From the NCBI RefSeq assembly GCF_024298765.1, contig NZ_CP101211.1: a stretch of DNA of 64,000 bases. One strand, written 5' to 3'. Of the stretch, positions 1 through 64,000 are shown one piece after another. Position 1 is the first letter of the stretch. The number at the start of each line of letters is the position of its first letter. Source of the stretch: Escherichia coli. GTDB taxonomy: Bacteria; Pseudomonadota; Gammaproteobacteria; Enterobacterales; Enterobacteriaceae. The translations under genes were made by a program, and so were the position numbers. The notes under the pieces are model-generated. The model saw only the letters and a list, made by a program, of their open reading frames with translations. It was not told the origin of the DNA and did not search any database.

Positions 1-765
1 GTGAAGATTGTAGAAGTTGTAAAGAGCCCCTGGTGCAGCCCCTTTCTTGAAGGCACGATGCTTCAAAAATCGCAGTTTGATATTGGTAAAAGCAACACTA
101 ATCAGCCAATGACAGCAACTGAAGCCGGATTTTACGATGTTCATCTTTGGGAGTTCCCAATCATGACAATGCTCAAATTACTGATTATTGGCGAGTGCAC
201 TGCTGAACCCTATATAGATGCCAGCCTGACCTATATAAGCGAAGTGGACCCTATGTGGGAAAGTGATCTGCTTACACTCGTCCTGAATCCCGAGGCAGTA
301 GTTTTTGCAAACCCAATTGCCTCAATGGTGTGCGCTGCTGACTGTGTAGCAGTAACAGCAGGAAAGGATAATCTCGCTGCATACTTTTGTGCCGGATGCG
401 ATGGCAACCTTTACCCATTAACCGGCCACATTTACGCAAATGATGACGCTGTAAGGACGAGTTCACTGATTACCCAGCGTCTTCTGACAAAACTACATCG
501 CCAAGGCATGCTGATGCGAACGATGGGAGCAGACGCAATGTGTGAGAAAACGTGGGAATACTTTACACCACGTTCCCAGTATCGGCTTTCAATGCTTTTC
601 CCTACTCCTGAGGCGAAGGGACCGGATTGCTGTCATCGTCTTGGTGATTCGGTACACGACTGGTCAACCCTTAAAGGTGGGCGCAAAAAAATAGGCAACG
701 ATAATTATGTCTATATGTTGTGGCGTTACAATGACTGTTGTGTTCGCTACGTTCCGGGCGTTTGA
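1..765 (+). CDS. trhU: Conjugative pilus assembly protein TraU/TrhU, C-terminal part (5' end lies outside window)
   Basis: ORF open at window edge; C-terminal blocks (EVDPMWESDLLT..LNPEAVVFANPIA..CAADC, KLHRQGMLM, YMLWRYNDC) match conserved Cys-containing blocks of F TraU as recalled. Confidence 0.55.
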   Translation: MKIVEVVKSPWCSPFLEGTMLQKSQFDIGKSNTNQPMTATEAGFYDVHLWEFPIMTMLKLLIIGECTAEPYIDASLTYISEVDPMWESDLLTLVLNPEAVVFANPIASMVCAADCVAVTAGKDNLAAYFCAGCDGNLYPLTGHIYANDDAVRTSSLITQRLLTKLHRQGMLMRTMGADAMCEKTWEYFTPRSQYRLSMLFPTPEAKGPDCCHRLGDSVHDWSTLKGGRKKIGNDNYVYMLWRYNDCCVRYVPGV

Positions 766-783
766 TTTCTAAGGAGAAAATAA

Positions 784-3700
784 GTGAAACTTAGAAAAAC
801 AATCACCTCAGCGATTATTGCATCAATGGTTGCCAATACTATGAGTTGGGCTTTTTATGTCACACTCATAAACATGGTAATGACACCACGTGTTTACGCT
901 GCTGACGCTATATTTGACCAGCTCGAAAATAATTTTAACCTTGCAAATCCTAACGCAAATCGCAATGCAACCACCAGTGCTCAGGACATTGTGGAGAAAT
1001 ACAAGAACGCGGATTCAGGCGAGAATGTCAGTGGGAAGATCACCGAGAAATACGTGGGTAAAGCCGAATCCGCTAATCTTAATCTCGGGAAGTATGGGGC
1101 AGGGAACTCTAATGAAAGTGTCATGAAAAATGCCGCATCCGATGGAAAGTCTATTGGTAGCGCCGTACAACTGCCGAGTATGTCTGGAGGGACAATCAAT
1201 TCAAACTACACCAAGGAAGGGGCAAAGCTGCTCTCTCGTGATGCTAATGGCAACATTGGTATAAGCAGTAATCCCAATACTACTCCTGGAACCAAAACAA
1301 ATACGGGAGAGATTTTCAGCTCAGAGCAAAAGCACAGCGATATAAAGTTCAACGCCGCAGATCGTTATGGGGATGAGGATGGCTTTGTTAACGATATAAA
1401 GAATCGGAAAAGCCAGTTATTTGATGCTCAAAGTTATGATGGCGTTGCCTACCGCACCCTCGTAAATGCTAACAAGGACAACCCGGCATCGTCTGTAAAG
1501 CCTAACGATCCCATGTTTACTGCGGGGAGAAATGAGATAACCAATGCTGTTGCTGGTACTGGAAACTGGCTTCAGAACTGTAATGTTGAGACCTCCAAAA
1601 AAACAGTAACCACACACTATCCTGATTACAAAGAGTTCTACTGTAACTCGCCTAAGCAAGATAACTTCAGCAGCTGCACGATAACTCGTGACTTCTCTGT
1701 TCCTGTATACATTTCAGGCGGAAACGGAGACATGTCGATGTGCGGCGATAATTGTGTGCGTATATGGTTTGGTCGCCGTGATGACAACTACTGGAGTGAC
1801 GGGGTATTTAATAACGAACTGACATTAAAATTCCATCCGGATGCAAAATTGGCCTCAGCAAAGATTGTTAACGCGGAGTGGGATGACCACATGCGGGTAA
1901 CACTTGATGGCACGCAGATTTTTGCTCACATAGATGGTGCATATCGAGAAAGTGACTATCCGGCTCCAAAGGGATCTTGGGAGTTAAAAAAATCGTGGAA
2001 ACTCGACAAAGTATACGATGTAACTGAAAAGGTCAGAAAATCAGTTTATGAAGAACCTGATCGTGAAGTGACAATGGCATCCAGAGTCTGGGTTGGTGGG
2101 GGAGGTGAAGGGTACTTTGAGGTTGAGCTGACGTTTGAAAATATGAAGCTCGAAGATAAGCACGTCCAGGAACCAGCTGGTTGTTACGATGCTGTACAAA
2201 CACCAAATACATTCTGCCGTTTCGATCGGTTTAAAGATATGGATGTTGGCACGAAGCGGCTTCCGGAAAGCGTGCTTTCTATGGCAAAGCCGCTGTATGA
2301 AGGCGATAAAGGCTTTCTTACCTGGAAGACTAACCTTGAAGGCTATTTTTGTGATCCATTGGCTAAAGACAAGATTTGCTCTTATGACGCTAGTGGGAAA
2401 ATTATGAAAGACGCTAATGGAAAGGACCTCTGTTACAACTACGAAGAAATTAAGAGTATGCCTGATGCATGTAGTTCTTATAAAAATGATGCAGCATGTG
2501 TACTCGATAAACAAACATGTGCAGAGGGTTGGTTCGATGAGGGCACTAACAGCTGCTACATGTATGAACAGAAATACACCTGTGACAGAGGTAAGGATGT
2601 AGTTCGTGAGGTTGAATCTTCTACAAATGCCTGTGTTGGCATGATCCCATGTTCTGGAGGAACATGCGAAACTGGGCCAAAGGAAGAGAACAACGATTTT
2701 GGAAAAGTTGCGGCTTATTCAAACATGGTTCAGTACATGCAGGGCGAAGCCAAATGCGAAGACCCTAACGATGCCAATTCCTGTTCTGTCTTTGAAGGAA
2801 AACCTGAATGGTGTGGTCGTTCAGTAGGCTTTGTAAATGGCCTGGCAAAGACGGACTGCTGCGAAGCACCGCAGGGAACCGCAGGAGCACTTGAAGGTAT
2901 CATGCTTGCCGGATCTATGATCAGAAACACTAACTGGACCAGAGTTAATGCTCAGCTAATAAAATGGACCGGCGGTGATACAGGTACATGGGCTTCTATG
3001 TCCAATGCGGTCGGTGAGTGGACTGCATCAGCTGGTAAAACAGTAGGGCAAATGTGGAACAATGTCACGAGCTCCTTAACGAGCGTATATGAAAACGTCG
3101 CTGGTAATCTAAGCAGGGCAGTTGGGTCTTCCGCAACTTCTGGAGGGGCAGGAGGTGCTGGCCAGTTGGCACAGGAAACAATGTCCAGCTTCGGTATAGG
3201 TCAGCTTAAGCAGATGGCAATGAAGAAAGCCTACGAATTGCTACCAGATACAGTTCGAGACTTTGTCTTTAAGAACGTTGCTACTACCGGAGGAGAGGTT
3301 GTCTTCTCGGCTGCGGTTCAAAACTTTATGCTTGCATTAAACGTGATCGGTTGGATTTATACAGCCTATCAGGTCACTAAAATGCTTTTAGAAATGTTGG
3401 TAGCATGCGACCAGAAAGAGATGGAAGCTTCTATTCATAAGAATCAAAAATCCTGTTTTACATTAGATACGGAACGATGCGTCAAATATCTGAATGTTGG
3501 TTTCACAAAGAAATGCGTTAAAAAAGCAACAGACATGTGCTGTTATAATTCCATGTTGTCACGCGTTATTATGCAACAAGCTTATCCGCAATTAGGAATA
3601 GACCCTGTCGCCTCTAATTGCGTGGGGCTATCAATAAAGCAAATACAGCAACTGGATTTCGATAAAATTGATCTGACGGAGTGGATTAATGATGCAGTTC

Positions 3701-3972
3701 AGGTAGGAGAAGTTCCTGATCAATATTCAAAATTCTCCGAAGAATCAATTGTGGAAAACTTACCATTCCAGAATGAGAACTATCAACTTCCATCAGAACG
3801 TACCAAGGAAGCAATGGGCGGTGAAGAAAATATGATAAAGGCCAGACAAGAAAATGCTCAGGCTATAAAAGAGGAAAATGTAGATTGTAGCTATTTACCT
3901 CGACCGGCCATATGTGAGGTAGGTTCAACTACGCTGGATCCGGTTACGGGCAAGCAGTTGCCGAAATATTGA
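784..3972 (+). CDS. trhN: Mating-pair stabilisation protein TraN/TrhN (large IncH-type form)
   Basis: 1062-aa ORF with RBS aaggagaaaa upstream, N-terminal signal-like segment, very Cys-rich central/C-terminal region; sits directly after traU-like gene as in F/IncH transfer operons. Confidence 0.6.
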   Translation: MKLRKTITSAIIASMVANTMSWAFYVTLINMVMTPRVYAADAIFDQLENNFNLANPNANRNATTSAQDIVEKYKNADSGENVSGKITEKYVGKAESANLNLGKYGAGNSNESVMKNAASDGKSIGSAVQLPSMSGGTINSNYTKEGAKLLSRDANGNIGISSNPNTTPGTKTNTGEIFSSEQKHSDIKFNAADRYGDEDGFVNDIKNRKSQLFDAQSYDGVAYRTLVNANKDNPASSVKPNDPMFTAGRNEITNAVAGTGNWLQNCNVETSKKTVTTHYPDYKEFYCNSPKQDNFSSCTITRDFSVPVYISGGNGDMSMCGDNCVRIWFGRRDDNYWSDGVFNNELTLKFHPDAKLASAKIVNAEWDDHMRVTLDGTQIFAHIDGAYRESDYPAPKGSWELKKSWKLDKVYDVTEKVRKSVYEEPDREVTMASRVWVGGGGEGYFEVELTFENMKLEDKHVQEPAGCYDAVQTPNTFCRFDRFKDMDVGTKRLPESVLSMAKPLYEGDKGFLTWKTNLEGYFCDPLAKDKICSYDASGKIMKDANGKDLCYNYEEIKSMPDACSSYKNDAACVLDKQTCAEGWFDEGTNSCYMYEQKYTCDRGKDVVREVESSTNACVGMIPCSGGTCETGPKEENNDFGKVAAYSNMVQYMQGEAKCEDPNDANSCSVFEGKPEWCGRSVGFVNGLAKTDCCEAPQGTAGALEGIMLAGSMIRNTNWTRVNAQLIKWTGGDTGTWASMSNAVGEWTASAGKTVGQMWNNVTSSLTSVYENVAGNLSRAVGSSATSGGAGGAGQLAQETMSSFGIGQLKQMAMKKAYELLPDTVRDFVFKNVATTGGEVVFSAAVQNFMLALNVIGWIYTAYQVTKMLLEMLVACDQKEMEASIHKNQKSCFTLDTERCVKYLNVGFTKKCVKKATDMCCYNSMLSRVIMQQAYPQLGIDPVASNCVGLSIKQIQQLDFDKIDLTEWINDAVQVGEVPDQYSKFSEESIVENLPFQNENYQLPSERTKEAMGGEENMIKARQENAQAIKEENVDCSYLPRPAICEVGSTTLDPVTGKQLPKY

Positions 3973-3976
3973 AGAA

Positions 3977-3998
3977 GGGGCCGTTAGGCCCCTTTTTT
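3977..3998. terminator. Bidirectional intrinsic terminator between convergent trhN and lipoprotein gene
   Basis: GGGGCC-gtta-GGCCCC hairpin followed by TTTTTT. Confidence 0.55.
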
Positions 3999-4000
3999 AA

Positions 4001-4873
4001 TTACTTGGCTTTCAATGTTTTTTCTGGGAAGCCTTTTTTACCGTATTCACCGGTAAAGAGGTAATAATCTTTTCCGTTGATGGAGGCTGCAACACCCCCT
4101 GGAGTTGTTGTATTTGGGCTATCAGAACGGAAAATGATACCCGAAAAATCAGCGCTTGTTTCGTTTCCTTTAAATGGGATGAACACATAACGAATTACAG
4201 CGTAATCACCAGCGGGAAGGTTTAGCTGAGGAATTTCGGTTCCTGTTGCGGGGCGAATCGCCTGAAAGCTGTACATTGAATCTGTAGGGAAAACATCAGC
4301 ATCAGGCTTAGAGGGCAGATCACAGGTACTCCATTTATTGACGACTGCCATATCAATTTTACATGTGGCCAGAGCTGCTTTCTGTTTTTCAGGGTTGTAT
4401 CCAAATGAGGCCTGAGTTGCTTTTGTATGCTCAAAAACATACTTAGCTCCTTCACGTACCAAACTTTCATCATTGTAAGGCAATTTTTTTGGATTGGGGA
4501 CGAACACTAGGTATTGATTGACCTGGATGTATTCGGCGTCAGAAGAACTGTACAAAGAGCCGAGGCTCATGATCCCAAAACCTTTTAGACCGCCTGTTAC
4601 GTAGCCCATCGAACTATTGATGAGATACTTAGAAAGAAAGTTGTCGGCATCCCCTCCAGGAGTAACCTCTTGCTCCTTAAAATTAACGTCGAAACCAGCA
4701 AACGAATAGGCATTCTTGGCGACAGAATCATTTGCTTTAGCATGCCAGTACTGGCCGTGACTGTACGCATTCAGAGCGGTGCCTGGCGTAGTGCCGGTGT
4801 CACCGGCACAACCCGATAGGGAAAAACCAATGACGACAGAAGAGACCAGAGATACTAAACGTAAAAGTTTCAT
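4001..4873 (-). CDS. Putative lipoprotein, unknown function
   Basis: 290-aa ORF; N-terminus MKLLRLVSLVSSVVIGFSLSGCAG has signal peptide plus lipobox (LSGC). Confidence 0.5.
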   Translation of the reverse strand: MKLLRLVSLVSSVVIGFSLSGCAGDTGTTPGTALNAYSHGQYWHAKANDSVAKNAYSFAGFDVNFKEQEVTPGGDADNFLSKYLINSSMGYVTGGLKGFGIMSLGSLYSSSDAEYIQVNQYLVFVPNPKKLPYNDESLVREGAKYVFEHTKATQASFGYNPEKQKAALATCKIDMAVVNKWSTCDLPSKPDADVFPTDSMYSFQAIRPATGTEIPQLNLPAGDYAVIRYVFIPFKGNETSADFSGIIFRSDSPNTTTPGGVAASINGKDYYLFTGEYGKKGFPEKTLKAK

Positions 4874-5052
4874 TTAAAGCCCTTTTTGTAATGTCTTTTG
4901 GAGATGGAACCATTATTCCATAGTCACGCGTTTCACAAACAACCTGATTGCATAAAAAAGGAAAAAAAGTGATTTCCAGTAGAACCAGCAGTACACAAGA
5001 AAAGCGCTTTTATAAAAATGTATAATTATTAAAACGAAGTAATGAGGTTGAA

Positions 5053-6837
5053 ATGGGTAAGCCAACAGAAGAGCAAAGACCTGTTATCGAGAATGCTAGC
5101 GCAAACAATATGGTGATAGCAGCGCCTGGATCAGGCAAATCATTCACCATGATAGAAGCGGTTATATCGATTCTCAAAAAGTATCCATATGCAAGAATCG
5201 GGATGGTGACCTTTACTCGCGCTGCAACAAACGCACTTGCAGCAAAGTTACAAAAGCGATTGAGCAAGAAGGATCTTGACCGGGTGCTGGTGGATACTTT
5301 TCACGGACTCGTTAAGAAGCAACTGGACATGATTCGCTGGCCGGGAAAGATGTTGATAGGGCCAGCACAGAGATCTGTCATTCACCGGGCTTTGAAAGAA
5401 TCCGGTGTAACGATGAAGTTTGCTGAAGCTGAATTCGTTATTGATGCTATCGGCAGAGAAATGGATACGGATGTGATTTCAGTTCGGCATAACAGACAAC
5501 AGATCCATTTATTTAATACCTATCAGGCGTTATGCCAGAAAGACCATGTGGCGGACCTCAATGCTCTTTCAAAATTTGTTGTCGGTCAAATGCATTCGGG
5601 AAAAATGCGCACGTTAGATTTGACACATTTGATAGTAGACGAAGTTCAGGATACTGACTCTATACAATTCTCATGGATAGCATTGCATACAAGAGCTGGA
5701 GTCTATACGAGTATAGTTGGAGACGATGATCAGGCCATCTACTCCTTCAGATCCTCAGGAGGAGTCAAAATATTTCAACAGTTTGAAAAACACTTCAGAC
5801 CTAACATATTTTACTTAAACACATGCTTTAGGTGTGAACCTGAAATTTTAGAGGTGGCCGGAGCACTGATAGGAAAGAATGTTTACCGTTATGCCAAAGA
5901 GTTACGCTCGGCAAAAAAGGGAGGAGGAAAGGTCACTTTTCGTTCATATGTAGATATGGAGGAACAGATACAGGGTATTTTAAGCCTTATAAATCAGGAT
6001 CCACATGGATGGGCAATTCTAAGCCGCAATAATGCTCACTTGGATGAGCTAGAAAGTTTGATCGAACAGCCAGTAATTCGTTACGGAGGTAAATCATTCT
6101 GGGATGAAAAAGAAACAAGCGATGTGTTAAGCCTTATGGCCTTTTTCCGACAATCAAATGATCCTCGCTTAATGAAGAGAGTATTGGCATTGTTTGGAGA
6201 ACAGGAATCAGTTTTGGATGAAGTGGCATTGAGTATGAGAGGAAGAAAAGTTACTTTTGGCGACCTTGCCATCCCGGAGGACAGTTCTCTCGAAACAAAA
6301 ACATTACATTCAAACTTCGTGCGCTTTACCCAGGAAAGTACTGATAAAGTTGAGATAGCAAAACGTTTCGCCAACCTTACGAAATGGATGGAATCGTCGT
6401 CAATCAAGATGAGGAGTAATAAAGGTACAGCAACCTTAACAAAAATTGCTTTAGACACTTGTAAACAGTGGGCAGAAAAGACTGGTTGGATGAATATGAT
6501 CAATCGTGCTGCTGCAATGTCATTAGGCCCTAGGAAGAAGGACGAGGAATACAGCCCAGAGAAAGTAGTCCTATCAACCTTGCATGGTTCAAAGGGTCTT
6601 GAGTGGAATAAAGTAATAATAATGAGTTGTAATGCGGATCAGATACCAAGTAAAAGATCAGTTGGGGAGGAGGCAATAGAAGAAGAAAGACGTTTGCTTT
6701 ATGTTGGATTTACGCGTGCAGAAAAGCAACTTTTTGTAATGTGGTATGGTGACCCTTCTTTCTTTTTAAGAGAATGCAGTGAAGAAAAGATAAAAGAAGC
6801 AGCTAATATTCGAATTTCTCCAGTTTATACAGAATAA
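5053..6837 (+). CDS. UvrD/Rep-family (SF1) DNA helicase-like protein
   Basis: 594 aa; Walker A APGSGKS near N-terminus, Walker B-like LIVDEVQD, C-terminal YVGFTRAEKQL motif typical of UvrD-like helicases; RBS gaggt upstream. Confidence 0.7.
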   Translation: MGKPTEEQRPVIENASANNMVIAAPGSGKSFTMIEAVISILKKYPYARIGMVTFTRAATNALAAKLQKRLSKKDLDRVLVDTFHGLVKKQLDMIRWPGKMLIGPAQRSVIHRALKESGVTMKFAEAEFVIDAIGREMDTDVISVRHNRQQIHLFNTYQALCQKDHVADLNALSKFVVGQMHSGKMRTLDLTHLIVDEVQDTDSIQFSWIALHTRAGVYTSIVGDDDQAIYSFRSSGGVKIFQQFEKHFRPNIFYLNTCFRCEPEILEVAGALIGKNVYRYAKELRSAKKGGGKVTFRSYVDMEEQIQGILSLINQDPHGWAILSRNNAHLDELESLIEQPVIRYGGKSFWDEKETSDVLSLMAFFRQSNDPRLMKRVLALFGEQESVLDEVALSMRGRKVTFGDLAIPEDSSLETKTLHSNFVRFTQESTDKVEIAKRFANLTKWMESSSIKMRSNKGTATLTKIALDTCKQWAEKTGWMNMINRAAAMSLGPRKKDEEYSPEKVVLSTLHGSKGLEWNKVIIMSCNADQIPSKRSVGEEAIEEERRLLYVGFTRAEKQLFVMWYGDPSFFLRECSEEKIKEAANIRISPVYTE

Positions 6838-7231
6838 TTCGATATGGGCATTTACTTATGCTTAAAGCTATAGTATAAAAACAATGAGCTTAAATATCAG
6901 CTCCCAAATTTGAGTAACTTTGCTTAAAGTTACTTTCGCGTTAAGCGTTGATTTAGCCGTGAAAAGCGGCCAGCTTAAACAAGCTGTAAGACACCACCGG
7001 CAAAATGTCACCTTTGTCGCTGGTGCACTTCCCATGCCTGAAAAAGGCAATCTGAATTTACCAAACCGTAACTAATTTAGCTCCTCCTGGAGCTATTTTT
7101 GTTGCGTACTTCTAATGCCAGATAGTATAAATCAGGCGGTTCATAGCTTACGGGAGATGAATGACAGGCTTTGCCTTCGTGTTGAAACAAAAAATTGTTT
7201 CTTCCTTCTTACTATATATAGGTGACCCCAA

Positions 7232-8104
7232 ATGTCTAAAAATAAAGCTCGCAGTAAAGCCCTTCATCAAACCTTTAGTGAAATTATTCCAGAGATGGAT
7301 AAGGCGCTAAACAAACAGCTCTTAGAAGTTCTGATGAAATATACAGAACGTGATAATGAACTGATTGTTATTTTGAATGAGGACGGCCCAAATATCATTG
7401 AACTTAAGTCTCTTAAGCCTGTGTCTTTGTTGGCCGAAAAGCTTTCTGCTTATTCAAGCTATTATCATGTGGATGTTGTGGAGCTCGTGGTCAAGAAAAT
7501 TGATTTCGAAGGAGCTTATAAGCTTCTTAAAGCTTCCCCAGATGTACCACTTTTTAAAAGCTTAACTGAACTGGATAAATATCTTGTTGAGGAGTTTGAA
7601 AAATTCGGATTAAATTCATTTCTTGACGTGGATAATCTGGATTACTCACTTGAAAAAGCCAGTGAACTCAAAAATGAGCAGTTAATAAATTGGGTTTCGG
7701 ACATCATTTGCAAACGTGAAAAATTAACTTTACGTAAGCGTTTTGATGTCGCAGTAAAGGCCCACTACGAAAATGTAGAAAAAATGTATGATACCATTCG
7801 TCCGTTAATGAAAAAACTGGGTTTCCCAGAAGATCTCATGACGCACACCTTTAGTGAGTTAAGCGTTTTTGAAACTAAAGGATGGGACCATGCAATAAAA
7901 TCGAAAATTGAGACTCTCGCTAAGCGTGAAACTCAATATTTAGATGATGCGGCTAAAGCAGAGAATCGACGTCTTGTAACAGAGAAGTTGGAGAACTCTT
8001 TAGCGATTGCACCAACTAAACCAACAAGAAATTGGTTACATATTGCCGGAATTGCCTGTTTGGTAGTCTGCACGTTCATGTATGTAACTAATAAATTTAT
8101 TTAA
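7232..8104 (+). CDS. Hypothetical protein with C-terminal transmembrane anchor
   Basis: 290-aa ORF, charged helical body, hydrophobic C-terminus (WLHIAGIACLVVCTFMYV). Confidence 0.4.
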   Translation: MSKNKARSKALHQTFSEIIPEMDKALNKQLLEVLMKYTERDNELIVILNEDGPNIIELKSLKPVSLLAEKLSAYSSYYHVDVVELVVKKIDFEGAYKLLKASPDVPLFKSLTELDKYLVEEFEKFGLNSFLDVDNLDYSLEKASELKNEQLINWVSDIICKREKLTLRKRFDVAVKAHYENVEKMYDTIRPLMKKLGFPEDLMTHTFSELSVFETKGWDHAIKSKIETLAKRETQYLDDAAKAENRRLVTEKLENSLAIAPTKPTRNWLHIAGIACLVVCTFMYVTNKFI

Positions 8105-8161
8105 TCCTGTTAAGGGGGAACCCTAACGGGGCTTCTCTTTGAACAAATCGAGGAGCGGAAA

Positions 8162-8539
8162 ATGTCATATCTTGAATATATCAATGAAGTAAAAGTGTCC
8201 GGGATAGTTATCAGTGCTGTGGAGAAAAAAATGACTGACCAGAGTATAGGTTTGTTAATAAAGCTCAAAAATAGGATGAAGACAGAAGTTGATGGTGAAA
8301 TCACTGAGAGAGAATTTTCAGTTCAAATCAAGGTGTCGCCTGAAATGTATTCAACCTGTTTCACTGGTATAAATCAGGGTGATGAGTTGATGGTCTCCGG
8401 TTATATTGTTGTCGATACTATTATGATTGAAGGGAGAGAACATCCTCTTGACTACATGAGAGTGGTAGCAACAAGTAAGTTGGCTCACATACCTAAACCT
8501 CTAAAAGGTTTTGGACAAAGTAGCTTTAATCAGATCTGA
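8162..8539 (+). CDS. Hypothetical small protein, possibly OB-fold (SSB/PriB-like pattern)
   Basis: 125-aa ORF with RBS gaggag; alternating beta-like segments (VKVSGIV, FSVQIKV, MVSGYIVV); perfect hairpin terminator immediately downstream. Confidence 0.35.
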   Translation: MSYLEYINEVKVSGIVISAVEKKMTDQSIGLLIKLKNRMKTEVDGEITEREFSVQIKVSPEMYSTCFTGINQGDELMVSGYIVVDTIMIEGREHPLDYMRVVATSKLAHIPKPLKGFGQSSFNQI

Positions 8540-8599
8540 CATTAAACCCACCCTAAAGGGGAGAAATCCCTTCATGGGATTTCTCCTTTTGGAGTCCCC

Positions 8600-9577
8600 A
8601 TGAAACAAAAATTTAGGGCTACTGCAATAAGTAGTAATCAACTTAGTTTTTTTTCTATACTCGATATAGATGAAGATGAAATAACGCAAATAGTTGATTC
8701 ACCCAAAGAGCATTTAAATGATGCTTACACGTCCGGATTAAACTTTAAATCAGAAGAAAGTAACATTTCTGAGATAAATTATGATTCTGAAAGGCGTGAA
8801 AATCACCTTTATGAAAAATCCAAATTACTTAAAAATCAGATTTTGCATACAATTAATTTTGCAACAGAAACAGATTATCTATATACGGTTGAAGAATATA
8901 ACCCAGATTTGGGTGGTCTGGTAATAGAATGGACCCCTGAGGATGTGTATGTTGTTTTTCTATCCGCTATGGAAGAGTCTTTGGAAATCATTAAAGAACT
9001 AGTGTTGAGGAGAAAGTTATTCTTCAAAGATGACAATGGTAATATCACAGTGAATCCACTTTTAGAAGCTGAAACACGGTGGTATATGTCAAAATCATTT
9101 GAATACACTTGTTTATCTCATGGACTTGATGCATGTGAATTTAGAGCGGAATTAAAATCATGGCTCTATTATCATTCGCATCGTTCGATTAGTGAAAACA
9201 CGAAATTAGCTGAATGCAGGAATGATGATGAAATCATTTTGCATGATTGCAATGACGATATGGGCTGGGACATCTTCTTTGATCAGGATTATTTAATGTC
9301 AGAAAAAAAACTGGCTGTTAAATGGACTGACAGGGAAATTATGGATGTTTACATAAAAGCTTTTAAATCCTCATTAGAGTTGTTTGACGAGCTTGTTTCA
9401 TGTGATCTGTTAACTAAACGAAACGCTTTTGGCAAGTTAGAAATCAATCCAATATTCGAAAATCATTTTGAATGGATCATGTCTGAAGCTTTTGAAATAG
9501 TGGGAAATCATCTTGGTTATAATGTGCCTCAAATCAGGAAACTGATGGCAACTATTTGCCAAATGAATCTCAAATAA
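8600..9577 (+). CDS. Hypothetical protein
   Basis: 325-aa ORF in the same-strand gene block; no recognisable motif. Confidence 0.35.
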   Translation: MKQKFRATAISSNQLSFFSILDIDEDEITQIVDSPKEHLNDAYTSGLNFKSEESNISEINYDSERRENHLYEKSKLLKNQILHTINFATETDYLYTVEEYNPDLGGLVIEWTPEDVYVVFLSAMEESLEIIKELVLRRKLFFKDDNGNITVNPLLEAETRWYMSKSFEYTCLSHGLDACEFRAELKSWLYYHSHRSISENTKLAECRNDDEIILHDCNDDMGWDIFFDQDYLMSEKKLAVKWTDREIMDVYIKAFKSSLELFDELVSCDLLTKRNAFGKLEINPIFENHFEWIMSEAFEIVGNHLGYNVPQIRKLMATICQMNLK

Positions 9578-9634
9578 AATGCCACTGGCAAACATCTGCC
9601 AGAGGGCGGTGTTTGCATTTTACCGGAGTTAAAA

Positions 9635-10693
9635 ATGTCTAATGCCGCTATGAAGTTAAATGAAACATCTTCTGATGCTTATGAAAAATTAGAAGCTCTT
9701 CTTTCCCCGGATGTTATAAAGTTAAAACATTATGTGGATAAAGGTGAGTATCTTTTAGTTCTAGCAAAGGACCTTTTTGGTATTCCAGAAATGGATCCAA
9801 AGATGGCTGTGCCTGTTTTCAAAACTAAAACCTCGTATCGAGCTCCGCTGAACAAAGACTACATACCAAATCCCCGAATACTTGAACAAGTGGTTAAACT
9901 GCTTATCAGTCCGGATATAGATTTAAGTGTGTGTCTTAAAGGTGAGTCCGGTTCTGGCAAGACTGAAATGGTAATGTACATTAGCCACATGATGAATTGG
10001 CCGCTGACAATTAAGCAGATCAACAGCAATATTCGAGTTGATGAGCTTGAAGGTGAGCGCAGTCTTAATGGTGGTAATACAGGTTTTGTACACAGCGATT
10101 TGGTAACGGGATTTCGTAATGGTCACCTCATTCTTCTGGATGAAGTGGACAAAATCGATCCTGATACGGCAGCAAAACTTCACATGCCCATTGAACGTAA
10201 GCCCTGGTCACTCAGTGCTAATGGTGGTGAGGTTATAACTGCTAATGGCTACACGCGATTTATTGGTACTGCAAACACAAACATGAGTGGAGGCGCTCGC
10301 CGGTTCGTTTCTTCTCAACGTCAAGATGCAGCTTTTATAAAGCGGTTCTTGATAGTTGAAATGGAGAAGCCCGACAAAGTTGCTTTAACCAATGTGCTTA
10401 CTAAACGATATAGCTCTTTGCCTTTTCAGGTCATTGAGAAGTTCGTAAGAGTAGCGATTGCAGTAAATGACTCTGGTACAGAAGACAGTGTGATGGATAT
10501 TCGTCAATTAGTAGCTTGGGTTGGCACGTCGATGACGTTAAAAACCTTTAGTCTTCTTGACACTTTCAAAATAGCTTTTGCTTCTGCTTTACCTTTACAT
10601 GTGGTCGATCTTGTTCTTCAAGCTATAGATCTTTCTCTTGGCGAAGACAAGGATAAATCGCTGGAGTATTTCACAGCAAAAAAGTCGAGTTAG
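9635..10693 (+). CDS. AAA+ ATPase, MoxR/CobS-like
   Basis: 352 aa; Walker A GESGSGKT, Walker B hhhhLLDEVD, size and layout of MoxR-class single-AAA proteins. Confidence 0.6.
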   Translation: MSNAAMKLNETSSDAYEKLEALLSPDVIKLKHYVDKGEYLLVLAKDLFGIPEMDPKMAVPVFKTKTSYRAPLNKDYIPNPRILEQVVKLLISPDIDLSVCLKGESGSGKTEMVMYISHMMNWPLTIKQINSNIRVDELEGERSLNGGNTGFVHSDLVTGFRNGHLILLDEVDKIDPDTAAKLHMPIERKPWSLSANGGEVITANGYTRFIGTANTNMSGGARRFVSSQRQDAAFIKRFLIVEMEKPDKVALTNVLTKRYSSLPFQVIEKFVRVAIAVNDSGTEDSVMDIRQLVAWVGTSMTLKTFSLLDTFKIAFASALPLHVVDLVLQAIDLSLGEDKDKSLEYFTAKKSS

Positions 10694-11049
10694 ATGGGAT
10701 TTGTTATGAAACCTCTGATATTTGTATCTCAGAGTTATCCCATCTTGAATTTAGTGCGTTTTTAAGTACGGATGGTGCTGCTACCATTGCTATAGCAAAA
10801 AACGGAACTAATTTTACTGGACTTATGCAACTGAATAACGACTATTCTTTATTGTTTTATCATGATGGTAAAATAAATATGGAAGGTCTGATTAAACAAA
10901 TGGAATTAAAAGGTTATATGTATCAGGGAGCAATGGGCAATGATGATGTTGTTGCTGAGTTTCCCGGTATTCTTTTAATTTCACCAGAGTAGCTTTAATA
11001 TCAACCCTATCGGGAAATCTTTCCCGTTGGGGAGGGTTTCCCCTTTTTT

Positions 11050-12189
11050 TTGGAGAAACCCATGACTTTAAATACTTCAATGCTTAACAAAGTATCTGCA
11101 AAACAAATCTCTGAGAATTTTGCAAAATCATATCCAGATTTACTGGAAGGTGCAGTTATAACAAAAATTGAAATAAGTGGCTGTCAAGGATCGCGTCGAA
11201 CCGATAAAATCGATTTGTCTTATGATGGAGATGATATTACGGATCAAAAAAGCGTATCTAAAAGCGAAGTACGCTGGATTGACATAAAAGCCCTTAGCTT
11301 CAAAAGTACGATTACCAGCAGAATATCAACTCTTTGCTCACGCTTGTGCATCCGCTATAGCAATATGTGGATTTTACCAGTATCCAGTATGGAAGAGTTT
11401 CTGGAAGGGGCCCAAGAGATTGAACGAGAGTTTCAGGCAGGTATTCAAAACGTTGTAGACAATTATGAGATGCATATTGAGGCTGAAAAAAATAGAAGCC
11501 CAAGAATGTCTTCTTTGATTGATCAGTTGAAATTAACTAAAGATGATTTCATAAAATCCTTTAGATTTAATATTGCTCACTTTATTCCTTTTACGCCTAT
11601 TAGCGTTGAAGGTGATGAAACCCAGGACTACTATCAGGAACAATTGATAACAGATCTGGCAGAAGAAGCAATGAAGGTTTATGAAAAAATTAGCAAAAAT
11701 AACAATTTGCGCTCAAGTACTATTGACCGACTGAAGCAAATGCAAAATAAGATCATTAGCTTCATGTTTATACATAAAGAGGCGGCAGTACTTGCAGAAG
11801 CTATAAAACACATAATGAATAATTTACCTAAAGGTGCCATTTCTGAACCTCGCGACGTTGCGGTGTTACAGCAGTGGTTTTATTTCATGAGTGATGCTTC
11901 AATGTTAAAGCGTATTATTTCAGGAGAGCAAAAGGTTACTGACTGGTTGGAATCTATTACCAGATCATTTAATCAAAGCTCACAAACAGAACCGAACGCG
12001 CTACAGAACACAGGTATTGAAGCTATTTTAGATTCAACAAATGTGTTCCAGGTTGAACCTGTCGTAGAGAACGATATAAATAACAGCACGTTTTCAAACA
12101 CTGATCCTGTAGCTGAACCTGAGAAATCAGTTTCGCAACAGGAAGACAATGTTGAAAATGGTTTTGATATCGAGCTCAAAGGCTGGTAA
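11050..12189 (+). CDS. Hypothetical protein
   Basis: 379-aa ORF between the AAA+ and vWA genes; hairpin/T-run upstream and downstream. Confidence 0.35.
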   Translation: MEKPMTLNTSMLNKVSAKQISENFAKSYPDLLEGAVITKIEISGCQGSRRTDKIDLSYDGDDITDQKSVSKSEVRWIDIKALSFKSTITSRISTLCSRLCIRYSNMWILPVSSMEEFLEGAQEIEREFQAGIQNVVDNYEMHIEAEKNRSPRMSSLIDQLKLTKDDFIKSFRFNIAHFIPFTPISVEGDETQDYYQEQLITDLAEEAMKVYEKISKNNNLRSSTIDRLKQMQNKIISFMFIHKEAAVLAEAIKHIMNNLPKGAISEPRDVAVLQQWFYFMSDASMLKRIISGEQKVTDWLESITRSFNQSSQTEPNALQNTGIEAILDSTNVFQVEPVVENDINNSTFSNTDPVAEPEKSVSQQEDNVENGFDIELKGW

Positions 12190-12266
12190 CTGTTTGCTTT
12201 ATTAAAAACCCCAGATGGGTACTTCACCATCTGGGTGAGTACCCCTTTTTTATAAAGAGGTATTCT

Positions 12267-14279
12267 ATGAAATTAGATCTTAAATCATCACCGCGCCATA
12301 TTAAGCGTTTACAGAATATAGCAAAAGTCATTAGCGGCTTAGGCGATGTAAGAGTTGTAATAGACGACAATACCAAAGGACCGTATTTTGATCCTGTAAA
12401 TAAAGTTTGTGTTTTACCAAACGGCGATTATAGCGATGATGACTTTGTCAGTCTGATTGAAGGTTTTACCTGTCATGAAGCTGGTCATGGTCGCTATACC
12501 GACAGCGAGGTTTACAGTGACGCCTTTAATAGTGTTCTCAAGTCATCTGAAGGGTTTACACGCTTCGATGACGGAATGAATGCAGAGTTTGAGAGCCTCG
12601 CTGAGAAACGTAAAGCTTATAGCAGGGCAAAACGTCTTACCGGGCTTATAAATCTGTTCGATGATGTACAGATGGAAGAGAAGGTTGGTAACGATTATCC
12701 GGATGCAAAGCGGCGGCTTGCAGCCACTTACGCACTGATGGTTAAAGCCGGAAGGATGACTCCTGATATATCTTCTCGTCCGGAAAATCCTGTCCTATTT
12801 ATTGAGTGGTATCTGCTTAACTCATTGCGAGTAAAAGTCCTTCAGCAGGCAGGTCACAAAGAAACACTCGATCCGTTTTTTGACTATGCCCAAAAGATAC
12901 TTTCTCCAGTAATTTCTGATGTTGAGGAAATTTTTCATGATGCTCTTGGTTGTGAAAATACTCAGGGCTGTGAATCCCTTGCTCGTAAGACCCTGGCTCT
13001 TTTAGAGAGACTGCGGGATGAGGCAAGGGAACAACAGCAGCAGACAGAGCAGGAGGAGCAGGAGGCATATGATGAATCCGAGACCGAGACCGAGACCGAT
13101 ACCGAATCAGAAGATAAATCGCTTGAGTCGACTGATAGTCGTGAGGATGATTCTGAGGACGATAGTGAAGGTCAGGCAGATACTTCCGATAACTCTGATC
13201 TTGCTCAAGAGGGATGTTCTGAGCCTTCAGAACTTGCTGAAGATAACGAGGGAAATAATGAACCCACCGGTGGCAATCCCACAGGTGATAACATTATTGA
13301 AGACGATACTGATGCGATTAACCCTTCCGAGAGTGAATCAGATGAAGCCAGTTCGACTAACGTTGAAGATGAAAGTAACTTTTCATCGGCTCAATGGGAG
13401 ATACTGGCAGATTTGTTGGATGCCTTTCTTGGCAGTGATGAGGATAGCGAAGATTATCACGATGCTTTGGCTAAAGAGATTGAAGGTATTGCATCAAAAG
13501 TATCCGATGACGTGAAAGCCGAATTCGGTGCTTCTGAATGGGATATCCCTGATCTCCTTATCGATTTGAATGTTTACAATGAGGCTTTGTCTCTGAGTCA
13601 TTCAATCGGTAGCGACTTGTCTGTTTTACAGCAGGTTAAAATGCGTGGCCGAAACAAAACTCATGAGCGTGGAATTACCTTCGATGGAAATCGATTAATT
13701 CTGTCACCAATGGGAGTTCGTGATGTCTTCAGAGCTCAAAGCGAATCTAAAAATAGAGGGCATGTTGGCCTCGTATTAGTTCGTGATATTTCAGCGTCAA
13801 TGGCTAATGATGAAAGATATATTCATGCCATTAAGTCAGATCTTGCTTTATCGATGGCCGCTGAAAGTTTGTCAAAAATGCATGTCTCCAATATAGTCTT
13901 TCCCTTCAAGGAAAGTGAATTTGAGATTATCAAAACGTTTGATCAAAGCGTTGAGGAATCTCTATCGAAATTCACTCTTGGATGTAAGGGTTATTATACC
14001 CCTACGGGATCGGCTTTAATGGCAGCTGTTGATCTGTTACTTGACAGCCAATTCGATAGGAAAATAATTTTTCTTATAACTGATGGTTATCCGAATAAAT
14101 CGGAATTTACTATCGGCGAAGTTATGGAAAAGGCTAAATGTAATGGAATAGAAATCGTTGGTGTTGGTATTAAGACTGATGAAATAATTGGTTTTGAAAC
14201 GGACACTTTCGTAACAGTTGATGATACTTCTTTATTGTCTATTGAAGTCAGTAAGCTAGTTCATCAAATACTTTCTTAA
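12267..14279 (+). CDS. vWA-domain protein with N-terminal HExxH motif and acidic linker (CobT-like architecture)
   Basis: 670 aa; HEAGH motif near residue 70, long D/E/S/T-rich low-complexity linker, C-terminal vWA with MIDAS-like DISAS and downstream TDG. Confidence 0.6.
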   Translation: MKLDLKSSPRHIKRLQNIAKVISGLGDVRVVIDDNTKGPYFDPVNKVCVLPNGDYSDDDFVSLIEGFTCHEAGHGRYTDSEVYSDAFNSVLKSSEGFTRFDDGMNAEFESLAEKRKAYSRAKRLTGLINLFDDVQMEEKVGNDYPDAKRRLAATYALMVKAGRMTPDISSRPENPVLFIEWYLLNSLRVKVLQQAGHKETLDPFFDYAQKILSPVISDVEEIFHDALGCENTQGCESLARKTLALLERLRDEAREQQQQTEQEEQEAYDESETETETDTESEDKSLESTDSREDDSEDDSEGQADTSDNSDLAQEGCSEPSELAEDNEGNNEPTGGNPTGDNIIEDDTDAINPSESESDEASSTNVEDESNFSSAQWEILADLLDAFLGSDEDSEDYHDALAKEIEGIASKVSDDVKAEFGASEWDIPDLLIDLNVYNEALSLSHSIGSDLSVLQQVKMRGRNKTHERGITFDGNRLILSPMGVRDVFRAQSESKNRGHVGLVLVRDISASMANDERYIHAIKSDLALSMAAESLSKMHVSNIVFPFKESEFEIIKTFDQSVEESLSKFTLGCKGYYTPTGSALMAAVDLLLDSQFDRKIIFLITDGYPNKSEFTIGEVMEKAKCNGIEIVGVGIKTDEIIGFETDTFVTVDDTSLLSIEVSKLVHQILS

Positions 14280-14350
14280 TAAACTCTACCCAATCGGGGC
14301 AAAAGGCCCCGGTGGGTCTTTTTGCTCCATGAAGGAATAAGGAGCAAAAT

Positions 14351-14572
14351 ATGACTCAGATAAAAACTTACCGTGTAGAACATGAAAAAGTCGGTGCGAT
14401 GCATAAAGTCCGTATTTTCGGACGTGTTGGTGAAGTTATAAGCAATGATAGCCCTCAGGAAAGAATCTTCCGCGAAGTCACTATAGCGGAGGGTAATAGC
14501 CAGCAGGCTGCGTTACTTGTAGATAACTACATACAGCGTCTTGAGAATAATGGCTTCACGACTGAAGCATAA
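14351..14572 (+). CDS. Small hypothetical protein
   Basis: 73-aa ORF with RBS aaggag upstream; palindrome terminator GAGGGCCCCCGGGCCCTC downstream. Confidence 0.3.
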   Translation: MTQIKTYRVEHEKVGAMHKVRIFGRVGEVISNDSPQERIFREVTIAEGNSQQAALLVDNYIQRLENNGFTTEA

Positions 14573-14613
14573 ATGTTGAGGGCCCCCGGGCCCTCTTTCT
14601 TAAATTCTGCGTT

Positions 14614-15918
14614 GTGGGTTTCTCCCTGTCTTCTGCACCGCAGAAGGCATTGAGAAACTCACAATGCCAGATAAGAGAGATCATCATGACTTATGCATCC
14701 CCGGCTCTTCGTCGTAATCCACAGGAAGTATCTGAACACTTTATTAAACTCGTTCATGCTCGAATTGCTGAAGTGTCTGGCTGGAAGTATATATTCGAAA
14801 GAATACCTGCTTTCAAAGACGCTTGTGCAAAAGCCCCGAGCCAGGTTCCTTGCCCGTTTACTGGCGCAGGGAAATCGAAGTTTCGTTTCCGACAAAAAGA
14901 CCTTTATACCGGATGTGCGATCCATAATGACTTTCCGGTAAATGAGTTTTGCGACGGAATTGATGTTCTGGCGAAATATTATGAATTAAGTAAAACGCAG
15001 ACTTGCAAAAAGATTCTCTCAGATTTTTTCGGGATGGATCTGCATGCTCCGTTAACTGACGCCGACATTGAAAATGAACGACGCTATAAATCAGCAGTTC
15101 GTGCCACAGAAACTCTTGACCGAGAGGAAGTGGCAAAGCGAATGCGAAAACTTGATGTGATGTATCACTATACCGGTGAAATCAAGCCTAATACTCCTGT
15201 TGCTTTGTACCTCCGTAATCGTGGGATCTCCCGCTTACTGAGTCACTTACCAAAGGATTTAGGCTTTAATAACCGGATCTACTATTGGGATAAAGATAAG
15301 CAGAAATCGATTATCTATCCGGGAATGATTGCGATCTATCGTGACACCCGAGGTCGGCCTCTGACTATTCATAGAACATACGTAGACAAAAATGGTGATA
15401 AGGCACCTGTAGAAAATCCAAAGCTGATGATGAAGCCTCCTGCCGATATGACAGGTGGCTCAATTCAGTTGTTTGACCCTCACTATGATTCAGGTAGTTC
15501 GACCTGGACACTGGGAGTGGCTGAAGGGATCGAGAACGCGCTTTCTGTTGTAGAAGCGACTTCAACACCATGCTGGGCAGCCAGCTCCGCATGGTGCCTT
15601 GAAAACGTTACTGTTCCTGATTTTTTACTGCCTCCGCCGGATGTAAAATCTATAAACTTTTATATCTGGGCGGATAAGGATATTGCTAACTCACAAGGCA
15701 CTCGTGCCGGTATTGAAGCTGCTCAGCGACTTCAAAGCCGCATGGTTGAGTTTTTGGCTAAACGATATCCCGCATCAAAGCTGACAATTGAAGTCTTCGA
15801 ACCAGCACAAGATATTCCTGATGGGAAAAAGGGTATCGACTGGAACGATGTTCTCCAGTTAACAGGGCAGGATGGATTCCCGATTCACTGGGCTCCTGAA
15901 TGTCTTAATCAGCTGTAA
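14614..15918 (+). CDS. Primase-like protein (P4-type primase zinc-binding motif plus Toprim-like segment)
   Basis: CPFTGAGKSKFRF resembles the CPxCGGxDRFRF Zn-binding motif of primase-helicases; later GVAEGIENALS resembles a Toprim acidic motif; true start may be internal ATG at 14686. Confidence 0.45.
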   Translation: MGFSLSSAPQKALRNSQCQIREIIMTYASPALRRNPQEVSEHFIKLVHARIAEVSGWKYIFERIPAFKDACAKAPSQVPCPFTGAGKSKFRFRQKDLYTGCAIHNDFPVNEFCDGIDVLAKYYELSKTQTCKKILSDFFGMDLHAPLTDADIENERRYKSAVRATETLDREEVAKRMRKLDVMYHYTGEIKPNTPVALYLRNRGISRLLSHLPKDLGFNNRIYYWDKDKQKSIIYPGMIAIYRDTRGRPLTIHRTYVDKNGDKAPVENPKLMMKPPADMTGGSIQLFDPHYDSGSSTWTLGVAEGIENALSVVEATSTPCWAASSAWCLENVTVPDFLLPPPDVKSINFYIWADKDIANSQGTRAGIEAAQRLQSRMVEFLAKRYPASKLTIEVFEPAQDIPDGKKGIDWNDVLQLTGQDGFPIHWAPECLNQL

Positions 15919-15950
15919 CAACGATAACTCCCCCGCTTTTTGCGGGGGGG

Positions 15951-15996
15951 GTTATCTTATCAATATTATATTTTAAAATTGTATTGATAAGATAAC
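15951..15996. promoter_or_regulatory. 46-bp perfect palindrome (15-bp arms GTTATCTTATCAATA / TATTGATAAGATAAC, 16-bp AT spacer)
   Basis: Read directly; lies in a 270-bp intergenic region after a GC hairpin terminator (CCCCCGC-ttttt-GCGGGGG). Confidence 0.4.
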
Positions 15997-16188
15997 CGCT
16001 TTCCTTCGTGATAATTACCTGCCTTTAAGGTCTTTTCACGGCTGAGATGCTTGCTCAGTTAAATAAATGTGCGGTACTACTGGCTATGGTCGGTTGTATG
16101 ACATGGTTATTCCATAAACTATTAAAACCCATAACGGGAGTATTACCGTTATGGTGATGCTCGTCGTTTTACATCGGAGAGCATTTTA

Positions 16189-16710
16189 ATGAATTTTCAA
16201 ATTAACGAAGTTTTTAATAAATTTGCTGCTGTTATAAAATCGCGCATCGTCAATGAACCATCGTCATGCTATTTGCTGCATGATAATGAGATAGATATAA
16301 CGATTTTGAAACATAGCATATTAGAAAATGACAGAAACCTGTTGTACGTAGTTCGTCCTTCAGGAACGTGTTTGTTGCGTTGTGACAAATATTTCTATCC
16401 GAAATATTATCTTCGTTGCCGTGGAGATTATAAGTCATTCATATATGTCCATCTTGATCTACATAGTGGTGAAGCTAAAGAAATCACATGGGAGCAAGCA
16501 GACGATATGCTGTCTAGTCCAGGAAAACCCCCATTAAAAGGGAATCTTGGACGATTTGAGTATATAAAAGTTGTGGTTGAGGACCTTCGTATTCGAGGTT
16601 ACGCTGATTATCTTCCTGCGTATAATCTTGATGACCTTCGCCGTTTTGCCTTACAGGACGACCGCCCATCCCTTGTCAGATACATTGACAATGTCATGGC
16701 AACGGTCTGA
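16189..16710 (+). CDS. Hypothetical protein
   Basis: 173-aa ORF with RBS ggagag. Confidence 0.35.
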   Translation: MNFQINEVFNKFAAVIKSRIVNEPSSCYLLHDNEIDITILKHSILENDRNLLYVVRPSGTCLLRCDKYFYPKYYLRCRGDYKSFIYVHLDLHSGEAKEITWEQADDMLSSPGKPPLKGNLGRFEYIKVVVEDLRIRGYADYLPAYNLDDLRRFALQDDRPSLVRYIDNVMATV

Positions 16711-16788
16711 TTGATTGCTAATTGATTTACATATTTTCCCTGATGGCCAACCTGCATCAGGGAGGCCTCAATAACGAATGGAGGCTGT

Positions 16789-17667
16789 ATGAAGTTAGCT
16801 ACGGACCTGGTAAAAGCTATTTTGATTAGAAATGGCGTTGAACCAGTAAATATAAGCGAATCATCTAAGTTATCTTTGAAACAACCACTGACAGAACTTA
16901 AATTCAGTTTATATTTGCGAACTGAGCATTTATCTCACTTCCTACCCGGTTATGTTTATTCTATAAAAGAATGTCCACTGTCATATGACATCGGGATCGA
17001 AATTCAGAAAATCTTCGAAAGTTTACATTTGTTAAACGAAGAATTTGAATCCCTCGGTTTTGTTTCTGTATGGATAGAAATGCATCAAAGCATTTTTGAA
17101 CAAAGTCGGTTTAAGAAAAGTAACTTTACTTTTCGGGAGGAAGAGGTCGAGCTTGCTAAAGGGCTTGTTTGTTCTCACAATTCACAAATAAGTAATGCGG
17201 CTTATTTCTGGCTTCAGCACTTTGAGGAGTTTATGATTTATGTTCGTAATAAGCTTATCGACCTCTTTCGAGAGGCCTATGACCTGATCCTTGGAATGCA
17301 GCAAGTATTTTTCATTCGGGAAAAGGAAGAGCTGTTGAAAACTATAAGTTATGGCGATGAGCTGTATGAGGTGAAATTCATGGCGGCTGAGCTTTACTCT
17401 ATCGAACAGAACTTAAAGTGTTCTGAATCGATAAGTACAAAATCTCAAGCTTCGGCATATATTAACCGCATCCGTGAGTTTGTGCGTTCGGGGTGGAGGC
17501 AGGGCTATATAGTCTGCCATCATAAGCGAAGTAATCAAATTTCATCATTGTCATTACCGATGTACTTGAAAGATACGTCAGGCCGAAGTGCTCGAAAGCG
17601 AGTAAAACGTCTTATATCTTCTACAGTTTGTGGTAGAAATAAAGATTTAGGTCTTACAGATTTTTAA
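16789..17667 (+). CDS. Hypothetical protein, member of tandem paralog array
   Basis: 292-aa ORF; shared N-terminal pattern (h-x-x-h-L-x-x-x-G) with neighbours; hairpin CCCTGATG..CATCAGGG upstream. Confidence 0.35.
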   Translation: MKLATDLVKAILIRNGVEPVNISESSKLSLKQPLTELKFSLYLRTEHLSHFLPGYVYSIKECPLSYDIGIEIQKIFESLHLLNEEFESLGFVSVWIEMHQSIFEQSRFKKSNFTFREEEVELAKGLVCSHNSQISNAAYFWLQHFEEFMIYVRNKLIDLFREAYDLILGMQQVFFIREKEELLKTISYGDELYEVKFMAAELYSIEQNLKCSESISTKSQASAYINRIREFVRSGWRQGYIVCHHKRSNQISSLSLPMYLKDTSGRSARKRVKRLISSTVCGRNKDLGLTDF

Positions 17668-17737
17668 TTAAATTATACCCATGTGGGGATCACACCCCAT
17701 ATGGGAGTGATCCCTTTTTTTATTGAGAGAGGATCAC

Positions 17738-18493
17738 ATGAAAATTATCGAAAAAATCATTAATGCCTTTTTGGTTGTTCAACATAAAAAAATACAGGTT
17801 AAAAACATTACATTTTTAGACAATGGGCAGGGCATGTTCTCTGGTATGTCTTTTGATGCTGATGTTTCACTGGAGTTTATGTATGAATCAGCAAAAGCAT
17901 ATAGTTCTTGTTTCTGTGATATTCCCTTTCCAGGTTTTGAAGATGCAAATCTGGAGGAAATTACGAAATTTCAATTAGATGCTCTGAAGCAAAGAAAGAA
18001 TCATTCTTTCTTTGTTAACCATTTGAGGTTTCCTATAGTTTTAAGGGAAGGGTGCAAAATCGAAAGAGGAGAAGTCTATTCAATTTCGAATTGCACTTAT
18101 AATAAAGAAAGATTGCAGTATCTTTTTTCTCAGGATATTTACGGTAAGTTGTATAATTCCTTAGAGAAAGAATTAAGCTCGTTTTTCTCATTTATCAATG
18201 TTGAGGTGCACGAGTTGTTAAAAGATGCTGTATGCTTTGCATTAAAAATCCTGAATAAGATATCTTTGGATACACCTGAAAGACTTATTAAAGCTTTTAA
18301 TTATCGTGACTGGTATTGTAGTTACGATGTTGAGCTTTTTAGGAAAGGCTTACCTGGTCATATTCTGGAAGAGCTCATTGCTCCAGATATCTTACTTTCA
18401 GACCTTAACGGTTGTAGAAAAATACTTAGAAATGCAAAACGATTTCTAAATGGACATACACAAACCAATTGTGTTTATATTAAATATGAATGA
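17738..18493 (+). CDS. Hypothetical protein, possible paralog-array member
   Basis: ATG preceded by RBS gagagagga (track gives TTG start at 17723); hairpin plus T-run immediately upstream. Confidence 0.35.
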   Translation: MKIIEKIINAFLVVQHKKIQVKNITFLDNGQGMFSGMSFDADVSLEFMYESAKAYSSCFCDIPFPGFEDANLEEITKFQLDALKQRKNHSFFVNHLRFPIVLREGCKIERGEVYSISNCTYNKERLQYLFSQDIYGKLYNSLEKELSSFFSFINVEVHELLKDAVCFALKILNKISLDTPERLIKAFNYRDWYCSYDVELFRKGLPGHILEELIAPDILLSDLNGCRKILRNAKRFLNGHTQTNCVYIKYE

Positions 18494-18741
18494 TGGTTGG
18501 GGCCTGTTGATACCTCACACTCAGCTAAGTTGATGTCTGACAAAGAAATTAATAACCGAAGTGACTTGAAGAATTTTTCAAAGGTCTTTTTCAAAGAGTG
18601 TTTAAGTTCTGGTAAGTCGGAATATGAAAACCATCTTAGTGAAAAAGAACATGCGCTTCGCTATAATTATTAATTAAAATTATTTTCTCCCATAGGGATT
18701 TCTCCCTATGGGAGAAATCCCTCTATTAAGAGGGTATTGAA

Positions 18742-19662
18742 ATGAATGCTATACAAAAGTTAGTTGAATCTATTCTTGTTAAAATGGGTTTTGTTGGCGC
18801 TGTAGTGGAAAATATATATTTGGATTCAAAACCATTTCGGCATATTCGATTTGTGGCTGATATTCCAGTAATATCTTTTCTACCTCATTTGGTGAAATAT
18901 CTTAAGGGTGCAGACCATCTTTACAGTGGTAACGATGATTTGCATCCTCTTTTCATTTATTTTTCCGAAGCGGCTACATTAAAAGCAGGTCCTGTAAATC
19001 TCGCGAACTTTCGTTTTGAAGTTTCTATAGCTTCAACTCATTTACGACTGGTCTCAGAGCAGCCTGATTTGCTTTTCAAAGGATTTAACCGGGATAATCT
19101 AGAATACGTTTATTACCGCTCAGATTTGGCCTCTAAGGATCTTATACTAGGCCTTGTTGAACACGGTTCTCCTTTCATAAAACATCTACATGGACTTATA
19201 CAAAAGCGAATTTTAAACGAGTTCTCTCTGATTTTTTCTGTTCTTGAAAAGATTTTAGAAAGCGCGAAGCCACAAATTCTTGCTTGCTTCCATAGTGTTG
19301 ATTATGAAATGAACGTAAAAATAATAGCCGAAGCTATACCTGAAACTGTATCTAATCAGATAGTCACATCTGATTATATAGTTAATTCTATATCAGATGC
19401 GGACAAGTTTATAAATCATGTTCGTCGCTATTTAGCAGGCAGGGTAATGAAGAGGCGGATATACGCTGAATTAGATGTTTGTGAAGAAACATCAAGTATT
19501 TCACTAGTGAACTTAGGATGCTTTACGTCTCCTCTGCTCGTTACGGAATATCAAATGTTTAAGCCACACTCTTCAGGGTTATATCGAAAAGCTATAAACA
19601 ACTCCTTAAAACAGTTCAAACCAGAAATGCATGTACCTTCTGAAGAACTCTTTTATAATTAA
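18742..19662 (+). CDS. Hypothetical protein, paralog-array member
   Basis: 306-aa ORF; nested perfect palindromes directly upstream. Confidence 0.35.
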   Translation: MNAIQKLVESILVKMGFVGAVVENIYLDSKPFRHIRFVADIPVISFLPHLVKYLKGADHLYSGNDDLHPLFIYFSEAATLKAGPVNLANFRFEVSIASTHLRLVSEQPDLLFKGFNRDNLEYVYYRSDLASKDLILGLVEHGSPFIKHLHGLIQKRILNEFSLIFSVLEKILESAKPQILACFHSVDYEMNVKIIAEAIPETVSNQIVTSDYIVNSISDADKFINHVRRYLAGRVMKRRIYAELDVCEETSSISLVNLGCFTSPLLVTEYQMFKPHSSGLYRKAINNSLKQFKPEMHVPSEELFYN

Positions 19663-19728
19663 TCTAACCCATCCGGGAACCTGCTTCCCGGTGGGAAGCA
19701 CTTCCTTTTTAGTCATGAGGTAGTGTAA

Positions 19729-20667
19729 ATGTTTAAAGAATCTGACCACGTGGAATTTGTTAGTGCCTTTCTTTATCAAAATTTAGGCCTTAATGTTTCC
19801 GCTGACGATATAACCGTTCAATTATCTGATACTTCGTTCGACAAAGTAACCTTTGATTACGATGTAGATATCGATAATTTAAATTGTATGTTGGATCTCT
19901 ACATATCTGAGCTAATAAAGCACAACGCATCTTACTCCGATTCTATTCTTTTGAAACAAAAAATAATTTATTTTCTTGGAGTATTTAAGAATTTCGGATT
20001 TTTTACGTTTGATATTCGCGGATATAGTAATACTTTAAGCCCAGTTAAAGTTATTGATATTGTTTCAATGATTATTAATGACTGTGAAGAGTTATCTAAA
20101 GCTAATTCTTCTACTGATGCTATAAGAAATCTTTATCTCGATAAAATGAAGGTGGATGGGAAAGTGTTAGTTGCGAAATTTGCACTTAAACAGTTTTTTC
20201 ATTCCGACTTTGGTGACTTTATCTCATTTGTCGAGAAAAGAATTACAGATTGTCTTAATGAAACTTTAAGGATTATCAAAGCTGTTGAACATGGCTTTGT
20301 ACGTGTAGGGCAGCATAAGATTAATCGCCGTATTAATGATGACTTAAAGTTATGCATTGATTTCAATACTGATGATTATCCGGCAAATATGCCAGATATA
20401 TATATTAAGTTTAACGATACATTTGATGGGAACGGGGCGTTATATTGTGACAATGATGCCCTCATATCCCTCTATACCGATGTTGCTTCAATTATCAATG
20501 TGCCGGTGATGATGGAAGTAAGATTGATCAATAAAAGAGGGCGTGTTGTCTGTGATTCTTCGCATTCAACTTACGTATCTCTCGAAAGTAATGACCGATA
20601 CAGAGTAACTGATCGCACATTACTAATAACTGAAGCTTTTGACGATTTTCGTAACGCGTCTCAATGA
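19729..20667 (+). CDS. Hypothetical protein, paralog-array member (intact sister of the IS1-split gene)
   Basis: 312 aa; N- and C-terminal blocks align with the 20833 gene (VLVAKFALKQFFHSDF vs VMIARFALQQFWDTHF); near-identical RBS gaggtagtgtaaatg. Confidence 0.4.
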   Translation: MFKESDHVEFVSAFLYQNLGLNVSADDITVQLSDTSFDKVTFDYDVDIDNLNCMLDLYISELIKHNASYSDSILLKQKIIYFLGVFKNFGFFTFDIRGYSNTLSPVKVIDIVSMIINDCEELSKANSSTDAIRNLYLDKMKVDGKVLVAKFALKQFFHSDFGDFISFVEKRITDCLNETLRIIKAVEHGFVRVGQHKINRRINDDLKLCIDFNTDDYPANMPDIYIKFNDTFDGNGALYCDNDALISLYTDVASIINVPVMMEVRLINKRGRVVCDSSHSTYVSLESNDRYRVTDRTLLITEAFDDFRNASQ

Positions 20668-21443
20668 TCCTTTTGCTTCAGTCCAAAAAAGTAACTTTGG
20701 TTGGCTGAAGACACTTGTCTATGACAATGTAAAATCTGTCGCTGGCATCTTCTTTTAGCTTAACCAAATTTTTATCTAACCCAGTGGGGAAGTCGCTTCC
20801 CTTCTGGGGCACTTCCTCTCAAATTCGAGGTAGTGTATATGACACATTCATCTGATGATAAAAACTATGTCCGAGCAGTTCTGAGTTATCTTGGCATAGA
20901 TTTTGATGAGGCGGATATAGTATTAAGTGTTTGCCATTGTCAAAGTGACGAGCTTTCTTTTACCTGTAATATCAAAGCTATTGAACTCAAGAATGCTGTT
21001 GATTTATATGTCGATAGTATCTCTGAGAATGAAATAGAAGCTTTAAACAGAGAATCTTTAAAATCGCGACTCTGTTACTTTCTTGAGGTGTTTGACGCAG
21101 TCTCTGGTCAGTACCTTGAAATTTCAGGAAAACACTTTGCAACTAGTCGTTTTGAATATGATGATGTTTGTAGTGAAGTTCTTAGCATGTCTAATGATGT
21201 TTCTCAGTCGAAAGGTTATGACCGGGATGAATATAACAGACTGATGCAGGTTGATGGTCAGGTTATGATTGCCCGTTTTGCTTTGCAACAGTTCTGGGAT
21301 ACTCATTTTATTGGACTAATAACATTTGTATCTGAGTCTATAACATCGAGCCTCTATAAAGCTTATGAAACTTTTAGTGATATTAGTTTGGCTTGCTATA
21401 AACTGAGTGAATATTCTTATTCACGCTCGGTAATGACTCCAAC

Positions 21444-21947
21444 TTATTGATAGTGTTTTATGTTCAGATAATGCCCGATGACTTTGTCATGCAGCTCCAC
21501 CGATTTTGAGAACGACAGCGACTTCCGTCCCAGCCGTGCCAGGTGCTGCCTCAGATTCAGGTTATGCCGCTCAATTCGCTGCGTATATCGCTTGCTGATT
21601 ACGTGCAGCTTTCCCTTCAGGCGGGATTCATACAGCGGCCAGCCATCCGTCATCCATATCACCACGTCAAAGGGTGACAGCAGGCTCATAAGACGCCCCA
21701 GCGTCGCCATAGTGCGTTCACCGAATACGTGCGCAACAACCGTCTTCCGGAGCCTGTCATACGCGTAAAACAGCCAGCGCTGGCGCGATTTAGCCCCGAC
21801 GTATCCCCACTGTTCGTCCATTTCCGCGCAGACGATGACGTCACTGCCCGGCTGTATGCGCGAGGTTACCGACTGCGGCCTGAGTTTTTTAAATGGCGGA
21901 AAATCGTGTTGAGGCCAACGCCCATAATGCGGGCGGTTGCCCGGCAT
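21444..21947 (-). CDS. insB: IS1 InsB (transposase made by frameshift fusion with InsA)
   Basis: 167-aa ORF matching IS1 InsB as recalled. Confidence 0.8.
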
Positions 21948-22141
21948 CCAACGCCATTCATGGCCATATCAATGATTTTCTGGTGCGTACCGGGTTGAGA
22001 AGCGGTGTAAGTGAACTGCAGTTGCCATGTTTTACGGCAGTGAGAGCAGAGATAGCGCTGATGTCCGGCGGTGCTTTTGCCGTTACGCACCACCCCGTCA
22101 GTAGCTGAACAGGAGGGACAGCTGATAGAAACAGAAGCCAC
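21866..22141 (-). CDS. insA: IS1 InsA
   Basis: 91-aa [46 protein letters not shown] matches IS1 InsA as recalled. Confidence 0.8.
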
Positions 22142-22611
22142 TGGAGCACCTCAAAAACACCATCATACACTAAATCAGTAAGTTGGCAGCATCACCTTCA
22201 CGCTCTATCAACAGTGAATTGACCCTTAATATTTCACTTAAAGAAAATGACTTCTGTGAGGACCTATCTGATTGCTATATGGAAGATGAGGCTTTACCTT
22301 CTGGTAGGGTAATTTCTCGACGCAACAATGACTCCATAATAAGTATTTATGAGAGCTATGCTGCGGCTTCTTATATTCCGATGATTGCATCTTTGGAAGT
22401 CGTTGATGAATACGGCGAAGTGGTTACTGACCTCTGCCATACCGTTTATGTTTCAGAGTTAACCGGTGGGCGGATTAAAATCCACGACCGTAATGACTTA
22501 GTATCTGAAGTTTTCGATAACCTAAGAAATTTAAATCTTGCAGTTGGAGATTCAGTTTCACAAGCTGCTTGATTCTTTCCCTGATTTTGATTTTTTCTCA
22601 CATACTCTTAT

Positions 22612-22637
22612 GGCACGGTTTCCGTGCCTTTTTTTTG
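22612..22637 (+). terminator. Intrinsic terminator after the paralog array
   Basis: GGCACGG-ttt-CCGTGCC hairpin followed by TTTTTTTT. Confidence 0.6.
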
Positions 22638-22835
22638 CCTCGCTTACAAGCGTCTACTCCTCTTCTACCTATCCCACCTTACATCACCACTTAAAATCTA
22701 TCTTTCTAATTCCATTATCCTTTTCGTAGCCTCTAATGCTCTGGTATGAACATACTCTTTAAACTCAAAAAAGTGCTATTAACGAAAAAAAATCCCTAAA
22801 GAGATTTGTATACTGTTCTCAACCAAGGAGAGCTC

Positions 22836-23111
22836 ATGAATGAACTAAAATCCAAAAACGAGAACAGTACCAAAAGCAACTTTCCCCCGGTTGATAATCA
22901 GTTTTGCTTTTACCATGTTGATTTCAGCATAGAACGACTACTTTCTACGGCCGAGGATCTCCAGCTTGAGTACATCTTCCAGAAACCTGGAAGTGAAGTA
23001 AGAAAGGATTTGGTTGAGCGATTCGAACGTGGAGAGCGCTTTGTTACAGCTTCACACTGTGACAATTTCTGTGAAATCCTTGGTTGTCAAGGCCATCAGG
23101 AAAATGCATAA
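22836..23111 (+). CDS. Hypothetical protein
   Basis: ATG with strong RBS aaggagag (track ORF begins at an upstream TTG, 22806). Confidence 0.35.
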   Translation: MNELKSKNENSTKSNFPPVDNQFCFYHVDFSIERLLSTAEDLQLEYIFQKPGSEVRKDLVERFERGERFVTASHCDNFCEILGCQGHQENA

Positions 23112-23155
23112 ACCCATAAACCTACATTTCCACTTTTAAGGATGTTCACTAAAGA

Positions 23156-23746
23156 ATGATTGGAGAAAGTATTTTTGACTGGGTAATTTACGGAATATCC
23201 ATTTTGATATTTGCCTCAGCACTAATTGAAGGAAAGACAACTCGCTACCCAGCACTTTTTTTCTATGGGAGTTTAATTTTAATGTTAATCCTGATAGTTG
23301 CTGGAGGCCTTAACTGGTGGTTCTACAGGTCAAAATATGGCGCAGTAATCGTTATCTTCACAGTGGTTTCTTTACTGATGACTCGATTCCGCCTGGTCAT
23401 ATATAAATTAAGATTAAGAAAGTTAGTTTCAGAGATCAGATTTCGTATAAAAACGGGTTTTCGTATAATTCTTGTTTTGTCGGATAATGAGGATGAGCGT
23501 AATGTTCTGCTGTCTATGCTTAGCAACGTATTGCCAGAGCAAACGCTTATTCACACGCGTGATGCTCTCGGACCTCATTCAGGGCCTATCCTAAAAGCTC
23601 TTGAGCTACATCATCAACAGGGAACAGGTTACATACTCGTCTGTGAACAACAAATCTCAGCGCGTACGTGGTTGAGTATCGTAGAAAATGGGAAACCTGA
23701 TACATCTATAGCTGTTAATTTTCATTCGATCCCAGAAATGGAGTGA
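23156..23746 (+). CDS. Hypothetical membrane protein
   Basis: 196 aa; several N-terminal hydrophobic helices. Confidence 0.35.
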   Translation: MIGESIFDWVIYGISILIFASALIEGKTTRYPALFFYGSLILMLILIVAGGLNWWFYRSKYGAVIVIFTVVSLLMTRFRLVIYKLRLRKLVSEIRFRIKTGFRIILVLSDNEDERNVLLSMLSNVLPEQTLIHTRDALGPHSGPILKALELHHQQGTGYILVCEQQISARTWLSIVENGKPDTSIAVNFHSIPEME

Positions 23747-23753
23747 TTTTTCA

Positions 23754-24011
23754 ATGAGTAGAACCGTTTCACAAAGTGTCACAGAAGATTGTCTTTTTGA
23801 TACCCGCACACAAGTCAGATTACAACTAAGTCGAAGCGTTCATAAAACGCTGGCATCTGCTAAAGAAATTTTACAGGGAAGGGGGGTTGATTCGGTCTCT
23901 ATTGAAGATCTTGTGCGAGCCTGTCTTGAAGAGAACCAGCCAATTGATCTCGCCTCACTTTACCTTGAAAATCTCTTAAAACAGAAAGGTACCAGCATTT
24001 GCGATTTTTAG
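23754..24011 (+). CDS. Hypothetical small protein
   Basis: 85-aa ORF tightly coupled to upstream gene. Confidence 0.3.
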   Translation: MSRTVSQSVTEDCLFDTRTQVRLQLSRSVHKTLASAKEILQGRGVDSVSIEDLVRACLEENQPIDLASLYLENLLKQKGTSICDF

Positions 24012-24084
24012 TGTTTTCAAACCTATTAGATAAAATGCCGGTTGTGTTTATATAACATCAATAATTTCATGCAACAGGTAAAAC

Positions 24085-24621
24085 ATGAGTACTCAAAAGC
24101 AACTTTCCAGAACAACCGGCACTGAACGTATGTTTAAGGAAGAGCTGGCGTTATCCTTAATTTGTTGGGTTTTCACCAGTCCATTTACCAACTGGACCGA
24201 TAAAGTCTTCAGTGGTATTGAAGTTCCGTCTGAAGGACCGTCAACATTACTGGGTGAGGCTGAAAAATTCTTTCGTTTTGTCGTTAATGAAGAAGGCTAC
24301 GACGCAGGAAGGGCTGCTCTTGGTCTTGACCTATGTTGTTTTTCACTTCCGTCGTGTTTGTTCCCGGACGCTGCCCTGTCTGAGGAAGAGGTTATGAGTA
24401 AGTTAACCGGAGAAGTTATCCATGGGATTCTTCTTTCCTTACCTGAATTTATTGATATGCCAGAAGTGCTCGCTTACCAGGTCAGGGATGAAATTCTTGC
24501 TTTTAACACTCGCTGTGGAGACGGGATCTTTCATGGTTGGAACACGGCTTCAGAATTGTGGAAGTTTGAAATCTTTCCCCGCACCACCATCATGATGCAG
24601 CATACTTCGGCAATACATTAA
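24085..24621 (+). CDS. Hypothetical protein
   Basis: 178-aa ORF. Confidence 0.3.
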   Translation: MSTQKQLSRTTGTERMFKEELALSLICWVFTSPFTNWTDKVFSGIEVPSEGPSTLLGEAEKFFRFVVNEEGYDAGRAALGLDLCCFSLPSCLFPDAALSEEEVMSKLTGEVIHGILLSLPEFIDMPEVLAYQVRDEILAFNTRCGDGIFHGWNTASELWKFEIFPRTTIMMQHTSAIH

Positions 24622-24637
24622 AATTAGGCGGGGCAGA

Positions 24638-25084
24638 ATGCATAAAAAACTTTTTCTTCTCGAATGGAAACCCTGTCAGAGCCGCGTATGGGCCGGTTGG
24701 ATGGCCCTGTGGTTGACTATCAGTTTTCTGATGTTATCTGCCTTGCTTATGACAGATCATCTCCTGAACAAAGTCATCCTGCCGCCAACATGGTTGTTGA
24801 TCTGGTTTTCGCCAATGCTGGGGTTTTTGATAAAAGTTCGCGTCGTCGAAACTCAACATTTCCTGGAGCATGACCTCTGTGTTGCAGGTTTCTCTTTTTA
24901 CCGCTGGAAGAGGTTAGTTTCTCCCGGGCTTTGGTCAGTTGACTGTATAAATGGTCGTTTTCGCCTCAATCGGATCACCCAGGTGGGTAAGACTATCCAC
25001 TATCCATGGCGTCTCCATTATCATCCTTTGTTCATGAGCCCTATCGAACATAAATCGCATGCTGTGAAAGCTGTTTCAAAATGA
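24638..25084 (+). CDS. Hypothetical membrane protein
   Basis: 148-aa ORF with two hydrophobic segments. Confidence 0.3.
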   Translation: MHKKLFLLEWKPCQSRVWAGWMALWLTISFLMLSALLMTDHLLNKVILPPTWLLIWFSPMLGFLIKVRVVETQHFLEHDLCVAGFSFYRWKRLVSPGLWSVDCINGRFRLNRITQVGKTIHYPWRLHYHPLFMSPIEHKSHAVKAVSK

Positions 25085-25156
25085 CTTCTTTAGAGGTTTA
25101 CATGACATTTATGTTCTGCAAGGTCAGCCAGGGCAGCAAAATTGATTTGAAATAAC

Positions 25157-26137
25157 ATGAGCCTGGAGAAACGTATGAGTTATGACGATTTGCCCTATTT
25201 TCGTGACCAGATTCTGGAACGTATCGACTCGCTTAAGTGTTTTCTTTCGAACACCCCCCCGCTGATGGCAAACCTGATGACTGTCTCCACCGTATCTCGA
25301 ACAGAAGAGCGACTGAAGCAGGTTAAACCCATCAGGGTTAGTGTTAAAGACGATGCTTCGGTTGAGGAAATTATTCAGGCACTTACTGACATCTGTGTGG
25401 ATGACATAGAGTCATTAAGTCATGATTCCACCAAAGTGACCACTAAATACCCGGGTCTTATCATTGTCCCAGAAAGAGCAGATCTTCTCGAAAGCTTGAT
25501 CACATCTATAAATGAAGCAAAAAATGATTTTGCTGCGGCAATGAGGCGTATCGATAATAAAAAGAATGTCCGTTTTGATAAAGTGCACAAGAAGCTCCCG
25601 GGCCTTGTCGCTATGCACTCAACAAGAAATGTCCTTTTCATCAAGTCCCAGCTTAAAAAAGTTACTTTTTCATGGCGGCTAAACCGAAACCAGGAAGTTA
25701 AAACAGCAGAGCAACTTGTGAGTTTGTTGGAGCGCAGGAGAGCCTCAGAAGTAAAAAATGTAGCAACTACCAATTTGAATGTCGTGTCTAATATCGATAA
25801 GGCTTTACACCGTCTTGAATTTCACCCACTGAAGCAGGGCGAATCTTATCGCCTTTGTCGAACTAACTCTTTCCCTGTTCCGATTGCTCACATTTTTGCA
25901 TTTAGGCCTGAAGGGCAGGAACGAAACGGGAATAAATATGCTGAGACTGATTATTCAGTAGTAAAAGCATCCTTGCCCATTTTCGCAGCAGGCAACATAC
26001 CTCAATTAAAAACGCTCTCTGACTGGGCTCCTGAAAACAGCCAGGGCCCGTCCAACCAACGGAAGCTGAGCCTGAAATATACAGAACTCGTGCCGGGGGC
26101 TGAGCTGGGCATTTTCATTGTCAGCCCCGAAAATTAA
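25157..26137 (+). CDS. Hypothetical protein
   Basis: 326-aa ORF. Confidence 0.35.
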   Translation: MSLEKRMSYDDLPYFRDQILERIDSLKCFLSNTPPLMANLMTVSTVSRTEERLKQVKPIRVSVKDDASVEEIIQALTDICVDDIESLSHDSTKVTTKYPGLIIVPERADLLESLITSINEAKNDFAAAMRRIDNKKNVRFDKVHKKLPGLVAMHSTRNVLFIKSQLKKVTFSWRLNRNQEVKTAEQLVSLLERRRASEVKNVATTNLNVVSNIDKALHRLEFHPLKQGESYRLCRTNSFPVPIAHIFAFRPEGQERNGNKYAETDYSVVKASLPIFAAGNIPQLKTLSDWAPENSQGPSNQRKLSLKYTELVPGAELGIFIVSPEN

Positions 26138-26146
26138 GGAACAACA

Positions 26147-27052
26147 ATGCAATGGATTTCCACAGCCAGCCAGAAAATCGATGAGCGTCTCTATCGTGTC
26201 TGTGTCTGGGTAAAAAAATATCACGCTGATGCGATTAACCGCGTTGTGCTTACCGTTGATCTAAGTAAAGCCCGACATGACCCTGACGAGGACCAGGTAA
26301 GAGCAGAGCTGCTGTGCGGCCATTATTTTTTGCTTCGTAAGGAAAACGCTTCGAACTCTGCGCCTGACGATCAAAAGTTTGCTTTCCTGCCTGACGGGCG
26401 CAATCTGTGTTGGCAGACCGCAACCCCGGTGCTTCAGCATCTCCTGCTCAATAAAAACGTTCCTGAGTCGCTGAGGTTGCTTACGGACTACATACATATG
26501 CGTCTGGCCAGGCTGACAATGGTACCAATGTCCGGAACCATCATGAACGAGGCTCTGCTGGACAGCATCAGCTGGGTTAAGGTGGATTTGACCTACTTCT
26601 GGCAGTACGAACAGCTCAGCTCTCATCTGGGACCCATCCAGATAACCCACAAGGCACTAGTACGCTTCGGGCATCTGGCAAAGAATGATGAAAACTCCAG
26701 TGCCATAAGAATCCTGCGTCAGCGTCTGTCTTCAGAATTCTTACAAGAATTTCAGATGGCTGAGGATGAGCTAAAGCGCAAACAGTCGTTGATGGGCACC
26801 ATGGACGTGAAAATGCTGTTTCATGCTCATTACCCCAGCCAGAAGATGCTGGTGGCTCGATATAAAAATGGTTGGGTAATGGTGGATTGTTTTCTGTTTC
26901 ATCATACCAAACCTAAGAAAAAAGCAAAAAACAAAACTACTGTGGCTAAGCCTCAACTTAAAGAGACTAAAAGAGAAGGGAGTGAAAATGGAACTGGGCA
27001 TTATGGTGTGCATCGTGTTGTTACTCTCCGTGGCGGCGGCGTGGATCAGTAA
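26147..27052 (+). CDS. Hypothetical protein
   Basis: 301-aa ORF; lysine-rich C-terminal tail overlapping next ORF. Confidence 0.35.
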   Translation: MQWISTASQKIDERLYRVCVWVKKYHADAINRVVLTVDLSKARHDPDEDQVRAELLCGHYFLLRKENASNSAPDDQKFAFLPDGRNLCWQTATPVLQHLLLNKNVPESLRLLTDYIHMRLARLTMVPMSGTIMNEALLDSISWVKVDLTYFWQYEQLSSHLGPIQITHKALVRFGHLAKNDENSSAIRILRQRLSSEFLQEFQMAEDELKRKQSLMGTMDVKMLFHAHYPSQKMLVARYKNGWVMVDCFLFHHTKPKKKAKNKTTVAKPQLKETKREGSENGTGHYGVHRVVTLRGGGVDQ

Positions 27053-27332
27053 TAAGACAGTTGATTTGCTCGAAAGATTCTATTTCAAGCGTCCGCTGAG
27101 CATGGAGTACGCGGCATGGCTACGTGTAATGTGTGCAGGCTTGTTATTGGTTTTTATTCAGGTTGCTCCACAATTTACACTTCTGTATACCCTTAAACTT
27201 GTCACGCTTATTAATCTTGGAATCCAGACAATGAAATTAAATGGCGTGTACAAATATAAAAGAACGGGAATTTTGCCTCCGGGAGGGGCACTCTCTAATC
27301 TCACCAGACTTAACCCGTTCAAGAAAAAATAA
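26988..27332 (+). CDS. Hypothetical small membrane protein
   Basis: ATG preceded by RBS gaagggag; two hydrophobic helices; overlaps the 3' end of the previous ORF. Confidence 0.3.
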   Translation: MELGIMVCIVLLLSVAAAWISNKTVDLLERFYFKRPLSMEYAAWLRVMCAGLLLVFIQVAPQFTLLYTLKLVTLINLGIQTMKLNGVYKYKRTGILPPGGALSNLTRLNPFKKK

Positions 27333-27353
27333 AGTTATGCGCCCGTGAGGGCG

Positions 27354-28538
27354 CTATTCATCAAAGGCATTTCGCATAAGCTTGATCATTGCTTTTTTAC
27401 CAGCTTCAATATTACGAATGTAGCGCATAACCATTTCTTCATTCGACCAGTTCCCCATTTCCATAATCTGTGGTAGCGAGTAACCTTCAATATTTAGCTG
27501 TATCGCTCCGCCTACACGAACGCTGTGCCCTGTCCAGTAACGAGTTTTAGTCTCATTTGGATAAAGCTCATTCCACATCTCTTTAAATGCTCGTAAAAGG
27601 GAATTTTTGCTGAGCATACCGGCATCGTCCACAGTGTCTTCTTCATCTTCATCGTTCAGAAGACTTTGCTTAGCACGATAGGGTAGGTTATGCCTTTTAA
27701 GAAGTTCAGATAGCTCATTCCCCTTACTCCGAAGCTTCCAGCCGGGTGGCATATAGCCTGTATCATGGAAATTTACGGCCTGGAAAAGGAATTCATCCGG
27801 ATGACTGTGCTGATCCATTTTCACGAGGTTCATCAATCTCAAGAGGCAGTTAGTTAACTGACGTGTCAGCCGGTAGGTAAGAAGTGTACTAATGTTCGTT
27901 TTTGTACGGTATACCGTCAGGTTAAATTCACCGGTCATACTATCCAGAGACAGATCTTTCAGACGTATACGTCGAATTTCGGATGAACGGAGCAGTGTTT
28001 CAAAGCCTGTCCAGATCAGGCACAGGTCACGAAGTTTACGAACTGAGTTTGTAGTACTGCGTAACTTTATCAGAGCCTTGAGATCGCCAATAAGAAAGGG
28101 AGTTGCCTGTTTAGTCGTCTTTCGCTTCCGGGCTTCCGATTGTTTTAAGGCTTCCAGCATGTACCATGCTTCAGACGTAATAATCCCGGGCAGGTTAAGC
28201 CCTTTTTTATGGATACTATTTAAGGCCTGAAGACAGCTGTTTATGCTGCTTCGTGACAATTTGCCTTCAAGATGCCCCATAAACGCAAGCAGAGCGTCCT
28301 CAGACACGGGGAGCGAACTTACTGGCCAGTCTGTATGCAACCGGGCATTCGCCAGATACCATTCGTTCCATACTCGTAGCCAGTGCAGATAGGTTTTAGC
28401 AGTGTTGTATCTCAGATGGGAAAAGTAACGGATCAAGCGTGAAAGCTGTTTATCATGGTTGCCGAACGTTTCCAGCTGCTGATGCAATTCGCTTTCCGAA
28501 AACTGTCTGATCACTGATTGATTCTTCATCCTGCTCAC
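27354..28538 (-). CDS. Tyrosine site-specific recombinase (phage-integrase family)
   Basis: 394 aa; C-terminal catalytic-type blocks (LRSSEIRRIRLKDL; HSVRVGGAIQL; MRYIR) typical of the family. Confidence 0.65.
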   Translation of the reverse strand: MSRMKNQSVIRQFSESELHQQLETFGNHDKQLSRLIRYFSHLRYNTAKTYLHWLRVWNEWYLANARLHTDWPVSSLPVSEDALLAFMGHLEGKLSRSSINSCLQALNSIHKKGLNLPGIITSEAWYMLEALKQSEARKRKTTKQATPFLIGDLKALIKLRSTTNSVRKLRDLCLIWTGFETLLRSSEIRRIRLKDLSLDSMTGEFNLTVYRTKTNISTLLTYRLTRQLTNCLLRLMNLVKMDQHSHPDEFLFQAVNFHDTGYMPPGWKLRSKGNELSELLKRHNLPYRAKQSLLNDEDEEDTVDDAGMLSKNSLLRAFKEMWNELYPNETKTRYWTGHSVRVGGAIQLNIEGYSLPQIMEMGNWSNEEMVMRYIRNIEAGKKAMIKLMRNAFDE

Positions 28539-28699
28539 CGGGATACACTGGTTTTAATTACAGGTCATTTTAGCACTCATGTACCTGGTTATGAACAGGG
28601 TGGAAACAACGAAAAAGGTTGTGAAATCGTTAGGCTTAAGTGAAAAATGATATTAAGATTATCCCTGGCCAGTTGAGGCCTGTCTAAAGAAGGTTGATT

Positions 28700-28912
28700 A
28701 TGTCTGACACAAAGCAGTCTTATTTAATGAAATTCCGTAAGTGTAGTTCGTTCGAAACGCTCGAAAAAGTATTTGAAAGGTTATGTGAAAAAAACTCGGG
28801 TGTCGCCTCTCTTGAAATTTCTGGTGCTTATGATCATCGTAAAGCCGAACTGACAATGAAAAAGTTATATGACAAAGTTCCTGCGAGTGTGTGGACCTTT
28901 GTTCGCGAGTAA
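28700..28912 (+). CDS. Small hypothetical protein
   Basis: 70-aa ORF from ATG with RBS aaggttg. Confidence 0.25.
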   Translation: MSDTKQSYLMKFRKCSSFETLEKVFERLCEKNSGVASLEISGAYDHRKAELTMKKLYDKVPASVWTFVRE

Positions 28913-29119
28913 TTATTAATATTGGCACAACAAAAAGACTGTGCCTGGATTTGAAAATAGTTTATGCCCCTTTCGGGGCTAAAGGCATTGTAATAGCCTG
29001 TCTTTTAAAGTTGTTTATTAAGTTCGGAGAAAAACTTTAATCATAAGCCAAGCCCACTGCTAAATACATCCGATATTCTCCTTCATTTTATTAGAAGTGA
29101 TAAAAGTTACTTTACCTAA

Positions 29120-31709
<2,590 letters not shown>

Positions 31710-31714
31710 CTGAT

Positions 31715-32314
31715 ATTGAATATGAAATCAGTCAGGTGCAGCTCGGGCGACGTAAAACAACATACAGTGAGTGCATTGAAAGCCTGATCATTGATGAGAC
31801 CAGTTCCCGGGAATGGCTATATCATCCATTAATGCATGAACTTGAATCTGAACCTCTTCAGGAGTATCGGGGACGGGAGCCTTCAGAGGAAGGGCCTCTT
31901 CTTCAGCGCCTTGCTGACTGTAAGATGAAATTGCCTGATATCCTTCCGGGCAGTCATAACGCGCTAGTCAGGTTACAGCAGGATACGATTGTATGTCTGT
32001 GTCGGTTAACGGTTCGGGCTTATGACATCGCTCAGACCGATGAATTTCCTTTGTTCCTTCGCTATTTCAGGTTGCACTGCCTGGAAAACAGCGAACATGT
32101 CAGTTACGAAAGACTGATCTGCTGGCAGGAAATGATTTCAAAAACCCAGGAAGGCCAGTCCTTGACACAAAACGAACTTGAATATCTTCATGAGATTGTC
32201 CGCATCGCCTTTTACAATCACCGGCTTAACAATGTCAGTATTTCAGATGTTAAAAACCATGACACTGGAAAGAAGAGCGGCAGGGTAGAGTCACAAAACT
32301 ATTCACTTTTATAA
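31715..32314 (+). pseudogene. 3' part of the IS100-interrupted CoiA-like gene
   Basis: In-frame continuation (..DLPD|IEYEISQVQLGRR..) of the 29243 ORF after excising the IS. Confidence 0.5.
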
Positions 32315-32480
32315 ATAACTTGGGCTTTGCGCATTAAACCCTTGCCGCAGGCGGTGTACCGCATATCCGGCACAGACAGTCAGTTTTTTCTGGCAGCTTA
32401 AATTTGACACTGCTTAATATAGTGATTCATTAAACAGGTTCAGTATGCTGCCAGAACGTTTTAGTCGTAATGGGCGTCCG

Positions 32481-34034
32481 TTAGTTTTCAACTAACTGAA
32501 CGACGACCAGCCTGCCGCCTTCCTCCTTTGACAGAACAAACTGAGCGTTATTCGTCAGTTCAATTTTTTCCCCAATGGCAATCTGTCGTTTATCCGGTAA
32601 TGACATAAGCCCATTTATGCCTTCATTTACTAACCACCACTGATCGTTATGGAAAACAAAATACCCAACTCGTTTCCTTTGTGCATCGGTTGTGCGCTCA
32701 TTTGGCGCAATGAGGCGATTCACATGCCACGCATAGATTGACTGCCCGCTCCACACCATCAACCGGTGGTCGTCAGGACGATAACTGCCTTCCTTTCGGG
32801 ATGAATATAAATTTAGAACCGGTAATTTACCCTTGTATGGCGTACCGCAGTAGGGACAAACCGGCTTTGTCTTACCTGAGAAAACGTACCATTTCTGTTC
32901 ACACGCCTTGTTCTGGCAGGGCTGTATCAGATCGACTGTTTTAACCAGGGCACTTTCCCACTCATCGGCGGTCGGGCGTTTATTGGCATCGTGTAAGCCA
33001 TCAATAAAGGCGCGTTCAAACAAAGGCGTCAAATAAGGGCCCATGATGGTGTAAGGAATTTTCTCCGGGTCAGCCCAGGGCAGTGAAAAGGAGGATAGCT
33101 GACTGACTTTGACTGCATTGCTTTTGTCTGTCGGATGTTCAATGAAGAGTGCCTTCTCACCCATAGATAAGGTCTCATCACGTACTTCATCCGACATGTC
33201 ATGTATTTTTCCGCCACGTAGCGGATGACGGAAGAACAGATACATGTAGATAAGCACCGACAGCGCATGACGGTCAGTAGAAATGCTTGGCAATACGCGG
33301 TTCGGATCCTCTTTGGAAAGATGGCTGGTTTTCACCACTTCCGGAGCGATAAAATCCGGGGTGCCCACGACGTCGGGAGGATACTTTCCAGGGACAACCA
33401 GGCCGTCTACGTCAATGATGCAGGCATGTCCCATTTCTGGATCGATAAGCACGTTTTTATAGCTTAGATCGCTGTGACAGAGACCTGCCGCATGCATCCT
33501 TCTGACGGCTCTTGTTAGCAGCAGACAGACCTTGAGATAGGTAAGCGTATTGCCTCGTTCACGTGGGTCGAGAAATTTATTCTGGTTGCTGGCGCTGGCA
33601 AACCATTTGCCTTCCTTTTCACGGCCTTTTATGCCAAGAAAATCATCGTTTTTAGAGCCGTATTTAAAGAAAAAGTAGCTTTTGTAGGTTGGAACCACGA
33701 TGCCGATTTTATCCCCATGCTCAACAACGTGGGTCGGCCAGCAAAACAGGTCCTTCCAGTATTCACCTCCGGACTGGCCAAAAATGTTTTGCCTGTAGCG
33801 TCCGGTGATCATATCAATCCGATCCCGGGCCTGCTCGTTCTGCGGTTTATGATAAAAAGCGACGACGTATGATTTATCAGGCGAGAAGTAAACATCCTTC
33901 ATCGAGCCCGAACCAATTACCTCGTCAACATACTGGACTGTTTCGCCGTCCTTTGTTTTGCACGTAACAATATTTGCCATATTGATCACCGAAGAAGCGT
34001 ATCCCTTACCACAACACCGCAATAGTGCGGTCAT
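32481..34034 (-). CDS. Ser/Thr protein kinase with C-terminal Zn-ribbon (kinase of the ter-linked kinase/phosphatase/vWA triad)
   Basis: Gly-rich loop GSGSMKDVY, catalytic loop HSDLSYKNVLID, DVDG, APE-like FIAPE; C-terminal CQNKAC..CPYC. Confidence 0.7.
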   Translation of the reverse strand: MTALLRCCGKGYASSVINMANIVTCKTKDGETVQYVDEVIGSGSMKDVYFSPDKSYVVAFYHKPQNEQARDRIDMITGRYRQNIFGQSGGEYWKDLFCWPTHVVEHGDKIGIVVPTYKSYFFFKYGSKNDDFLGIKGREKEGKWFASASNQNKFLDPRERGNTLTYLKVCLLLTRAVRRMHAAGLCHSDLSYKNVLIDPEMGHACIIDVDGLVVPGKYPPDVVGTPDFIAPEVVKTSHLSKEDPNRVLPSISTDRHALSVLIYMYLFFRHPLRGGKIHDMSDEVRDETLSMGEKALFIEHPTDKSNAVKVSQLSSFSLPWADPEKIPYTIMGPYLTPLFERAFIDGLHDANKRPTADEWESALVKTVDLIQPCQNKACEQKWYVFSGKTKPVCPYCGTPYKGKLPVLNLYSSRKEGSYRPDDHRLMVWSGQSIYAWHVNRLIAPNERTTDAQRKRVGYFVFHNDQWWLVNEGINGLMSLPDKRQIAIGEKIELTNNAQFVLSKEEGGRLVVVQLVEN

Positions 34035-35646
34035 CGTGGTTCCCTGTGGAGAAAAAGTTAAGCCAGTCGCCTAACCTCTCAGGCGCAATACTGGCGTCTG
34101 TAAGGACAGGGATGAGCTCATCAAGGAGACGGGTCCATTTTTCGTCACTGCGAAGCCCGTTATCTGTCTCAAACAGAGGGTCTGATACGCCATCTGTCAT
34201 GAGGATCAAGTGAGATACATCATTCCATTTACCCACGCTGATGCGGCCGCTAAACGAGGGGTCTGCGATAATGCTCTGGTCAAGAAAGCGGGTTTGTCCT
34301 GCGTATTCTCCGCTATCGGGATTTCCCAGTATCCTGACTTTACCGGAAGGGCTGTATGCACCTATCGCACCATCACCAAGCCAGAATGCAGCCGCAAACA
34401 GCTCGTTATCAGTTCGTAGCGCTACAGTTGCCAGTAGGGTTGTTGAATAGGATTTCACAGGTTGTTCTGCACAAATGGCTTCGTTCTGGATACTGTTGAC
34501 CGCGAGCGTAGCTGCCTGTTTAAAATGATGAAGCATGGCGTTTATGGTTGCCTGCTGATCGCTCCCTTCCCACGCCGTGATGTGCTGCTTTAGATGGACG
34601 CCTTTCAAACCACTGAGCTGATTGAAAAGGTAATCGCCAGCCGTTTGGACTGCAATCCGGGAGCCTTCCCGGGAATTTACCGCACTACCGGCCCCGTCTG
34701 CGACCAGCATGACAGACCATCCTGTTTCCTGGCAGTGGTTGATATAGAAGTCGTCATCTCTGAAGCTCCCGGCATGCTCATGAGATCGTCCCCGGCGACT
34801 GGCGGCAGCAATACGTATGTCACCCCTGACCAGGCCAGCAGCGTCCAGATGGGACTTAGGGTAGGAAGCGTCTGCTGGTGGCTCTACCACCTTCCACAGG
34901 CTTCTCGGATCGGGATTGACTATAAAAAGCTGTTTTGTTTCGCATTCGTCGTGCGAAGCGCATGACCAGAGTACTGAAAGCTCTATATCGCCGCTTTCGG
35001 TGGGTGTACCTGTCAGCAACTTATGCTCTTTGTCAAAGGTCAGGCCAATGTTCCTGGGAAAGACAACGTCCCTGACAGTAGCCTGCTGGCCCTCATCCAG
35101 AACTATAGCAACCGGCGAAGAGAAACGTTCGCCTGCGCGGGCGTTGGGAATAACTATTTTAGCTCTCGGGGGAACGGCAGGTGGCACAGCTAATCCGGCC
35201 CGCTGCTGGCCTGTCGGTATCTGCCCGGGTTTTAATACCAGGGAAGACAGGTTTTCGTCTTCCCTCTGTGCTGGTTTATCAAATTCGTAATAAGGCATCA
35301 GCTTCCAGAACGGAGGATGAGGTTCATTTTCTGGCAGGGGTTGCAGTAATGGTGTATCGGTAGCGTCAATGCCCGGGTTATCAGCATCACTTACGACCGT
35401 TTGTTGCTGATCGGAAAGGCTGGATGCTGACGAGGGGGCGATCTCTGCGTCGTTATAACCTTCGCTAACCCGCGCAGATAAACCCTGTGCAAGGCTCTCA
35501 ATCCGCTCTTTAAGCCGCATAATCTCTTCAGTAAGGGAAGGGTCGTGCGATAGAAGAAAAAGCCGCTCACCTTCTACAGGGTGGCCCAGCTCAGACAGCA
35601 CTAAGCGGATAATCTTCTCTTCAAGTAAAACATTTTGCGACATCAA
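34006..35646 (-). CDS. PP2C-family Ser/Thr protein phosphatase with long N-terminal extension
   Basis: PP2C-like blocks RGRSHEHAGSFRDDD, MLVADGAGS, LMTDGVSD; start overlaps end of the upstream vWA gene. Confidence 0.65.
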   Translation of the reverse strand: MMSQNVLLEEKIIRLVLSELGHPVEGERLFLLSHDPSLTEEIMRLKERIESLAQGLSARVSEGYNDAEIAPSSASSLSDQQQTVVSDADNPGIDATDTPLLQPLPENEPHPPFWKLMPYYEFDKPAQREDENLSSLVLKPGQIPTGQQRAGLAVPPAVPPRAKIVIPNARAGERFSSPVAIVLDEGQQATVRDVVFPRNIGLTFDKEHKLLTGTPTESGDIELSVLWSCASHDECETKQLFIVNPDPRSLWKVVEPPADASYPKSHLDAAGLVRGDIRIAAASRRGRSHEHAGSFRDDDFYINHCQETGWSVMLVADGAGSAVNSREGSRIAVQTAGDYLFNQLSGLKGVHLKQHITAWEGSDQQATINAMLHHFKQAATLAVNSIQNEAICAEQPVKSYSTTLLATVALRTDNELFAAAFWLGDGAIGAYSPSGKVRILGNPDSGEYAGQTRFLDQSIIADPSFSGRISVGKWNDVSHLILMTDGVSDPLFETDNGLRSDEKWTRLLDELIPVLTDASIAPERLGDWLNFFSTGNHDDRTIAVLW

Positions 35647-36683
35647 CCTCTCCCTCTGTTTACGTCGAAGTTAGTGTTTCCGCCATCATTGCTGAATGAC
35701 AGACCTGTTTCACACCACGGGCAGATCACGTCATCCGGGCCGTCAATGCACAGCAATTTTCCGCATGAGCACAGGGCAAACGCACTGGCATTACCGCAGT
35801 GAGGGCAACCCGGTACGCCATGCAGTTCGCTGGTGTTTACCTGCAAACCGGTAGCGGTGGCATCTGACCATGCAAAATAGTCTTCATCGATGGGATAGCA
35901 TCCGGCAATATTAAAGCTGTTCAGGTTCAGGCTGAAATCGAGCCCGGAAATCCTTGCTGGTGGCCGTTCATACTTCATCAGATACGGACGACGGGTCTTG
36001 CTGCAACGGCCGGTAAGCGTAACGCAGTTTTCGTCGTACGCTTTTACTGGCTCGTCCTTGGCCAGCCGGACTATGTATTCAGTCTGGCTGAGCTCAGGTT
36101 GTTTGTCGTCTCCGACGCTGCGGCTGTGCGCCGTAACCGAGGCTGTGATCCATTTGATGAAGCGGGTAAAGTCCCCTTCCTGAGACTCGGTGAACAGCAT
36201 GACATTCTCTGTCAGTTGCCGCAGGGTATTCAGGTCCGCTGACGGCCCCAGGCCAACGGCAATGAGATTCACTTTACTCGCGTAGTGATCCTTCCAGCGC
36301 TTCACTTCTGCGGTTGTGTCGTCAGTCGGACGTCCGTCGGTAAGGAGATACACGACGGGTTTCCAGTCGCCTTTAGCCTCATGAGTGGTTTTTCTGACCT
36401 GGGTATCAATTTGTACGGTCAGCTCACGCAATGCGGCCCCAAGGCTCGTACCGCCGCCAACGGGAAGGCGGGGAGGGTAGAACGAGGCAATTTCGTGAAG
36501 AGGTACAATCGTACGGGCTACACCGGCAAATGCGATTACCGAAACCCAGGCTGTTTCAAGTGCGTGTGGATCCTTTCTTAAATCTCCGATGATCATTTGC
36601 AGACCATCAGTCATTTTTTTCAGGTTTTCACCAATCATGGACTCTGAACAGTCCAGGACAAAAAACACGGGAAGGCGTCTCAT
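35643..36683 (-). CDS. vWA-domain protein with C-terminal Zn-ribbon (TerY-like member of the triad)
   Basis: Starts MRRLPVFFVLDCSESM (MIDAS DxSxS) with RBS gaggaaaatt; later LLTDGRPTDD; C-terminal CPHCG..CSCG..CPWC; the 414-aa track ORF has a spurious upstream extension. Confidence 0.65.
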   Translation of the reverse strand: MRRLPVFFVLDCSESMIGENLKKMTDGLQMIIGDLRKDPHALETAWVSVIAFAGVARTIVPLHEIASFYPPRLPVGGGTSLGAALRELTVQIDTQVRKTTHEAKGDWKPVVYLLTDGRPTDDTTAEVKRWKDHYASKVNLIAVGLGPSADLNTLRQLTENVMLFTESQEGDFTRFIKWITASVTAHSRSVGDDKQPELSQTEYIVRLAKDEPVKAYDENCVTLTGRCSKTRRPYLMKYERPPARISGLDFSLNLNSFNIAGCYPIDEDYFAWSDATATGLQVNTSELHGVPGCPHCGNASAFALCSCGKLLCIDGPDDVICPWCETGLSFSNDGGNTNFDVNRGRG

Positions 36684-36768
36684 AATTTTCCTCGTACGGC
36701 TGGTACGGCCAGCAGAAAACGTTGCTGTACAGAAAGGTGCTGCCCGGAAAGCAGCACCTTTCTGTCTG

Positions 36769-37410
36769 TCAGAGCACCAGCTGGATTTCTGGTGGAGGAG
36801 GGGGAAGGGTATCAGTTCCGTTATTGATCCCCGCGCTTGTGCTGCCGGAAGACACGCTGGCCGATACCCATTTAAAGAAACCTGCAAACGCGGTTGAATC
36901 TAGCGTCTCCAGAGACACAACCTTATCGGTGAGCTGTTTTAAGTGCTCATGGCCTGCTTTAGGACCAACGGCGCAGGCAATGATGGATCCGAATCCCCGG
37001 CCGCGAATCGCTTTTACCGCTTCACCGTACGCCAGGGCATCAGAAGGGGTTCCATCAGTCATCAGGAATACCAGAGGACGCCAGTCTCCTTTTGTATCAC
37101 CATCTGAGCGACGTACATCCCGTTCAACACACTGCATCAGACATTCAAGGGCAGCACCGGTGAACGTCCCGCCTGCGCTTGGCACAACGATGTCAGAAAA
37201 CTGGAAGTCTTCCAGCGGCGTGAGAGGAATGAACTCACGCGCCTCATTGTCATAGGTGATAATGGAGATATGAACGCTTTCGAGGGCGTAGGGATCCTGG
37301 CGAAGAGCGCTAAGCATCGCCTGAATTCCAACGTTAACGGAATGGATGGACTCACCGCGCATCGAGCCGGATGTGTCGATAACAAGGTAAACAGGCAGGC
37401 GGCGCATCAC
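36769..37410 (-). CDS. terY: Tellurite resistance vWA protein TerY
   Basis: 213 aa; MMRRLPVYLVIDTSGSM .. FLMTDGTPSD vWA/MIDAS; immediately upstream of terX. Confidence 0.7.
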   Translation of the reverse strand: MMRRLPVYLVIDTSGSMRGESIHSVNVGIQAMLSALRQDPYALESVHISIITYDNEAREFIPLTPLEDFQFSDIVVPSAGGTFTGAALECLMQCVERDVRRSDGDTKGDWRPLVFLMTDGTPSDALAYGEAVKAIRGRGFGSIIACAVGPKAGHEHLKQLTDKVVSLETLDSTAFAGFFKWVSASVSSGSTSAGINNGTDTLPPPPPEIQLVL

Positions 37411-38048
37411 ATGTAATTCCTCAGGTGCGAGACAAACGAATCTGATTCTGAAGGCTCACCAATTGCCCTGAGTTTCCAGCCTGTAGCCTCGCGTATCAGC
37501 TCGGCAAAAACCATGGAGCGCTGGCTGGCGAAGGCGGGTCCGCCAGAAAGATCGAATCGTGCCATTTCAATATTACGGGCATCTACTGCCCGGATGAAGG
37601 CATTCTGAACTTTACCAAAGTGCTGCTGGAGCTTTTCACCATTGTAGATCTGAACGATGAACACAATTTTCTCGTACTGAGCGTCAAGGGAATTCAGGCG
37701 CACAATAATTTGCTCATCGTCACCATCACCGGCTCCGGTTCGGTTATCGCCCGTCAGCCAGATATTTCCTGACTTATGGCGAAGGCTGTTGAAAAAGATG
37801 ATATCGCCATTCACAAGCGTTGGTTTACCATTTTCCACATTGCCGAGATCGGTCACCTTTCCGGCTGAATTACACAGGAAAGCGATCACATCAAGGTCGT
37901 ATTCTTCTTCTTTTTTACCAAAGATCCCGCCGAGGAAACCTTTCTTTTCCTCATTAATATCCCAACCCAGGCCGATAGTAACGGACGAGAGATCGTATTC
38001 ATTTTTTTTCAGGCTTACGCCCTGGCCTTTGCTCAGACTGACAGACAT
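37407..38048 (-). CDS. terX: TerD-family protein TerX
   Basis: 213 aa; [21 protein letters not shown] and GDNRTGAGDGDDE hallmark blocks of the TerD/TerZ/TerE family. Confidence 0.7.
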   Translation of the reverse strand: MSVSLSKGQGVSLKKNEYDLSSVTIGLGWDINEEKKGFLGGIFGKKEEEYDLDVIAFLCNSAGKVTDLGNVENGKPTLVNGDIIFFNSLRHKSGNIWLTGDNRTGAGDGDDEQIIVRLNSLDAQYEKIVFIVQIYNGEKLQQHFGKVQNAFIRAVDARNIEMARFDLSGGPAFASQRSMVFAELIREATGWKLRAIGEPSESDSFVSHLRNYM

Positions 38049-38070
38049 GACATCCCCTTAATTAATAAAA

Positions 38071-38709
38071 TTATAAGACCACGTTTACTTCTGGCGGCGG
38101 CGGTGGCAGGTCTTCAAGACCGATCACTTCTTTTTTGCTGGACTCCACTTTCTGACTGCCTACCGAAATGCTCGCACTGACCCATTTAAAGAAAGCTTTA
38201 ATCGTCGAACTGTCAGCTGTATCGAGCTGAACCACGATTTCAGTGATTTCTTTGAGGACGCTGGTATCGGCATCATGCCCGGCTGCACATGCCACAACAA
38301 CGCCGGTTCTGGCCGCTTTAAAGTCATTCAGGCCTTTACGCCAGTCATCATTCGGACTTCCATCCGTCATCAGGAATACAAGGGGACGCCAGTCACCTTT
38401 AGTGTCAGCCGTCGTTTTCTGTACTTCTTTGGCAATGGAGCTGGCCGTGAGGGAAAGCGCTTCGCCAAGAGAGGTGGTGCCGCTGGCTGTTAGTGCTGGC
38501 ATCTGGAAACTCAGGAGGTCTGTCAGGGGGACTGCCTGTCGGGCTGAAGAATCAAAGGTGATCACTGACACGTAAGCCGTTTCGAGTGCATACGGATCCT
38601 GTTTCAGCGTGGTAAGCAGCGTCTGAACGCCATTCTTAACCGCTTCGATAGGCTCTCCGTGCATAGAGCCGGACGTGTCGAGTAGCAGATATACGGGTAA
38701 GCGTCTCAA
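38071..38709 (-). CDS. terY: Tellurite resistance vWA protein TerY (second copy)
   Basis: vWA with RRLPVYLLLDTSGSM .. FLMTDGSPND; probable TTG start after RBS aaggaa giving ~212 aa (track ORF extends to 38790). Confidence 0.6.
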   Translation of the reverse strand: MRRLPVYLLLDTSGSMHGEPIEAVKNGVQTLLTTLKQDPYALETAYVSVITFDSSARQAVPLTDLLSFQMPALTASGTTSLGEALSLTASSIAKEVQKTTADTKGDWRPLVFLMTDGSPNDDWRKGLNDFKAARTGVVVACAAGHDADTSVLKEITEIVVQLDTADSSTIKAFFKWVSASISVGSQKVESSKKEVIGLEDLPPPPPEVNVVL

Positions 38710-39171
38710 ATGTAATTCCTTCTTAAGAGATCGGAAGAGGAGAGTAGTTTCAGGAAGAGGCCAGAGTTTGTAGATTTGATAAAACGGCACGACATCTGTC
38801 GGGTGGAGATTAAATACTCAGAAGCGGCATTAAAGAAATAAGTTAACCACCATTGAATTACCGACATGTGAATGGCCTCTTATCAGAGAAAAAAATTCAG
38901 ACCGTACTGGAATATAAATTTCTGAAAAAAACTCCGGCAAAAATAAACTTTCTTATGTATGAAAATCATCATACATCACAGATCTGCATGAATGGAGTGT
39001 AAATCGCCCAAAGATTGATGTGTAGCACAAGAGGATGTCAAGACACCAGGTTTTGTAGGCAGAAAGGCGCTGCTGACATTGCGGGAGGAGAATAGATCAA
39101 AACTCCGTCACGCAGATACAGAGGTGAAATATGACAAAACCGGGGTTTTCACCCCGGTCTGAGATTTAGCG

Positions 39172-39639
39172 TCAGGACTTTTTAGCGCTGTATTCTTTTA
39201 TCAGTTCATCAACGGAGTGCAGAGCCAGCTTCTCTACCGCTTCACTTCGGGTCGAGCCACTCAGCGCAGCCAGACGGTCAATTTTTCTTAAAATCCGCAT
39301 GCGTAGCGATAATGACACGGCTGTTTTTTTATCCTTATCGAGTACGACCTTCCCTGTGGACTCACCGGTTTTCAGTTCAGCATTCTGTGCGAGCGCTTCA
39401 TTCATCCGGCGAAGGGTCTTTTTATCCAGCTGGCCCGGATTAACGAGATGGTAGGAATGACCTGCCTTGCTGTATTTGATCTCCGCAGAATATGACTCGC
39501 GTAGCTCTTTGAGTGCCCGGGTTAATGTCGGCTCTGAGCATTCCAGACTGGTTATAATGTCGGCAGCGGAAACGGGCTTGCCGGTGCCCAGTAAGTTGGC
39601 AAGCTTAAAAATCCGGGCCTGTCTGGTATTTAATTGCAT
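39172..39639 (-). CDS. terW: Putative DNA-binding regulator TerW
   Basis: 155-aa basic ORF with HTH-like N-terminal segment, at the position terW occupies beside terY/terX in known ter islands. Confidence 0.5.
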   Translation of the reverse strand: MQLNTRQARIFKLANLLGTGKPVSAADIITSLECSEPTLTRALKELRESYSAEIKYSKAGHSYHLVNPGQLDKKTLRRMNEALAQNAELKTGESTGKVVLDKDKKTAVSLSLRMRILRKIDRLAALSGSTRSEAVEKLALHSVDELIKEYSAKKS

Positions 39640-39656
39640 CGTAAGATTTAGCCTGC

Positions 39657-40865
39657 TTAAAGGGTTAGTGGTTCAATAGGCTGAAAAATGAAGGTACTGC
39701 TCATCTTTCGAATAACCGGGTGATCGCCTAACGCTTCAACCGGATCAATGTGTTCTAAGCCTGCAAAATTTACTGACGACATCTGGCTGCGACTGCATTT
39801 GCAGGACAGGATATACTCATCCTCCAGATAGCCGGTCCGCTTACTGACCCGTTGCGTAAAGCCTGACACAATCACGTTGTCGAACGGTAGCGTATGTAAA
39901 ACGATACCGACCAGGCGGAACAAGCAGCCATGGACGTGGCGGGCATAGTTTTCGCGTACGGCTTTTTGCGTCATGGCTTTTTCCGTCAGCTCCGTGCCCC
40001 GGGCATTAACGCCGTAAATCTTATCAGGGAAATCTTCAATCTCAGCTAAATCAACATCCAGCAGGACTGCTGATAGCTCCGGCTTTACTTCAAATGCAAC
40101 AAGCGTTTCACGCGGCCATTCAGTTTCTGCCAGCACACCCGCCAGGTATGATTCGAAAAACGCGGCGTCTGTCCGGAACTGCTGCCGGGCATCTGCCTGA
40201 GCCGTGGCGAGCCGTTTTTCATGTTCTTCAGCCTCAAACTTCCAGTTTGCATACTGTTCGGCCCAGGCCGTCCGTTGTTGCTGGTACCGGTGCTGTCGAA
40301 GGGTATTCTCACGCTCCACATCAATCAGCTCCTGCTGCCACCGGCGAAGATTTTCGGCGTGGCGCTCAGCTTTAGCTGATTCCGATTCAAACCATTTACC
40401 CAGAAAACTAATGCCTTCGCTCTCGGCAGGCTTTTCCGGCAATGCAAGATAGTCTGGCTTTTCTGGACGCACCGGTGCCGGAACCTGAAAAGGCGACGTT
40501 CTGTTATGCAGGTATACTGCTTCCAGCTCTGCCCAGCTGATGCCTGTTTTAGGATCCGGCGTCAGCTCGTGAATATTACGGATTGCGGTCACCGCTGACA
40601 TGAGATCAGCGGCTTCCTCCTCAAGCGCCTGTCTGAGCCCCGGGTCGGTAGCCGTCCGGTTCCCACCTCCGGAACGCGCGGCCCGATCAAGCCGGGTACG
40701 GTAACTCAGCCCGGTACCGGGCAAGCCCAGATTGGCATAGGTCCCCCGGCTTCCAAAAGAAACAGAAGCACCTCTCGGCCCGACACTCAGGCTCGGTGCA
40801 CCGTTACTCAGGTTGAGGCGAACACCAGGAATAATGTTGATCGACTTTCTGAATCTGAACCCCAT
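39657..40865 (-). CDS. Hypothetical ter-associated protein with coiled-coil core
   Basis: 402 aa; N-terminus MGFRFRKSINIIPGVRLNLSNG..; central R/Q/E-rich helical region. Confidence 0.4.
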   Translation of the reverse strand: MGFRFRKSINIIPGVRLNLSNGAPSLSVGPRGASVSFGSRGTYANLGLPGTGLSYRTRLDRAARSGGGNRTATDPGLRQALEEEAADLMSAVTAIRNIHELTPDPKTGISWAELEAVYLHNRTSPFQVPAPVRPEKPDYLALPEKPAESEGISFLGKWFESESAKAERHAENLRRWQQELIDVERENTLRQHRYQQQRTAWAEQYANWKFEAEEHEKRLATAQADARQQFRTDAAFFESYLAGVLAETEWPRETLVAFEVKPELSAVLLDVDLAEIEDFPDKIYGVNARGTELTEKAMTQKAVRENYARHVHGCLFRLVGIVLHTLPFDNVIVSGFTQRVSKRTGYLEDEYILSCKCSRSQMSSVNFAGLEHIDPVEALGDHPVIRKMSSTFIFQPIEPLTL

Positions 40866-40875
40866 TATGATTTCC

Positions 40876-41835
40876 TTAATGATGCTGGGTCACGGTAAGT
40901 AATCTGATTCCATCAGCGCTTTGCTCGTTCTGTAACCCATAAAAACGAGCTCTGTCCAGAATGCCAGCCGCCCAGCGGCGATGTGTGGCGGGTTCACACA
41001 TTGCTCCCTGCGACTTAAACACGGCCTGGGTAGAGTTCAGGATCCGCAGAGCGTCAGAATGCTCACCCTGAGTGACCATCAGCGCGTTTTGAATGACCTC
41101 TATCTGACCCGGGTGAATGGCCGTTTTCCCAACAAGCCCATGTGCCATATCAAGAGCCAGCTCTCTGGCCATTACGGCATGATCGTCAATATGCTCACAT
41201 ACGGGCGCGGTCAGGGCAAAATCACGCGGGCCGAAGACCGAAACGAGCATTTTGATGACGTAGCCCATCGGGCTGTCATACAGCGTCAGGTCCCGGGGAC
41301 GGCGAAGCGACACAACGTTCATAAGATCGTTGCCGCCGATTCGAAGCGCAATAATGCGGTCGTGGCAGGGATGTTCCACCAGACGGGTGGCCAGCTCCCG
41401 CATCTGAACCACGTCAAAGACGTCTTCTGTTTCCAGCGTTGGCATCATGCACAGGTGAGTCCCGCCCATGATATCCCACCATTCAGCTAACGAACTGAGG
41501 GTAAATTTCGGCAACACAAACCCGTCGACAGCGGAAAGATCATAATGCGCTTTTAACCATCTGCCCATTTCGGCATGCCGGGGGCGAATGAACACCAGAG
41601 GCCAGTCATTTTTACCCAGGCTATGCATGCTGTTACTGAGCTCGTGCAGCAGGTGCTCCAGATTTTTGAGGGCGACGGGGATGTCTGCTTCACTGACAGC
41701 ATCCTCCAGGCAAATCACCAGAGAGCGCAAACCCGGGATTTTCCCGTGCAGGACGGCATCAGCAATATCTTCCCGTGTTGCAGGCATGTATAGCGTGGCT
41801 CCCAGATTCCAGGGAGAAAGACGATTTTTCATCAA
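40876..41835 (-). CDS. HpcH/HpaI aldolase / citrate lyase beta (CitE)-like TIM-barrel protein
   Basis: 319 aa; N-terminal LYMPATRED and later RIGGNDL blocks resemble the CitE family. Confidence 0.55.
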   Translation of the reverse strand: MMKNRLSPWNLGATLYMPATREDIADAVLHGKIPGLRSLVICLEDAVSEADIPVALKNLEHLLHELSNSMHSLGKNDWPLVFIRPRHAEMGRWLKAHYDLSAVDGFVLPKFTLSSLAEWWDIMGGTHLCMMPTLETEDVFDVVQMRELATRLVEHPCHDRIIALRIGGNDLMNVVSLRRPRDLTLYDSPMGYVIKMLVSVFGPRDFALTAPVCEHIDDHAVMARELALDMAHGLVGKTAIHPGQIEVIQNALMVTQGEHSDALRILNSTQAVFKSQGAMCEPATHRRWAAGILDRARFYGLQNEQSADGIRLLTVTQHH

Positions 41836-42911
41836 AGTACCTTCTTGATAATGGTTACAGCCCGATACTGGCCGAGGGTTCCCCCCATTTCTGTAACAAC
41901 TATTCCCTTTTCACGAGCAAGCCCTACAAGCAAGGCAACGTCCGGGTCGTCAATAGAACGCACAAATACATGGTCCGGTACCCGACGTAATACAGCCCGG
42001 GTTGCTTCAGCAATACCGGGTTTTATACGATTGACGCTGTCCACTTTAAATTCATCGGCCAGGAACGCGATAACGTCGCGACTTGTCTGCCATAAGATCC
42101 GGGCTGACTCCGTATTCCAGCTCAGGGGAGCGAGGGATGACGGGGTTAACTTCTTACGGAAATGAGCGACGGTATCGACAAGCATCCGGCTGCATTCGAA
42201 TTCACTGAGATGCTCGCAAACCATGCACCCGTGTAATCCTTCAGAGGACCACACTGACCGGGAGATCAGGCCTGACACCGGCGCACCCATGATGCCAAAA
42301 GGAATGAGCCAGTCATCATCACTGGCTGCAAGCCAGGAGCAGCCACAGGGATCGGCCAGGACAACCAGTCGCGGCTGCTCAGGATAGCCCGGGCGATCTT
42401 TCAGTGCGCGTACAAGCTCTCCGGTAATTGCGCCTTTACCTGTCCATCCGTCAACAAAGACAATACCGCTGGTACCATGCCGCTCTTCAATGACGTCGAG
42501 GGCTGCACCGTCAATTCCACGATCCCGGATAATGCTGATACCGTAATGCCATGAGGTTTTCCCCATGTCACGCAGGGCCTGGTGCAGCATAACGCCGAGC
42601 GGCACGCCAGCCCTGACAAGACTGGCCAGTACAATGGGCTCATCACCAAAGCGTTTGGCCAGAGCAATAGCGAGCTGTGTGACTTCTTTTGCAAGTCTCT
42701 CTGCGCCCCGATCCAGCGCCCGGTGAAACAAATCAAGATGCCATTGTGTTGGCGCTGGCTCCTGACTGAGCATGTCCGAATAATGTTTCTTCCCTGACTG
42801 AATCAGCTCTTCTTTTTGCTCAACCGGCGTCATCTCAATGACAACCGGCTTTAGCAGAAATTCCACGTCACCGGGCTGGTATGAGCCGGTAAATGTGTCA
42901 TGTGGCTGCAT
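41832..42911 (-). CDS. Ter-associated protein (family sometimes annotated cysteine protease StiP)
   Basis: ORF at the position of this family within ter biosynthetic modules; start set at internal ATG overlapping the HAD stop (track start 42977). Confidence 0.4.
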   Translation of the reverse strand: MQPHDTFTGSYQPGDVEFLLKPVVIEMTPVEQKEELIQSGKKHYSDMLSQEPAPTQWHLDLFHRALDRGAERLAKEVTQLAIALAKRFGDEPIVLASLVRAGVPLGVMLHQALRDMGKTSWHYGISIIRDRGIDGAALDVIEERHGTSGIVFVDGWTGKGAITGELVRALKDRPGYPEQPRLVVLADPCGCSWLAASDDDWLIPFGIMGAPVSGLISRSVWSSEGLHGCMVCEHLSEFECSRMLVDTVAHFRKKLTPSSLAPLSWNTESARILWQTSRDVIAFLADEFKVDSVNRIKPGIAEATRAVLRRVPDHVFVRSIDDPDVALLVGLAREKGIVVTEMGGTLGQYRAVTIIKKVL

Positions 42912-42912
42912 T

Positions 42913-43686
42913 TTAATTTTCTCCAAAAATTCGCTGTGAAATGGCATCTGCAAACTGACTCTGACGCGGGATGCCAAACCAGCTGCACAGTTTCATAAAA
43001 CGATGATCGCTCAGGCTGTCGCCCAGGCCAATTACGGGGAAGACTCCGCGTTCAGCCCGAAGTTTTTCAAGCAGCCATCTGACGGCCAGCCCTTTCTCAA
43101 CCGGGGTGGGAAGCCAGGCCACGTTATTACTGTTGCGGTGGATGTAGAAGCCCTCGGTCGGAAACACCGTTTCTATCTCATCTGCAATGGCATTGAGCTC
43201 GTCAAGGCGGGTGCTGTCGCGGTGCTTCATCACCATATAAACCGCCGTTTCACCGTATTCGAAGTTCAGCCTTGCCCAGGCATTGATCCCTTTTGCGTCC
43301 ATCATTTCAGTGATCAGACGCTGCATCGATGTCAGCTTTTCCTGGTAGGGAGCCAGCTGGCCAAGCATATGGGCCTTCCACTCCTCGTCGGGTTTGCCTT
43401 CAGGCGTGAGAATGACGGCCCCGTGCGTGGTGATTGCCCAGGAGTGGAAAGGGATCCGGACGCGGCTGATTTCTTCAGTTCCCCGGGCGGTAACAGGTAT
43501 GAGTTCAGCCTGCTCCAGGAGCCAGTCCACCAACATGGACTGTTCTTCCGTCATAAAGCTTCGTGGATTCAGGGTGCGATCAACGGCACCGGTACGGAAT
43601 GGCTCCAGGGCCAGCTCGTCCACCATTTTACGACGGGTCTGAAAGAGCGTGTCGTCAAGGTCGCTCAGAACAACGGGTTTATTCAT
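42913..43686 (-). CDS. HAD-superfamily hydrolase
   Basis: Starts MNKPVVLSDLDDTLF (HAD motif I DxDxT); the 112-codon upstream extension in the track lacks an RBS and overlaps the next gene. Confidence 0.65.
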   Translation of the reverse strand: MNKPVVLSDLDDTLFQTRRKMVDELALEPFRTGAVDRTLNPRSFMTEEQSMLVDWLLEQAELIPVTARGTEEISRVRIPFHSWAITTHGAVILTPEGKPDEEWKAHMLGQLAPYQEKLTSMQRLITEMMDAKGINAWARLNFEYGETAVYMVMKHRDSTRLDELNAIADEIETVFPTEGFYIHRNSNNVAWLPTPVEKGLAVRWLLEKLRAERGVFPVIGLGDSLSDHRFMKLCSWFGIPRQSQFADAISQRIFGEN

Positions 43687-44827
43687 AGGTAACAATCTCC
43701 ACGACGGGCGCAACCTCAGCCAGGGCTTTAAGAAGCTGCGTGTCAATACTTTCTGCGGGTGTCTCAGTACACACAAGAATACGGTCAAACTGCTGGTGGG
43801 CGACGTTATAGACAAAATTGGGGATGCCCAGCCCGTAGTTATCCGTAAAGGAAATGGCGGACTCAATGGCATAACCAACGGCGATAGGGGAGCGGGTGGT
43901 CGAACCATAAAGTGCCTGTGCTCCGGCAGCTTCGAGCCGTTCAGCAAGCAGGAACGGCTCCCAGACGAATTCCCCGGTCCCGAGAACCAGAATACGTTCC
44001 CCCTTGCGGACGGAGACCTCATGGCCGAGATCGGCCGCAGGTGCGAGCATCCCCAGTCGACCCCAGGACTGTTTTCCCAGGATGTCCCATTCTCCGCGTG
44101 AAGTTACGTTGACTTTCGGCATGTCCGGGACAGGTGCATCAGGTAATGGGGTCCATCCCCACTGACCGCTTACAAGCGAAACCGAAGTGACGGGCAAGGA
44201 TGTGCGCTCCGACAGGGCGTTGCTACTCCAGTCGGTAAGCGTAACGGCGATAACCTGTTCAATATGTTGAAGCTTGCCGGTATTACGCAGGGCAGAAAGC
44301 AGGTTAATAAAGGTATTACCGGTGGTTGCCTCGTCATCAATCAAAACCAGCGTTCGTGCGTTGGTAACACGACGTCTTTTCTCTTCATCATCTGGCAGAT
44401 AGATCAGATGATCGGTGGCGTGGCTGTGTTCTTCCTTGAACTCGCAAAGTAACGTGCCATCAACCGGGTGACGGGTAGAGGTCAGATAGACAGATTCACG
44501 ATGCTGGTGGCGCACTTCATCAAACACACCGGCCCCTAGCCCAACGGCGGTTTCAGCCATACCGATAAAAAGTACGGGCCCTGTCAGCGTTGCGGGGAAC
44601 TGGCTGGCAAGCTGTCTGTAGGCCTGCCGCATGACTGAGGGTGGCACGGGAATGTGCCTGCCGAGTACTTTGCTGACAAACAGAAAGGCGCGTTTCGGGT
44701 TACGTCTTTCAGCGATATCAAACAGGTCATCGAGCGAAACATCACCCTGGTCGCGGGTTACCTGTATCGTACCGCATGAGAGGGTACGGCGATAAATCAT
44801 ATCTTCGAGGGTATCAGACATAAACAC
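43679..44827 (-). CDS. Phosphoribosyltransferase-domain protein
   Basis: 382 aa; PRPP-binding motif VLIDDEATTGNT typical of type I PRTases. Confidence 0.65.
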   Translation of the reverse strand: MFMSDTLEDMIYRRTLSCGTIQVTRDQGDVSLDDLFDIAERRNPKRAFLFVSKVLGRHIPVPPSVMRQAYRQLASQFPATLTGPVLFIGMAETAVGLGAGVFDEVRHQHRESVYLTSTRHPVDGTLLCEFKEEHSHATDHLIYLPDDEEKRRRVTNARTLVLIDDEATTGNTFINLLSALRNTGKLQHIEQVIAVTLTDWSSNALSERTSLPVTSVSLVSGQWGWTPLPDAPVPDMPKVNVTSRGEWDILGKQSWGRLGMLAPAADLGHEVSVRKGERILVLGTGEFVWEPFLLAERLEAAGAQALYGSTTRSPIAVGYAIESAISFTDNYGLGIPNFVYNVAHQQFDRILVCTETPAESIDTQLLKALAEVAPVVEIVTYE

Positions 44828-44830
44828 GCC

Positions 44831-45889
44831 TTAATTCAGATGGTTAGAGAGTGATTCCGGGTAAACGATGACATCTGTGATGGATCTCACTGCAACCGGA
44901 GAAAAGGTATTTCTGGCGCTCTGGATCACCGCATCTTCAGACATCAGACCGAGCTTAAAGGCAGCAAACAACCCGGGAAGGTTCACCCCGCTGTGAAGGG
45001 TATAACCCACCCCGCCTGACGGACGCATGTTGGTTTCAAGCAGCACCGGGTTGCCATTCACATCGTTTCGCGTCTGAACATTCACCAGCCCGTCGGCCTT
45101 CATAACCCGGGCGCAGTCACAAGCCAGTTCCCAGGCGCTTCCTTCGTTTACCAGATACTGGATAGCCCCTTCCTTACGGCGTCCCACGGCTGCGAGTATT
45201 TCGCCCTTATCCGCGAGGATATCGACGGAAAATTCCGGGCCTGGCAGGTACGGCATCAAAACAAGGGGTTTAAACGACTCAGAAGCCGATGCTGCTGCAA
45301 TATACTGTTGCGGACTGACCAGACGATGTTCGGGATGATTAAAGACGGCCATGGGCGAAGCACTGTCATCAAAGCGCCAGAATCCCATGCCATAGATACC
45401 CGTCACCGGCTTCACGCATACCGGGCTGTCCGAGAACGGCGGGGCCGCGAGGTGCGTCTTTAATTCTGCCAGCGTATTCACCCGCCAGGACGGTACGACC
45501 GGGAGCCCGTTTTGCTCCATAAACTGAGCAAAAGTAACTTTTTCGTCAGCCAGAGTTAACCAGTCGACGCCTGTTGCACCGGTAGTAAGGGTGGCTCCGG
45601 TCGATTCAATGGCTGAACGGTGTTCTTCAAACCACTGGCTGTTACGGCCAGTATGAATATGGTGGATGCCGTAGGTCTGAATGGTTTCCTGAATAAACTG
45701 AAGACGTTTTTGAGGATCTTCAGGTTCAGTCAAAGAATAATCGGCAACGGAAAGAATTTCATGTCTTTCGTTACGGTGGGAGGCAAATACGGTAATAGCA
45801 AAATTATTTTTTTGTGCAAATGATTTTACCCCCTGAATAATATCTCGCTGGGAGGACAAACCTTCCATAAACCAAATTTTCTTGTTCAT
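44831..45889 (-). CDS. ATP-grasp-fold ligase-like protein
   Basis: 352 aa; size, position and Gly-rich segments consistent with the ATP-grasp gene found beside PRTase in ter islands. Confidence 0.5.
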   Translation of the reverse strand: MNKKIWFMEGLSSQRDIIQGVKSFAQKNNFAITVFASHRNERHEILSVADYSLTEPEDPQKRLQFIQETIQTYGIHHIHTGRNSQWFEEHRSAIESTGATLTTGATGVDWLTLADEKVTFAQFMEQNGLPVVPSWRVNTLAELKTHLAAPPFSDSPVCVKPVTGIYGMGFWRFDDSASPMAVFNHPEHRLVSPQQYIAAASASESFKPLVLMPYLPGPEFSVDILADKGEILAAVGRRKEGAIQYLVNEGSAWELACDCARVMKADGLVNVQTRNDVNGNPVLLETNMRPSGGVGYTLHSGVNLPGLFAAFKLGLMSEDAVIQSARNTFSPVAVRSITDVIVYPESLSNHLN

Positions 45890-46212
45890 TTTTTTTAATT
45901 ATCCGGAACGCCATGCAAATTTATGATTGAGAAGTGAGTCTATGAGTGTCTACGCTACATGTCAATCATAATATGATTAATAACTTCAGTGGTTATGGAG
46001 TGCGTCAGTGTTTTTTTTAGTGCCTTATAACGTATTGATATTTAAATTAAAAATAGAAAAATGAACACCATGAAAAGGATTTATTTTTGTGTTTTTGAAG
46101 AAAACTACCAAAATTTCCCTTGTCAGAGAACTTCATCATGATATGATTTTCTTCGTCAGTTACTAAATATACCTTTGATTGTCTCGGTCATTACCATTTT
46201 AAGGAATAAAAC
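45890..46212. promoter_or_regulatory. AT-rich divergent intergenic region between ATP-grasp (-) and terZ (+); presumed promoters
   Basis: 323-bp AT-rich non-coding stretch between divergent operons; RBS aaggaat before terZ. Confidence 0.35.
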
Positions 46213-46794
46213 ATGGTTTCATTAGTTAAGAACCAGACGGTATCACTCAGCAAAGAATCATCTGCATTAAGCCAGCTTCATTTCGGTCTCGGTTGGGATC
46301 CGGTTAAGAAAAAAGGTCTTCTTGGAGGATTGTTTGGAGGCAACGACTCAATCGATCTCGATGCTGGCTGCGTATTAATGGACAGCACCGGTAAAACAAT
46401 TGACACCATCTGGTTCCGCAAACTGGAATCCACCTGCGGCGCTGTTGTGCACAGTGGCGATAACCTGACCGGTGAGGGTGACGGTGACGATGAGGTGATT
46501 AAGGTCAACCTCTCCCGACTGCCTGCAAACGTTGAATACCTGGCGTTTACGGTAAACAGCTTCCGTGGTCAGTCGTTCAATGACGTCGAAAACGCGTTCT
46601 GCCGCGTTGTCGATCAAACCGGCAAAGAGCTGGCTCGCTACAAGCTGACTGAGCAGGGCTCACATACCGGGATCGTTATTTCTTCGCTGCGCCGTAATAA
46701 CGGCAACTGGGACTTTACCGCCCTTGGCCATGCCTGTCGCGGCCGCACAATTGACGATATGCACTCCGATATCGTTTCAGCGGTTATTCGCTAA
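46213..46794 (+). CDS. terZ: Tellurite resistance protein TerZ (TerD family)
   Basis: 193 aa; FGLGWD and [13 protein letters not shown] blocks. Confidence 0.8.
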   Translation: MVSLVKNQTVSLSKESSALSQLHFGLGWDPVKKKGLLGGLFGGNDSIDLDAGCVLMDSTGKTIDTIWFRKLESTCGAVVHSGDNLTGEGDGDDEVIKVNLSRLPANVEYLAFTVNSFRGQSFNDVENAFCRVVDQTGKELARYKLTEQGSHTGIVISSLRRNNGNWDFTALGHACRGRTIDDMHSDIVSAVIR

Positions 46795-47951
46795 TGAACC
46801 TGACGCCGGGGGGCAATGCCCCCGTTCCAGCCCAGGAGTTGCGGGTCCGGATCACCTCGGGCGGCCAGGTGGATGCTTCGGCGTTTCGCCTGTATGCCGA
46901 CGGGAAGGTGCAGGGTGATGCGGACATGGTGTTTTATGGTCAGCCACGTAACGATGATGGTACCGTCAGCCTGGTCAGTGAAGGCCAGTACTCAACCTTT
47001 ACTGTCGCGCTCAACCGGCTGAAACCTGATGTCCAGAAAATTGCGTTCACCGTGACCTGTGACGGTGGGCAGACGGTGTCCGGTCTTCGTAATCTTTCCA
47101 TCGACGTGGAGCAAGGGGCTACCGGCCTGGTTAGCGGCAGTGTCGAACTGAGCGGCCGTCAGGAAGCAGCCTTAATTCTGGGTGAATTTTACCGTCGTAA
47201 TAATGACTGGAAATTCCGCTTCGTTGCGCAGGGGTTCAACGGTGGACTTAAACCGCTGGCAGAGCATTTCGGCGTAAATATTGCCGACGAACCGGCTCCC
47301 GCAGCCCCGACTCCTCCGGTTGTAACCCCTCCGCCAGTTGAGACAAAAATCAGCCTGAGCAAGGTATCGCTGACAAAAGAGAAGCCTGCAATCAGCCTGA
47401 CCAAACGGGATAACTTCGGTGAAATCCGGATCAACCTGAACTGGCACCGGGGCAGCGGCAAATCAGGCTTTGCAGGCATGTTCGGCTCCAAAGGAATCGA
47501 CCTGGATCTGGGGGCCTTTGTTGAGCTTCAGGACGGGTATAAATCGGTCATTCAGGCGCTCGGTAATGCATTCGGTAATTATCGCGATGAACCGTATGTT
47601 CAGCTCAAGGGCGATGACCGGACGGGTGATGTATCAGACGGCGAGTGGCTGCATATCAATGGACGTGAATGGAAGCATATCCGCGAAGTGCTGATTTACG
47701 CCTTTATTTATGAAGGTGTTCCCAGCTGGGACAAGACTGATGGTGTGGTCACCATTCATGTGCCGGATCAACCGCCCATTGAGACCCGCCTGACCGAAGG
47801 TGAAAACCGTCGCACATTGTGCGCCATTGCCAGACTCGTAAACGAAAACGGCGCAATTAAAGTCGAGCGAATTAACCAGTACTTCAAAGGCCAGGACGAA
47901 ATGGACCGGGCATTTGGCTGGGGATTTCGCTGGAGCGCCGGTTCTAAATAA
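46794..47951 (+). CDS. terA: Tellurite resistance protein TerA
   Basis: 385 aa; start overlaps terZ stop; TerD-like N-terminal domain plus C-terminal extension. Confidence 0.75.
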   Translation: MNLTPGGNAPVPAQELRVRITSGGQVDASAFRLYADGKVQGDADMVFYGQPRNDDGTVSLVSEGQYSTFTVALNRLKPDVQKIAFTVTCDGGQTVSGLRNLSIDVEQGATGLVSGSVELSGRQEAALILGEFYRRNNDWKFRFVAQGFNGGLKPLAEHFGVNIADEPAPAAPTPPVVTPPPVETKISLSKVSLTKEKPAISLTKRDNFGEIRINLNWHRGSGKSGFAGMFGSKGIDLDLGAFVELQDGYKSVIQALGNAFGNYRDEPYVQLKGDDRTGDVSDGEWLHINGREWKHIREVLIYAFIYEGVPSWDKTDGVVTIHVPDQPPIETRLTEGENRRTLCAIARLVNENGAIKVERINQYFKGQDEMDRAFGWGFRWSAGSK

Positions 47952-47973
47952 CACAGCAACAAAGGAAACAGGT

Positions 47974-48429
47974 ATGAGCTTTTTCGACAAGGTAAAAGGT
48001 GCCATTAACTCTGGCCGGGACGAACTGACCCGCCAGGTTGGTCGTTTCAAAAACAAAAAATTTATGCACGGCACCGTTGCTGTATGTGCCCGTATTGCCG
48101 TATCGAGTGACGGCGTGAGTTCGGAAGAAAAGCAGAAAATGATGGGCTTTCTTCGCTCTTCAGAAGAGCTGAAGGTCTTCGATACCAATGAGGTGATCGA
48201 GTTCTTCAATAAACTGGTTTCAAGCTTCGATTTCGATGTTGAAATCGGCAAGGGCGAAACCATGAAATACATCCTGGCGCTGAAAGATCAGCCTGAGGCC
48301 GCTCAGCTGGCCTTACGTGTTGGTATTGCCGTTGCGAAAAGTGACGGTAACTTCGATCAGGACGAGAAACTGGCCTCCCGCGAGATCGCTATCGCGTTGG
48401 GCTTCGACCCGGCTGAATTTGGCCTCTGA
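47974..48429 (+). CDS. terB: Tellurite resistance protein TerB
   Basis: Starts MSFFDKVKGAIN with RBS aaggaaacagg; 151 aa (track ORF begins 60 nt upstream inside terA end). Confidence 0.75.
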   Translation: MSFFDKVKGAINSGRDELTRQVGRFKNKKFMHGTVAVCARIAVSSDGVSSEEKQKMMGFLRSSEELKVFDTNEVIEFFNKLVSSFDFDVEIGKGETMKYILALKDQPEAAQLALRVGIAVAKSDGNFDQDEKLASREIAIALGFDPAEFGL

Positions 48430-48451
48430 TCCACATCCCTAAGGGTAAAAT

Positions 48452-49492
48452 ATGGTTTCCACACACATCGGCTTCCCGACTGAAACGGTCATTGTTTTCA
48501 TTGCGCTTTCAGTCGGTGCCATCTTTATTGACCTGTTTATGCACCGTGATGACAAGCCCATTTCCCTGAAGAGTGCGGCGCTCTGGTCCGTATTCTGGGT
48601 TGTGGTTGCGATGGCATTTGCCGGTTTCCTCTACATCCACCACGGTGCTGAGGTTGCCAGCCTGTTTGTAACGGGTTATGCGCTGGAGAAAGTGCTGTCG
48701 GTCGACAACCTGTTTGTCATGATGGCCATCTTCTCCTGGTTCGCCGTTCCTGATCGTTACCGCCACCGTGTTCTCTACTGGGGGATCATTGGTGCCATCG
48801 TCTTCAGGGGCATCTTTGTCGCCATCGGTACGAGCCTGCTGAGTCTGGGGCCGTATGTTGAAGTTGTCTTCGCTATCATCGTCGCCTGGACGGCGGTCAT
48901 GATGCTTAAAAGCGGTGATGACGATGATGAAATTGAGGATTATTCCCAGCATCTGGCTTACCGCATGGTTAAACGCTTCTTCCCTATCTGGCCGAAGCTC
49001 AGAGGTCATGCTTTCCTGCTTAACCAGAAGGAAGTGGATGCCGAACTGGCGAAACCAGAAAACAGCGATGTCACCATTGGCCGTGGTAAAAAGGCGGCGC
49101 TGTATGCGACCCCTCTGTTCCTGTGTGTGGCCGTGGTTGAACTCTCGGATGTTATGTTTGCGTTTGACTCGGTACCGGCAATCATTGCCGTCAGTCGTGA
49201 ACCGCTTATCGTCTATAGTGCCATGATGTTTGCTATCCTGGGCCTGCGTACTCTGTACTTTGTCCTTGAAGCACTGAAACAGTACCTGGTTCATCTGGAG
49301 AAGGCCGTTATCGTGCTGCTGTTCTTCATCGCGGCAAAACTGGGCCTGAATGCGACCGATCACATTTGGCATCATGGTTACAGCATCGCGGCGACAACCA
49401 GCCTGTATGTTGTACTGGGTGTTTTGGCGCTGGGCATTCTCGCAAGCGTCATGTTCCCGGGCAAACCTGAATCTGAGGAAAAGGGGAGCTGA
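48452..49492 (+). CDS. terC: Integral membrane protein TerC
   Basis: 346 aa, multiple transmembrane helices; position in operon. Confidence 0.8.
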   Translation: MVSTHIGFPTETVIVFIALSVGAIFIDLFMHRDDKPISLKSAALWSVFWVVVAMAFAGFLYIHHGAEVASLFVTGYALEKVLSVDNLFVMMAIFSWFAVPDRYRHRVLYWGIIGAIVFRGIFVAIGTSLLSLGPYVEVVFAIIVAWTAVMMLKSGDDDDEIEDYSQHLAYRMVKRFFPIWPKLRGHAFLLNQKEVDAELAKPENSDVTIGRGKKAALYATPLFLCVAVVELSDVMFAFDSVPAIIAVSREPLIVYSAMMFAILGLRTLYFVLEALKQYLVHLEKAVIVLLFFIAAKLGLNATDHIWHHGYSIAATTSLYVVLGVLALGILASVMFPGKPESEEKGS

Positions 49493-49540
49493 TCCCCTGA
49501 AGTGTTAACCTGAACAATTACTAATCGAAGAGGTTATTTT

Positions 49541-50119
49541 ATGAGTGTTTCTCTTTCCAAAGGCGGGAACGTCTCCCTGAGTAAAGCAGCTCCGTCAATG
49601 AAAAACGTCCTGGTGGGCCTTGGCTGGGATGCGCGTTCAACAGACGGTCAGGACTTTGACCTGGATGCTTCAGCATTCCTGCTGGCCGCAAATGGCAAAG
49701 TGCGCGGCGATTCAGATTTCATCTTCTATAACAACCTGACGTCATCTGACGGTTCCGTAACCCATACCGGTGATAACCGTACCGGTGAAGGTGATGGTGA
49801 TGATGAATCGCTGAAAATTAAACTGGACGCCGTCCCGTCTGATGTTGACAAGATCATCTTCGTTGTCACTATCCATGATGCTCAGGCTCGTCGCCAGAGC
49901 TTTGGTCAGGTATCCGGTGCGTTTATTCGCCTGGTCAATGACGATAACCAGACTGAAGTCGCTCGCTACGATCTGACCGAAGATGCGTCCACTGAGACTG
50001 CCATGCTGTTCGGCGAGCTGTATCGCCACAATGGTGAGTGGAAATTCCGCGCAGTGGGCCAGGGTTATGCTGGTGGTCTGGCATCTGTATGTGCTCAGTA
50101 CGGCATTAACGCGTCCTGA
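49541..50119 (+). CDS. terD: Tellurite resistance protein TerD
   Basis: 192 aa; [33 protein letters not shown]. Confidence 0.85.
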
Positions 50120-50186
50120 TCGAAAAGTAACTTTTCACCCGGGGCTGTTAATGCAGCCCTCATTCAACTGTTTGCAGGAGCTAAAA

Positions 50187-50762
50187 ATGGCAGTTTCTCT
50201 CGTAAAAGGCGGCAACGTATCTCTGACCAAAGAAGCACCAACCATGAATATCGCTATGGTTGGCCTCGGCTGGGATGCCCGTGTAACTGACGGTCAGGCT
50301 TTTGACCTGGACGCTTCCGTGTTCGCAGTAGGCGAAGACGGTAAAGTGCTGTCAGATGCGCATTTCATTTTCTTCAATAACAAAACCAGCCCTGATGGCG
50401 CGGTAGAGCACCAGGGCGACAACCGTACCGGTGAAGGCGACGGTGACGATGAGCAGGTCAAAATCGATCTGACCAAAGTCTCAGCAGATATCAAAAAACT
50501 GGTGTTTGCCGTTACCATCTATGATGCAGAAGCGCGTAAACAAAACTTCGGCATGGTGAGCAACAGCTTCATGCGCGTTTACAACAACGACAACGGCACG
50601 GAAATTGCCCGTTTCGATCTGTCTGAAGATGCCTCAACCGAAACCGCTATGGTCTTCGGTGAACTGTATCGTCATGGCGCTGAGTGGAAGTTTAAAGCTG
50701 TCGGTCAGGGCTTTGCCGGTGGCCTGGCGGCTCTTGCCTCCCAGCACGGCGTTAACATCTAA
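50187..50762 (+). CDS. terE: Tellurite resistance protein TerE
   Basis: Starts [15 protein letters not shown] with RBS gcaggag; 191 aa; paralog of terD. Confidence 0.8.
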
Positions 50763-50779
50763 AACAACGCTGAATCATA

Positions 50780-50804
50780 CCCCGGCAATGCCGGGGTTTT
50801 TTTT
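50780..50804 (+). terminator. Intrinsic terminator after terE
   Basis: CCCCGGCAATGCCGGGG hairpin followed by TTTTTTTT. Confidence 0.65.
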
Positions 50805-51190
50805 GGTTGCGATCCGCTTTCAGGAGGGAGTAGTAGAAAGGGGACTGGAAATTTCAGAAAGCAGGTCATGTTAATTCAGACCTGAGCCTTTTAAAGGCAG
50901 GAAACGGATTTATCTCTGGTTGCTGGTTAAAGCCGGTATTCCGTGCCTTTTATCAACAGAATGCCCCTCTGATATATGTTACTTTTGCGGTTTATGAAGG
51001 AACGGGATCTGGAACATAAGATACCCGGTCAATCAAAATTCCAGTTCAACAGGTATAGAAACTTCAGCGTGATGAAATATGGTGTCACACCATATATACG
51101 CCTCACCAGAAATCCAGCGTCCTGAACTAAGCCTGGGGAACATATATAAGCGCTGCGCTTTAAAAATAATCAAAAATCAGGAGAGTTAAT

Positions 51191-52432
51191 GTGAATCTAC
51201 AATCCGGACAAAACATACCGCTTCAGCAATCTGCGATCAGGCTGAATCTTCAGTACCCTGCCAAATCCGGCTTTAAAGGCGAACCCGATACCTGCCTCTT
51301 CCTGCTTAATGCTCAGGGAAAGGTAACCGGCGATTCTGACTTTATCTTTTATAATAATCTGTCTTCTCCTGAAGGGGCAGTAAAGCTCGTTACCGGTTCT
51401 CAGCAGTCCAGCATTGAGATAGCACTGGATCGTGTTCCGGCGAACGTCAGTAAGATTGCGATCACCGTTGTCATTGATGGTGAAGATACTATCAGTGGGC
51501 TCAGTTTATTGAGCATTCAGGCTCCTGGTATCGCTGATTTTCAGGCTGAGACTCAGGGCCGCAGTGAGAAAGCAATCATCCTGGGTGAAGTATATCGGCA
51601 CAATGGCGCCTGGAAGCTTCGTGCGCTCGGGCAGGGTTTCAACGGTGGTCTTGAGCCTCTGGCCATTAGCTTTGGCGTTGATGTCGCACAGCCAGCTCCG
51701 CAGCCAGCAAAGCCTGCTCGTATCAGTCTGGAAAAGAAACTTGAAACCAGATCTCCGCGCCTCGTAAGCCTCGCTAAAAAAGCCTCGGTCAGTCTCACTA
51801 AAAATAAACTGGACACCCTTGAGGCAGCGGTTGCATTTGTACTTGACGCATCCGGCTCAATGAGTGGCCAGTTCAGTAAGGGCAACGTTCAGTCTGTGCT
51901 GGACCGCATCGCCGTTCTTGCCGCCCAGTTCGACGACGACGGTGAAATGGATGTCTGGGGATTTGGAGAGAAGCACAAGAAGTATCCAAACGTCACACTG
52001 GACAACCTGGACACATATATTCAGTCCATTCGCGGGTCTGGAAAGCGTTCAGCCTGGGAGAACCTGCCGGGACTTGGTGGGACAAACAATGAGCCCCCTG
52101 TGATGGAAGAAATTGTCGACTACTTTAAGGACTCGAAAATCCCGGTATATGTTGTATTTATTACCGATGGCGGGATCAGCAAGACCCGGGCGATTAAAGA
52201 TGCAATCCGGCGTTCTGCCAACTACCCCATCTTCTGGAAGTTTGTCGGCCTGGGTGGTTCAAGCTACGGTATCCTCAAAAATCTGGATGACTTTACTGAC
52301 CGCCGGGTTGATAACACCCACTTCTTTGCCATGGATGATTTCGGTTCGATCAGCGATGAAAAGTTATATGATAATTTACTGGAAGAATTCAGACCGTGGA
52401 TCGATGAAACAAAAAGGTTAGGCATCCTGTAA
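51191..52432 (+). CDS. terF: Tellurite resistance protein TerF (TerD-like N-domain plus vWA-like C-domain)
   Basis: 413 aa, GTG start after RBS aggagag; C-terminal DASGSM and ITDGG blocks. Confidence 0.65.
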
Positions 52433-52994
52433 TACGCACAGTTTTCGCATGGTTAAAGGAGCTCTACAGCAGCTTAATACTGTAGAGCCTTTGTTCACTG
52501 GAAATCGTACAGGGAGGAGCATATGGACCGCATCAAGTACCTGAAATGGATAGCTGAAGAATCACCAACTGATGATGAAATCGACAACTACGATAGTATC
52601 ATTAGTCGGGGCGCAGAAAGGGCCGAGAAGGTTCAGTTGTCTTTAAGACGTTAATATACGGGAGTTTAAATGTTCGCAGAAATCAAAGATAATTATTCGT
52701 TAGGTGGATAAAGAAAGGTTGCCATTACCAGCTTTCGACGAGTCGAAAATAAAAACCTTATTTATAGTGACAGGGAGTATGAGCTGACGCTTGCCAATGG
52801 AACAATAATTAAAAATGTACTTAGAAAAGAAGAGTGGGAACTGTTAGAAAGCAATTCAATTAAGGTTATATTATAACGAAAATATATTTACAGTTTTGGA
52901 TAGGTTTCAAACGAGTCCGGACATTTGTACCTGAAGTATCTGACATTACAGTTAAGTGACGATTATGCCAGCACGTCTGTTGCTGGCAGCTTAG

Positions 52995-53276
52995 CTATCG
53001 GTCTAAAAGCTGATCCATTAATAATTCTTCGTAAAGCCCAGAGGTATCGGGCTTTATTACAATATCCGTTATTTCGAAGCGTTCAAGTACAAATTGCAGA
53101 TATTCCGGAGTAACGTAGTAGGGATCAGGTTCAGCCAGATTAGTATAGAGTGGGTCTTCTGCTGCATTAATGTCATAATCAATGCACATATGAAACCACT
53201 GCAAAGGTGGATCCCAGCCTAACATCACCTGAACAATTCCCTGATTGCTTTTCACCTCATACCAGTGCTGGCTCAT
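52995..53276 (-). CDS. Hypothetical small protein
   Basis: 93-aa ORF. Confidence 0.25.
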   Translation of the reverse strand: MSQHWYEVKSNQGIVQVMLGWDPPLQWFHMCIDYDINAAEDPLYTNLAEPDPYYVTPEYLQFVLERFEITDIVIKPDTSGLYEELLMDQLLDR

Positions 53277-53325
53277 ACTTAGTCCTTAAGAAAATTTGTC
53301 ATCGGAAAATAACACGAAGCCTGCA

Positions 53326-53517
53326 TCATCGAGGCGCATAACCTTCTTCCCTTAACGCCTGTTGTAATTTATCAACTGCGCTTTTCATTACCCAGGCTTC
53401 TTCGTCACTCACAGCACAACCACGTAGATCGCTCCAGCTCAGACGTTTAACAAATTGAGCAAGGGCCATAGTTTCGTTCTCATCAAGCCGCAAACTCAGT
53501 GTCTCAATACCTTCCAC
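53326..53517 (-). CDS. Hypothetical small protein
   Basis: 63-aa ORF. Confidence 0.2.
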   Translation of the reverse strand: MEGIETLSLRLDENETMALAQFVKRLSWSDLRGCAVSDEEAWVMKSAVDKLQQALREEGYAPR

Positions 53518-53608
53518 AATCTAACCTCCCTTATAATGAAAAATGGCGCTTTACTTCTGACCAGATGCCGAAGCCTTGAATGCAGCCGGAACTGTCGTTG
53601 TTTCTACT

Positions 53609-53980
53609 TTACAGAAATGGAATTAAAAAGTGGTGATGCTGGGCACGTTTCTTTTCCAGCCGGGGTTTAAGCCAGAGCTGAAACTCATTCAACTTCTCAG
53701 CAGCCAAAACCGCTTCAACGGGGAAAACTTTATATTTACCCTGTTGCTGAGGTTCACCCAGCCATCGCCTGATGGCTCCGTCAGTCCATAAACGAGTCTC
53801 TTTTAGCCTAGTTACAGTGACCCATTTTCTGGACCATTCATCAAATTGTCGCTGGCGATCCCGATAACGTTGTTCTTCCTGCTGCCGAAGCCACTCGCGA
53901 TCAACAGCAAATTTTCGGTATCCAACAAAGAGCCCTTGTACTTTGGCCATGTCATATTCCGGTTGCTTAGAGTTACTCAT
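53609..53980 (-). CDS. Hypothetical protein
   Basis: 123-aa ORF. Confidence 0.3.
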   Translation of the reverse strand: MSNSKQPEYDMAKVQGLFVGYRKFAVDREWLRQQEEQRYRDRQRQFDEWSRKWVTVTRLKETRLWTDGAIRRWLGEPQQQGKYKVFPVEAVLAAEKLNEFQLWLKPRLEKKRAQHHHFLIPFL

Positions 53981-54283
53981 TCAACCAAAACCTAAACGTC
54001 GATACAAACTCTGTTTCATAACCAGGGTTTTATCCTTACCGCGACAGTAAGTAACAGGGGCTGCATAAACCGGTCATTTAGTCCGTTATGCAAAAATTAT
54101 TGAGGATCCGGGCTGTTAAACTGTTCTTCCTCTTTCGCTTCCGGTGAAAAGGGGAGGTGTCACCCTGCGAGCCCGTGTAGTGAAAGGGATTCGTCGTAAT
54201 ACAGGCCAAAGGCTAACATGACCGCAAAGGACGCCCGGGCGACCGGATACCTGCCGGGTTGTGCGATGTAAAATCCGGAAGCA

Positions 54284-54715
54284 GTGATAACACAAACAGG
54301 CCCCTACAGCGTAAGGATTGTGATGGACGATAAAGAGCAGTTTACGAATCTTGTGGCAAAGCATGCCTCCGGACTCACCGAAGAGCAGCTGGCCGGGTAC
54401 GATGCCTGTTCCCTGGATGGTGAATGCGTCACGCCTTCATACGAGGTTTTCCGGGGGTATCGTACCCGCCACACACTGGATGAATTTCTGGAGATGGCCA
54501 TATCGCTGAATGCCATCCACCCGGATGAATATTTAACGGATATGCTGCTGAAGCCTCATGAGGTGATCGGCGCTCTGGCCGATGAAGGCGACCAGCTGAA
54601 CAACGCCACCCCGGTTTATTTCTTTCCGGATACCGGCGTCTATGCAGCGGCCGTTAGTGAAACCCGGGTGCTCGATGCCTGGCTTTGCTGGCCATGCTAC
54701 CCGGCGAACTGGTAA
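54284..54715 (+). CDS. Hypothetical protein
   Basis: 143-aa ORF. Confidence 0.3.
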   Translation: MITQTGPYSVRIVMDDKEQFTNLVAKHASGLTEEQLAGYDACSLDGECVTPSYEVFRGYRTRHTLDEFLEMAISLNAIHPDEYLTDMLLKPHEVIGALADEGDQLNNATPVYFFPDTGVYAAAVSETRVLDAWLCWPCYPANW

Positions 54716-55315
54716 CGCGGCCGTTGGAATTGCACCGGCCGGATACGAATTTAACCGATCCCGTGGCGGGAAGGCTATCAGAGTTGCATGTCCTCATCCC
54801 TCAAGCCCCCTGCCAGGCCCCAACGTGCTGTCAGGCTTCGCCTGATTCCCGATCTGCGCCGATACTTCAGCCGATAACTTTTTGTTTTCTTTTTATTTTC
54901 TTCCCATTTCCTCAAAAATCGCGGGCGGCGTGGACAGGGCACCATTGCCGCATGTGGGGTCTTAATAAGGGCAGGGTGGTCAGTTTTGCTCGATGCCATG
55001 GGTAGGCCCTCCCCTTCATGGGATGAGGACATGCAAGTAAGCTAACTATCTGAAATGACGAAGGTTCATTTGGTGAATGTCGCTTCATATTAATGTTGTG
55101 TCACTTATGATCGTATGTAGCTGGTTGCAAAGAGGAGCGATGAGACAATAAAGTTGTATCGCTAACAAGATTTATGCTGCCACATAGTAACAGCCTAAAA
55201 GTTGTACGCCCTATTTAACAGCTTTTAGGCTGTTAATTTGATATTACAGCTTTTAGGGTGTATGTTTAGGAAACAGCCTGCAAGGTGTATCAGAGGAAAC
55301 TACTGAGGCCAGCTT

Positions 55316-55612
55316 ATGATCAATAATGATTACCCGTTAAACACGCTCAACCAGCTGCGTCCCTTGCTCATTGGTTTTCGCAAGGCGAATGGCCTGACGC
55401 AAAAAGACCTGTCCGAAAGGTTAGGCGTCACTCAACAGACATACTCACGTCTGGAAGCCAACCCTGCCAGTGCGAGCATTGAACGGCTATTCAAGGTGTT
55501 TTCCATCCTGGGCGTAAAAATCAGCTTCTCCTCGGCAACCACCTCTTCAGAGAGGAAGCAGACGGAAGAAATGCTTAAATCAAACTCACCTGCACGACAG
55601 GAGGATTGGTAA
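55316..55612 (+). CDS. hipB: XRE-family HTH antitoxin HipB
   Basis: 98 aa; HTH LSERLGVTQQTYSRLE; immediately upstream of hipA. Confidence 0.7.
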   Translation: MINNDYPLNTLNQLRPLLIGFRKANGLTQKDLSERLGVTQQTYSRLEANPASASIERLFKVFSILGVKISFSSATTSSERKQTEEMLKSNSPARQEDW

Positions 55613-55616
55613 CGAT

Positions 55617-56942
55617 ATGAGCCGGAAACAGCAACGTCTGGTAATTTGGATGAACGGCATCAAAGTCGGGTACTGGGAAAAAAGCAAAGGGGTAGACAGC
55701 TTAGAATACCTTCCTGAATGGGTTGCTGACGAACAGGGAAGGCCGCTGTCATTGTCCCTTCCTTTTACTCCCGGGAACCAGGTCTGGCGTGGAAATGTGG
55801 TACGTGACTATTTTGATAATTTACTGCCGGACAGCGAAGGCATACGCAGACGTCTGGCAATGCGTTACAAGGCCGATAGCCTGGAGCCTTTTGATCTGCT
55901 GACGGAGCTGGGAAAAGACTGCGTGGGCGCGATACAGCTGCTTCATGACGGAGATGAACCCACTGATTTATATTCCGTGAAGTATCACCCGCTTACTGAA
56001 TCAGAAATTGCGGCAACTTTGCGTAATACCACGGAGACATTGCTACCGGGCAGGCCAGAAGATAACGACGACTTACGTTTATCTATTGCCGGTGCTCAGG
56101 AGAAAACAGCCCTACTGTGGCATGAAGATCGGTGGTGTATGCCGGAGGGTAATACACCAACGACGCATATATTCAAGCTACCGCTCGGACTTGTGGGGAA
56201 CATGAAAGCCGACATGAGCTCGTCGGTTGAAAATGAATGGCTCTGCTCGGTACTTCTCGGCCAGTACGGGCTCCCCGTGGCAAGAACGCAGATTGCTCAC
56301 TTTGAAGATCAGAAAGCGCTGGTGGTAGAACGTTTTGACCGAAAATGGTCAGGAGACGGACAATGGATCATTCGTTTACCCCAGGAGGATATGTGTCAGG
56401 CCCTGGGCGTTTCGCCATTACGAAAATATCAGGCGGACGGCGGGCCAGGTATATCGGAAATTATGGAGGTTCTGAGTAATTCAGACCGTGCTGAGCGTGA
56501 CAAAGCGCAGTTTTTTATGACGCAGATAATTTTCTGGATGATGGCCGCAACAGATGGCCACGCTAAAAATTTCAGTATTTCTATTGGGCCACAGGGACGT
56601 TATCACCTTACACCAAACTATGATGTGTTGTCGGCATGGCCGGTGATCGGTCATGGGAACAATCAGATATCCTGGCAGAAGTGCAAACTGGCGATGGCCG
56701 TACGTGGCAGTAGCAACTATTACCAGATATATCGAATACAACGACGCCACTGGATCAGGCATGGTGAGATAACCGGCCTGAGTAAACAGCAGACAGAGGC
56801 GATGATAGAGGAAATCATCGCCAGAACCCCGGGTGTCATTGAACGTGTTAGCGGGCTTCTTCCGGACCAGTTCCCCCAGCAGCTTGCGGAAAGTATTTTT
56901 GATGGAATGAGGCAGCAATGCAGGCGCCTGGCTGAGAAATGA
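55617..56942 (+). CDS. hipA: HipA-family Ser/Thr kinase toxin
   Basis: 441 aa; conserved blocks FDNLLPDS, SIAGAQEKTAL, ERFDR, RLPQEDMCQ, TDGHAKNFS shared with E. coli HipA as recalled. Confidence 0.75.
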   Translation: MSRKQQRLVIWMNGIKVGYWEKSKGVDSLEYLPEWVADEQGRPLSLSLPFTPGNQVWRGNVVRDYFDNLLPDSEGIRRRLAMRYKADSLEPFDLLTELGKDCVGAIQLLHDGDEPTDLYSVKYHPLTESEIAATLRNTTETLLPGRPEDNDDLRLSIAGAQEKTALLWHEDRWCMPEGNTPTTHIFKLPLGLVGNMKADMSSSVENEWLCSVLLGQYGLPVARTQIAHFEDQKALVVERFDRKWSGDGQWIIRLPQEDMCQALGVSPLRKYQADGGPGISEIMEVLSNSDRAERDKAQFFMTQIIFWMMAATDGHAKNFSISIGPQGRYHLTPNYDVLSAWPVIGHGNNQISWQKCKLAMAVRGSSNYYQIYRIQRRHWIRHGEITGLSKQQTEAMIEEIIARTPGVIERVSGLLPDQFPQQLAESIFDGMRQQCRRLAEK

Positions 56943-57002
56943 CAGCCGCAATTTATAGTGTGCATGTTTTCAGAATAGCTGATGTAAGCGTGAGGATTCA
57001 GT

Positions 57003-57209
57003 ATGACTGAAGAACAAAAAAGAATAGAGCGGGCTATTGAGTTGGCTTGTCGTTACGGCGGAACCGATGAAATGCATCATCTGCAATGGGTCGTGGATCA
57101 GATGGTAAGAGAACTTGCTGGAGAACGTTATGCACAGATTGTAGCTGATGCCACCAGCGGAGAAGATGGGCCTGATACTTACAAATGGAGTGTTGGGATC
57201 GCGCCTTAA
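57003..57209 (+). CDS. Small hypothetical protein
   Basis: 68-aa ORF. Confidence 0.25.
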   Translation: MTEEQKRIERAIELACRYGGTDEMHHLQWVVDQMVRELAGERYAQIVADATSGEDGPDTYKWSVGIAP

Positions 57210-57310
57210 CAGCTGTCGGTCTGGGGGTGAAAACGTATTCTTCATTCAGCGAATTCCCAGGCTTCACATTAAGACTAAAGCGGCGGCCGCAGTAACGTAA
57301 GAGAAAATAA

Positions 57311-57721
57311 ATGGCTATTTTAGCAATCATTGCAGTTATCGCCCTGGGTGGGTACGCCTACGGATTTATTAAAACCCGTGAGCTGAGCGCTTTGCGTAAA
57401 GAAATGAAACTATACGTGGATCGCATGGAAGCGGCGGAGCTGGACTTACACGCAATCAGAAGTGTAGCGGAGCACCGGTTGCACGGTGCAGGTAAACAGT
57501 TTGCCGACCTTTACAGCCGTATCGACGGTGCAACTGTGACGCTGACACCCGAAGATCAGCTGTTACTGGCAACGATGCCATTTAATATTCAGGATGTAGA
57601 AGACATCGTAAACGAGCGCGGTCCAAAGACAATTAGCGGCCGTCCATTCTGGGAAGTTGAGCCAGGCCCGCATGATTATGAATATGGCCCGCAATATCCG
57701 TATTTCCCAGACCAGCGCTAG
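57311..57721 (+). CDS. Hypothetical protein with N-terminal transmembrane helix
   Basis: 136 aa; N-terminus MAILAIIAVIALGGYAYGFI. Confidence 0.3.
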   Translation: MAILAIIAVIALGGYAYGFIKTRELSALRKEMKLYVDRMEAAELDLHAIRSVAEHRLHGAGKQFADLYSRIDGATVTLTPEDQLLLATMPFNIQDVEDIVNERGPKTISGRPFWEVEPGPHDYEYGPQYPYFPDQR

Positions 57722-57733
57722 GAAGAGATCAAG

Positions 57734-58549
57734 ATGAGAGAGCCAAGACCACGCCATACCTTGCAGGTCATTCGTGTACCTTCTCTGGAGGTTCAGGACC
57801 TGGGGCTGACCAGCTTTGATAGCTGGCTTGACGAGCACGGGTATGACAAAACGAATGCCAGAAATAACCGTACCATCTGGGCGAGAGAAGGCGGATGGCA
57901 TCTGAAACGTTGCAGAAATCTTGAAACTGGCACGGACGATTTCTGGTTTATCGCTTTCGATGGTAAAGGCGGGAAGATTTACCCGCTGAAAACCCAAAGA
58001 GACTACCGGGCTGCATATCGTAAGCTGGAAGCAGAAGGTTATGCGCCTGCGGTCATCGAGCAAATGACCACAGGCGCAGCATATAACCTGGCCTATCCAC
58101 GTTCCACCCTAAAACAAGCTGAGACGGCCACCAGCGAGCCAATTCGGAAACCTGACGTAGATATCCAGGGTGAGCACTGCGAGCGCGTAGTGACGCAACG
58201 TAGTGGCGTGGCACAGGGTAAATTCAAAGCTCTGCTCATCGAGAATTTCGCAGGCCGTTGTGCGGTAACCGGTTGGGTTAATGGAGGTGTCCTGGATGCG
58301 GCACACATTGAACATGGAACCCGGTACAATCCGTCTAATGGCATCCTGATGACTCCAACAATGCATGCGCTGTTTGATGCCGATCTTATGGGCATAGATC
58401 CGGCCACCCTGACCGTTCATTTTAAGCCAGGCATTGAGGTGGGCGAGCTGTTTGAAGGCCGTAAAATCACACCGCTGGTGTACGATCTGGACTTAGAGCG
58501 GCTGGCCGTACGCTGGGCAGAATACCAGGGCCTTGCTCAGGACCAATGA
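57734..58549 (+). CDS. HNH endonuclease-domain protein
   Basis: 271 aa; C-terminal CAVTG..AAHI..NGILMTPTMHALFD..IDP is an HNH-type motif. Confidence 0.55.
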   Translation: MREPRPRHTLQVIRVPSLEVQDLGLTSFDSWLDEHGYDKTNARNNRTIWAREGGWHLKRCRNLETGTDDFWFIAFDGKGGKIYPLKTQRDYRAAYRKLEAEGYAPAVIEQMTTGAAYNLAYPRSTLKQAETATSEPIRKPDVDIQGEHCERVVTQRSGVAQGKFKALLIENFAGRCAVTGWVNGGVLDAAHIEHGTRYNPSNGILMTPTMHALFDADLMGIDPATLTVHFKPGIEVGELFEGRKITPLVYDLDLERLAVRWAEYQGLAQDQ

Positions 58550-58802
58550 AGGGTGACAGCCAGGTTGTGCCTAAACCTGGCAGTAAAACCTGCATGCCAC
58601 AAACCTTTAAATTCTGACTCAAGAGCCTGGCACAAGATAAAAGCGAAATGAAAAGGTTAAAACCGGTGCACCAGACCTCTTAGGTTTAATACCTGAGCCA
58701 GTATACTGGCAGTCTCAGGTAAGTGGGTATCATACACTTCAGAAATATCCACACCGAGATAACCGCAACAGTTAAAGAGCTAAAAAGGACGGTTTTAATT
58801 TT

Positions 58803-59228
58803 ATGAATAAAACAGCTTTAATTATGATTCTGGGAATCCTCGGATGTGGTAAAGCATTTGCAGCCACTGAATTACAGCTCCAGCAAAAACGCGTTATGCA
58901 TTTCTGTGCCAATGCCAGCCTTCCGTTGTTGATTGCCGGTACAACTTATGCGAATACGTCTGACAATGGACGACCAGAAAAAGAAAGAGTGGCAATCCTG
59001 AAAAATTCAGTTGCAAGCTCGACAGCTTATAAAATGGCATCTCCCGGAGTTCAGATGGCCATGATGAGCGTGGTGGAAGATATTGCCGATCCGAAAGAAT
59101 TAGCTCTACATCAAAAAGAAGTTAGACGTCTTGGGGCTAGTTATCTTTCCGACAGCGGTGTTTCATGGGCTTCAAAAACTGTTTCACCATTTACAGCCTG
59201 GTGTAACTTTAACCGTTTAGAAAGTTAA
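58803..59228 (+). CDS. Hypothetical secreted protein
   Basis: 141 aa; signal peptide MNKTALIMILGILGCGKAFA. Confidence 0.35.
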   Translation: MNKTALIMILGILGCGKAFAATELQLQQKRVMHFCANASLPLLIAGTTYANTSDNGRPEKERVAILKNSVASSTAYKMASPGVQMAMMSVVEDIADPKELALHQKEVRRLGASYLSDSGVSWASKTVSPFTAWCNFNRLES

Positions 59229-59776
59229 GGCTGGCAAGGCGGTTTCTGTTCAGGAAAGTTACTTTCCGTGCGGGGACCGTAAGATACAGATAAAGCTTAA
59301 GGCCTTTGAATTTTTGGAAAGCATTTGAAAATTTCATTGCGCTTGTCTGATATGAAACAGCCCCTGCATTTCTGCAAAGGCTGAAAGAGTGTGTACGGAC
59401 TTTGGAAGGAGTGATGATATACGCCTGAGCCATCCCATCACCGCAGACAGGGTAATTAACCCTGACTAAAGCTTTCACCTATTCCGTCGCTCGCAAGCGG
59501 CTTTCGCACACTAACGAAGGTATGGCCTTTCGTCGGTGTTAAATTTTTCAAACTTTGCTTACTTTGTCAAGGAAGGTGACCGCAGTAGCAGGCACAACTA
59601 CTTTAATCTGTATGAATAATAAGGTAGAACCGGCCAGTGAATGAATGCTTACCCTGAAATCAGGCGGACAACCTTCAGGAATATTGATAGCAAGACTGAA
59701 TCTCTCGCTGCGGCGATAAACATTTCGCCATAACCCTGAACGAGAGTGGTTCATCCATCATATACAGGAGCGTTAC

Positions 59777-60085
59777 ATGCGCAAATTTAAGTACATAATC
59801 TGTCACCAGTGCGAAGGCCACGGGACCATGGAAAACCCGGCCTTTGAAAATGGATTCACCCAATCAGAAATGGCTGAGTGGGAGCCAGAAATGCGTGAAA
59901 AGTATTTTGCCGGAGCATTTGATGTTCGCTGTAACGTTTGTGCCGGTGACGGTAAGCTCAGCGTACCAAACGTAGCGGCTATGTCTTTTTCAGAACGACG
60001 GGTTCTGGCAGCACGGCGGCGTGATGAGCGTCTTCAGGCTGCTGATGAACGGCTGTCCCGCCAGGAACGAGCAATGGGGTACTGA
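59777..60085 (+). CDS. Hypothetical Zn-ribbon protein
   Basis: 102 aa; CHQCEGHG .. CNVCAGDG paired Cys motifs. Confidence 0.3.
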   Translation: MRKFKYIICHQCEGHGTMENPAFENGFTQSEMAEWEPEMREKYFAGAFDVRCNVCAGDGKLSVPNVAAMSFSERRVLAARRRDERLQAADERLSRQERAMGY

Positions 60086-60100
60086 GGTGCTACAGCAAAG

Positions 60101-60958
60101 ATGAAAATGACGAAGCCAAAACCGGTAAGCCGGATGAAAAGACCGTTTATTAGTGAGCTTGCAGAGCTGGGTTTATCGGGTGAAATTCTTTCAATTCGAA
60201 CTGACGGCATGCAGGGGACGCTCATACCCGATCTTACCGCAGGGGTGAGTGAAGCAGGCCGTGTGAAAACCGGCAACTGGGTAATCTCTGACAAGAGAAC
60301 CTTCGACCATGTCGTTCTGTGTGTTGAAAGACAAGATGAGAACCATGATGTGTACGTAGGTAAATTCATCCAGTTACATGTAGCCGCTAATAAGAGCCTT
60401 AAGATCGTCGAAATGGGCGATGTGAAACTGGTGGCCATAACCAGCTCGATTCCTACCACTTTTAATGGTGGGATAAAGAGATACAAAGGGGTTACGTATG
60501 TGTCACTTTCCCAAACAGCTCAAACCACTATCGACTTCCCGAAGCGTATCTACAAAGAGGGCCAGGAATGTACTTCTGTCACCAGTCCTGACCAAGGTCC
60601 TTTCGCCCGGGATGTTAGGTTGAATTGCTACGGGCGATGTGTTGTCACCGGCGTAAGGTCCCCCTGGCGTACTGAGGCCGCGCACTTAACGCCACGTCAT
60701 GAAGAAGGCATTCCCGACGTAACGAACGGAATTTTACTTCGCCGTGATATCCATACACTGTTCGACAATGACCATTGCGCCATAAACCCTGACACTATGA
60801 AAATTTACTTCAGCCGGGAGGCCCGGGAGTTGGATGATGATCTCCTGAAATGGCATGGGAATGAGATAGAGACGACACGCATGCAGGTTCCGGTTAACAT
60901 CGAAAACCTTCGGATACGATGGCAAAAATTTAAGGCTAAGGATCGTCAGCGTAAATAA
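60101..60958 (+). CDS. HNH endonuclease-domain protein (paralog of the 57734 gene in the HNH region)
   Basis: 285 aa; CVVTG..AAHL..NGILLRRDIHTLFD..INP matches the same HNH-type motif with a different N-terminal domain. Confidence 0.55.
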   Translation: MKMTKPKPVSRMKRPFISELAELGLSGEILSIRTDGMQGTLIPDLTAGVSEAGRVKTGNWVISDKRTFDHVVLCVERQDENHDVYVGKFIQLHVAANKSLKIVEMGDVKLVAITSSIPTTFNGGIKRYKGVTYVSLSQTAQTTIDFPKRIYKEGQECTSVTSPDQGPFARDVRLNCYGRCVVTGVRSPWRTEAAHLTPRHEEGIPDVTNGILLRRDIHTLFDNDHCAINPDTMKIYFSREARELDDDLLKWHGNEIETTRMQVPVNIENLRIRWQKFKAKDRQRK

Positions 60959-61019
60959 AGCCATAAGCTGAACCACGGCGAGGATTAGTCTTGTTCACTA
61001 AATGACAGCGAGAGATTAA

Positions 61020-61223
61020 ATGCAAACCCAAAAAGAAATTACAGTTGGCCAGATCTGGGAAGAAGTGGATCCAAGACTGATCCGGAAAGTGCGGGTTGTT
61101 GAGGTGGCCTCGTTAGAAGGGCCCAAAGGCATCCTTATCGAAAACGTGGAGTCTGGTCGTAAGAACTGGGCGTCGTCATCCCGCTTTAATGGAAAGCGTG
61201 GAGGGTATCGTCTTATTTCCTGA
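61020..61223 (+). CDS. Small hypothetical protein
   Basis: 67-aa ORF. Confidence 0.2.
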   Translation: MQTQKEITVGQIWEEVDPRLIRKVRVVEVASLEGPKGILIENVESGRKNWASSSRFNGKRGGYRLIS

Positions 61224-61309
61224 CGGTTTTGCCAATATGGGAAACTGAAGAGGTTGAAACCATCCCGGTGAGGGAGCATATCTGGTAAAGAAGAGTCTTT
61301 AAAAAGGTT

Positions 61310-61561
61310 TTACGCGACCTGGGATAATAAACGGGAAAACGATACCCAAAAAAAGAATACAGCGATGATAACGATAAGGAATGGTAAGGGCTTCAATATT
61401 TTGAGAAATGCCCTGGCTTCCTTTGCATCTGCATTTCTAATCAAACTGTCCACATAGGGATCACAGCTCTTAGGTTCTGAATTTTTCATATGTTCTGTAC
61501 CTGAAATTGATTCCGTATGAGAAAAGGCCACCGAAGTGGCCTCTATCAAAACTGGTGGCAA
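61310..61561 (-). CDS. Small hypothetical membrane protein
   Basis: 83 aa; C-terminal hydrophobic helix. Confidence 0.25.
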   Translation of the reverse strand: MPPVLIEATSVAFSHTESISGTEHMKNSEPKSCDPYVDSLIRNADAKEARAFLKILKPLPFLIVIIAVFFFWVSFSRLLSQVA

Positions 61562-61564
61562 AAG

Positions 61565-61848
61565 TTAGATCAGGAAATCATCAAGACTTTTACCGGCTGC
61601 AATTTGTTCTGCCAGAGCTTTGGGGGTACGGCCCTGTCCAGTCCACGTTTTTGTTTCGCCATTTTCATCAGTAAATGAGTATTTGGCCGGGCGTGGTCCA
61701 CGGCTTTTCTTGGTAGCCGTAGATTTGGCCTGGAATGAGCCAAGCAGCTCTTCCGGGTTGATACCATCTTCTTCCATTAACTTACGCAGGGCGTCAAGTT
61801 TCTCCTGACGAGCTTGCAGTTCGGCAGCTTTGGATGATTCTTCCTGAC
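61565..61848 (-). pseudogene. hns: H-NS-family nucleoid protein gene, 5' end truncated by IS26
   Basis: Encodes the H-NS C-terminal DNA-binding region ([33 protein letters not shown]); reading frame runs into the IS26 inverted repeat at 61849, N-terminal domain absent. Confidence 0.7.
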
Positions 61849-62668
61849 GGCACTGTTGCAAATAGTCGGTGGTGATAAACTTATCATCCCCTTTTGCTGA
61901 TGGAGCTGCACATGAACCCATTCAAAGGCCGGCATTTTCAGCGTGACATCATTCTGTGGGCCGTACGCTGGTACTGCAAATACGGCATCAGTTACCGTGA
62001 GCTGCAGGAGATGCTGGCTGAACGCGGAGTGAATGTCGATCACTCCACGATTTACCGCTGGGTTCAGCGTTATGCGCCTGAAATGGAAAAACGGCTGCGC
62101 TGGTACTGGCGTAACCCTTCCGATCTTTGCCCGTGGCACATGGATGAAACCTACGTGAAGGTCAATGGCCGCTGGGCGTATCTGTACCGGGCCGTCGACA
62201 GCCGGGGCCGCACTGTCGATTTTTATCTCTCCTCCCGTCGTAACAGCAAAGCTGCATACCGGTTTCTGGGTAAAATCCTCAACAACGTGAAGAAGTGGCA
62301 GATCCCGCGATTCATCAACACGGATAAAGCGCCCGCCTATGGTCGCGCGCTTGCTCTGCTCAAACGCGAAGGCCGGTGCCCGTCTGACGTTGAACACCGA
62401 CAGATTAAGTACCGGAACAACGTGATTGAATGCGATCATGGCAAACTGAAACGGATAATCGGCGCCACGCTGGGATTTAAATCCATGAAGACGGCTTACG
62501 CCACCATCAAAGGTATTGAGGTGATGCGTGCACTACGCAAAGGCCAGGCCTCAGCATTTTATTATGGTGATCCCCTGGGCGAAATGCGCCTGGTAAGCAG
62601 AGTTTTTGAAATGTAAGGCCTTTGAATAAGACAAAAGGCTGCCTCATCGCTAACTTTGCAACAGTGCC
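61849..62668 (+). mobile_element. IS26 (IS6 family), 820 bp
   Basis: 14-bp terminal inverted repeats GGCACTGTTGCAAA / TTTGCAACAGTGCC at both ends; tnp26 inside. Confidence 0.9.
61912..62616 (+). CDS. tnpA: IS26 transposase Tnp26
   Basis: 234 aa from [21 protein letters not shown], matching IS26 transposase as recalled. Confidence 0.9.
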
Positions 62669-62909
62669 TTTCACCCTCGATGCCAACCACGTCAGGTGGC
62701 AAATTTTCGACATTAACCGCGACGATGCTAAATTTCATGGAGAAGTGCGTGGGTGAAATAGCCGGTCGTCAGTCATAAAGGGCAGGGGAGTACCGTTGGC
62801 CCGGCGTTCGATAGTACCGTCCGGATACTGCCAGATATCGGCGTCCAGGGAGATGTCCTGAAGCGCGGTGTCCGGAATTTCAGGTTTGTGTCTCTACAAA
62901 GACTAACTA

Positions 62910-63725
62910 TCAGAAAAACTCATCGAGCATCAAATGAAACTGCAATTTATTCATATCAGGATTATCAATACCATATTTTTGAAAAAGCCGTTTCTGTAAT
63001 GAAGGAGAAAATTCACCGAGGCAGTTCCATAGGATGGCAAGATCCTGGTATCGGTCTGCGATTCCGACTCGTCCAACATCAATACAACCTATTAATTTCC
63101 CCTCGTCAAAAATAAGGTTATCAAGTGAGAAATCACCATGAGTGACGACTGAATCCGGTGAGAATGGCAAAAGCTTATGCATTTCTTTCCAGACTTGTTC
63201 AACAGGCCAGCCATTACGCTCGTCATCAAAATCACTCGCATCAACCAAACCGTTATTCATTCGTGATTGCGCCTGAGCGAGACGAAATACGCGATCGCTG
63301 TTAAAAGGACAATTACTAACAGGAATCGAATGCAACCGGCGCAGGAACGCTGCCAGCGCATCAACAATATTTTCACCTGAATCAGGATATTCTTCTAATA
63401 CCTGGAATGCTGTTTTCCCGGGGAGCGCAGTGGTGAGTAACCATGCATCATCAGGAGTACGGATAAAATGCTTGATGGTCGGAAGAGGCATAAATGCCGT
63501 CAGCCAGTTTAGTCTGACCATCTCATCTGTAACATCATTGGCAACGCTACCTTTGCCATGTTTCAGAAACAACTCTGGCGCATCGGGCTTCCCATACAAT
63601 CGATAGATTGTCGCACCTGATTGCCCGACATTATCGCGAGCCCATTTATACCCATATAAATCAGCATCCAGGTTGGAATTTAATCGCGGCCTCGAGCAAG
63701 ACGTTTCCCGTTGAATATGGCTCAT
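62910..63725 (-). CDS. aph(3')-I: Aminoglycoside 3'-phosphotransferase APH(3')-I (kanamycin/neomycin resistance)
   Basis: 271 aa MSHIQRETSCSRPRLNS..HGDFSLDNLIFDEGKLIGCIDVGRVGIADRYQDLAILWNCLGEFSP matches APH(3')-Ia-type enzyme as recalled. Confidence 0.9.
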   Translation of the reverse strand: MSHIQRETSCSRPRLNSNLDADLYGYKWARDNVGQSGATIYRLYGKPDAPELFLKHGKGSVANDVTDEMVRLNWLTAFMPLPTIKHFIRTPDDAWLLTTALPGKTAFQVLEEYPDSGENIVDALAAFLRRLHSIPVSNCPFNSDRVFRLAQAQSRMNNGLVDASDFDDERNGWPVEQVWKEMHKLLPFSPDSVVTHGDFSLDNLIFDEGKLIGCIDVGRVGIADRYQDLAILWNCLGEFSPSLQKRLFQKYGIDNPDMNKLQFHLMLDEFF

Positions 63726-63848
63726 AACACCCCTTGTATTACTGTTTATGTAAGCAGACAGTTTTATTGTTCATGATGATATATTTTTATCTTGTGCAAT
63801 GTAACATCAGAGATTTTGAGACACAACGTGGATTTGTTGAATAAATCG

Positions 63849-64000
63849 GGCACTGTTGCAAAGTTAGCGATGAGGCAGCCTTTTGTCTTATTCAAAGGCC
63901 TTACATTTCAAAAACTCTGCTTACCAGGCGCATTTCGCCCAGGGGATCACCATAATAAAATGCTGAGGCCTGGCCTTTGCGTAGTGCACGCATCACCTCA
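63849..64000 (-). mobile_element. Second IS26 copy, inverted relative to the first, running off the window end
   Basis: Starts with GGCACTGTTGCAAA and continues as the reverse complement of the 3' end of the first IS26 copy (62570-62668). Confidence 0.85.

Follow-up and report, generated by a model that had tools for sequence, protein, structure and literature searches.

Which process is served by the helicase gene at positions 5053–6837, lying between the edge of a conjugative transfer region and an AT-rich set of genes on the same strand? The window, a stretch of 64,000 nucleotides, is IncHI2 plasmid backbone with 100% DNA identity to pAPEC-O1-R and many other plasmids. Plasmids of the IncHI1 and IncHI2 groups rank among the major carriers of multidrug resistance, that of typhoid and mcr-1 included. 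The first-pass annotation rightly saw two possible affiliations for the gene, with transfer or with the downstream module; the long-named trhI went unrecognized. On sequence evidence either affiliation may hold, and comparative context ties the family to both neighbors.

trhI and its neighbors on the IncHI backbone

The RefSeq CDS in pAPEC-O1-R has the same coordinates as the ORF at 5053–6837 (+) and is named trhI (“IncHI-type conjugal transfer helicase TrhI”). The ORF is therefore an already named and annotated gene, encoding a UvrD/Rep-type helicase of the IncHI resistance-plasmid backbone. It begins with ATG and encodes a 594-aa SF1A (UvrD/Rep/PcrA-like) protein identical to WP_000517886.1, the same gene as trhI of the IncHI2 plasmids R478 and pAPEC-O1-R. 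In the IncHI1 plasmids R27 (R0003) and pHCM1, TrhI has 82% identity to that of the window and occupies the same position after trhN and a lipoprotein gene. Between IncHI2 and IncHI1 trhI, dN was 0.12 with synonymous sites saturated, which identifies trhI as a real gene rather than a chance ORF and points to strong purifying selection. Among the ∼1396 IncHI1/2 records that carry the adjoining lipoprotein gene, ∼1391 also carried trhI, a core gene of >1300 IncHI plasmids. The window had no second UvrD-like gene.

Upstream, the placement after trhN and a lipoprotein gene, at the edge of the Tra2 transfer region, was as first annotated. trhN (784–3972, +) encodes a TraN-type mating-pair stabilization protein homologous to TraN of pRA1 (E 1e-31), and closes the AN transfer operon (PMC7366339). 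Convergent with it is the gene for a 290-aa lipoprotein (R27 R0004, ‘Orf4’; 4001–4873, −), with a signal ending in ...FSLSGC and the lipobox LSGC. This lipoprotein gene had 76–78% identity in IncHI1 and 41–43% in Klebsiella IncHI1B-type plasmids, and its expression is very high in R27. Neither BLAST nor phmmer gave a signal between the lipoprotein and IncC Sfx, or between the 290-aa gene downstream of trhI and AcaB, remote homology being possible in both cases.

Downstream, a module co-oriented with trhI (7232–15918, +) begins with three genes of no assigned function and includes genes for an AAA_5 ATPase (9635–10693, +), a DUF3150 protein (11062–12189, +), a CobT-like VWA protein (12267–14279, +) and a DUF7146/Toprim protein (14686–15918, +). 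It is homologous to the genes that follow traN-sfx-acaB in pRA1 (IncA), and the same array contains a Tus-like gene (25175–26134). The G+C content dropped between trhN (0.44) and trhI (0.41) and was 0.40 further downstream, with 0.36–0.38 in 1-kb windows between 7 and 10 kb, so that the earlier description of the module as AT-rich holds.

A Shine-Dalgarno sequence, GAGG (5045–5048, +), lies 4 nt 5′ of the trhI ATG and is kept in IncHI1. Further upstream is a perfect −10 hexamer, TATAAT (5021–5026, +), which is read from the sequence as a putative proximal trhI promoter lacking a good −35; because of the poor −35, it was missing from the consensus-scan list. GTATAAT is common to IncHI2 and the IncHI1 plasmid R27, and in pHCM1 it is still present downstream of an IS1 insertion. 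Rfam detected no RNA elements around trhI (E up to 1). The flanking intergenic regions had no inverted repeats and just two short two-copy direct repeats, one of them ATAGTATAAA at 6870 and 7122.

Fold and relationships of the TrhI protein

The Pfam domains UvrD-helicase (114 bits), UvrD_C (113 bits) and UvrD_C_2 span residues 6–565 of the 594, and the extra nuclease or other domain for which a search had been suggested was thereby ruled out. The intact Walker A and C-terminal UvrD-type motif of the first reading were borne out, as AAPGSGKS (motif I, residue 23) and EEERRLLYVGFTRA (motif VI, residues 543–556), respectively. The DExx motif (motif II) is VDEVQD (residues 195–200), and further helicase motifs are VGDDDQAIYSFR (residues 222–233) and TLHGSKGLE (residues 509–517). 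Motifs I–VI, Ia included, were invariant in the TrhI family (24 sequences, down to 25% identity).

The AF2 model of TrhI (pLDDT 89.6, pTM 0.82) had its best PDB matches by Foldseek in UvrD (2is1/2is6), Rep (1uaa) and PcrA (1pjr), with E-values of 1e-28 to 1e-30 and TM-scores of 0.65–0.71. TrhI has the four-subdomain fold 1A/1B/2A/2B, and all subdomains were populated in the alignment to UvrD. The separation-pin β-hairpin in 2A (UvrD 615–626, with Y621) seems to be absent from the family, as judged from the alignment, in which about 12 residues were missing in 11 of 12 members, and from the predicted model, which had no hairpin after strand 556–565. The C-terminal tail was missing in all 12 aligned members. 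TrhI is a compact SF1A motor protein with intact catalytic motifs, predicted to translocate and unwind DNA 3′–5′ with the use of ATP.

UvrD and Rep of E. coli and PcrA of Geobacillus, the best sequence and fold matches, share with TrhI all seven-plus SF1 motifs and the 1A/1B/2A/2B architecture. Identity in the structural alignments was just 20–24%, however, each TrhI subdomain was somewhat shorter, and TrhI lacks the UvrD pin hairpin (615–626) and the UvrD C-terminal extension (648–720). Scores against the NCBIfam equivalogs were far below every cut-off: 179.9 bits against 951 for Rep, 175.7 against 1144 for UvrD, 158.6 against 911 for PcrA, 91 against 543 for helicase IV and 50 against 419 for HelD. 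The ∼180 bits against cut-offs of ∼900–1150 rule out orthology of TrhI with UvrD, Rep or PcrA, and helicase IV and HelD were rejected likewise. The housekeeping orthology that the first-pass annotation had named as the finding that would speak against it was not what the scores gave (176–180 bits against cut-offs of 951–1144).

These scores bear on the possibility that trhI arose by capture of a housekeeping UvrD/Rep paralogue, serves no function specific to the plasmid and persists only as a neutral or mildly host-helpful gene. The shared fold and motifs agree with such an origin, as does the moderate, constitutive expression of trhI in R27. Against it stand the equivalog scores and low identities, pin and tail deletions that are specific to the family, strong purifying selection on a gene core to so many IncHI plasmids, and a distribution which, unlike that of UvrD, Rep and PcrA, is confined to MOBH-type mobile elements, at conserved positions and over an identity range of 25–100%. 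Capture of this kind is highly improbable, and has already been largely refuted by the equivalog scores and synteny.

It is equally improbable that TrhI is a defense or anti-defense helicase, such as a Gabija GajB-like or other helicase-based immunity component. GajB, too, is an SF1A helicase of the UvrD-like kind and about as long as TrhI, and PADLOC GajB profiles matched TrhI over its full length with up to 143 bits. In addition, a Desulfobacterales integrative element carries, near an integrase gene, a relative with 26% identity that has an AAA_23-type ATPase gene two genes upstream of it, a setting that resembles a defense arrangement. However, the GajB scores were below generic Rep/UvrD scores and therefore probably reflect the common SF1A core, and the best structural matches were UvrD, Rep and PcrA. 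No GajA-type partner (an OLD-family ATPase-Toprim nuclease) or Pfam nuclease domain adjoins trhI, and the flanking genes had no PADLOC hit; Gabija and other defense systems were rejected because the partner gene is missing. The context of trhI is conjugative rather than that of a defense island, and transfer and DNA-metabolism genes neighbor every family member at ≥27% identity. Two relatives with 24–26% identity (L018 and L019) were set outside the TrhI family because of their defense-like island and chromosomal mfd contexts.

Transcription and genomic contexts of the TrhI family

The TrhI family, whose relatives have 25–83% identity, was always found on MOBH-type conjugative elements. A new observation is that the helicase gene borders transfer genes on one side and a module of SSB, AAA_5, DUF3150, VWA and Toprim genes on the other. 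Of ten distant loci, seven had transfer genes and eight had module genes no more than 10 kb away from the helicase. Three arrangements, which link the helicase to MOBH conjugation, were found: the helicase followed traN or traU (IncHI1, Klebsiella IncHI1B type, Vibrio, L009 and L011); it adjoined traI_2, the coupling-protein gene and dtrJ (L010, L012 and L013); or it ended a TraI-TraD-DUF4400 operon (Burkholderia pMBR02). That the family is tied equally tightly to the SSB/AAA_5/DUF3150/VWA/Toprim genes is a point against a conjugative helicase.

A link to transfer regulation comes from the gene directly upstream of the helicase, which had a direct match to the IncC transfer activator AcaB in four loci (L006, L010, L012 and L014). 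In L013 this gene is AcaB-like indirectly, by resembling the L006 protein. In L010 and L013, the AcaB-like gene overlaps the helicase start (stop/start codons). In IncHI, trhI occupies the place that acaB has in IncA/C; IncC acaB is under the control of the AcaCD transfer regulon (PMC11493245).

A competing explanation places trhI at the head of the downstream module, taken as one for DNA metabolism or establishment, with a role in plasmid replication, recombination or repair. The helicase could, like Rep, be an accessory enzyme that clears protein roadblocks (Tus/Ter of the plasmid itself, for example) or, like UvrD, remove RecA from plasmid single-stranded DNA. Besides the frequency of module genes near the distant loci, this explanation draws on the arrangement of trhI, co-oriented with the array starting at 7232 and never parted from it in three IncHI lineages. 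Insertions (IS1, Tn9/Tn21, IS200/605 and a toxin-antitoxin pair) fall instead between the lipoprotein gene and trhI, and physically part trhI from trhN and the lipoprotein gene. In Vibrio sp. SS-MA-C1-2 no transfer genes were present in the 3.6 kb of upstream sequence covered. The Tus-like gene belongs to the same array, pRA1 carries a different UvrD-like gene right after tus and kfrA, and a pin-less SF1A motor would suit, partly by inference, a translocase that strips proteins from DNA. On the other side, L011 had no module genes within 10 kb and L009 only the Toprim gene, whereas transfer genes adjoined the helicase in both.

Expression also argues against membership in the module. In microarray data, R27 trhI changed 1.13-fold between 25 and 37°C, whereas the downstream cluster R0204–R0002 was induced 3- to 23-fold at 25°C, showing no co-regulation. 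The gap of 394 bp between trhI and the gene at 7232 includes a terminator-like hairpin (7 bp stem, four G-C pairs) followed by TTTTTGTTGC (7078–7105, +), a consensus match of a type as numerous in shuffled sequence. The microarray data and this hairpin likely set trhI apart transcriptionally from the downstream cluster, and its own proximal promoter together with a likely terminator would make it a monocistronic unit between the trhN operon and the thermoregulated cluster. Weighing both sides, a role as the first module gene is possible, though on the doubtful side. The module may itself be related to conjugation, given its primase-like and SSB genes and its induction under transfer-permissive conditions, so that the transfer and module explanations are not cleanly exclusive.

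The absence of trhI induction at the transfer-permissive temperature is likewise a point against a conjugative helicase. In an htdA mutant, trhI was derepressed 8.7-fold; since 139 of 181 expressed genes rose, this derepression is non-specific and was dropped as support for a role in transfer.

A possible motor for MOBH conjugative DNA processing

We tentatively propose, as the best of the readings, that TrhI may be a plasmid-encoded, partner-dependent motor for MOBH conjugative DNA processing, acting in a PcrA-like mode. A further new observation is that MOBH relaxases, the IncHI TraI included, have neither an ATPase nor a helicase domain. The relaxases of R27, L010, L012, L013 and pMBR02 were devoid of a Walker A motif, and TraI_2 was the sole Pfam family above cut-off in the four scanned (R27, L010, L013 and pMBR02). 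TrhI would serve the MOBH relaxosome, whose relaxase TraI itself has no such domain: the 3′–5′ SF1A motor would be loaded at the nicked oriT, track along the non-transferred strand and peel off the T-strand. Having neither the pin hairpin nor the C-terminal interaction tail in the alignment and model, TrhI is probably a translocase that needs a partner and does not unwind DNA alone. A broader proposition is that the TrhI proteins form a clade of pin-less SF1A motors specific to mobile elements, whose evolution went hand in hand with that of the helicase-less MOBH relaxases and whose genes once shared an operon with acaB. They would be dedicated conjugative helicases or translocases and cis-encoded counterparts of the host PcrA that ICEBs1 and rolling-circle plasmids use, loaded by the relaxosome at oriT, with a partner protein providing the DNA wedge; this is conceivable but rather unlikely.

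Reportedly, trhI is not among the genes that the mutational study of R27 Tra2 names in its abstract as essential or modulating. A transfer defect of a trhI mutant was not reported in the accessible full texts, in which trhI appears only in gene listings, and the gene is outside the 35 ‘tra genes’ listed in PMC7366339. Partial redundancy of TrhI with host UvrD/Rep is probable, and would account for the omission of trhI from the essential tra genes in the R27 literature.

The role of this gene bears on how DNA is unwound for the transfer of elements with helicase-less MOBH relaxases, such as those of the IncHI, IncA/C and SXT types. Should TrhI prove to be the motor for this, it would present an enzymatic target specific to the plasmid, and the conservation of a backbone gene whose functional name is >20 years old would be accounted for. 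If TrhI belongs instead to the SSB/AAA_5/DUF3150/VWA/Toprim module, it would offer a handle on a gene block widespread in MOBH elements.

Plasmids of the IncA/C group share this backbone architecture and likewise encode a MOBH relaxase, yet have no TrhI-family member; a cis-encoded TrhI is therefore no general need of MOBH relaxases. The IncA/C plasmid pRA1, of the MOBH/MPF_F type, does encode an SF1 helicase with a UvrD-helicase domain, WP_012766370.1. This protein is shorter (503 aa), is encoded at another locus, right after tus and kfrA and directly upstream of the Mpf genes traF-traH-traG, and resembles TrhI at the level of motifs only (pairwise E 3e-6).

The working analogy for TrhI is PcrA acting with RepC/RepD, or with the ICEBs1 relaxase NicK and the processivity factor HelP. 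Rolling-circle initiators make use of PcrA, UvrD or Rep, and NicK of PcrA; with RepC/RepD and NicK, the initiator or relaxase nicks the origin but has no helicase activity, and unwinding from the nick falls to an SF1A 3′–5′ helicase. PcrA is host-encoded in these systems, whereas TrhI would be encoded by the element itself. The name trhI appears to derive from ‘DNA helicase I’, the TraI of F or TrwC of R388, with which TrhI shares the presumed role of unwinding plasmid DNA for transfer. TrhI has no relaxase domain, as a MOBF relaxase-helicase would, and scored 18 bits against a cut-off of 27 for AAA_30 (RecD-like). F TraI and TrwC are SF1B (RecD-like, 5′–3′) helicases fused to a MOBF relaxase, whereas TrhI is a free-standing SF1A helicase alongside a separate MOBH relaxase.

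Identity and domain structure of TrhI

The ORF at 5053–6837 (+) was a single ATG-initiated frame of 594 codons, preceded on the same strand by a GAGG Shine-Dalgarno site (5045–5048) and a perfect TATAAT (5021–5026), both read from the sequence. In RefSeq this very CDS carries the name trhI ('IncHI-type conjugal transfer helicase TrhI', WP_000517886.1), and the R27 (IncHI1) orthologue, with 82% identity, is locus R0003, 'trhI, DNA helicase' (supplement of PMC7366339); the gene is already known and already annotated. Many IncHI2 plasmids, including pAPEC-O1-R, were 100% identical over 4.2 kb around trhI, a region matched by 1114 PLSDB records at ≥99% and by 281 at 60–80%. TrhI occurred at ≥80% identity in about 1391 IncHI1/2 records and the neighbouring lipoprotein in about 1396, and trhI is a core backbone gene of these plasmids. 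Between IncHI2 and IncHI1, its dN was 0.12 and synonymous sites were saturated.

The intact Walker A and C-terminal UvrD-type motif reported in the first-pass annotation were both present, as AAPGSGKS at residue 23 and motif VI, establishing an intact helicase. A Pfam search for an extra nuclease or other domain, which that annotation had raised, returned UvrD-helicase, UvrD_C and UvrD_C_2 over residues 6–565, leaving no room for a further domain. All SF1 motifs were invariant in an alignment of 24 family members (25–83% identity to the query, nearly all 587–623 aa). The AlphaFold model built from this alignment (pLDDT 89.6, pTM 0.82) matched best, among solved structures, full-length UvrD, Rep and PcrA (E ~1e-30, TM 0.65–0.71). 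That TrhI is a captured housekeeping helicase of this fold is very unlikely: orthology was rejected, with the Rep, UvrD and PcrA equivalog models scoring 159–180 bits against cut-offs of 911–1144.

When aligned with UvrD and Rep of E. coli, the family showed all four subdomains, each somewhat shorter. The 'separation pin' β-hairpin (UvrD 615–626, including Y621) was absent from 11 of 12 members, and the C-terminal extension (UvrD 648–720) from all those aligned; the TrhI model has a single strand (556–565) leading into a PSFF motif and a terminal helix. It is the pin that parts the two strands in UvrD, PcrA and RecBCD, and a motor that lacks one of its own depends on a partner. Given this role and the missing pin, we infer that TrhI would act as a translocase or a partner-dependent unwinder.

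PADLOC GajB profiles also matched TrhI, at up to 143 bits, which is below the scores of the generic helicase models, and the flanking genes included none resembling GajA; TrhI was therefore rejected as Gabija GajB. A role as a defence helicase is highly improbable, although remote relatives at 24–26% identity lay in a defence-like island, as well as in a chromosomal mfd neighbourhood. This identity range was taken as the edge of the family, because gene context changes there.

Transcription and neighboring genes

The description in the first-pass annotation held in all its parts; it had correctly placed the helicase after trhN (784–3972, +) and a lipoprotein gene (4001–4873, −; R27 R0004, 'Orf4'), which is convergent with trhN and encodes 290 aa with the lipobox FSLSGC. 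The module that it had called AT-rich was indeed so: mean G+C fell from 0.44 in trhN to 0.41 in trhI and 0.40 in the array at 7232–15918 (+), with 1-kb windows down to 0.36 between 8 and 10 kb. The array consists of co-oriented genes, three without a family match followed by AAA_5 ATPase, DUF3150, CobT-like VWA and DUF7146/Toprim genes.

The GTATAAT −10 element and Shine-Dalgarno of trhI were conserved between IncHI2 and R27, and both were retained in pHCM1, where IS1 sits 114 bp upstream of the gene. A hairpin with a T-run, a consensus match only, was found at 7078–7105 inside the 394-bp gap between trhI and the next gene. On R27 microarrays, trhI gave 560 units at 25°C and 494 at 37°C (1.13-fold), whereas the nine genes directly downstream (R0204–R0210, R0001, R0002), the counterparts of the array, were 3- to 23-fold up at the transfer-permissive 25°C (PMC7366339). 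The same study gives trhN as the last gene of the AN transfer operon and leaves trhI out of its 35 tra genes (PMC7366339). Taken together, trhI looks like its own transcription unit, co-transcribed with neither neighbor. Its 8.7-fold rise in an htdA mutant says little, because 139 of 181 expressed genes also rose (PMC7366339). The 394-bp gap also held two exact copies of a −10-like 10-nt direct repeat, ATAGTATAAA (6870–6879 and 7122–7131), which could serve the thermoregulated cluster as promoters or as sites for a regulator, or may have arisen by chance in AT-rich DNA.

R0004 was the top-expressed gene of the region in R27 (9779 and 5433 units). Its product resembles the 286-aa Sfx of IncC/IncA in size, LSGC lipobox, position and orientation convergent with traN; BLAST against pRA1 Sfx gave no similarity, so that the likeness is one of positional analogy only. 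Sfx is a surface-exclusion lipoprotein acting against the donor's TraN (PMC11493245), which suggests the 290-aa lipoprotein as a candidate TrhN-specific surface-exclusion factor of IncHI plasmids.

Related plasmids have repeatedly taken up insertions in the gap between the lipoprotein gene and trhI (4874–5052): IncHI1 plasmids such as pAKU1, pSTY7 and those of related isolates carry Tn9/Tn21 junctions 'cat-trhN' and 'mer-trhI' (PMC3139670), and in a Klebsiella IncHI1B-type plasmid the gap contains two IS200/IS605-TnpB copies and a RelE/Phd toxin-antitoxin pair. Segments 21429–22196, 29756–31709 and 57028–61848 were unmatched by the compared pAPEC-O1-R stretches and are probably insertions or variable cargo; the remaining window was collinear up to ~62.7 kb (99.8–100%). 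A Tus-like gene at 25175–26134 (+) may bear on trhI, because UvrD-type helicases displace Tus.

Gene context across the family and the link to AcaB

The order traN, minus-strand gene of ~290 aa, helicase and, further on, AAA_5, DUF3150 and VWA was kept in four lineages, namely IncHI2 (the query), IncHI1 (helicase 82% identical), Klebsiella IncHI1B-type plasmids (49%) and a Vibrio campbellii megaplasmid (31%); the three enterobacterial lineages also had a Toprim gene after VWA. Distant members (26–33% identity) stood in other arrangements. The helicase directly followed TraU and preceded DUF7146/Toprim in locus L009, and stood between TraN plus a minus-strand gene and unknown small genes in L011. 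In L010 and L012 it was convergent with dtrJ, a coupling-protein gene and traI_2; an SSB/PDDEXK block lay divergent from it and ran on to AAA_5, DUF3150 and VWA in L010. L014 had the same upstream layout, its contig ending just past the helicase gene. In L013 the helicase was divergent from traI_2, coupling-protein gene and dtrJ, with bactofilin, a primase-like Toprim and DUF3150 on the other side. Burkholderia pMBR02 showed the order TraI, TraD, unknown gene, DUF4400, unknown gene, helicase; Hydrogenophaga (L006) had AcaB then helicase, with SSB and AAA genes nearby; and in Vibrio sp. SS-MA-C1-2 the helicase was followed by SSB, AAA_5, DUF3150, VWA and Toprim. Of 10 distant loci, 7 had transfer genes within 10 kb of the helicase and 8 had module genes. 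Array-type blocks occur widely among MOBH elements and are often accompanied by SSB and recombinase/exonuclease genes.

In five of these loci the gene just upstream either overlapped the helicase start codon (L010, gene pair at 9279–11767; L013, pair at 9147–11788) or ended 5 to 110 nt before it (L006, pair at 8019–10782; L012, pair at 8901–11857; L014). Against pRA1 AcaB in a small database, the upstream proteins gave E-values of 2e-15 (L010), 3e-7 (Hydrogenophaga), 4e-5 (L012) and 5e-4 (L014); the Hydrogenophaga protein also matched the AcaB crystal-structure sequence 6n8b (E 4e-4, whole PDB) and tied the L013 protein to AcaB (E 1.5e-21). On sequence similarity, all five belong to the family of AcaB, the transfer activator of IncC/IncA. 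To our knowledge, a conserved acaB-helicase pair in distant MOBH elements has no earlier description. The AcaCD transfer regulon drives acaB in IncC (PMC11493245), so where the pair survives the helicase probably belongs to the transfer regulon. What is added to the existing annotation is modest: restriction to MOBH elements, position at the junction, pairing with AcaB, and loss of pin and tail at the family level.

A proposed role in conjugative DNA processing and comparison with IncA

A Pfam scan of four relaxases, R27 TraI (1011 aa) and those of L010, L013 and pMBR02, gave TraI_2 as the sole family above cut-off, and TraI_2 was also the sole entry in the precomputed Pfam record of the L012 relaxase; a Walker A motif was absent from all five. 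Such motor-less MOBH relaxases support a model in which a separate helicase would unwind plasmid DNA from the relaxase nick. The gene name fits this model, because trhX genes were named, by Taylor-laboratory convention, after F traX, and F traI is 'DNA helicase I'. We tentatively read TrhI as a PcrA-like helicase that works with a partner in conjugative DNA processing. Somewhat less likely is that it belongs to the downstream module for replication, recombination or establishment, a reading with which the frequent nearness of module genes agrees and the flat temperature response of R27 trhI does not. The two are not fully exclusive, because the module itself is induced under transfer-permissive conditions.

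The IncA plasmid pRA1 has the order traN, sfx (286-aa lipoprotein), acaB, AAA, bet, exo, DUF3150, VWA and, further on, Toprim. Its TraN matched the IncHI2 homologue at E 1e-31, and four proteins of the IncHI2 array are homologous to pRA1 genes after traN-sfx-acaB (AAA 5e-26, DUF3150 8e-5, VWA 2e-18, Toprim 4e-32). By matching order and homologous flanking proteins, trhI in IncHI fills the slot held by acaB in IncA/C. The simplest history would be that the ancestor had acaB and the helicase paired here, and that the helicase was retained in IncHI and the activator in IncA/C. Weighing against the conjugative reading of TrhI, pRA1 has a MOBH relaxase and no TrhI-family gene; MOBH systems can evidently be served by helicases of the host or by other plasmid-borne ones. 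It encodes a remotely related UvrD-like protein of 503 aa between tus-kfrA and traF-traH-traG (27046–30915 in the pRA1 locus); the similarity of this IncA/C protein to TrhI is at the level of motifs only, and its gene also lies directly upstream of Mpf genes and beside a Tus-like gene.

Follow-up and report, generated by a model that had tools for sequence, protein, structure and literature searches.

A CobS/CobT-like ATPase, DUF3150 and vWA gene module in the backbone of IncHI2 and related conjugative elements, with a possible role in DNA processing

Introduction

What does a conjugative plasmid gain from an AT-rich block of genes that combines a CobS-like ATPase, a CobT-like protein and a primase-like protein? 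The block lies at positions 7232-16188 of a 64,000-nucleotide stretch of Escherichia coli contig NZ_CP101211.1 (assembly GCF_024298765.1), hereafter the window, which is IncHI2 plasmid backbone and to which more than 1,100 plasmids are 100% identical. A previous sequence-only reading had not recognised the gene combination as a described system; however, a 2009 paper on pCAR1 had already reported that MoxR-ATPase/vWA genes are conserved in R478 (IncHI2), Rts1, SXT and R391 (PMC2642839).

Organisation of the block

As had been noticed from the letters, the block is AT-rich and consists of eight large open reading frames on the + strand, to which the RefSeq annotation adds a ninth, small one (table 1). 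It is located shortly 3′ of trhN and of a UvrD-like helicase gene, and its GC content, 39.8%, is below that of the whole window (45.9%) and of the window's right half (50%). The precomputed Pfam matches within it are AAA_5, DUF3150, a weak VWA, and DUF7146 with Toprim_3. Because the gene order is kept both in the more than 1,100 identical plasmids and in diverged elements, a chance arrangement can be dismissed. The hairpin that follows the primase-like gene is likely to be the end of the transcription unit.

Table 1. Features of the block and its left flank (positions in the window)
Feature	Position	Strand	Basis or remark
Lipoprotein, 290 aa, divergent from trhN	4001..4873	-	lipobox LSGC; context gene
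UvrD/Rep-type SF1 helicase, 594 aa	5053..6837	+	NCBIfam and Pfam; outside 7232-16188
o1, 290 aa, no recognisable family	7232..8104	+	C-terminal hydrophobic helix, residues 268-285
o2, 125 aa, probable SSB-like OB-fold	8162..8539	+	hhalign, two-sequence profile
o3, 325 aa, two copies of a ~80-residue unit	8600..9577	+	internal BLASTP repeat
AAA_5 (MoxR/CobS-class) ATPase, 352 aa	9635..10693	+	Pfam AAA_5, PDB matches, PHROG 249
Small ORF, 55 aa	10825..10992	+	RefSeq annotation
Strong hairpin with T8 run	11012-11042		after the 55-aa ORF, just 5′ of the DUF3150 start
DUF3150 protein, 375 aa	11062..12189 (alternative start 11050)	+	Pfam DUF3150
CobT-like adaptor, 670 aa	12267..14279	+	M48-like zincin domain, acidic linker, vWA with MIDAS
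o7, 73 aa, between vWA and primase genes	14351..14572	+	ORF; slot kept in relatives
DUF7146 + Toprim_3 primase-like protein, 410 aa from ATG	14686..15918	+	Pfam, PHROG 510; alternative upstream GTG start at 14614 gives 434 aa
GC-rich hairpin, 9 pairs	15928..15950	+	10 bases past the primase stop codon

The ATPase and the CobT-like adaptor

The ATPase carries the two motifs that had identified it as AAA+, Walker A (GESGSGKT, residues 103-110, nt 9941-9964) and Walker B (LLDEVD, residues 167-172, nt 10133-10150). Residues 43-300 match the PDB sequences of Midasin (E 7e-21), NorQ (2e-9) and CobS (2e-8), and the protein also matches PHROG 249, phage CobS (E 2.5e-30). Like CobS, it is an AAA_5-type motor and the similarity between the two is near full-length; against the CobS equivalog model TIGR01650, however, it reaches 34 bits where the cutoff is 558.

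All the parts that had been seen in the 670-residue adaptor were located. The HEAGH motif occupies residues 70-74 (nt 12474-12488), N129, D133 and E137 are encoded at 12651-12680, the linker between residues 256 and 400 contains 36.6% D/E and 1.4% K/R, and the MIDAS of the C-terminal vWA domain is complete, with DISAS at residues 507-511 (nt 13785-13799), T578 and D606. Among 8-25 relatives of 15-64% identity, little or no variation is seen in the HExxH motif, N129, D133, E137 or the MIDAS residues. CobT is built in the same way, with an M48-like domain at its N-terminus, a long linker that is acidic and disordered, and a MIDAS-bearing vWA domain. In the AF2 model of the N-domain (pLDDT 95.6) a helix is followed by a three-stranded sheet and then by helices, and this topology is also that of CobT_N as described in the CobSTN cryo-EM preprint (10.64898/2026.07.21.739949).

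Genuine CobT aligns to the adaptor N-domain (E 5e-7) but has lost HExxH, whereas the motif is intact in the plasmid adaptors and is retained in the sole phage protein looked at. This contrast between genuine cobaltochelatase CobT and the plasmid proteins is a new point. The complete zincin metal site, HExxH together with a Glu on a later helix, is kept, suggesting that the adaptor may also cut a protein; an intact HExxH is no proof of catalysis, and the site could instead be structural or serve metal delivery.

The DUF3150 protein

The DUF3150 protein is predicted to have a folded alpha/beta-plus-helical core (residues ~1-310), followed by a disordered acidic tail that ends in Trp. The C-terminal residue is F, W or Y in 131 of 146 relatives (90%), and the final 60 residues of the relatives contain on average 22.5% D/E and 4% K/R. 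E. coli SSB, T7 gp2.5 and T7 gp4 likewise finish in an acidic tail with an aromatic end; in DUF3150 it is a new point. Neither a recognisable DNA-binding fold nor an obvious metal site was found in the protein, and a tblastn search of 50,697 phage records with it gave no match. We propose that DUF3150 is a third partner, client or effector of the motor-adaptor pair.

The primase-like protein

The last protein of the block had been read as a primase-like Zn-ribbon/Toprim protein, and its Toprim half stands more firmly than its Zn-ribbon half. It matches the PHROG 510 DNA primase (E 1.7e-27), with no match among PDB sequences, and the Toprim catalytic residues are intact: the invariant E280 (within 15520-15546) and D330-K-D332 (within 15667-15684). 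The Zn-ribbon-like motif CPFTGAGKSKFRF occupies residues 56-68 (nt 14851-14889); judging by sequence this region is homologous to the primase Zn-ribbon but degenerate, C56 being the sole invariant Cys among five relatives. The arrangement of a Toprim Glu and DxD after a Zn-ribbon-homologous region is shared with RP4 TraC and ColIb-P9 Sog, two plasmid primases that belong to the DnaG/P4-alpha Toprim class. In contrast to these, the Zn ligands are not conserved and there is neither a helicase nor a C-terminal transport domain; primase activity is a prediction.

Conservation across conjugative elements

In IncC, IncT, SXT-like and marine MOBH elements, too, the ATPase/DUF3150/vWA triad follows traN. 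Over about 20 non-redundant contexts from Gamma-, Beta- and Alphaproteobacteria, the DUF3150 gene is located 5′ of the vWA gene, usually directly, in every locus with enough flank, and the AAA_5 gene is upstream in every sufficiently flanked locus screened with the module's proteins as queries. The neighbours differ between layouts: in IncC-type loci the AAA gene is separated from the DUF3150 gene by RecT, YqaJ and SSB genes, in IncHI-type loci the triad is flanked by UvrD, SSB and primase, and a Ralstonia locus has the order DUF3150, vWA, primase. The block is a conserved accessory backbone operon of MOBH/MPF_F conjugative elements, comprising IncHI2, IncHI-like Klebsiella plasmids, IncC, IncT and SXT-like/marine elements.

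The IncC and SXT versions of the triad belong to a SetCD/AcaCD-activated operon with bet/exo, whose promoter is the strongest one bound by these activators (PMC4344509, PMC4542580). In SXT, deletion of core genes of the region (s067, s068 and s070, placed by region and not matched to triad genes) cut transfer at most 10-fold (PMC2791158). In Rts1 the vWA gene is split by IS2, yet the plasmid conjugates, and 21% of its transfer efficiency is left after deletion of ORFs 227-234.

Comparison with related machines

Besides motor and adaptor, the plasmid block resembles CobS-CobT-CobN in that a third protein is encoded alongside. There is no CobN in it; the gene lying between the other two encodes the unrelated DUF3150 protein, and the context is one of conjugation and DNA enzymes instead of cobalamin. 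NorQ-NorD, CbbQ-CbbO, RavA-ViaA and Midasin likewise combine an AAA_5 ATPase with a MIDAS-bearing vWA partner, the general logic of MoxR-vWA pairs being that the client is held at an acidic residue by the vWA domain and remodelled by the ring; however, the adaptors of these four systems lack a zincin N-domain with HExxH, and they have no link to DUF3150 or to DNA enzymes. Three genes also form the core of the vWA-MoxR-VMAP conflict systems (Kaur et al. 2020, PMC7159879), which pair a MoxR ATPase and a vWA protein with a third, conserved one; a ternary complex is proposed for them and for the plasmid triad alike. The order there is VMAP-MoxR-vWA, as against MoxR-DUF3150-vWA here, a distinction drawn from gene order and context. 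Moreover, the plasmid vWA protein has no fused variable effector domains, and its module is carried by conjugative elements and not associated with multicellular bacteria.

A related pair is also found in a T4-like phage, Stenotrophomonas phage DLP6. Its 'peptidase/CobT' protein has the adaptor's architecture, with HExxH..ED.RIE, an acidic linker and DxSxS, and the pair is set among replication/recombination genes: the HExxH-linker-vWA gene and a CobS-like gene lie between UvsX/primase-helicase and ThyX. Related ATPases gave tblastn matches in 57 phage records, cyanophage cobS included, although the similarity is low (~28% for the ATPase). The presumption commonly made for such phage genes is that they promote cobalamin synthesis (PMC8651126).

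Proposed function and alternatives

From the observed domain identities, predicted folds, motif conservation and synteny we infer, by analogy with CobSTN, a complex architecture and, beyond it, a DNA-related target and possibly proteolysis. At a probability of about one half, the triad is a CobSTN-style machine that remodels protein-DNA complexes around conjugative DNA processing and so aids establishment. The AAA_5 ATPase would be the hexameric motor in the position of CobS; the adaptor, in the position of CobT, would dock with its M48-like domain on the small subdomain of the motor and seat its vWA/MIDAS domain on the ring; and DUF3150, in the place of CobN, would be the protein held or remodelled. 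Its acidic, aromatic-ended tail is a probable handle, which could engage the MIDAS site or the motor, or attach to host proteins that recognise the tail of SSB. The job would be ATP-driven remodelling, possibly proteolysis, of protein-DNA complexes as the DNA of the element is processed, recombined or re-primed, and the effect would be better establishment and not a requirement for transfer as such. A target of this kind is the most likely one because the triad always occurs with ssDNA/recombination enzymes, namely helicase, SSB-like protein and primase here and SSB, RecT and YqaJ in IncC/SXT; the link to DNA is drawn from gene neighbourhood. The sequence-only proposal of a DNA-processing or establishment system is favoured by these neighbours and weakened by the modest cost of the SXT deletions. 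The block is outside the leading region, so that its position does not imply action in the recipient.

That position also bears on whether the motor and its metalloprotease-bearing adaptor capture, inactivate or degrade a defence or stress protein of recipient or donor, with DUF3150 as decoy or targeting subunit. We regard such an anti-defence or host-takeover device as unlikely. A parallel for it is ArdC of plasmid R388, an antirestriction protein that binds ssDNA and contains a metalloprotease domain; ArdC, however, has no vWA domain, AAA partner or acidic linker, and no sequence similarity to it was detected. Known plasmid anti-defence genes cluster in the leading region, the relatives of the block are co-transcribed with recombination genes, variable effector domains are absent, and PADLOC, whose library holds defence systems without anti-defence genes, gave only weak generic AAA matches. 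Somewhat more doubtful still is a chaperone that inserts a metal cofactor, as CobST, NorQD and CoxDE do, into a metalloenzyme encoded by the element, for example the primase, the YqaJ exonuclease or a ribonucleotide reductase. The nearest characterised relatives are indeed metal-insertion machines, yfaE or RNR genes are near the module in IncC, in a Pseudoalteromonas plasmid and in a Ralstonia plasmid, and the phage pair adjoins ThyX. Yet no candidate client is common to all loci, as IncHI2 has no RecT, YqaJ or RNR nearby and IncC has no adjacent primase; the only universally linked partner, DUF3150, has no evident metal site, and the true chelatase CobT lost HExxH rather than gaining it.

The module is located between tra blocks, with traN on its upstream side and, in pT159A and IncC-like plasmids, traF/H/G on its downstream side, and in SXT and IncC it is activated together with the tra genes. 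Both observations would suit a chaperone that assembles or remodels the type IV secretion system or pilus used for conjugation. This is nevertheless improbable: true Mpf genes abolish transfer when lost, as the region's core genes do not, the specifically linked genes encode DNA enzymes and not envelope proteins, the same motor/adaptor pair is present in a T4-like phage that has no such system, and on inspection the triad sequences contain no signal peptide or membrane segment. Ordinary CobS/CobT subunits for cobalamin synthesis are the reading suggested by the weak best matches to CobS and cobaltochelatase-subunit models and by the name 'cobalamin biosynthesis protein' that family members carry in some database entries. 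However, the scores fall far short of the equivalog cutoffs (34 bits where 558 are required, and 33 where 779 are), the adaptor keeps its HExxH, the DUF3150 gene is intercalated between the pair, and cobalamin synthesis in enterobacterial hosts takes the anaerobic, CobN-independent route. No CobN or cobalamin gene is annotated within 49 kb, and none appears among the genes listed for the other contexts examined. A cobaltochelatase or vitamin B12 role has a very slight chance and is rejected for practical purposes, in agreement with the sequence-only reading; remodelling of protein-DNA complexes is the reading that we prefer.

Flanking genes and small proteins

The helicase reported next to the block was verified: NCBIfam Rep/UvrD/PcrA models match it with E 1e-46 to 1e-53, every one under its equivalog cutoff, as do Pfam UvrD-helicase and UvrD_C. 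It is the first gene of the same-strand block, and its slot is likewise filled in three syntenic loci (L005, L007 and L012). The lipoprotein beyond it corresponds in position, and is distantly related in sequence, to Sfx, the surface-exclusion lipoprotein of IncC (PMC11493245). BLASTP found no match between the two, whereas a jackhmmer chain started from Sfx picked up the lipoprotein (E 0.0022) as well as its homologue in Klebsiella (E 1.6e-11).

Among the small proteins, o1 has no match in NCBIfam or PADLOC, no Pfam on record and a single marginal PHROG match (E 0.0019, 48 residues); the only homologue found is in a Klebsiella IncHI-like plasmid. The suspected OB-fold in o2 is weakly supported. 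The Pfam search gave no match; hhalign places residues 5-87 on residues 5-90 of plasmid SSBs (41% probability, E 2.8e-4), and a two-sequence profile finds the SSB of L012 at E 7e-4 and that of L007 at 0.056. These likenesses are suggestive of an SSB-like OB-fold protein, which lacks the long Gly/Gln tail and acidic tip of SSB. The repeat within o3 is supported by E 3e-12, and in the IncHI-type layout a gene of its family directly precedes the AAA gene, as seen in L005 and L007 and, with a marginal match, in L012. A small gene fills the slot of o7 in the same three loci.

Conservation and location of the block

More than 1,100 plasmids, from Salmonella, Escherichia, Enterobacter and Klebsiella, match the block over its whole 8,957 bp with 100% identity. 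They are typed as IncHI2/IncHI2A with a MOBH relaxase and MPF_F, and the window is therefore assigned to an IncHI2 (R478-type) backbone. The block lies just past the end of Tra2, where trhU and trhN are followed by a divergent lipoprotein gene, a UvrD-like helicase gene and then the block itself. The sequence-only reading of this region was largely correct and the feature is real: the eight ORFs placed on one strand were all found, the quoted motifs are each present in the protein named, and the AT-richness corresponds to a GC content of 39.8% in the block versus 45.9% in the window. The spacers between ORFs measure 57-113 bp, save for the gap of 368 bp between the ATPase and DUF3150 genes, which contains a 55-aa ORF annotated in RefSeq. 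Precomputed Pfam matches are recorded for AAA_5, DUF3150, VWA (weak) and DUF7146 with Toprim_3, and four block ORFs have no recorded match; the arrangement is conserved across diverged plasmids, and the run of ORFs is thus not due to chance.

Terminator-like GC-rich hairpins are present in nearly every spacer of the block (23 per 13 kb versus 9.8±3.6 in shuffles). The one at 11012-11042, which consists of 14 pairs and a T8 run, ends just ahead of the DUF3150 start and resembles the attenuator reported upstream of SXT bet; it could be an attenuator dividing the operon.

Coordinates of the genes and other features discussed in the text
Feature	Element	Location	Remark
o1	window	7232..8104 (+)
o2	window	8162..8539 (+)	possible OB-fold protein
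o3	window	8600..9577 (+)
AAA_5 ATPase	window	9635..10693 (+)	triad
DUF3150 protein	window	11062..12189 (+)	triad
CobT-like vWA protein	window	12267..14279 (+)	triad; 670 aa
o7	window	14351..14572 (+)
Toprim protein	window	14686..15918 (+)
Lipoprotein	window	4001-4873 (-)	290 aa; lipobox LSGC
UvrD-like helicase	window	5053-6837	594 aa; intact
Hairpins, GC-rich	window	7078-7095, 11012-11042, 12210-12235, 14293-14313, 14578-14595, 15928-15950	intergenic spacers
Downstream ORFs	window	16789-20667	~300 aa each
Split helicase	pR18.0877_278k (L001)	17822-19606	two ORFs; not in gene table
SSB	IncC (L006)	11916-12446
SSB	L018	5530-6069
yfaE	IncC (L006)	20777-20816
yfaE	Pseudoalteromonas plasmid (L007)	15748-15990	overlaps primase gene end
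RNR alpha	Ralstonia plasmid (L031)	2803-5652
vWA gene	Rts1 (L029)	14030-17192	split by IS2
'Peptidase'	phage vB_SmaS-DLP_6 (L032)	2709-5138	809 aa

A CobT-type adaptor with a complete zincin site

The architecture of the 670-aa protein is of the CobT type, with an M48C-like N-domain, a disordered acidic linker (36.6% Asp/Glu in residues 256-400) and a C-terminal vWA domain, whose MIDAS is complete (D507-x-S-x-S, T578 and D606) and invariant in eight relatives of 18-34% identity. Within the N-terminal 259 residues H70-E71-x-x-H74 is invariant across 25 relatives, and so are N129, D133 and E137 ('N..ED.R.E'); BlaR1, minigluzincins and M32 peptidases are named alongside these motifs. The predicted fold is that of a gluzincin (M48-like), in which HExxH lies on the active-site helix, the Glu ligand on the following helix and a mixed sheet upstream.

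In CobSTN, the aerobic cobaltochelatase made of the motor CobS, the adaptor CobT and the effector CobN, the N-terminal domain of CobT has the same topology as the plasmid N-domain and has been termed M48C-like; it docks onto CobS at the small subdomain, with the vWA domain placed on the CobS ring and CobN between the two CobT domains, beside the MIDAS (preprint of July 2026, 10.64898/2026.07.21.739949). Genuine CobT of Albidovulum aligns to the N-domain profile (E 5e-7), but it contains 'DGLAL' in place of HExxH and retains the helix as 'LE.AR.E'. The plasmid protein is therefore a CobT-type adaptor which, in contrast to the chelatase CobT, keeps the full zincin metal site. The retained HExxH hints, speculatively, at an additional protein-cleaving activity of the adaptor.

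A similar protein is found in vB_SmaS-DLP_6, a T4-like Stenotrophomonas phage, where an 809-aa 'peptidase' adjoins a CobS-like gene. It shares the build of the plasmid adaptor, with HEIGH...NVIEDARIE as its own version of the N-domain motifs (N-domain E 6e-13), an acidic linker and DQSGS as its DxSxS motif, and the pair of genes is located between UvsX/primase-helicase and ThyX.

The ATPase is CobS-like but not CobS

The ATPase belongs to the MoxR/AAA_5 class (PF07728), its Walker A and B motifs were located, and a vWA gene with a complete MIDAS lies ~1.6 kb downstream in the same operon. In the PDB its sequence matches Midasin in the AAA core only (E 7e-21), CobS across residues 43-300 (E 2e-8), and also NorQ and CbbQ; among PHROGs the phage 'CobS' family ranks first (E 2.5e-30). 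Tested as CobS proper, it scored 34.4 bits (E 1.3e-8) with the equivalog TIGR01650 against a curated cutoff of 558.55 bits, and for this reason it is regarded as CobS-like yet not CobS. No CobN or other cob genes are present among the 46 annotated features in 49 kb, and the gene lists of the other loci inspected contain none either. That the module does not serve cobalamin metabolism, as had been proposed from the sequence, is thus borne out by the missed CobS cutoff, the absence of CobN/cob genes from the listed contexts and the HExxH that genuine CobT does not have; the reading as a true cobaltochelatase was dropped on these grounds and is effectively excluded.

DUF3150 and its aromatic C-terminus

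The third member of the triad belongs to DUF3150 (PF11348) by a precomputed Pfam match. A DUF3150 profile search returned 1,548 clusters, and with Foldseek DUF3150 proteins were the sole matches. Of 146 diverse relatives, 90% end in an aromatic residue (96 in Phe, 31 in Trp and 4 in Tyr), and 83 have an aromatic residue in the penultimate position. Asp/Glu make up 22.5% of the final 60 residues on average, and Lys/Arg 4%. Tails such as ...EDEDAFF, ...DDDCFF and ...ELDFGGW are typical, and the window protein ends in ...FDIELKGW. E. coli SSB (DDDIPF), T7 gp2.5 and T7 gp4 all interact with partners through a tail of this sort, acidic, disordered and closed by an aromatic residue. DUF3150 may therefore join SSB-type protein interactions, or its tail may be an acidic ligand for the MIDAS or the motor, which is a lead and not proof.

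In the SSBs of two IncC-type loci (L006 and L018) DDDIPF is followed by nine further residues (MRLHxLxGG), so that the canonical SSB tip is not C-terminal, and the DUF3150 protein from the same operon has an acidic run and then an FF-COOH end. This may be a hint that DUF3150 supplies the free SSB-like tail in the IncC-type operon, or it may be a coincidence.

With tblastn against PLSDB, the IncHI2 and IncC DUF3150 queries gave 1,980 and 1,107 matches, respectively, which amounts to about 3,000 of 72,556 plasmids, and about 89% of the plasmids with DUF3150 are predicted to be conjugative. None of 50,697 phage records was matched by the IncHI2 query. Homologue searches with DUF3150 and with alignments of the vWA protein and the N-domain returned mainly near-identical or fragmentary sequences.

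Neighbourhoods of the triad

The comparison covered about 20 non-redundant loci, drawn from PLSDB, from metagenome contigs and from GTDB genomes; the genome scan used the IncC-type DUF3150 subfamily as query and is biased to it. Two layouts recur. Type A has the order TraN, Sfx (-), AcaB (-), AAA, a gene of ~200-300 aa, (SSB), RecT, YqaJ, DUF3150, vWA, and is carried by IncC, SXT-like islands, Vibrio, Shewanella, Halomonas, Alcanivorax, Marinomonas and a Rhodospirillaceae MAG. Type B, with the order TraN, lipoprotein (-), UvrD, SSB or o2, an o3-family gene, AAA, (small), DUF3150, vWA, small, Toprim, is carried by IncHI2, a Klebsiella IncHI-like plasmid, a Pseudoalteromonas plasmid and a metagenomic element. 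Variant orders are RecT, exo, x, MoxR, DUF3150, vWA in IncT Rts1 and E. coli pT159A, and DUF3150, vWA-like, Zn-binding primase in the Ralstonia MobH plasmid. In all loci with sufficient flanking sequence DUF3150 is upstream of the CobT-like gene, usually directly; a screen whose only queries were the module's own proteins places an AAA_5 gene upstream in each such locus that it covered. The triad is constantly accompanied by enzymes for ssDNA handling, recombination and priming. The locus comparison together with the PLSDB distribution identifies the triad as a backbone signature of MOBH-type conjugative elements.

The gene combination, which the sequence-only reading did not recognise as a described system, had in part been noted, as Miyakoshi et al. 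(2009) reported that the pCAR1 MoxR-like ATPase and vWA genes are conserved in R478 (IncHI2), Rts1, SXT and R391 (PMC2642839). In SXT and IncC the operon with bet/exo starts at the s089/vcrx087 promoters, which carry the strongest SetCD/AcaCD ChIP-exo peaks, and is therefore activated along with the transfer genes (PMC4344509, PMC4542580). Deletion of bet, exo, s067, s068 or s070 in SXT lowers transfer by up to 10-fold, a figure that holds for core genes of this operon region and not specifically for the triad genes (PMC2791158). Deletion of ORFs 227-234 in Rts1 left 21% of the conjugation efficiency; since a natural IS2 insertion splits the vWA gene of Rts1, these data cannot test triad function and were dropped. 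Our literature search found no paper that gives the triad a function, and the term DUF3150 occurred in one unrelated preprint only.

Proposed function and alternatives

The best-supported model is a CobSTN-style machine, whose architecture we infer because two of its three parts are homologous to CobSTN subunits and the third is strictly linked to them: the ATPase would be the motor, the zincin-linker-vWA protein the adaptor, and DUF3150 would take the place of CobN. The target, as the gene neighbourhood suggests, would be protein-DNA complexes that arise from conjugative DNA processing, recombination or priming. Two further steps are speculative, namely that the adaptor may also cut a protein and that the DUF3150 tail may link the machine to SSB-type interactions. 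In its full form, to which we give a probability of about one in five, the proposal is that conjugative elements and a T4-like phage have re-purposed a chelatase motor and vWA adaptor for DNA transactions, in which the motor and a still-active zincin domain would remove or cut proteins (e.g. SSB, relaxase, host factors) that are bound, or covalently linked, to DNA undergoing transfer or recombination, and DUF3150 would be a new kind of nucleoprotein adaptor whose SSB-like acidic aromatic tail connects the machine to the network of SSB interactions.

A role in anti-defence or host takeover is unlikely. As for known defence systems, the PADLOC-DB v2 matches were weak generic AAA ones (E 2e-4 at best), DUF3150 and the vWA protein had none, and the GajB-like matches of the helicase are explained by its UvrD fold. 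In the vWA-MoxR-VMAP conflict system, as described, the genes run VMAP-MoxR-vWA, there is a VMAP-C domain, and the vWA protein carries variable effector domains (PMC7159879), whereas here the genes run MoxR-DUF3150-vWA and no further domain accompanies the C-terminal vWA domain; gene order and vWA build thus set the triad apart. Insertion of a metal cofactor into an enzyme of the element would fall within the established activities of the MoxR/vWA family, which to date are metal insertion and enzyme reactivation, and is rated as rather improbable. RNR-related genes (yfaE and RNR alpha) were observed near the module in three unrelated elements, and together with the ThyX of DLP6 they could indicate a role in nucleotide supply or in the maintenance of a metal cofactor. 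T4SS assembly is considered very unlikely.

IncHI2, IncC and SXT/R391-type elements rank with the chief carriers of multidrug resistance (mcr, NDM, ESBL), and the triad belongs to their conserved backbone, with no function assigned in more than 15 years. If a CobSTN-like machine acts on DNA-protein complexes, this would be a new activity for the MoxR/vWA family, could account for the puzzling phage 'CobS/CobT' genes and would provide a new target against plasmid establishment. On the one hand, the published deletions in the operon region had small transfer effects only, and unexpected biology is not yet demonstrated. On the other hand, the HExxH, retained solely by the mobile-element adaptors, and the conserved aromatic C-terminus of DUF3150 are handles that can be tested by point mutation; the module was previously described as conserved, and these two handles are new here.

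Other genes of the block and its flank

The Toprim protein matches Pfam Toprim_3 and PHROG 510 'DNA primase' (E 1.7e-27). Its suggested primase-like nature stood with respect to the Toprim part, as the catalytic residues E280 and D330-K-D332 are invariant in five relatives. The Zn-ribbon-like region corresponds to Pfam DUF7146, with C56, C80, H83 and C95 as candidate ligands in the window protein; the relatives have other ligand sets, and considering that the full set is present in one of the five only (L026, C-x2-H...C-x2-C) and C56 alone is invariant, Zn binding is uncertain.

The possible OB-fold protein o2 is probably a short SSB-like OB protein, judged from two weak matches that agree in register, an hhalign alignment to SSBs at 41% probability and a profile match (E 7e-4) to the SSB which fills the same slot in a syntenic element (L012). 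It has no Pfam match, and it ends in ...GFGQSSFNQI with no acidic C-terminal tip.

An internal tandem duplication with a unit of ~80 residues (30% identity, E 3e-12) is present in o3, and o3-family genes lie directly ahead of the ATPase in the IncHI-type loci L005, L007 and, marginally, L012. The o1 product has a hydrophobic helix at its C-terminus. For o1, o3 and o7, NCBIfam, PHROGs, PADLOC and precomputed Pfam gave no family, the sole marginal match being that of o1 to a PHROG (E 0.0019). BLASTP gave no support for the downstream ORFs being paralogues.

The lipoprotein gene is divergent from trhN and occupies the position of Sfx, the surface-exclusion lipoprotein of IncC (PMC11493245). Direct BLASTP with Sfx was negative, and an iterative search reached the lipoprotein via intermediates only (E 0.0022; Klebsiella homologue 1.6e-11), so the assignment is tentative; the protein may be the IncHI2 surface-exclusion factor paired with TrhN.

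The helicase is split into two ORFs in the otherwise near-identical IncHI2 plasmid pR18.0877_278k, and plasmid persistence thus does not depend on it in some lineages at least.

Follow-up and report, generated by a model that had tools for sequence, protein, structure and literature searches.

Two-hairpin modules before the cistrons of an IncHI2 plasmid operon as candidate translational attenuators

Hairpins occupy the gaps between the plus-strand genes at 8.1 to 20.8 kb of an IncHI2 resistance plasmid of Escherichia coli (contig NZ_CP101211.1), an observation of a first-pass annotation that was confirmed in our analysis of the window (the whole 64-kb stretch of DNA). The question raised by this locus is what such elements do in a 13-kb operon-like array, located downstream of trhI, in which they precede almost every cistron. 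The answer that we consider probable, if short of assured, and which draws on analogy with a described attenuator, is that they act in cis on the plus-strand mRNA as cistron-by-cistron translational attenuators.

A two-hairpin module in the intergenic gaps

Among the 14 gaps between plus-strand genes at 8.1 to 20.8 kb, 11 carry a module of about 55 to 65 nt and two more, those at 9578 and 14573, carry variants, and the gap 10694-10824 has no module. Most gaps are 57 to 78 nt long and filled by the module, leaving no room for promoters between the genes, as had been proposed. HP1 is a GC-clamped hairpin with CCC-N3-5-GGG arms, and in HP2, which begins 0 to 5 nt after HP1, the Shine-Dalgarno sequence (SD) of the next gene is bound by a complementary anti-SD stretch. 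A third pairing, ALT, joins an SD-like copy inside HP1 to the anti-SD and cannot coexist with either HP1 or HP2; it is copy-specific and, in nearly every copy, about as stable as HP1 in our folds, which included RNALfold. A U-run follows ALT in about half of the copies, rather than in most as the earlier description of frequent T-runs implied, and it is not conserved between the IncHI2 and IncHI1 orthologues; HP1 lacks a following U-tract in every copy. MFE folds indicated tandem HP1 and HP2 in 11 of the 13 gaps, with the SD within the 3' arm of HP2, and an occluded AUG or SD in the two variants (E3 and E7). The claim of a hairpin between most genes stands, with the amendment that each palindrome makes up half of a two-hairpin module and the next SD lies in the other half.

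The module consists of five segments, of which segments 1 and 3 form the CCC/GGG-clamped HP1, and segment 4 (the anti-SD) pairs with segment 5 (the SD region of the next gene, sometimes with its AUG) as HP2. Segment 2, representing the top of the HP1 5' arm and the loop with the SD-like copy, is the alternative partner of segment 4. All thirteen gaps folded far better than dinucleotide shuffles, with z values between -4.0 and -9.2 for ten of them and between -1.8 and -2.4 for the other three. The sites are given below, with matches of R1, a covariance model built only from IncHI-type copies (IncHI2, IncHI1, and a Klebsiella IncHI1B/FIB plasmid).

8106..8164, + strand, module E1: HP1 8106-8130; HP2 8131-8156, anti-SD GCUUCUC with SD GAGGAGC; start codon 8162; z -4.0; R1 match 8099-8165
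8548..8602, + strand, module E2: HP2 8573-8602, enclosing the SD GGAG and the AUG at 8600; perfect 11-bp hairpin 8560-8586 representing ALT, then UUUU; z -2.4; R1 match 8545-8602
9581..9646, + strand, variant E3, upstream of a CobS-like AAA ATPase gene: hairpin 9581-9607; second stem CAUUUU:AAAAUG, enclosing the AUG at 9635 and not the SD; z -1.8; missed by the covariance model
11005..11064, + strand, module E4, upstream of a DUF3150 gene: HP1 11005-11032; ALT 11012-11042, then U8; HP2 11034-11061; start codon 11062; z -4.5; R1 E = 1e-7
12210..12269, + strand, module E5, upstream of a VWA gene: HP1 12210-12235; ALT 12217-12244, then U6; HP2 12237-12265; start codon 12267; z -4.6
14288..14353, + strand, module E6: HP1 14288-14317; ALT 14296-14328; HP2 UUUUGCUCC : GGAGCAAAA, 9 bp; start codon 14351; z -5.7
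14578..14688, + strand, variant E7, upstream of a primase-like toprim gene: HP1 14578-14595; anti-SD CUUUCUUA with SD UAAGAGAG, across an inserted conserved long hairpin at about 14606-14666; annotated start codon 14686; z -9.2
16129..16191, + strand, module E8: HP1 16129-16154; ALT 16135-16166; HP2 16156-16185; start codon 16189; z -5.2; 210 nt from the upstream stop, after a gap with a terminator and promoter-like sequence
16737..16791, + strand, module E9: HP1 16737-16763; HP2 16764-16786, GGCCUC with GAGGCU; start codon 16789; z -2.3; R1 E = 0.02
17678..17740, + strand, module E10, the clearest copy: HP1 17678-17705 (-21 kcal/mol); ALT 17685-17715, then U7 (-18.6 to -19.7 kcal/mol); HP2 17707-17737, GUGAUCC with GGAUCAC; start codon 17738; z -7.5
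18684..18744, + strand, module E11: HP1 18684-18717, 15 bp (MFE fold and terminator scan; 18686-18715 by automatic detection); ALT 18694-18722, 11 bp, GGGAUUUCUCC:GGAGAAAUCCC; HP2 18719-18734, CCCUC with GAGGG; start codon 18742; z -6.0
19668..19731, + strand, module E12: HP1 19668-19695; ALT 19675-19706, then U5; HP2 19698-19726; start codon 19729; z -4.2
20780..20841, + strand, module E13: HP1 20780-20808; ALT 20786-20818; HP2 20809-20836; start codon 20839; z -5.1; 112 nt from the upstream stop

The palindromes quoted in the first-pass annotation were read at 8560-8586 (GGAGAAATCCC-ttcat-GGGATTTCTCC), at 18687-18721 (a nested pair), and at 12211-12234 (CCAGATGG/CCATCTGG). The one quoted as CGGGAAA..TTCCCG at 19675-19692 is also a palindrome, its exact form being CCGGGAA/TTCCCGG at 19673-19691; the quotation was 1 to 2 nt off, with CGGGAAA for CGGGAAC. 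An 11-nt arm does recur 10 kb apart, at 8560 and 18711, but this is weak evidence alone because, by our own estimate rather than a tool output, chance would give about 19 repeated 11-mers in 12.7 kb. The arm is SD/anti-SD-like (GGAG.../...CTCC). HP1 lies 52 to 63 nt from the downstream start codon in the ten canonical copies, and automatic detection gave 42 nt for E2, in which HP1 was mis-defined. This fixed distance speaks for attenuation, one of the readings suggested earlier, as does, above all, the pairing of the next SD with the bases that follow each palindrome. The distance from the upstream stop to the module varies from 1 to 210 nt.

Within the 64-kb window, the plus-strand matches of the covariance model were the array sites only, and the few minus-strand matches lay under the same sites with much lower scores. 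A stricter descriptor scan of both strands placed 9 of its 14 matches at true gene starts within the 13-kb array. Rfam gave no match at the gathering score on the window and, at E <= 1, only chance-level matches on 8000-21000.

Conservation of the fold in related elements

The position and fold of the module, the lack of conservation of which in related plasmids had been named as a counterargument, are conserved from IncHI to IncC and SXT. The fold is kept by compensatory changes, without conserved sequence, in the syntenic operons of IncHI1, Klebsiella pNDM-MAR-type, Photobacterium, and IncC plasmids and of one SXT/R391-type ICE. The covariation score of 36 model-aligned copies was 0.343 versus 0.172 in shuffles (0 of 500), and slid controls gave 0.10 to 0.20. 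Comparison of IncHI2 with IncHI1 indicated substitution rates of 12.8% at paired and 27.7% at unpaired positions, with nine double compensatory changes and a three-way change in E10 (C>U in segment 2, G>A in segment 4, and C>U in segment 5). Mean column identity was 47%, the conserved bases being the C/G clamps only. R1 also matches IncC and the SXT-type locus L008, in the latter upstream of exo (E = 5e-7) and of bet (6935-7001, E = 0.004), and the layout of E7 was also found in L002, L003, and L006. The operon adjoins traN and encodes CobS/CbbQ-like AAA ATPase, DUF3150, and VWA proteins, as indicated by annotation, synteny, and PHROG and NCBIfam matches; the AAA protein shows 27% identity to that of IncC by tblastn (E = 2e-19).

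The pairing of segments 2 and 4 is specific to each copy, with a duplex energy of -9.4 kcal/mol for cognate versus -6.3 kcal/mol for non-cognate pairs, and permutation p values of < 5e-5 in IncHI2, 1e-4 in IncHI1, 0.009 in Klebsiella, 5e-5 in IncC, and 0.009 in SXT-type copies; in Photobacterium, this specificity was not significant (permutation p = 0.11). Segments 4 and 5 are nearly identical in E12 and E13, the downstream proteins of which show only 27% identity. In four plasmids, the 90-nt translation-initiation regions had a folding energy of -29.9 kcal/mol inside the arrays versus -15.5 kcal/mol outside (p = 5e-12), and the accessibility of the SD zone was 0.34 versus 0.45 (p = 0.004), a modest difference. 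HP2 amounts to just -7.6 to -8.4 kcal/mol in E1, E6, E9, E11, and E12, so that attenuation may be mild there.

A possible switch and the rival explanations

In the ground state, HP1 and HP2 would hide the ribosome-binding site, so that the gene would be transcribed and poorly translated. In ALT, segment 3 would fold on itself at the apex; on a finished transcript ALT would leave the SD free, and on a nascent one ALT with a U-run would resemble an intrinsic terminator. With ALT freeing the SD or mimicking a terminator and HP1 plus HP2 hiding the SD, the module would thus be built as a two-state switch, and we infer that ALT is actually used. Our leading guess for the driver of the change from HP1 to ALT is either a co-transcriptional partition between the two near-isoenergetic pairings or a factor that would mask the 5' CCC tract; a ribosome terminating upstream and temperature were ruled out in silico as triggers. 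In equilibrium modelling, masking 7 nt of the HP1 5' arm opened the SD (P > 0.5) in 8 of 25 copies, and a ribosome footprint at the upstream stop did so in none of the 25, and therefore it may be possible that the switch never operates after transcription. An H-type pseudoknot, in which the HP1 loop would pair downstream with HP1 kept, was rejected by geometric reasoning, since a linker of 0 to 2 nt between HP1 and segment 4 cannot span a stem of 9 to 15 bp; segment 2 also includes HP1 stem bases.

A tentative alternative is that the modules are transcription attenuators, with ALT and the U-run as the intrinsic terminator and HP1 as the antiterminator, so that each gap would end a fraction of transcripts, giving a graded polar operon in which the SD pairing is secondary. 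ALT indeed has 5 or more U within the next 8 nt, or a run of U4 to U8, in E2, E4, E5, E8, E10, and E12 and likewise in several IncC and SXT copies, a terminator scan flagged E4, E6, E7, E8, and E12 on the plus strand and found 28 sites versus 13.3 expected, and the near-isoenergetic HP1 and ALT could both form on nascent RNA. However, SD pairing is universal, whereas the U-run has the patchy and unconserved distribution described above, and the SXT and IncC operon is reported to be strongly transcribed into a single long polycistronic mRNA. The same switch could have such termination as its second output beside translational attenuation. That each module closes a transcription unit, the next gene having a promoter of its own, was rejected, as promoter-like sites numbered 35 versus 48.7 by chance; a terminator with promoter-like sequence was found only in the gap 15919-16188. 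The earlier view that these are not simple terminators agrees with this deficit and with the filling of most gaps by the module. It is unlikely that the modules form a translational-coupling relay, in which a ribosome finishing the upstream gene would melt HP1, allow ALT, and open the downstream SD, so that no gene would be translated unless the one before it were. In topology the modules agree with ermC-type attenuation (ground state 1:2 and 3:4, induced state 2:3), and the stop lies 0 to 5 nt from HP1 in E1, E12, and the IncC ssb and exo copies, but most copies have 8 to 26 nt here, E8 and E13 have > 100 nt, and no cistron precedes the IncC 5'-UTR copies. Moreover, the mean SD accessibility hardly moved, from 0.20 to 0.21, on masking of the stop codon plus 10 nt, and no leader ORF is conserved in the gaps read in IncHI2, IncHI1, and related copies, a 9-codon ORF in E10 of IncHI2 being absent from IncHI1.

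AU-rich single-stranded linkers before HP1, the abutment of HP1 and HP2 (0 to 5 nt apart), which could allow stacking, and the stabilisation that a 5'-terminal hairpin would confer on a processed downstream message are compatible with RNA processing or stability elements, cut in or beside the module by RNase E or RNase III, the hairpins shielding the new 5' and 3' ends; this is distinctly unlikely, as the copy-specific complementarity of segments 2 and 4 and the constant SD in the second hairpin are left unexplained, and single stems of 9 to 15 bp are short for RNase III. We regard as very improbable that the elements function as DNA, be it as REP/MITE-like repeats, operators of a palindrome-binding protein, or single-strand promoter or priming signals during conjugative entry, although they are palindromic, GC-rich, and recurrent in the intergenic DNA of a conjugative plasmid with a primase-like gene in the array. 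Pairing is conserved with compensatory changes and sequence is not, which also speaks against the REP-like or protein-binding sites proposed earlier; the strong model matches all have one orientation (plus strand), within the array and with a constant spacing to the start codons; and the plus strand folds better than the minus strand (-27.1 versus -23.6 kcal/mol, p = 2.4e-4) because of G-U pairs (43 of 486). The stems also lack -35/-10 hexamers, with promoter-like sites below chance as noted, and match no Rfam family. RNA thermometers tied to temperature-sensitive IncHI conjugation are extremely improbable, even though a hairpin does sequester the SD and temperature does regulate IncHI transfer (PMC7366339). 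The SD accessibility predicted in silico was flat, from 0.165 at 15 C to 0.181 at 50 C. HP2 stems are more stable than typical RNA thermometers, and IncC and SXT, which carry the same modules, are not known to be temperature-restricted in the IncHI manner.

Relation to known attenuators

The closest known system is the "strong translational attenuator upstream of bet" in the SXT ICE (Garriss, Poulin-Laprade & Burrus 2013, J Bacteriol 195:1991), which the review citing it (PMC4542580) also places in IncA/C plasmids. Lowered protein output without lowered mRNA is known for SXT bet only, by way of that review. The SXT/IncC and IncHI2 systems share a syntenic operon beside traN (CobS/CbbQ-like AAA ATPase, DUF3150, VWA, and ssb), an attenuator directly upstream of the cistron, and a two-hairpin fold with the SD in the second hairpin. 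From the sentence in that review and the folds made here, the SXT bet attenuator may be equated with the present fold, and by analogy with it we infer attenuated translation. Sequestration of the ribosome-binding site was also predicted for vcrx089, the IncC homologue of the E3 site (Roy 2020, PMC7498323). SXT bet and IncC vcrx089 are described, in the papers covered, as single sites, whereas IncHI2 has a module before nearly every cistron, 13 in the window. The SXT/IncC papers covered, with the review standing for Garriss et al, make no mention of the SD-like copy in HP1, the isoenergetic ALT, or the U-run, and we found nothing published on such attenuators in IncHI.

The leader-peptide attenuators of ermC, cat, and CTnDOT tetQ (the last described in PMC5812530) are similar in that consecutive segments re-pair, the ground state hiding the SD and a shifted hairpin freeing it. 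Unlike these, the IncHI2 modules have no leader peptide or antibiotic sensor; their first segment is untranslated, and its spacing to the upstream stop varies. Attenuators of the trp and pyrBI type likewise involve mutually exclusive hairpins, one ending in a U-run, but in IncHI2 some copies lack the U-run, leader peptide and ligand domain are both absent, and the downstream SD lies in a third hairpin. In the phage MS2 maturation gene (kinetic control) and hok mRNA (metastable fold), the SD is hidden once folding is complete, and a local alternative hairpin can delay that final fold, limiting translation to young transcripts. The isoenergetic HP1 and ALT with a deep HP1 plus HP2 ground state would allow such behaviour, purely by analogy; MS2 and hok are single sites, whereas the IncHI2 module is repeated.

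The array operon is related to a known anti-defence operon of other plasmids. Since HP2 hides the ribosome-binding site of the next gene, transcription of this 13-kb operon probably proceeds, with the output of each gene curbed individually at translation.

A module of two hairpins before the cistrons of the operon

Bases 8000–21400 were found at ≥99% identity in approximately 1,100 plasmid records, which were of large conjugative enterobacterial plasmids typed as IncHI2 with a MOBH relaxase and MPF_F. In an annotated IncHI2 copy (L001), the region comes after trhU, trhN, and trhI and encodes, on the + strand, hypothetical proteins, an AAA ATPase, a DUF3150 protein, a VWA protein, a toprim protein, and further hypothetical proteins. 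Profile searches indicated that the ATPase is CobS-like, the VWA protein CobT-like, and the toprim protein primase-like. In Pfam searches, the 125-aa ORF had no match and the 290-aa ORF at the head of the array had only two, neither of them significant (E about 7–10); no candidate RNA-binding factor emerged. The last gene of the array is broken by an IS1B-like insertion sequence (~21410–22197), and the corresponding 318-aa gene is unbroken in L001 (21840–22796), from which the window diverges beginning at 21429. The VWA protein carries a long acidic low-complexity stretch (13040–13400), which in the Klebsiella IncHI1B/FIB plasmid (L003, 12750–13080) has grown to dozens of tandem SDDSDG-type repeats.

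The first-pass annotation had described GC-rich palindromes in nearly every intergenic gap between 8105 and 20832, and those it quoted were present where it had placed them, within 1–2 nt. When each gap was folded over the span between the stop codon before it and the start codon after it, the z-scores relative to dinucleotide shuffles were −4.0 to −9.2 in ten gaps and −1.8 to −2.4 in three, indicating that the hairpins are real and not due to chance. The minimum free energy fold in 11 of the 13 gaps consisted of two adjacent hairpins separated by 0–5 nt, the second of which had escaped the earlier reading. The first (HP1, seg1:seg3; −13 to −23 kcal/mol) is the GC-rich palindrome with arms of the form CCC-N3-5-GGG, and the second (HP2, seg4:seg5; −7.6 to −14 kcal/mol) has as its 3′ arm the next gene's Shine-Dalgarno (SD) sequence together with its spacer, paired with an anti-SD segment (seg4).

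Example module, variants, and exception in the array
17678–17740, + strand: example module E10, CCCAUGUGGGG-aucaca-CCCCAUAUGGG a GUGAUCC-cuuuuuuuauugagaga-GGAUCAC AUG
Gap at 9578: variant in which the AUG is enclosed by the second stem
Gap at 14573: variant in which the anti-SD pairs with the SD across a 60-nt hairpin insert
10694–10824: gap without a module, the sole such gap of the array

The distance from HP1 to the downstream start codon was 52–63 nt in the ten canonical copies, whereas that to the upstream stop codon ranged from 1 to 210 nt, and the module therefore belongs to the following gene rather than to the preceding one. The fold was more stable on the + strand than on the − strand (−27.1 vs −23.6 kcal/mol; + better in 20 of 25 copies, p = 2.4e-4), and G-U pairs accounted for 43 of the 486 stem pairs.

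Several gaps carry additional features. The gap at 10694–10824 precedes a small 55-aa ORF (10825–10992), the IncHI1 counterpart of which is 89 aa long with a 38-nt gap, so that it is doubtful whether this ORF is coding and where it begins. At 14606–14666, a long near-perfect hairpin lies between the anti-SD and SD of the primase-like toprim gene (z = −9.2 for the whole gap); this hairpin is highly conserved in sequence in both IncHI1 and the Klebsiella plasmid, has a different long hairpin as its counterpart in Photobacterium, and may serve the primase gene as a specific signal for regulation or priming. In the region 15928–16010, a strong terminator-like hairpin (15928–15950, CTCCCCCGC-TTTTT-GCGGGGGGG) comes before a perfect inverted repeat of 14 bp (15953–15994, TATCTTATCAATA...TATTGATAAGATA), which shares bases with a promoter-like TTGATA-17-GATAAT and resembles the operator of an internal promoter; the Klebsiella plasmid is without this gap and has the module alone. 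The genes at 19729–20667 and 20839–21450 are neighboring paralogues with just 27% protein identity, and the anti-SD/SD segments of their modules are near-identical (GCACUUCC ... GAGGUAGUGU), the RNA element having been kept constant, or homogenized, during protein divergence. On the − strand of 12210–12235, 16129–16154, and 18684–18717, HP1 with its A-rich 5′ flank reads as a hairpin and subsequent U-run (for example, CCCAGATGG...CCATCTGGG GTTTTTAATA), which could stop antisense transcription.

Three conserved pairings

The modules hold a third pairing in addition to those of HP1 and HP2, and all three are conserved. The segment seg2, comprising the upper 5′ arm and loop of HP1, is a repeat of the SD region, with complementarity to the anti-SD. 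The mean energy of the seg2:seg4 duplex was −9.4 kcal/mol for cognate and −6.3 kcal/mol for non-cognate combinations, and within-lineage permutation supported this cognate specificity in IncHI2 (p < 5e-5), IncHI1 (p = 1e-4), and Klebsiella (p = 0.009). By permutation, it was also significant in IncC (p = 5e-5) and the SXT-type ICE (p = 0.009), and not in Photobacterium (p = 0.11). The resulting alternative hairpin (ALT), with seg3 self-folded at its apex, is incompatible with both HP1 and HP2; an H-type pseudoknot was ruled out because the linker after HP1 is just 0–2 nt. The energies of HP1 and ALT differ by no more than about 2 kcal/mol in most copies (HP1/ALT, −19.9/−19.7 in E10, −17.2/−17.2 in E12, −16.7/−17.1 in E5, and −20.9/−19.5 kcal/mol in E6). 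The six alternating tracts of the module (C-G-C-G-C-G) pair as a:d, b:c, and e:f in HP1 and HP2, and as b:e and c:d in ALT, and this alternative pairing explains why the C and G tracts are conserved.

Comparison with related plasmids, which the first-pass annotation had proposed, indicated that the position and fold of the hairpins are conserved from IncHI to IncC and an SXT/R391-type ICE. In the IncHI1 orthologue (L002, ~73% nucleotide identity), both hairpins were present in every orthologous gap, with changes at 12.8% of paired vs 27.7% of unpaired positions; 24 of 43 changed pairs were still paired, nine of them by two-sided changes. In E10, the change was three-way, from GGAUCAC to GGAUUAC in seg2, GUGAUCC to GUAAUCC in seg4, and GGAUCAC to GGAUUAC in seg5. 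Across 36 copies aligned by fitting to the model, and hence with a bias towards the structure, 70.9% of cells were paired compared with 58.6% in shuffles (0/500), and the covariation score was 0.343 vs 0.172 in shuffles and 0.10–0.20 for slid partners. The two-hairpin layout recurred with unrelated sequence in the gaps of the syntenic operon of a Klebsiella IncHI1B/FIB plasmid, a Photobacterium plasmid, an IncC plasmid, and an SXT/R391-type ICE, and in four plasmids the initiation regions were more stably folded inside the arrays than in neighboring genes (−29.9 vs −15.5 kcal/mol; p = 5e-12). In IncC (L007, 8749–8967 and 13604–13802), two gaps share a ~70-nt repeat (CCAAAAACAAACAGCAAAUUAACGUUAAUUUACUAG...), with an identical HP1 after it; the repeats probably represent duplicated promoter regions that depend on an activator, each leading directly into a module.

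The relatives were collected by a DUF3150 alignment profile search of genome contigs, which gave two loci only, and more widely by tblastn against plasmids together with a Bet homologue. Only three pairs were recovered by RNAalifold from 28 copies aligned with MAFFT, because indels shift the stems out of register, and this approach was replaced by a hand-given structure, a covariance model built on 28 copies, and model-based realignment. In the 64-kb window, the covariance model detected the known + strand sites only, its few − strand matches lying beneath the same sites with much lower scores, and a two-hairpin descriptor tried at every candidate start codon of either strand gave 14 matches, nine of which lay at true gene starts in the array. 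These two were the only specific detectors: a plain RNALfold count, with hundreds of hairpins at ≤ −11 kcal/mol across the window, did not discriminate, and no Rfam family matched the modules.

Rival readings and candidate triggers

The elements are most likely cistron-by-cistron translational attenuator modules of the SXT kind, now seen in IncHI2, in which the HP1 and HP2 ground state would throttle initiation at each cistron and ALT would be the open state or, with a U-run, a terminator on nascent RNA. The first-pass interpretation is partly supported: attenuation was among its candidates, whereas a REP-like repeat or protein-binding site is not supported. DNA-level repeats or operators are contradicted by the covariation, the single orientation, and the strand asymmetry. 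Processing or stability elements would leave unexplained both the seg2:seg4 specificity and the SD content of HP2. The switch may also have partial termination as a second output; a U-run lies 3′ of ALT in E2, E4, E5, E8, E10, and E12, is absent from the other copies, and is not retained between orthologues.

RNA thermometers are contradicted by an in silico temperature series (15–50°C), which had no effect. A ribosome at the upstream stop codon was also rejected as the trigger, since masking its footprint in silico left the mean SD accessibility at 0.21 compared with 0.20, and many copies are too distant from any stop. Masking 7 nt of the HP1 5′ arm opened the SD in just 8 of 25 copies at equilibrium in silico, and a by-eye search for leader ORFs in the gaps found none conserved. 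In view of these in silico results, any use of ALT is probably kinetic. Speculatively, ALT could arise from co-transcriptional partition between the isoenergetic HP1 and ALT or, alternatively, from a putative factor holding the 5′ CCC tract.

Relation to the SXT and IncC operons

The array is the IncHI counterpart of an operon of IncC and SXT. In IncC, part of it, comprising vcrx089 (AAA, CbbQ_C), vcrx090, ssb, bet, and exo, constitutes the 'hde' operon, by which the plasmid, as shown by Roy et al. 2020 (PMC7498323), survives restriction and CRISPR-Cas in a new recipient; the same authors mentioned a predicted structure sequestering the vcrx089 RBS and suspected a polar effect of their vcrx089-090 deletion. 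Among SXT-type sites, the IncHI-derived model matched the one upstream of exo with E = 5e-7 and the one upstream of bet with E = 0.004; the IncHI2 hairpins thus add further members to that kind of attenuator. The SXT attenuator, upstream of bet, was reported at one site (Garriss 2013, as cited in a review, PMC4542580), whereas in IncHI2 the modules stand before nearly every cistron with a built-in alternative fold. The literature found did not describe a distribution over every cistron, an SD-like copy within HP1, or ALT, nor did it give an account of these modules in IncHI, and the R27 transcriptome paper was silent on the array.

It is possible, if somewhat doubtful, that the module is a self-contained two-state switch before every cistron of an establishment or anti-defense operon common to MOBH elements (IncHI, IncC, and SXT/R391), limiting translation to a brief nascent-transcript window or a post-entry trigger, with a burst followed by self-silencing. 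In such a switch, the C-G-C-G-C-G tracts would permit either HP1 with HP2 (SD closed) or ALT (SD open or transcription terminated), the stabilities of HP1 and ALT would be tuned to be equal, and the functions expressed in the burst, just after the element has entered a new host, would be those of anti-restriction, recombination, and primase.

With more than 60 sequence-diverse copies of one switch design, the modules form a compact natural collection in which RNA folding can be studied. Should a conserved module throttle the translation of every cistron, mRNA levels would mislead on the expression of the array genes, and deletions that shift or retain a module would give polar effects. Among Enterobacteriaceae, IncHI2 plasmids are major vehicles of multidrug resistance, and their establishment could be controlled through the signal by which the modules open.

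Follow-up and report, generated by a model that had tools for sequence, protein, structure and literature searches.

What are the five consecutive genes of similar size located at positions 16789 to 22572 of the DNA analyzed here, and why is each of them preceded by a GC-rich palindrome? The window, a stretch of 64,000 nucleotides, consists of backbone of an IncHI2 resistance plasmid. Plasmids of the IncHI type disseminate mcr-1 and carbapenemase genes as well as multidrug resistance in typhoid. The five genes, designated g1 to g5, occupy a fixed slot between g0 and g6 in a co-directional IncHI backbone block of about 14 kb, which is annotated almost entirely as hypothetical and also encodes a CobS-like AAA ATPase, a DUF3150 protein, a CobT-like VWA protein, and a primase-like toprim protein. 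Directly upstream of the slot lies g0 (16189-16710, plus strand), a conserved 173-aa gene which is not a paralog of the array genes. A terminator-like hairpin after the toprim gene (15928-15950) is located about 240 nt upstream of g0, and a canonical intrinsic terminator (22612-22636, plus strand; GGCACGG-TTT-CCGTGCC then T8) follows g5; hence, g0 to g5 look like one unit. TrhI, encoded upstream, is a UvrD-type DNA helicase, and in the complete relative pXJW9B277-HI2-N the array adjoins Tra2.

All five open reading frames were found on the plus strand where an earlier note on this DNA had placed them. g1 (16789-17667) encodes 292 aa and belongs to subfamily A, g2 (17738-18673) and g3 (18742-19662; 306 aa; AF2 model with a pLDDT of 82.7) belong to subfamily B, and g4 (19729-20667; 312 aa; pI 4.8; AF2 model with a pLDDT of 91.6) to subfamily C. 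g5 is split into a 5' part (20839-21428), the last 9 bases of which are the left copy of a target duplication, and a 3' part (22206-22572). Between them lies a 768 bp IS1 element (21429-22196) with insA and insB on the minus strand, flanked by the 9 bp target duplication TTCACGCTC (21420-21428 and 22197-22205). Excision of IS1 in silico restored an open reading frame for a 318-aa protein with a pI of 4.3 ending in -SQAA; furthermore, the insertion is missing from many otherwise identical IncHI2 plasmids. The annotated product of g2 has 251 aa (17738-18493) and ends at an in-frame TGA at 18491-18493; the frame runs on to 18673 and then comprises 311 aa, as in intact orthologs. The earlier note overlooked both defects. 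Apparently, two of the five array copies in this window are inactivated, g2 by the TGA and g5 by IS1, and judged from the sequence the array is decaying here.

According to the earlier note, the five genes are diverged paralogs arranged in tandem on a mobile element. This was supported: pairwise as well as profile alignments were significant. BLASTP of g4 against g5 revealed 27% identity over 309 aa (E 5e-38). Profile comparison gave E-values of 5e-14 for the g2 group versus the g3 group and 2e-7 for the g1 group versus the g3 group; the combined g1/g2/g3 profile matched the g4/g5 profile over 250 collinear columns with a probability of 92.4% (E 5e-7), as compared to E 0.09-0.75 for the neighbor g0 used as a control. 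The order of secondary-structure elements was identical in the two confident AF2 models, and the g3 model matched 292-293-aa proteins at TM 0.67-0.70, which by length, organism, and source genome are probably g1 orthologs. At the level of these alignments, the five open reading frames are remote paralogs of an orphan family of about 300 aa, which is best explained as a cytoplasmic alpha/beta protein; the g4/g5 subfamily is acidic (pI 4.3-4.9). The absence of a known domain, as already noted, was confirmed with Pfam, NCBIfam, and PHROGs, and no relative of the family was found in PADLOC or the PDB either. The family is sparse, with 38 representatives among 1.84 billion proteins. Proteins named NgrC and uncharacterized proteins of about 300 aa from Enterobacterales in AFDB resembled the g4 model over the full length (TM 0.59-0.65, 10-14% identity), and some of them were weak matches of the g3 model too; their sequence similarity to the array family is undetectable. 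Among the papers listed in a literature search, none dealt with a bacterial NgrC; thus, this name carries no known function.

The number of array copies between g0 and g6 was 5, 5, 5, 4, 2, or 0 in related IncHI-type plasmids, and the slot never differed. The plasmids of type IncHI1B have no array copy while the block is complete and conserved, and the array is dispensable there. Array genes are the most diverged of the block: g1, g3, and g4 showed 46-51% identity to the related plasmid L006 and g5 63%, as compared to 55-80% for the neighboring genes. One allele replacement was detected which is restricted to g4; its 5' two thirds (approximately 19700-20300) are swapped relative to plasmid L017, with a recombination breakpoint at the g4 module. 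The dN/dS ratio of 0.24 determined for g4 indicates purifying, not positive, selection. Probably, the array grew by duplication of a unit consisting of a 5' RNA module and its gene; the copies would then have diverged, with at least one allele replaced through recombination. The clearest case is g4 and g5, the modules and ribosome-binding regions of which are homologous, the latter being nearly identical (gaggtagtgtaaatg at 19717-19731 and gaggtagtgtatatg at 20827-20841), as the earlier note had pointed out. As an accessory part of the block, the array is variable, undergoes recombination, and is partly decaying.

Folding of the regions upstream of the start codons suggested what the palindromes are. 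In the predicted folds, the palindromes form the first hairpin, H1, of a two-part RNA module of the sense strand, H1+H2. H1 is a 9-15 bp CCC...GGG clamp predicted to be an autonomous, very stable hairpin (mean -17 kcal/mol); in H2, a pyrimidine-rich anti-SD strand is predicted to pair with the Shine-Dalgarno (SD) sequence, with a mean of -10.9 kcal/mol (range -7.5 to -17.6) and loops averaging 7.5 nt (range 3-13) which are A/U-rich by inspection of the folds. In 21 of 21 array genes from five plasmid lineages, H1 and H2 are separated by 0-5 nt, and 0-7 nt lie between the end of H2 and the ATG. On the plus strand of the window, the modules are located at 16737-16786 for g1 (H1 16737-16763, SD-occluding H2 16764-16786, ATG 16789), 17678-17737 for g2 (H1 17678-17705, H2 17707-17737, ATG 17738), 18684-18734 for g3 (H1 18684-18717, H2 18719-18734, ATG 18742), 19668-19726 for g4 (H1 19668-19695, H2 19698-19726, ATG 19729), and 20780-20836 for g5 (H1 20780-20808, H2 20809-20836, ATG 20839). 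A palindrome thus precedes each of the five genes, as had been claimed, but it is not a hallmark of the array, because the module also precedes five unrelated genes, namely g0 (H1 16129-16154, H2 16156-16185, plus strand), the DUF3150 gene (11005-11061, plus strand), the VWA/CobT-like gene (12210-12265), hyp73 (14288-14349), and hyp125 (8106-8156).

The fold z-scores of the five array upstream regions were -3.6 to -7.4 as compared to dinucleotide shuffles. For 42 modules the mean was -4.7, and the sense strand was the more stable one in 34 of them (P = 3e-5). The module was found in 10 of 14 block genes, the four without a qualifying module being hyp325, AAA, hyp55, and toprim, whereas none of the 31 remaining annotated genes in 46 kb had one (Fisher P = 3e-7). 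Trained on no more than the six g4/g5 modules, a covariance model recovered the g2, g3, DUF3150, VWA, and hyp73 modules in the window and also those of the g0 orthologs in plasmids L002 and L015; all matches were on the plus strand and all ended at the ATG, except one in L015. Pairing was maintained in 89.8% of the module cells, as compared to 71.8% in shuffles and 50-60% in slid controls, and 16 of 20 module pairs changed on both sides, counts which come from an alignment fitted to the model and are therefore biased towards structure; none of 500 shuffles attained a single one of the five measures computed. The module is also kept in a distant IncHI1B plasmid lacking the array, where DUF3150 is only 38% identical. 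Taken together, the module has a conserved predicted structure, sits at the start codon, is biased towards the sense strand, covaries, and is restricted to the block. As in SD-sequestering operators and attenuators, the SD lies within a conserved, covarying helix beside the start codon in the predicted folds.

We assume, with about an even chance of being right, that the module imposes default translational occlusion on a co-regulated block in which the array encodes fast-evolving accessory binding proteins. By default, H2 would hold down translation initiation at each cistron, H1 would insulate and stabilize the H2 fold and remove single-stranded standby space, and a putative trans-acting trigger would relieve the block. 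The ON state could be an alternative pairing of the SD-like 5' arm of H1 with the anti-SD strand. This pairing is partly conserved: it is, for roughly half of the 21 array modules, the most favorable SD-open fold and, for the g2 group, the RNAalifold consensus; its predicted cost is 5-15 kcal/mol, and its covariation is modestly above controls (78% of cells paired vs. 73% in shuffles). Several known types of control were rejected. An RNA thermometer of the ROSE or fourU type, the SD helix of which melts between about 30 and 42°C, does not fit the prediction that the SD arm stays over 95% paired between 20 and 42°C; its predicted unpaired probability is 0.026 at 25°C, rising to 0.045 at 42°C. 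GGA occurred within the H1 loop in only 1 of 40 modules, which does not suggest a leader controlled by CsrA/RsmA. As to intrinsic terminators, defined by a GC-rich hairpin and a U-run no more than 0-2 nt behind it, no H1 was flagged by the scan; its matches were an alternative hairpin at 19682-19700 and, at 22612-22628, the canonical terminator after g5.

The hairpins could instead be mainly intercistronic elements of mRNA stability or processing, acting as exonuclease barriers or as 5' stabilizers after cleavage of polycistronic RNA, with SD pairing only tuning constitutive expression and neither gating nor a trigger. Autonomous, very stable H1 hairpins in every intergenic spacer would suit this role, as would a distant homologous block of Aeromonas pAeme5, which has short UUCG-tetraloop hairpins before many genes without SD occlusion; H2 loops, being A/U-rich, could serve as S1 or standby sites. 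We consider this rather unlikely, since H2 equals H1 in conservation and covariation (both sides vary in 8 of 9 pairs, 88.5% of cells paired), always lies 0-7 nt from the ATG, a constraint which a pure stability role does not require, and at -7.5 to -17.6 kcal/mol should strongly depress initiation. In translational coupling, a ribosome that has just finished the upstream cistron would open the structure, and no other ribosome could initiate the next cistron; repY/repZ of IncI/IncB plasmids works on this principle. The upstream stop codon indeed lies 5-25 nt ahead of H1 for internal array genes; however, modules also precede genes without a nearby upstream ORF end (g0, and g5 with an upstream spacer of 171-213 nt in three lineages). 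Moreover, masking the whole H1 5' arm as a mimic of a terminating ribosome left the SD paired, with a mean of 7% freed, and coupling thus appears very unlikely.

A role at the DNA level seems hardly credible, whether as operators of a global repressor, as cassette recombination sites, or as single-stranded hairpins for priming or promoter function in transfer. The hairpin sequences are palindromes whose CCC/GGG base is conserved, a primase-like protein is among the products of the block, and a recombination breakpoint lies at the g4 module, but the stem sequences covary freely rather than being conserved, G.U pairs outnumber A.C 1x1 mismatches 73 to 7, the sense strand folds better, and the SD itself builds the second hairpin. 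An integron cassette array was rejected because the GTTRRRY core of attC sites is absent in and next to the hairpins, the genes are paralogs rather than unrelated cassettes, and the hairpins abut the SD. Frpo elements screened previously span 50-350 bp (PMC11541004). A single-strand promoter of the Frpo/ssi type was also rejected, as a promoter scan revealed 16 sigma-70-like sites versus 22.3 in shuffles, i.e. no excess of -35/-10 sites, and none inside a module.

Under default occlusion, the array proteins may be non-enzymatic specificity variants binding host or defense targets during plasmid establishment, a suggestion made with low confidence. The earlier note had associated such arrays with anti-defense, immunity, or entry exclusion; a search of PADLOC, Pfam, NCBIfam, and PHROGs revealed neither such a link nor homology to known anti-defense families. 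It is quite unlikely that the array proteins serve the co-regulated CobS-like AAA+/CobT-like VWA machine as substrates or adaptors instead of being directed at host or defense: the 5' module is shared with genes of the AAA/DUF3150/VWA/toprim set, the array lies directly downstream in the same orientation, and in the relatives inspected the family was found only beside this block, but IncHI1B plasmids keep the complete block without any array, and, unlike the conserved machine genes, the array differs between plasmids in copy number and alleles. Extending the occlusion model, H1/H2 could represent a previously undescribed class of cis-regulatory RNA switch which gates a whole IncHI regulon (CobS/CobT-like machine, primase, g0, and array) on a plasmid or host signal such as entry into a new cell, with the array encoding diversifying effectors of a new fold against host defense or host factors; we regard this as doubtful. 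If the RNA element occludes the ribosome-binding sites of at least 10 block genes, the block would be under tight, coordinated post-transcriptional control, and the element would provide a concrete handle on when and why it is expressed. The array family has no detectable Pfam or PDB relatives, which makes it a candidate for specificity in host interaction and a worthwhile subject of structural and functional work.

Anti-defense islands in plasmid leading regions are situated among the first tens of ORFs that follow oriT on its leading side (PMC11541004). The array genes resemble those of such islands in being co-oriented, uncharacterized, fast-evolving, located on a conjugative plasmid and, for g4 and g5, acidic. 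They differ in having neither a known anti-defense family nor a Frpo-type promoter, and no relaxase or oriT is annotated in the inspected 1-76 kb of the array-bearing pXJW9B277-HI2-N.

Intercistronic hairpins of long operons are also known from REP/BIME elements and from the RNase III sites of the T7 early region. The array shares with them a stable hairpin per intergenic spacer of a polycistronic unit; however, its modules add a second hairpin, predicted to occlude the SD and set at a constant distance from the ATG. Apart from CCC/GGG, the copies have no repeat sequence in common, and their stems are too short for classical RNase III sites. Plasmid-borne precedents for SD control are translation attenuators of the ermC/cat type and repY/repZ, where the SD is sequestered in a local helix and freed by alternative pairing. 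The array modules are predicted to sequester the SD as well, and an alternative pairing could free it, but no leader peptide overlaps H1, some modules have no adjacent upstream ORF, and the SD stays paired in the predicted fold when the 5' arm of H1 is masked. In the mom mRNA of phage Mu, two adjacent stem-loops are located 5' of the start; the downstream one occludes SD and AUG, and the upstream one is the handle for a trans-acting factor, the activator Com, which opens it. For the array block no Com-like factor was identified, and its module is repeated before at least 10 genes instead of one, with stems differing in sequence between copies; likewise, however, it consists of two adjacent hairpins just 5' of the start, the downstream one being predicted to occlude the SD.

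The 7.2 kb around the array (genes g1 to g5, 16789-22572) are 99-100% identical to regions of more than 1,000 enterobacterial plasmids, which are conjugative (MOBH/MPF_F) and 190-450 kb in size. In a typed example, the IncHI2A plasmid pXJW9B277-HI2-N, the region comes after the Tra2 transfer genes (rsp, trhF, trhU, trhN, trhI), the last of which encodes a UvrD-like helicase. The co-directional run comprises, in order, genes for hypothetical proteins, a CobS-like AAA ATPase, DUF3150, a CobT-like VWA protein, a 73-aa ORF, a primase-like toprim protein, the upstream flanking gene g0 (173 aa), the five array ORFs, the downstream flanking gene g6 (91 aa), small ORFs and Tus. Since a canonical terminator is located after g5 (22612-22628) and a terminator-like hairpin after the toprim gene (15928-15950), g0 to g5 probably form a single transcription unit. 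The spacer between g4 and g5 (20668-20779) is long throughout, reaching 171-213 nt before g5 in the related plasmids L002 and L006. It harbors an imperfect hairpin (20676-20710) as well as weak hexamers resembling promoter elements (20708-20735); transcription may therefore also start separately for g5. Furthermore, GC content within the array (16000-20000) is the lowest of the window, with 0.35-0.38 as compared to 0.42-0.54 elsewhere. Hence, the array is a plausible target of H-NS/Hha, on a plasmid which encodes its own Hha-family protein.

All five ORFs described in the earlier note were found in place, two of them with defects. In the window, g5 is inactivated by a 768-bp IS1 element (21429-22196) flanked by a 9-bp target duplication; removal of IS1 restored a 318-aa ORF. 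Some otherwise identical IncHI2 plasmids carry this insertion, and many lack it. Gene g2, annotated with 251 aa, contains a single in-frame TGA (18491-18493) behind which the frame stays open to 18673. Read past this codon, the product has 311-312 aa, as do its orthologs, among them the variant in the near-identical plasmid L017 (98% identical). The 60 codons downstream still match the ortholog C-termini (...HALRYNY); thus, the TGA represents either a recent pseudogenisation or a read-through site.

Pairwise and profile alignments bore out the claim that these genes are diverged tandem paralogs on a mobile element. Proteins g4 and g5 aligned end to end with 27% identity (E 5e-38). Profiles of the g1, g2 and g3 groups, built from orthologs of four other plasmid lineages, matched each other for g2 with g3 (E 5e-14) and for g1 with g3 (E 2e-7). 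The combined g1-g3 profile matched the g4/g5 profile with 92.4% probability and E 5e-7 over 250 collinear columns. As a control for the profile comparisons between groups, the flanking gene g0 reached E 0.09-0.75. AlphaFold models of g4 (pLDDT 91.6) and g3 (82.7) agreed in the order of their helices and strands, and the g3 model matched proteins of 292-293 aa with TM 0.67-0.70, which we regard as g1 orthologs on the basis of protein length, organism and genome of origin. Distant AFDB relatives common to the g3 and g4 models are uncharacterised or named 'NgrC'. Taken together, the sequence, profile and model matches identify g1 to g5 as remote paralogs in three subfamilies, namely g1, g2 plus g3, and g4 plus g5.

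As also claimed before, no known domain is recognisable: g1 to g5 matched no family in Pfam, NCBIfam, PHROG or PADLOC. A full search with HMMER found only 38 proteins among 1.84 billion representatives, and the g4/g5 family had no relatives among IMG/VR viral contigs. No recognisable catalytic motif was seen at the invariant positions inspected, and a literature search yielded nothing on NgrC, the array protein accessions, DUF3150 in plasmids or IncHI hairpins. Homology does not reveal what the array proteins do. Their GRAVY values of -0.40 to +0.06 range from moderately hydrophilic to near-neutral, and members of the g4/g5 subfamily have an acidic pI of 4.3-4.9. A resemblance of the g4 C-terminal domain to Gram-positive adhesin repeats was rejected as unreliable. 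Here, nine AgI/II-C2-like repeats of the LPXTG adhesin P0040 (2078 aa) matched the C-terminal domain of the g4/g5 profile with E 5e-10 (residues ~1066-1800 against g4 residues 192-294); a larger profile under the bias filter no longer gave this match, which is therefore probably compositional. Conserved C-terminal tails were seen in the g1 group (..GRNKDLGLTDF) and the g2 group (..HA(I/L/R)R(Y/H)(G/N)Y). The g5-type proteins (window 22561-22572; orthologs in L002, L006, L009 and L010) end in -AA or -A (SQAA, AIAA, AQAA, SKAA, SEAA, KA, QCA), which recalls ssrA-like ClpXP degradation tags.

In every plasmid carrying the array, it occupies the interval between g0 and g6. L002, L006 and L017 have five copies like the window, L009 has four and L010/L011 have two; an IncHI1B Klebsiella plasmid has none but retains the rest of the block, i.e. 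the co-directional backbone genes around the array. Identity between the window and L006 was 46-51% for g1, g3 and g4 and 63% for g5, as compared to 55-80% for neighbouring genes. With L017, g4 shared 86% identity and all other genes 97-100%; dS of g4 was 0.30 versus 0.005-0.05 in its neighbours, with a dN/dS of 0.24. The divergent tract begins sharply at the start of g4 (about 19700) and fades by about 20300; identity is 76-90% over the 5' two thirds of g4, within a surrounding 5 kb of 96-100%. This pattern indicates that the 5' part of g4 was replaced by recombination with another allele, the 5' breakpoint lying at the module and start codon of g4.

This module was predicted by folding upstream of every array gene and consists of two adjacent hairpins. 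The first, H1, is the palindrome of 9-15 bp (CCC(A/U)..GGG / CCC..(U/A)GGG). The second, H2, begins 0-5 nt after H1, pairs a pyrimidine-rich strand with the Shine-Dalgarno (SD) sequence and ends 0-7 nt before the ATG or slightly within it. The arrangement is found in 21 of 21 array genes from five lineages, despite differing stem sequences. A palindrome before each array gene had been noted earlier and is indeed present, but it is not special to the array: the same module precedes hyp125 (8162), DUF3150 (11062), VWA (12267), hyp73 (14351), g0 (16189) and their orthologs, and these non-array modules are kept in the IncHI1B plasmid, where DUF3150 is only 38% identical. It is missing before trhI, g6 and all genes downstream. 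When fixed criteria were applied, it preceded 10 of 14 block genes and none of 31 other annotated genes (p 3e-7). Rfam 15 contained no family matching the modules at E ≤ 1. The palindromes are half of a block-wide RNA module which is, as far as could be found, undescribed.

Other intergenic structures were observed as well. The toprim gene is preceded by a long, very stable hairpin (14596-14678, about -47 kcal/mol) unlike the bipartite module; this hairpin is kept in the distant IncHI1B plasmid L015 at most 80 nt upstream of the toprim ATG (17506). In the Aeromonas media plasmid pAeme5, the homologous helicase-toprim-AAA-DUF3150-VWA block repeats a different motif before many genes (e.g. upstream of 7700, 15215, 15881, 17451, 17969 and 18519), made up of two or three short hairpins with UUCG tetraloops (ATCCTTCGGGAT..GCCTTCGGGC) that do not occlude the SD.

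Folding and covariation analyses provided evidence that the module is a selected sense-strand RNA structure. The mean folding z-score of 42 modules was -4.7, the sense strand folded more stably in 34 of them (p 3e-5), and the stems contained 73 G.U pairs versus 7 A.C mismatches. MAFFT and RNAalifold gave no consensus structure for all 21 array modules, owing to misalignment; alignment was performed instead with a covariance model seeded on six g4/g5 modules only. This model recovered the window modules of g2, g3, DUF3150, VWA and hyp73 and those of the g0 orthologs in L002 and L015; the window modules of g0, g1 and hyp125 were undetected at E ≤ 10. Hits with E ≤ 2.5e-4 were all on the + strand and, except for one in L015, ended at an ATG; no further + strand hits occurred across the 64-kb window. 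In the resulting alignment of 25 sequences, itself fitted to the model, 89.8% of cells were paired (shuffles 71.8 ± 1.4; slid controls 50-60%) and 16 of 20 pairs showed changes on both sides (shuffles 10.2).

Structured ribosome-binding sites depress translation initiation. H2 alone has a mean of -10.9 kcal/mol, and the prediction for its SD arm is >95% pairing between 20 and 42°C; on these grounds, initiation should by default be strongly reduced. Directly adjoining H2, H1 (mean -17 kcal/mol) would insulate the fold from upstream coding sequence and take away standby space for ribosomes on single-stranded RNA; it may also stabilise the transcript. An action of the palindromes at the DNA level is disfavoured by the strand bias of folding, by stems that covary freely and by the SD itself being part of the structure. 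Simple coupling of termination and reinitiation is an unlikely mode of control because the g0 and g5 modules are far from any upstream stop codon.

As to how a translationally repressed module might open, the upper 5' arm of H1 is SD-like and could form a helix with the anti-SD strand. In about half of the 21 array modules, this alternative fold ranks first among the predicted SD-open structures; it is also the RNAalifold consensus of the g2 group, with covariation modestly over controls, at a cost of 5-15 kcal/mol. The module may thus be an RNA switch, yet the alternative fold is costly and not induced by masking the H1 5' arm: when the H1 5' arm was forced unpaired, the SD stayed paired in nearly all modules, and a ribosome-triggered switch was rejected. 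TrhI as an RNA helicase opening H2 was dismissed as it is UvrD-like, an RNA thermometer as no melting is predicted between 20 and 42°C, and CsrA-type control as GGA hardly ever occurs in loops.

The earlier interpretation was thus supported in part; the paralog array stands, and the palindromes are reinterpreted as half of an RNA module. The array varies, diverges fast, recombines and is partly decaying, which matches what an anti-defence role might look like, as does the acidity of g4/g5. Of the features that define leading-region anti-defence islands (PMC11541004), some are lacking in the array region and none was established. Neither an activator nor a leader peptide was found for the module. 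Among the systems closest to it in mechanism are Mu mom/Com, where an SD-occluding translational operator adjoins a handle hairpin, and the erm/cat attenuators; it is unusual that the module precedes ten or more consecutive genes.
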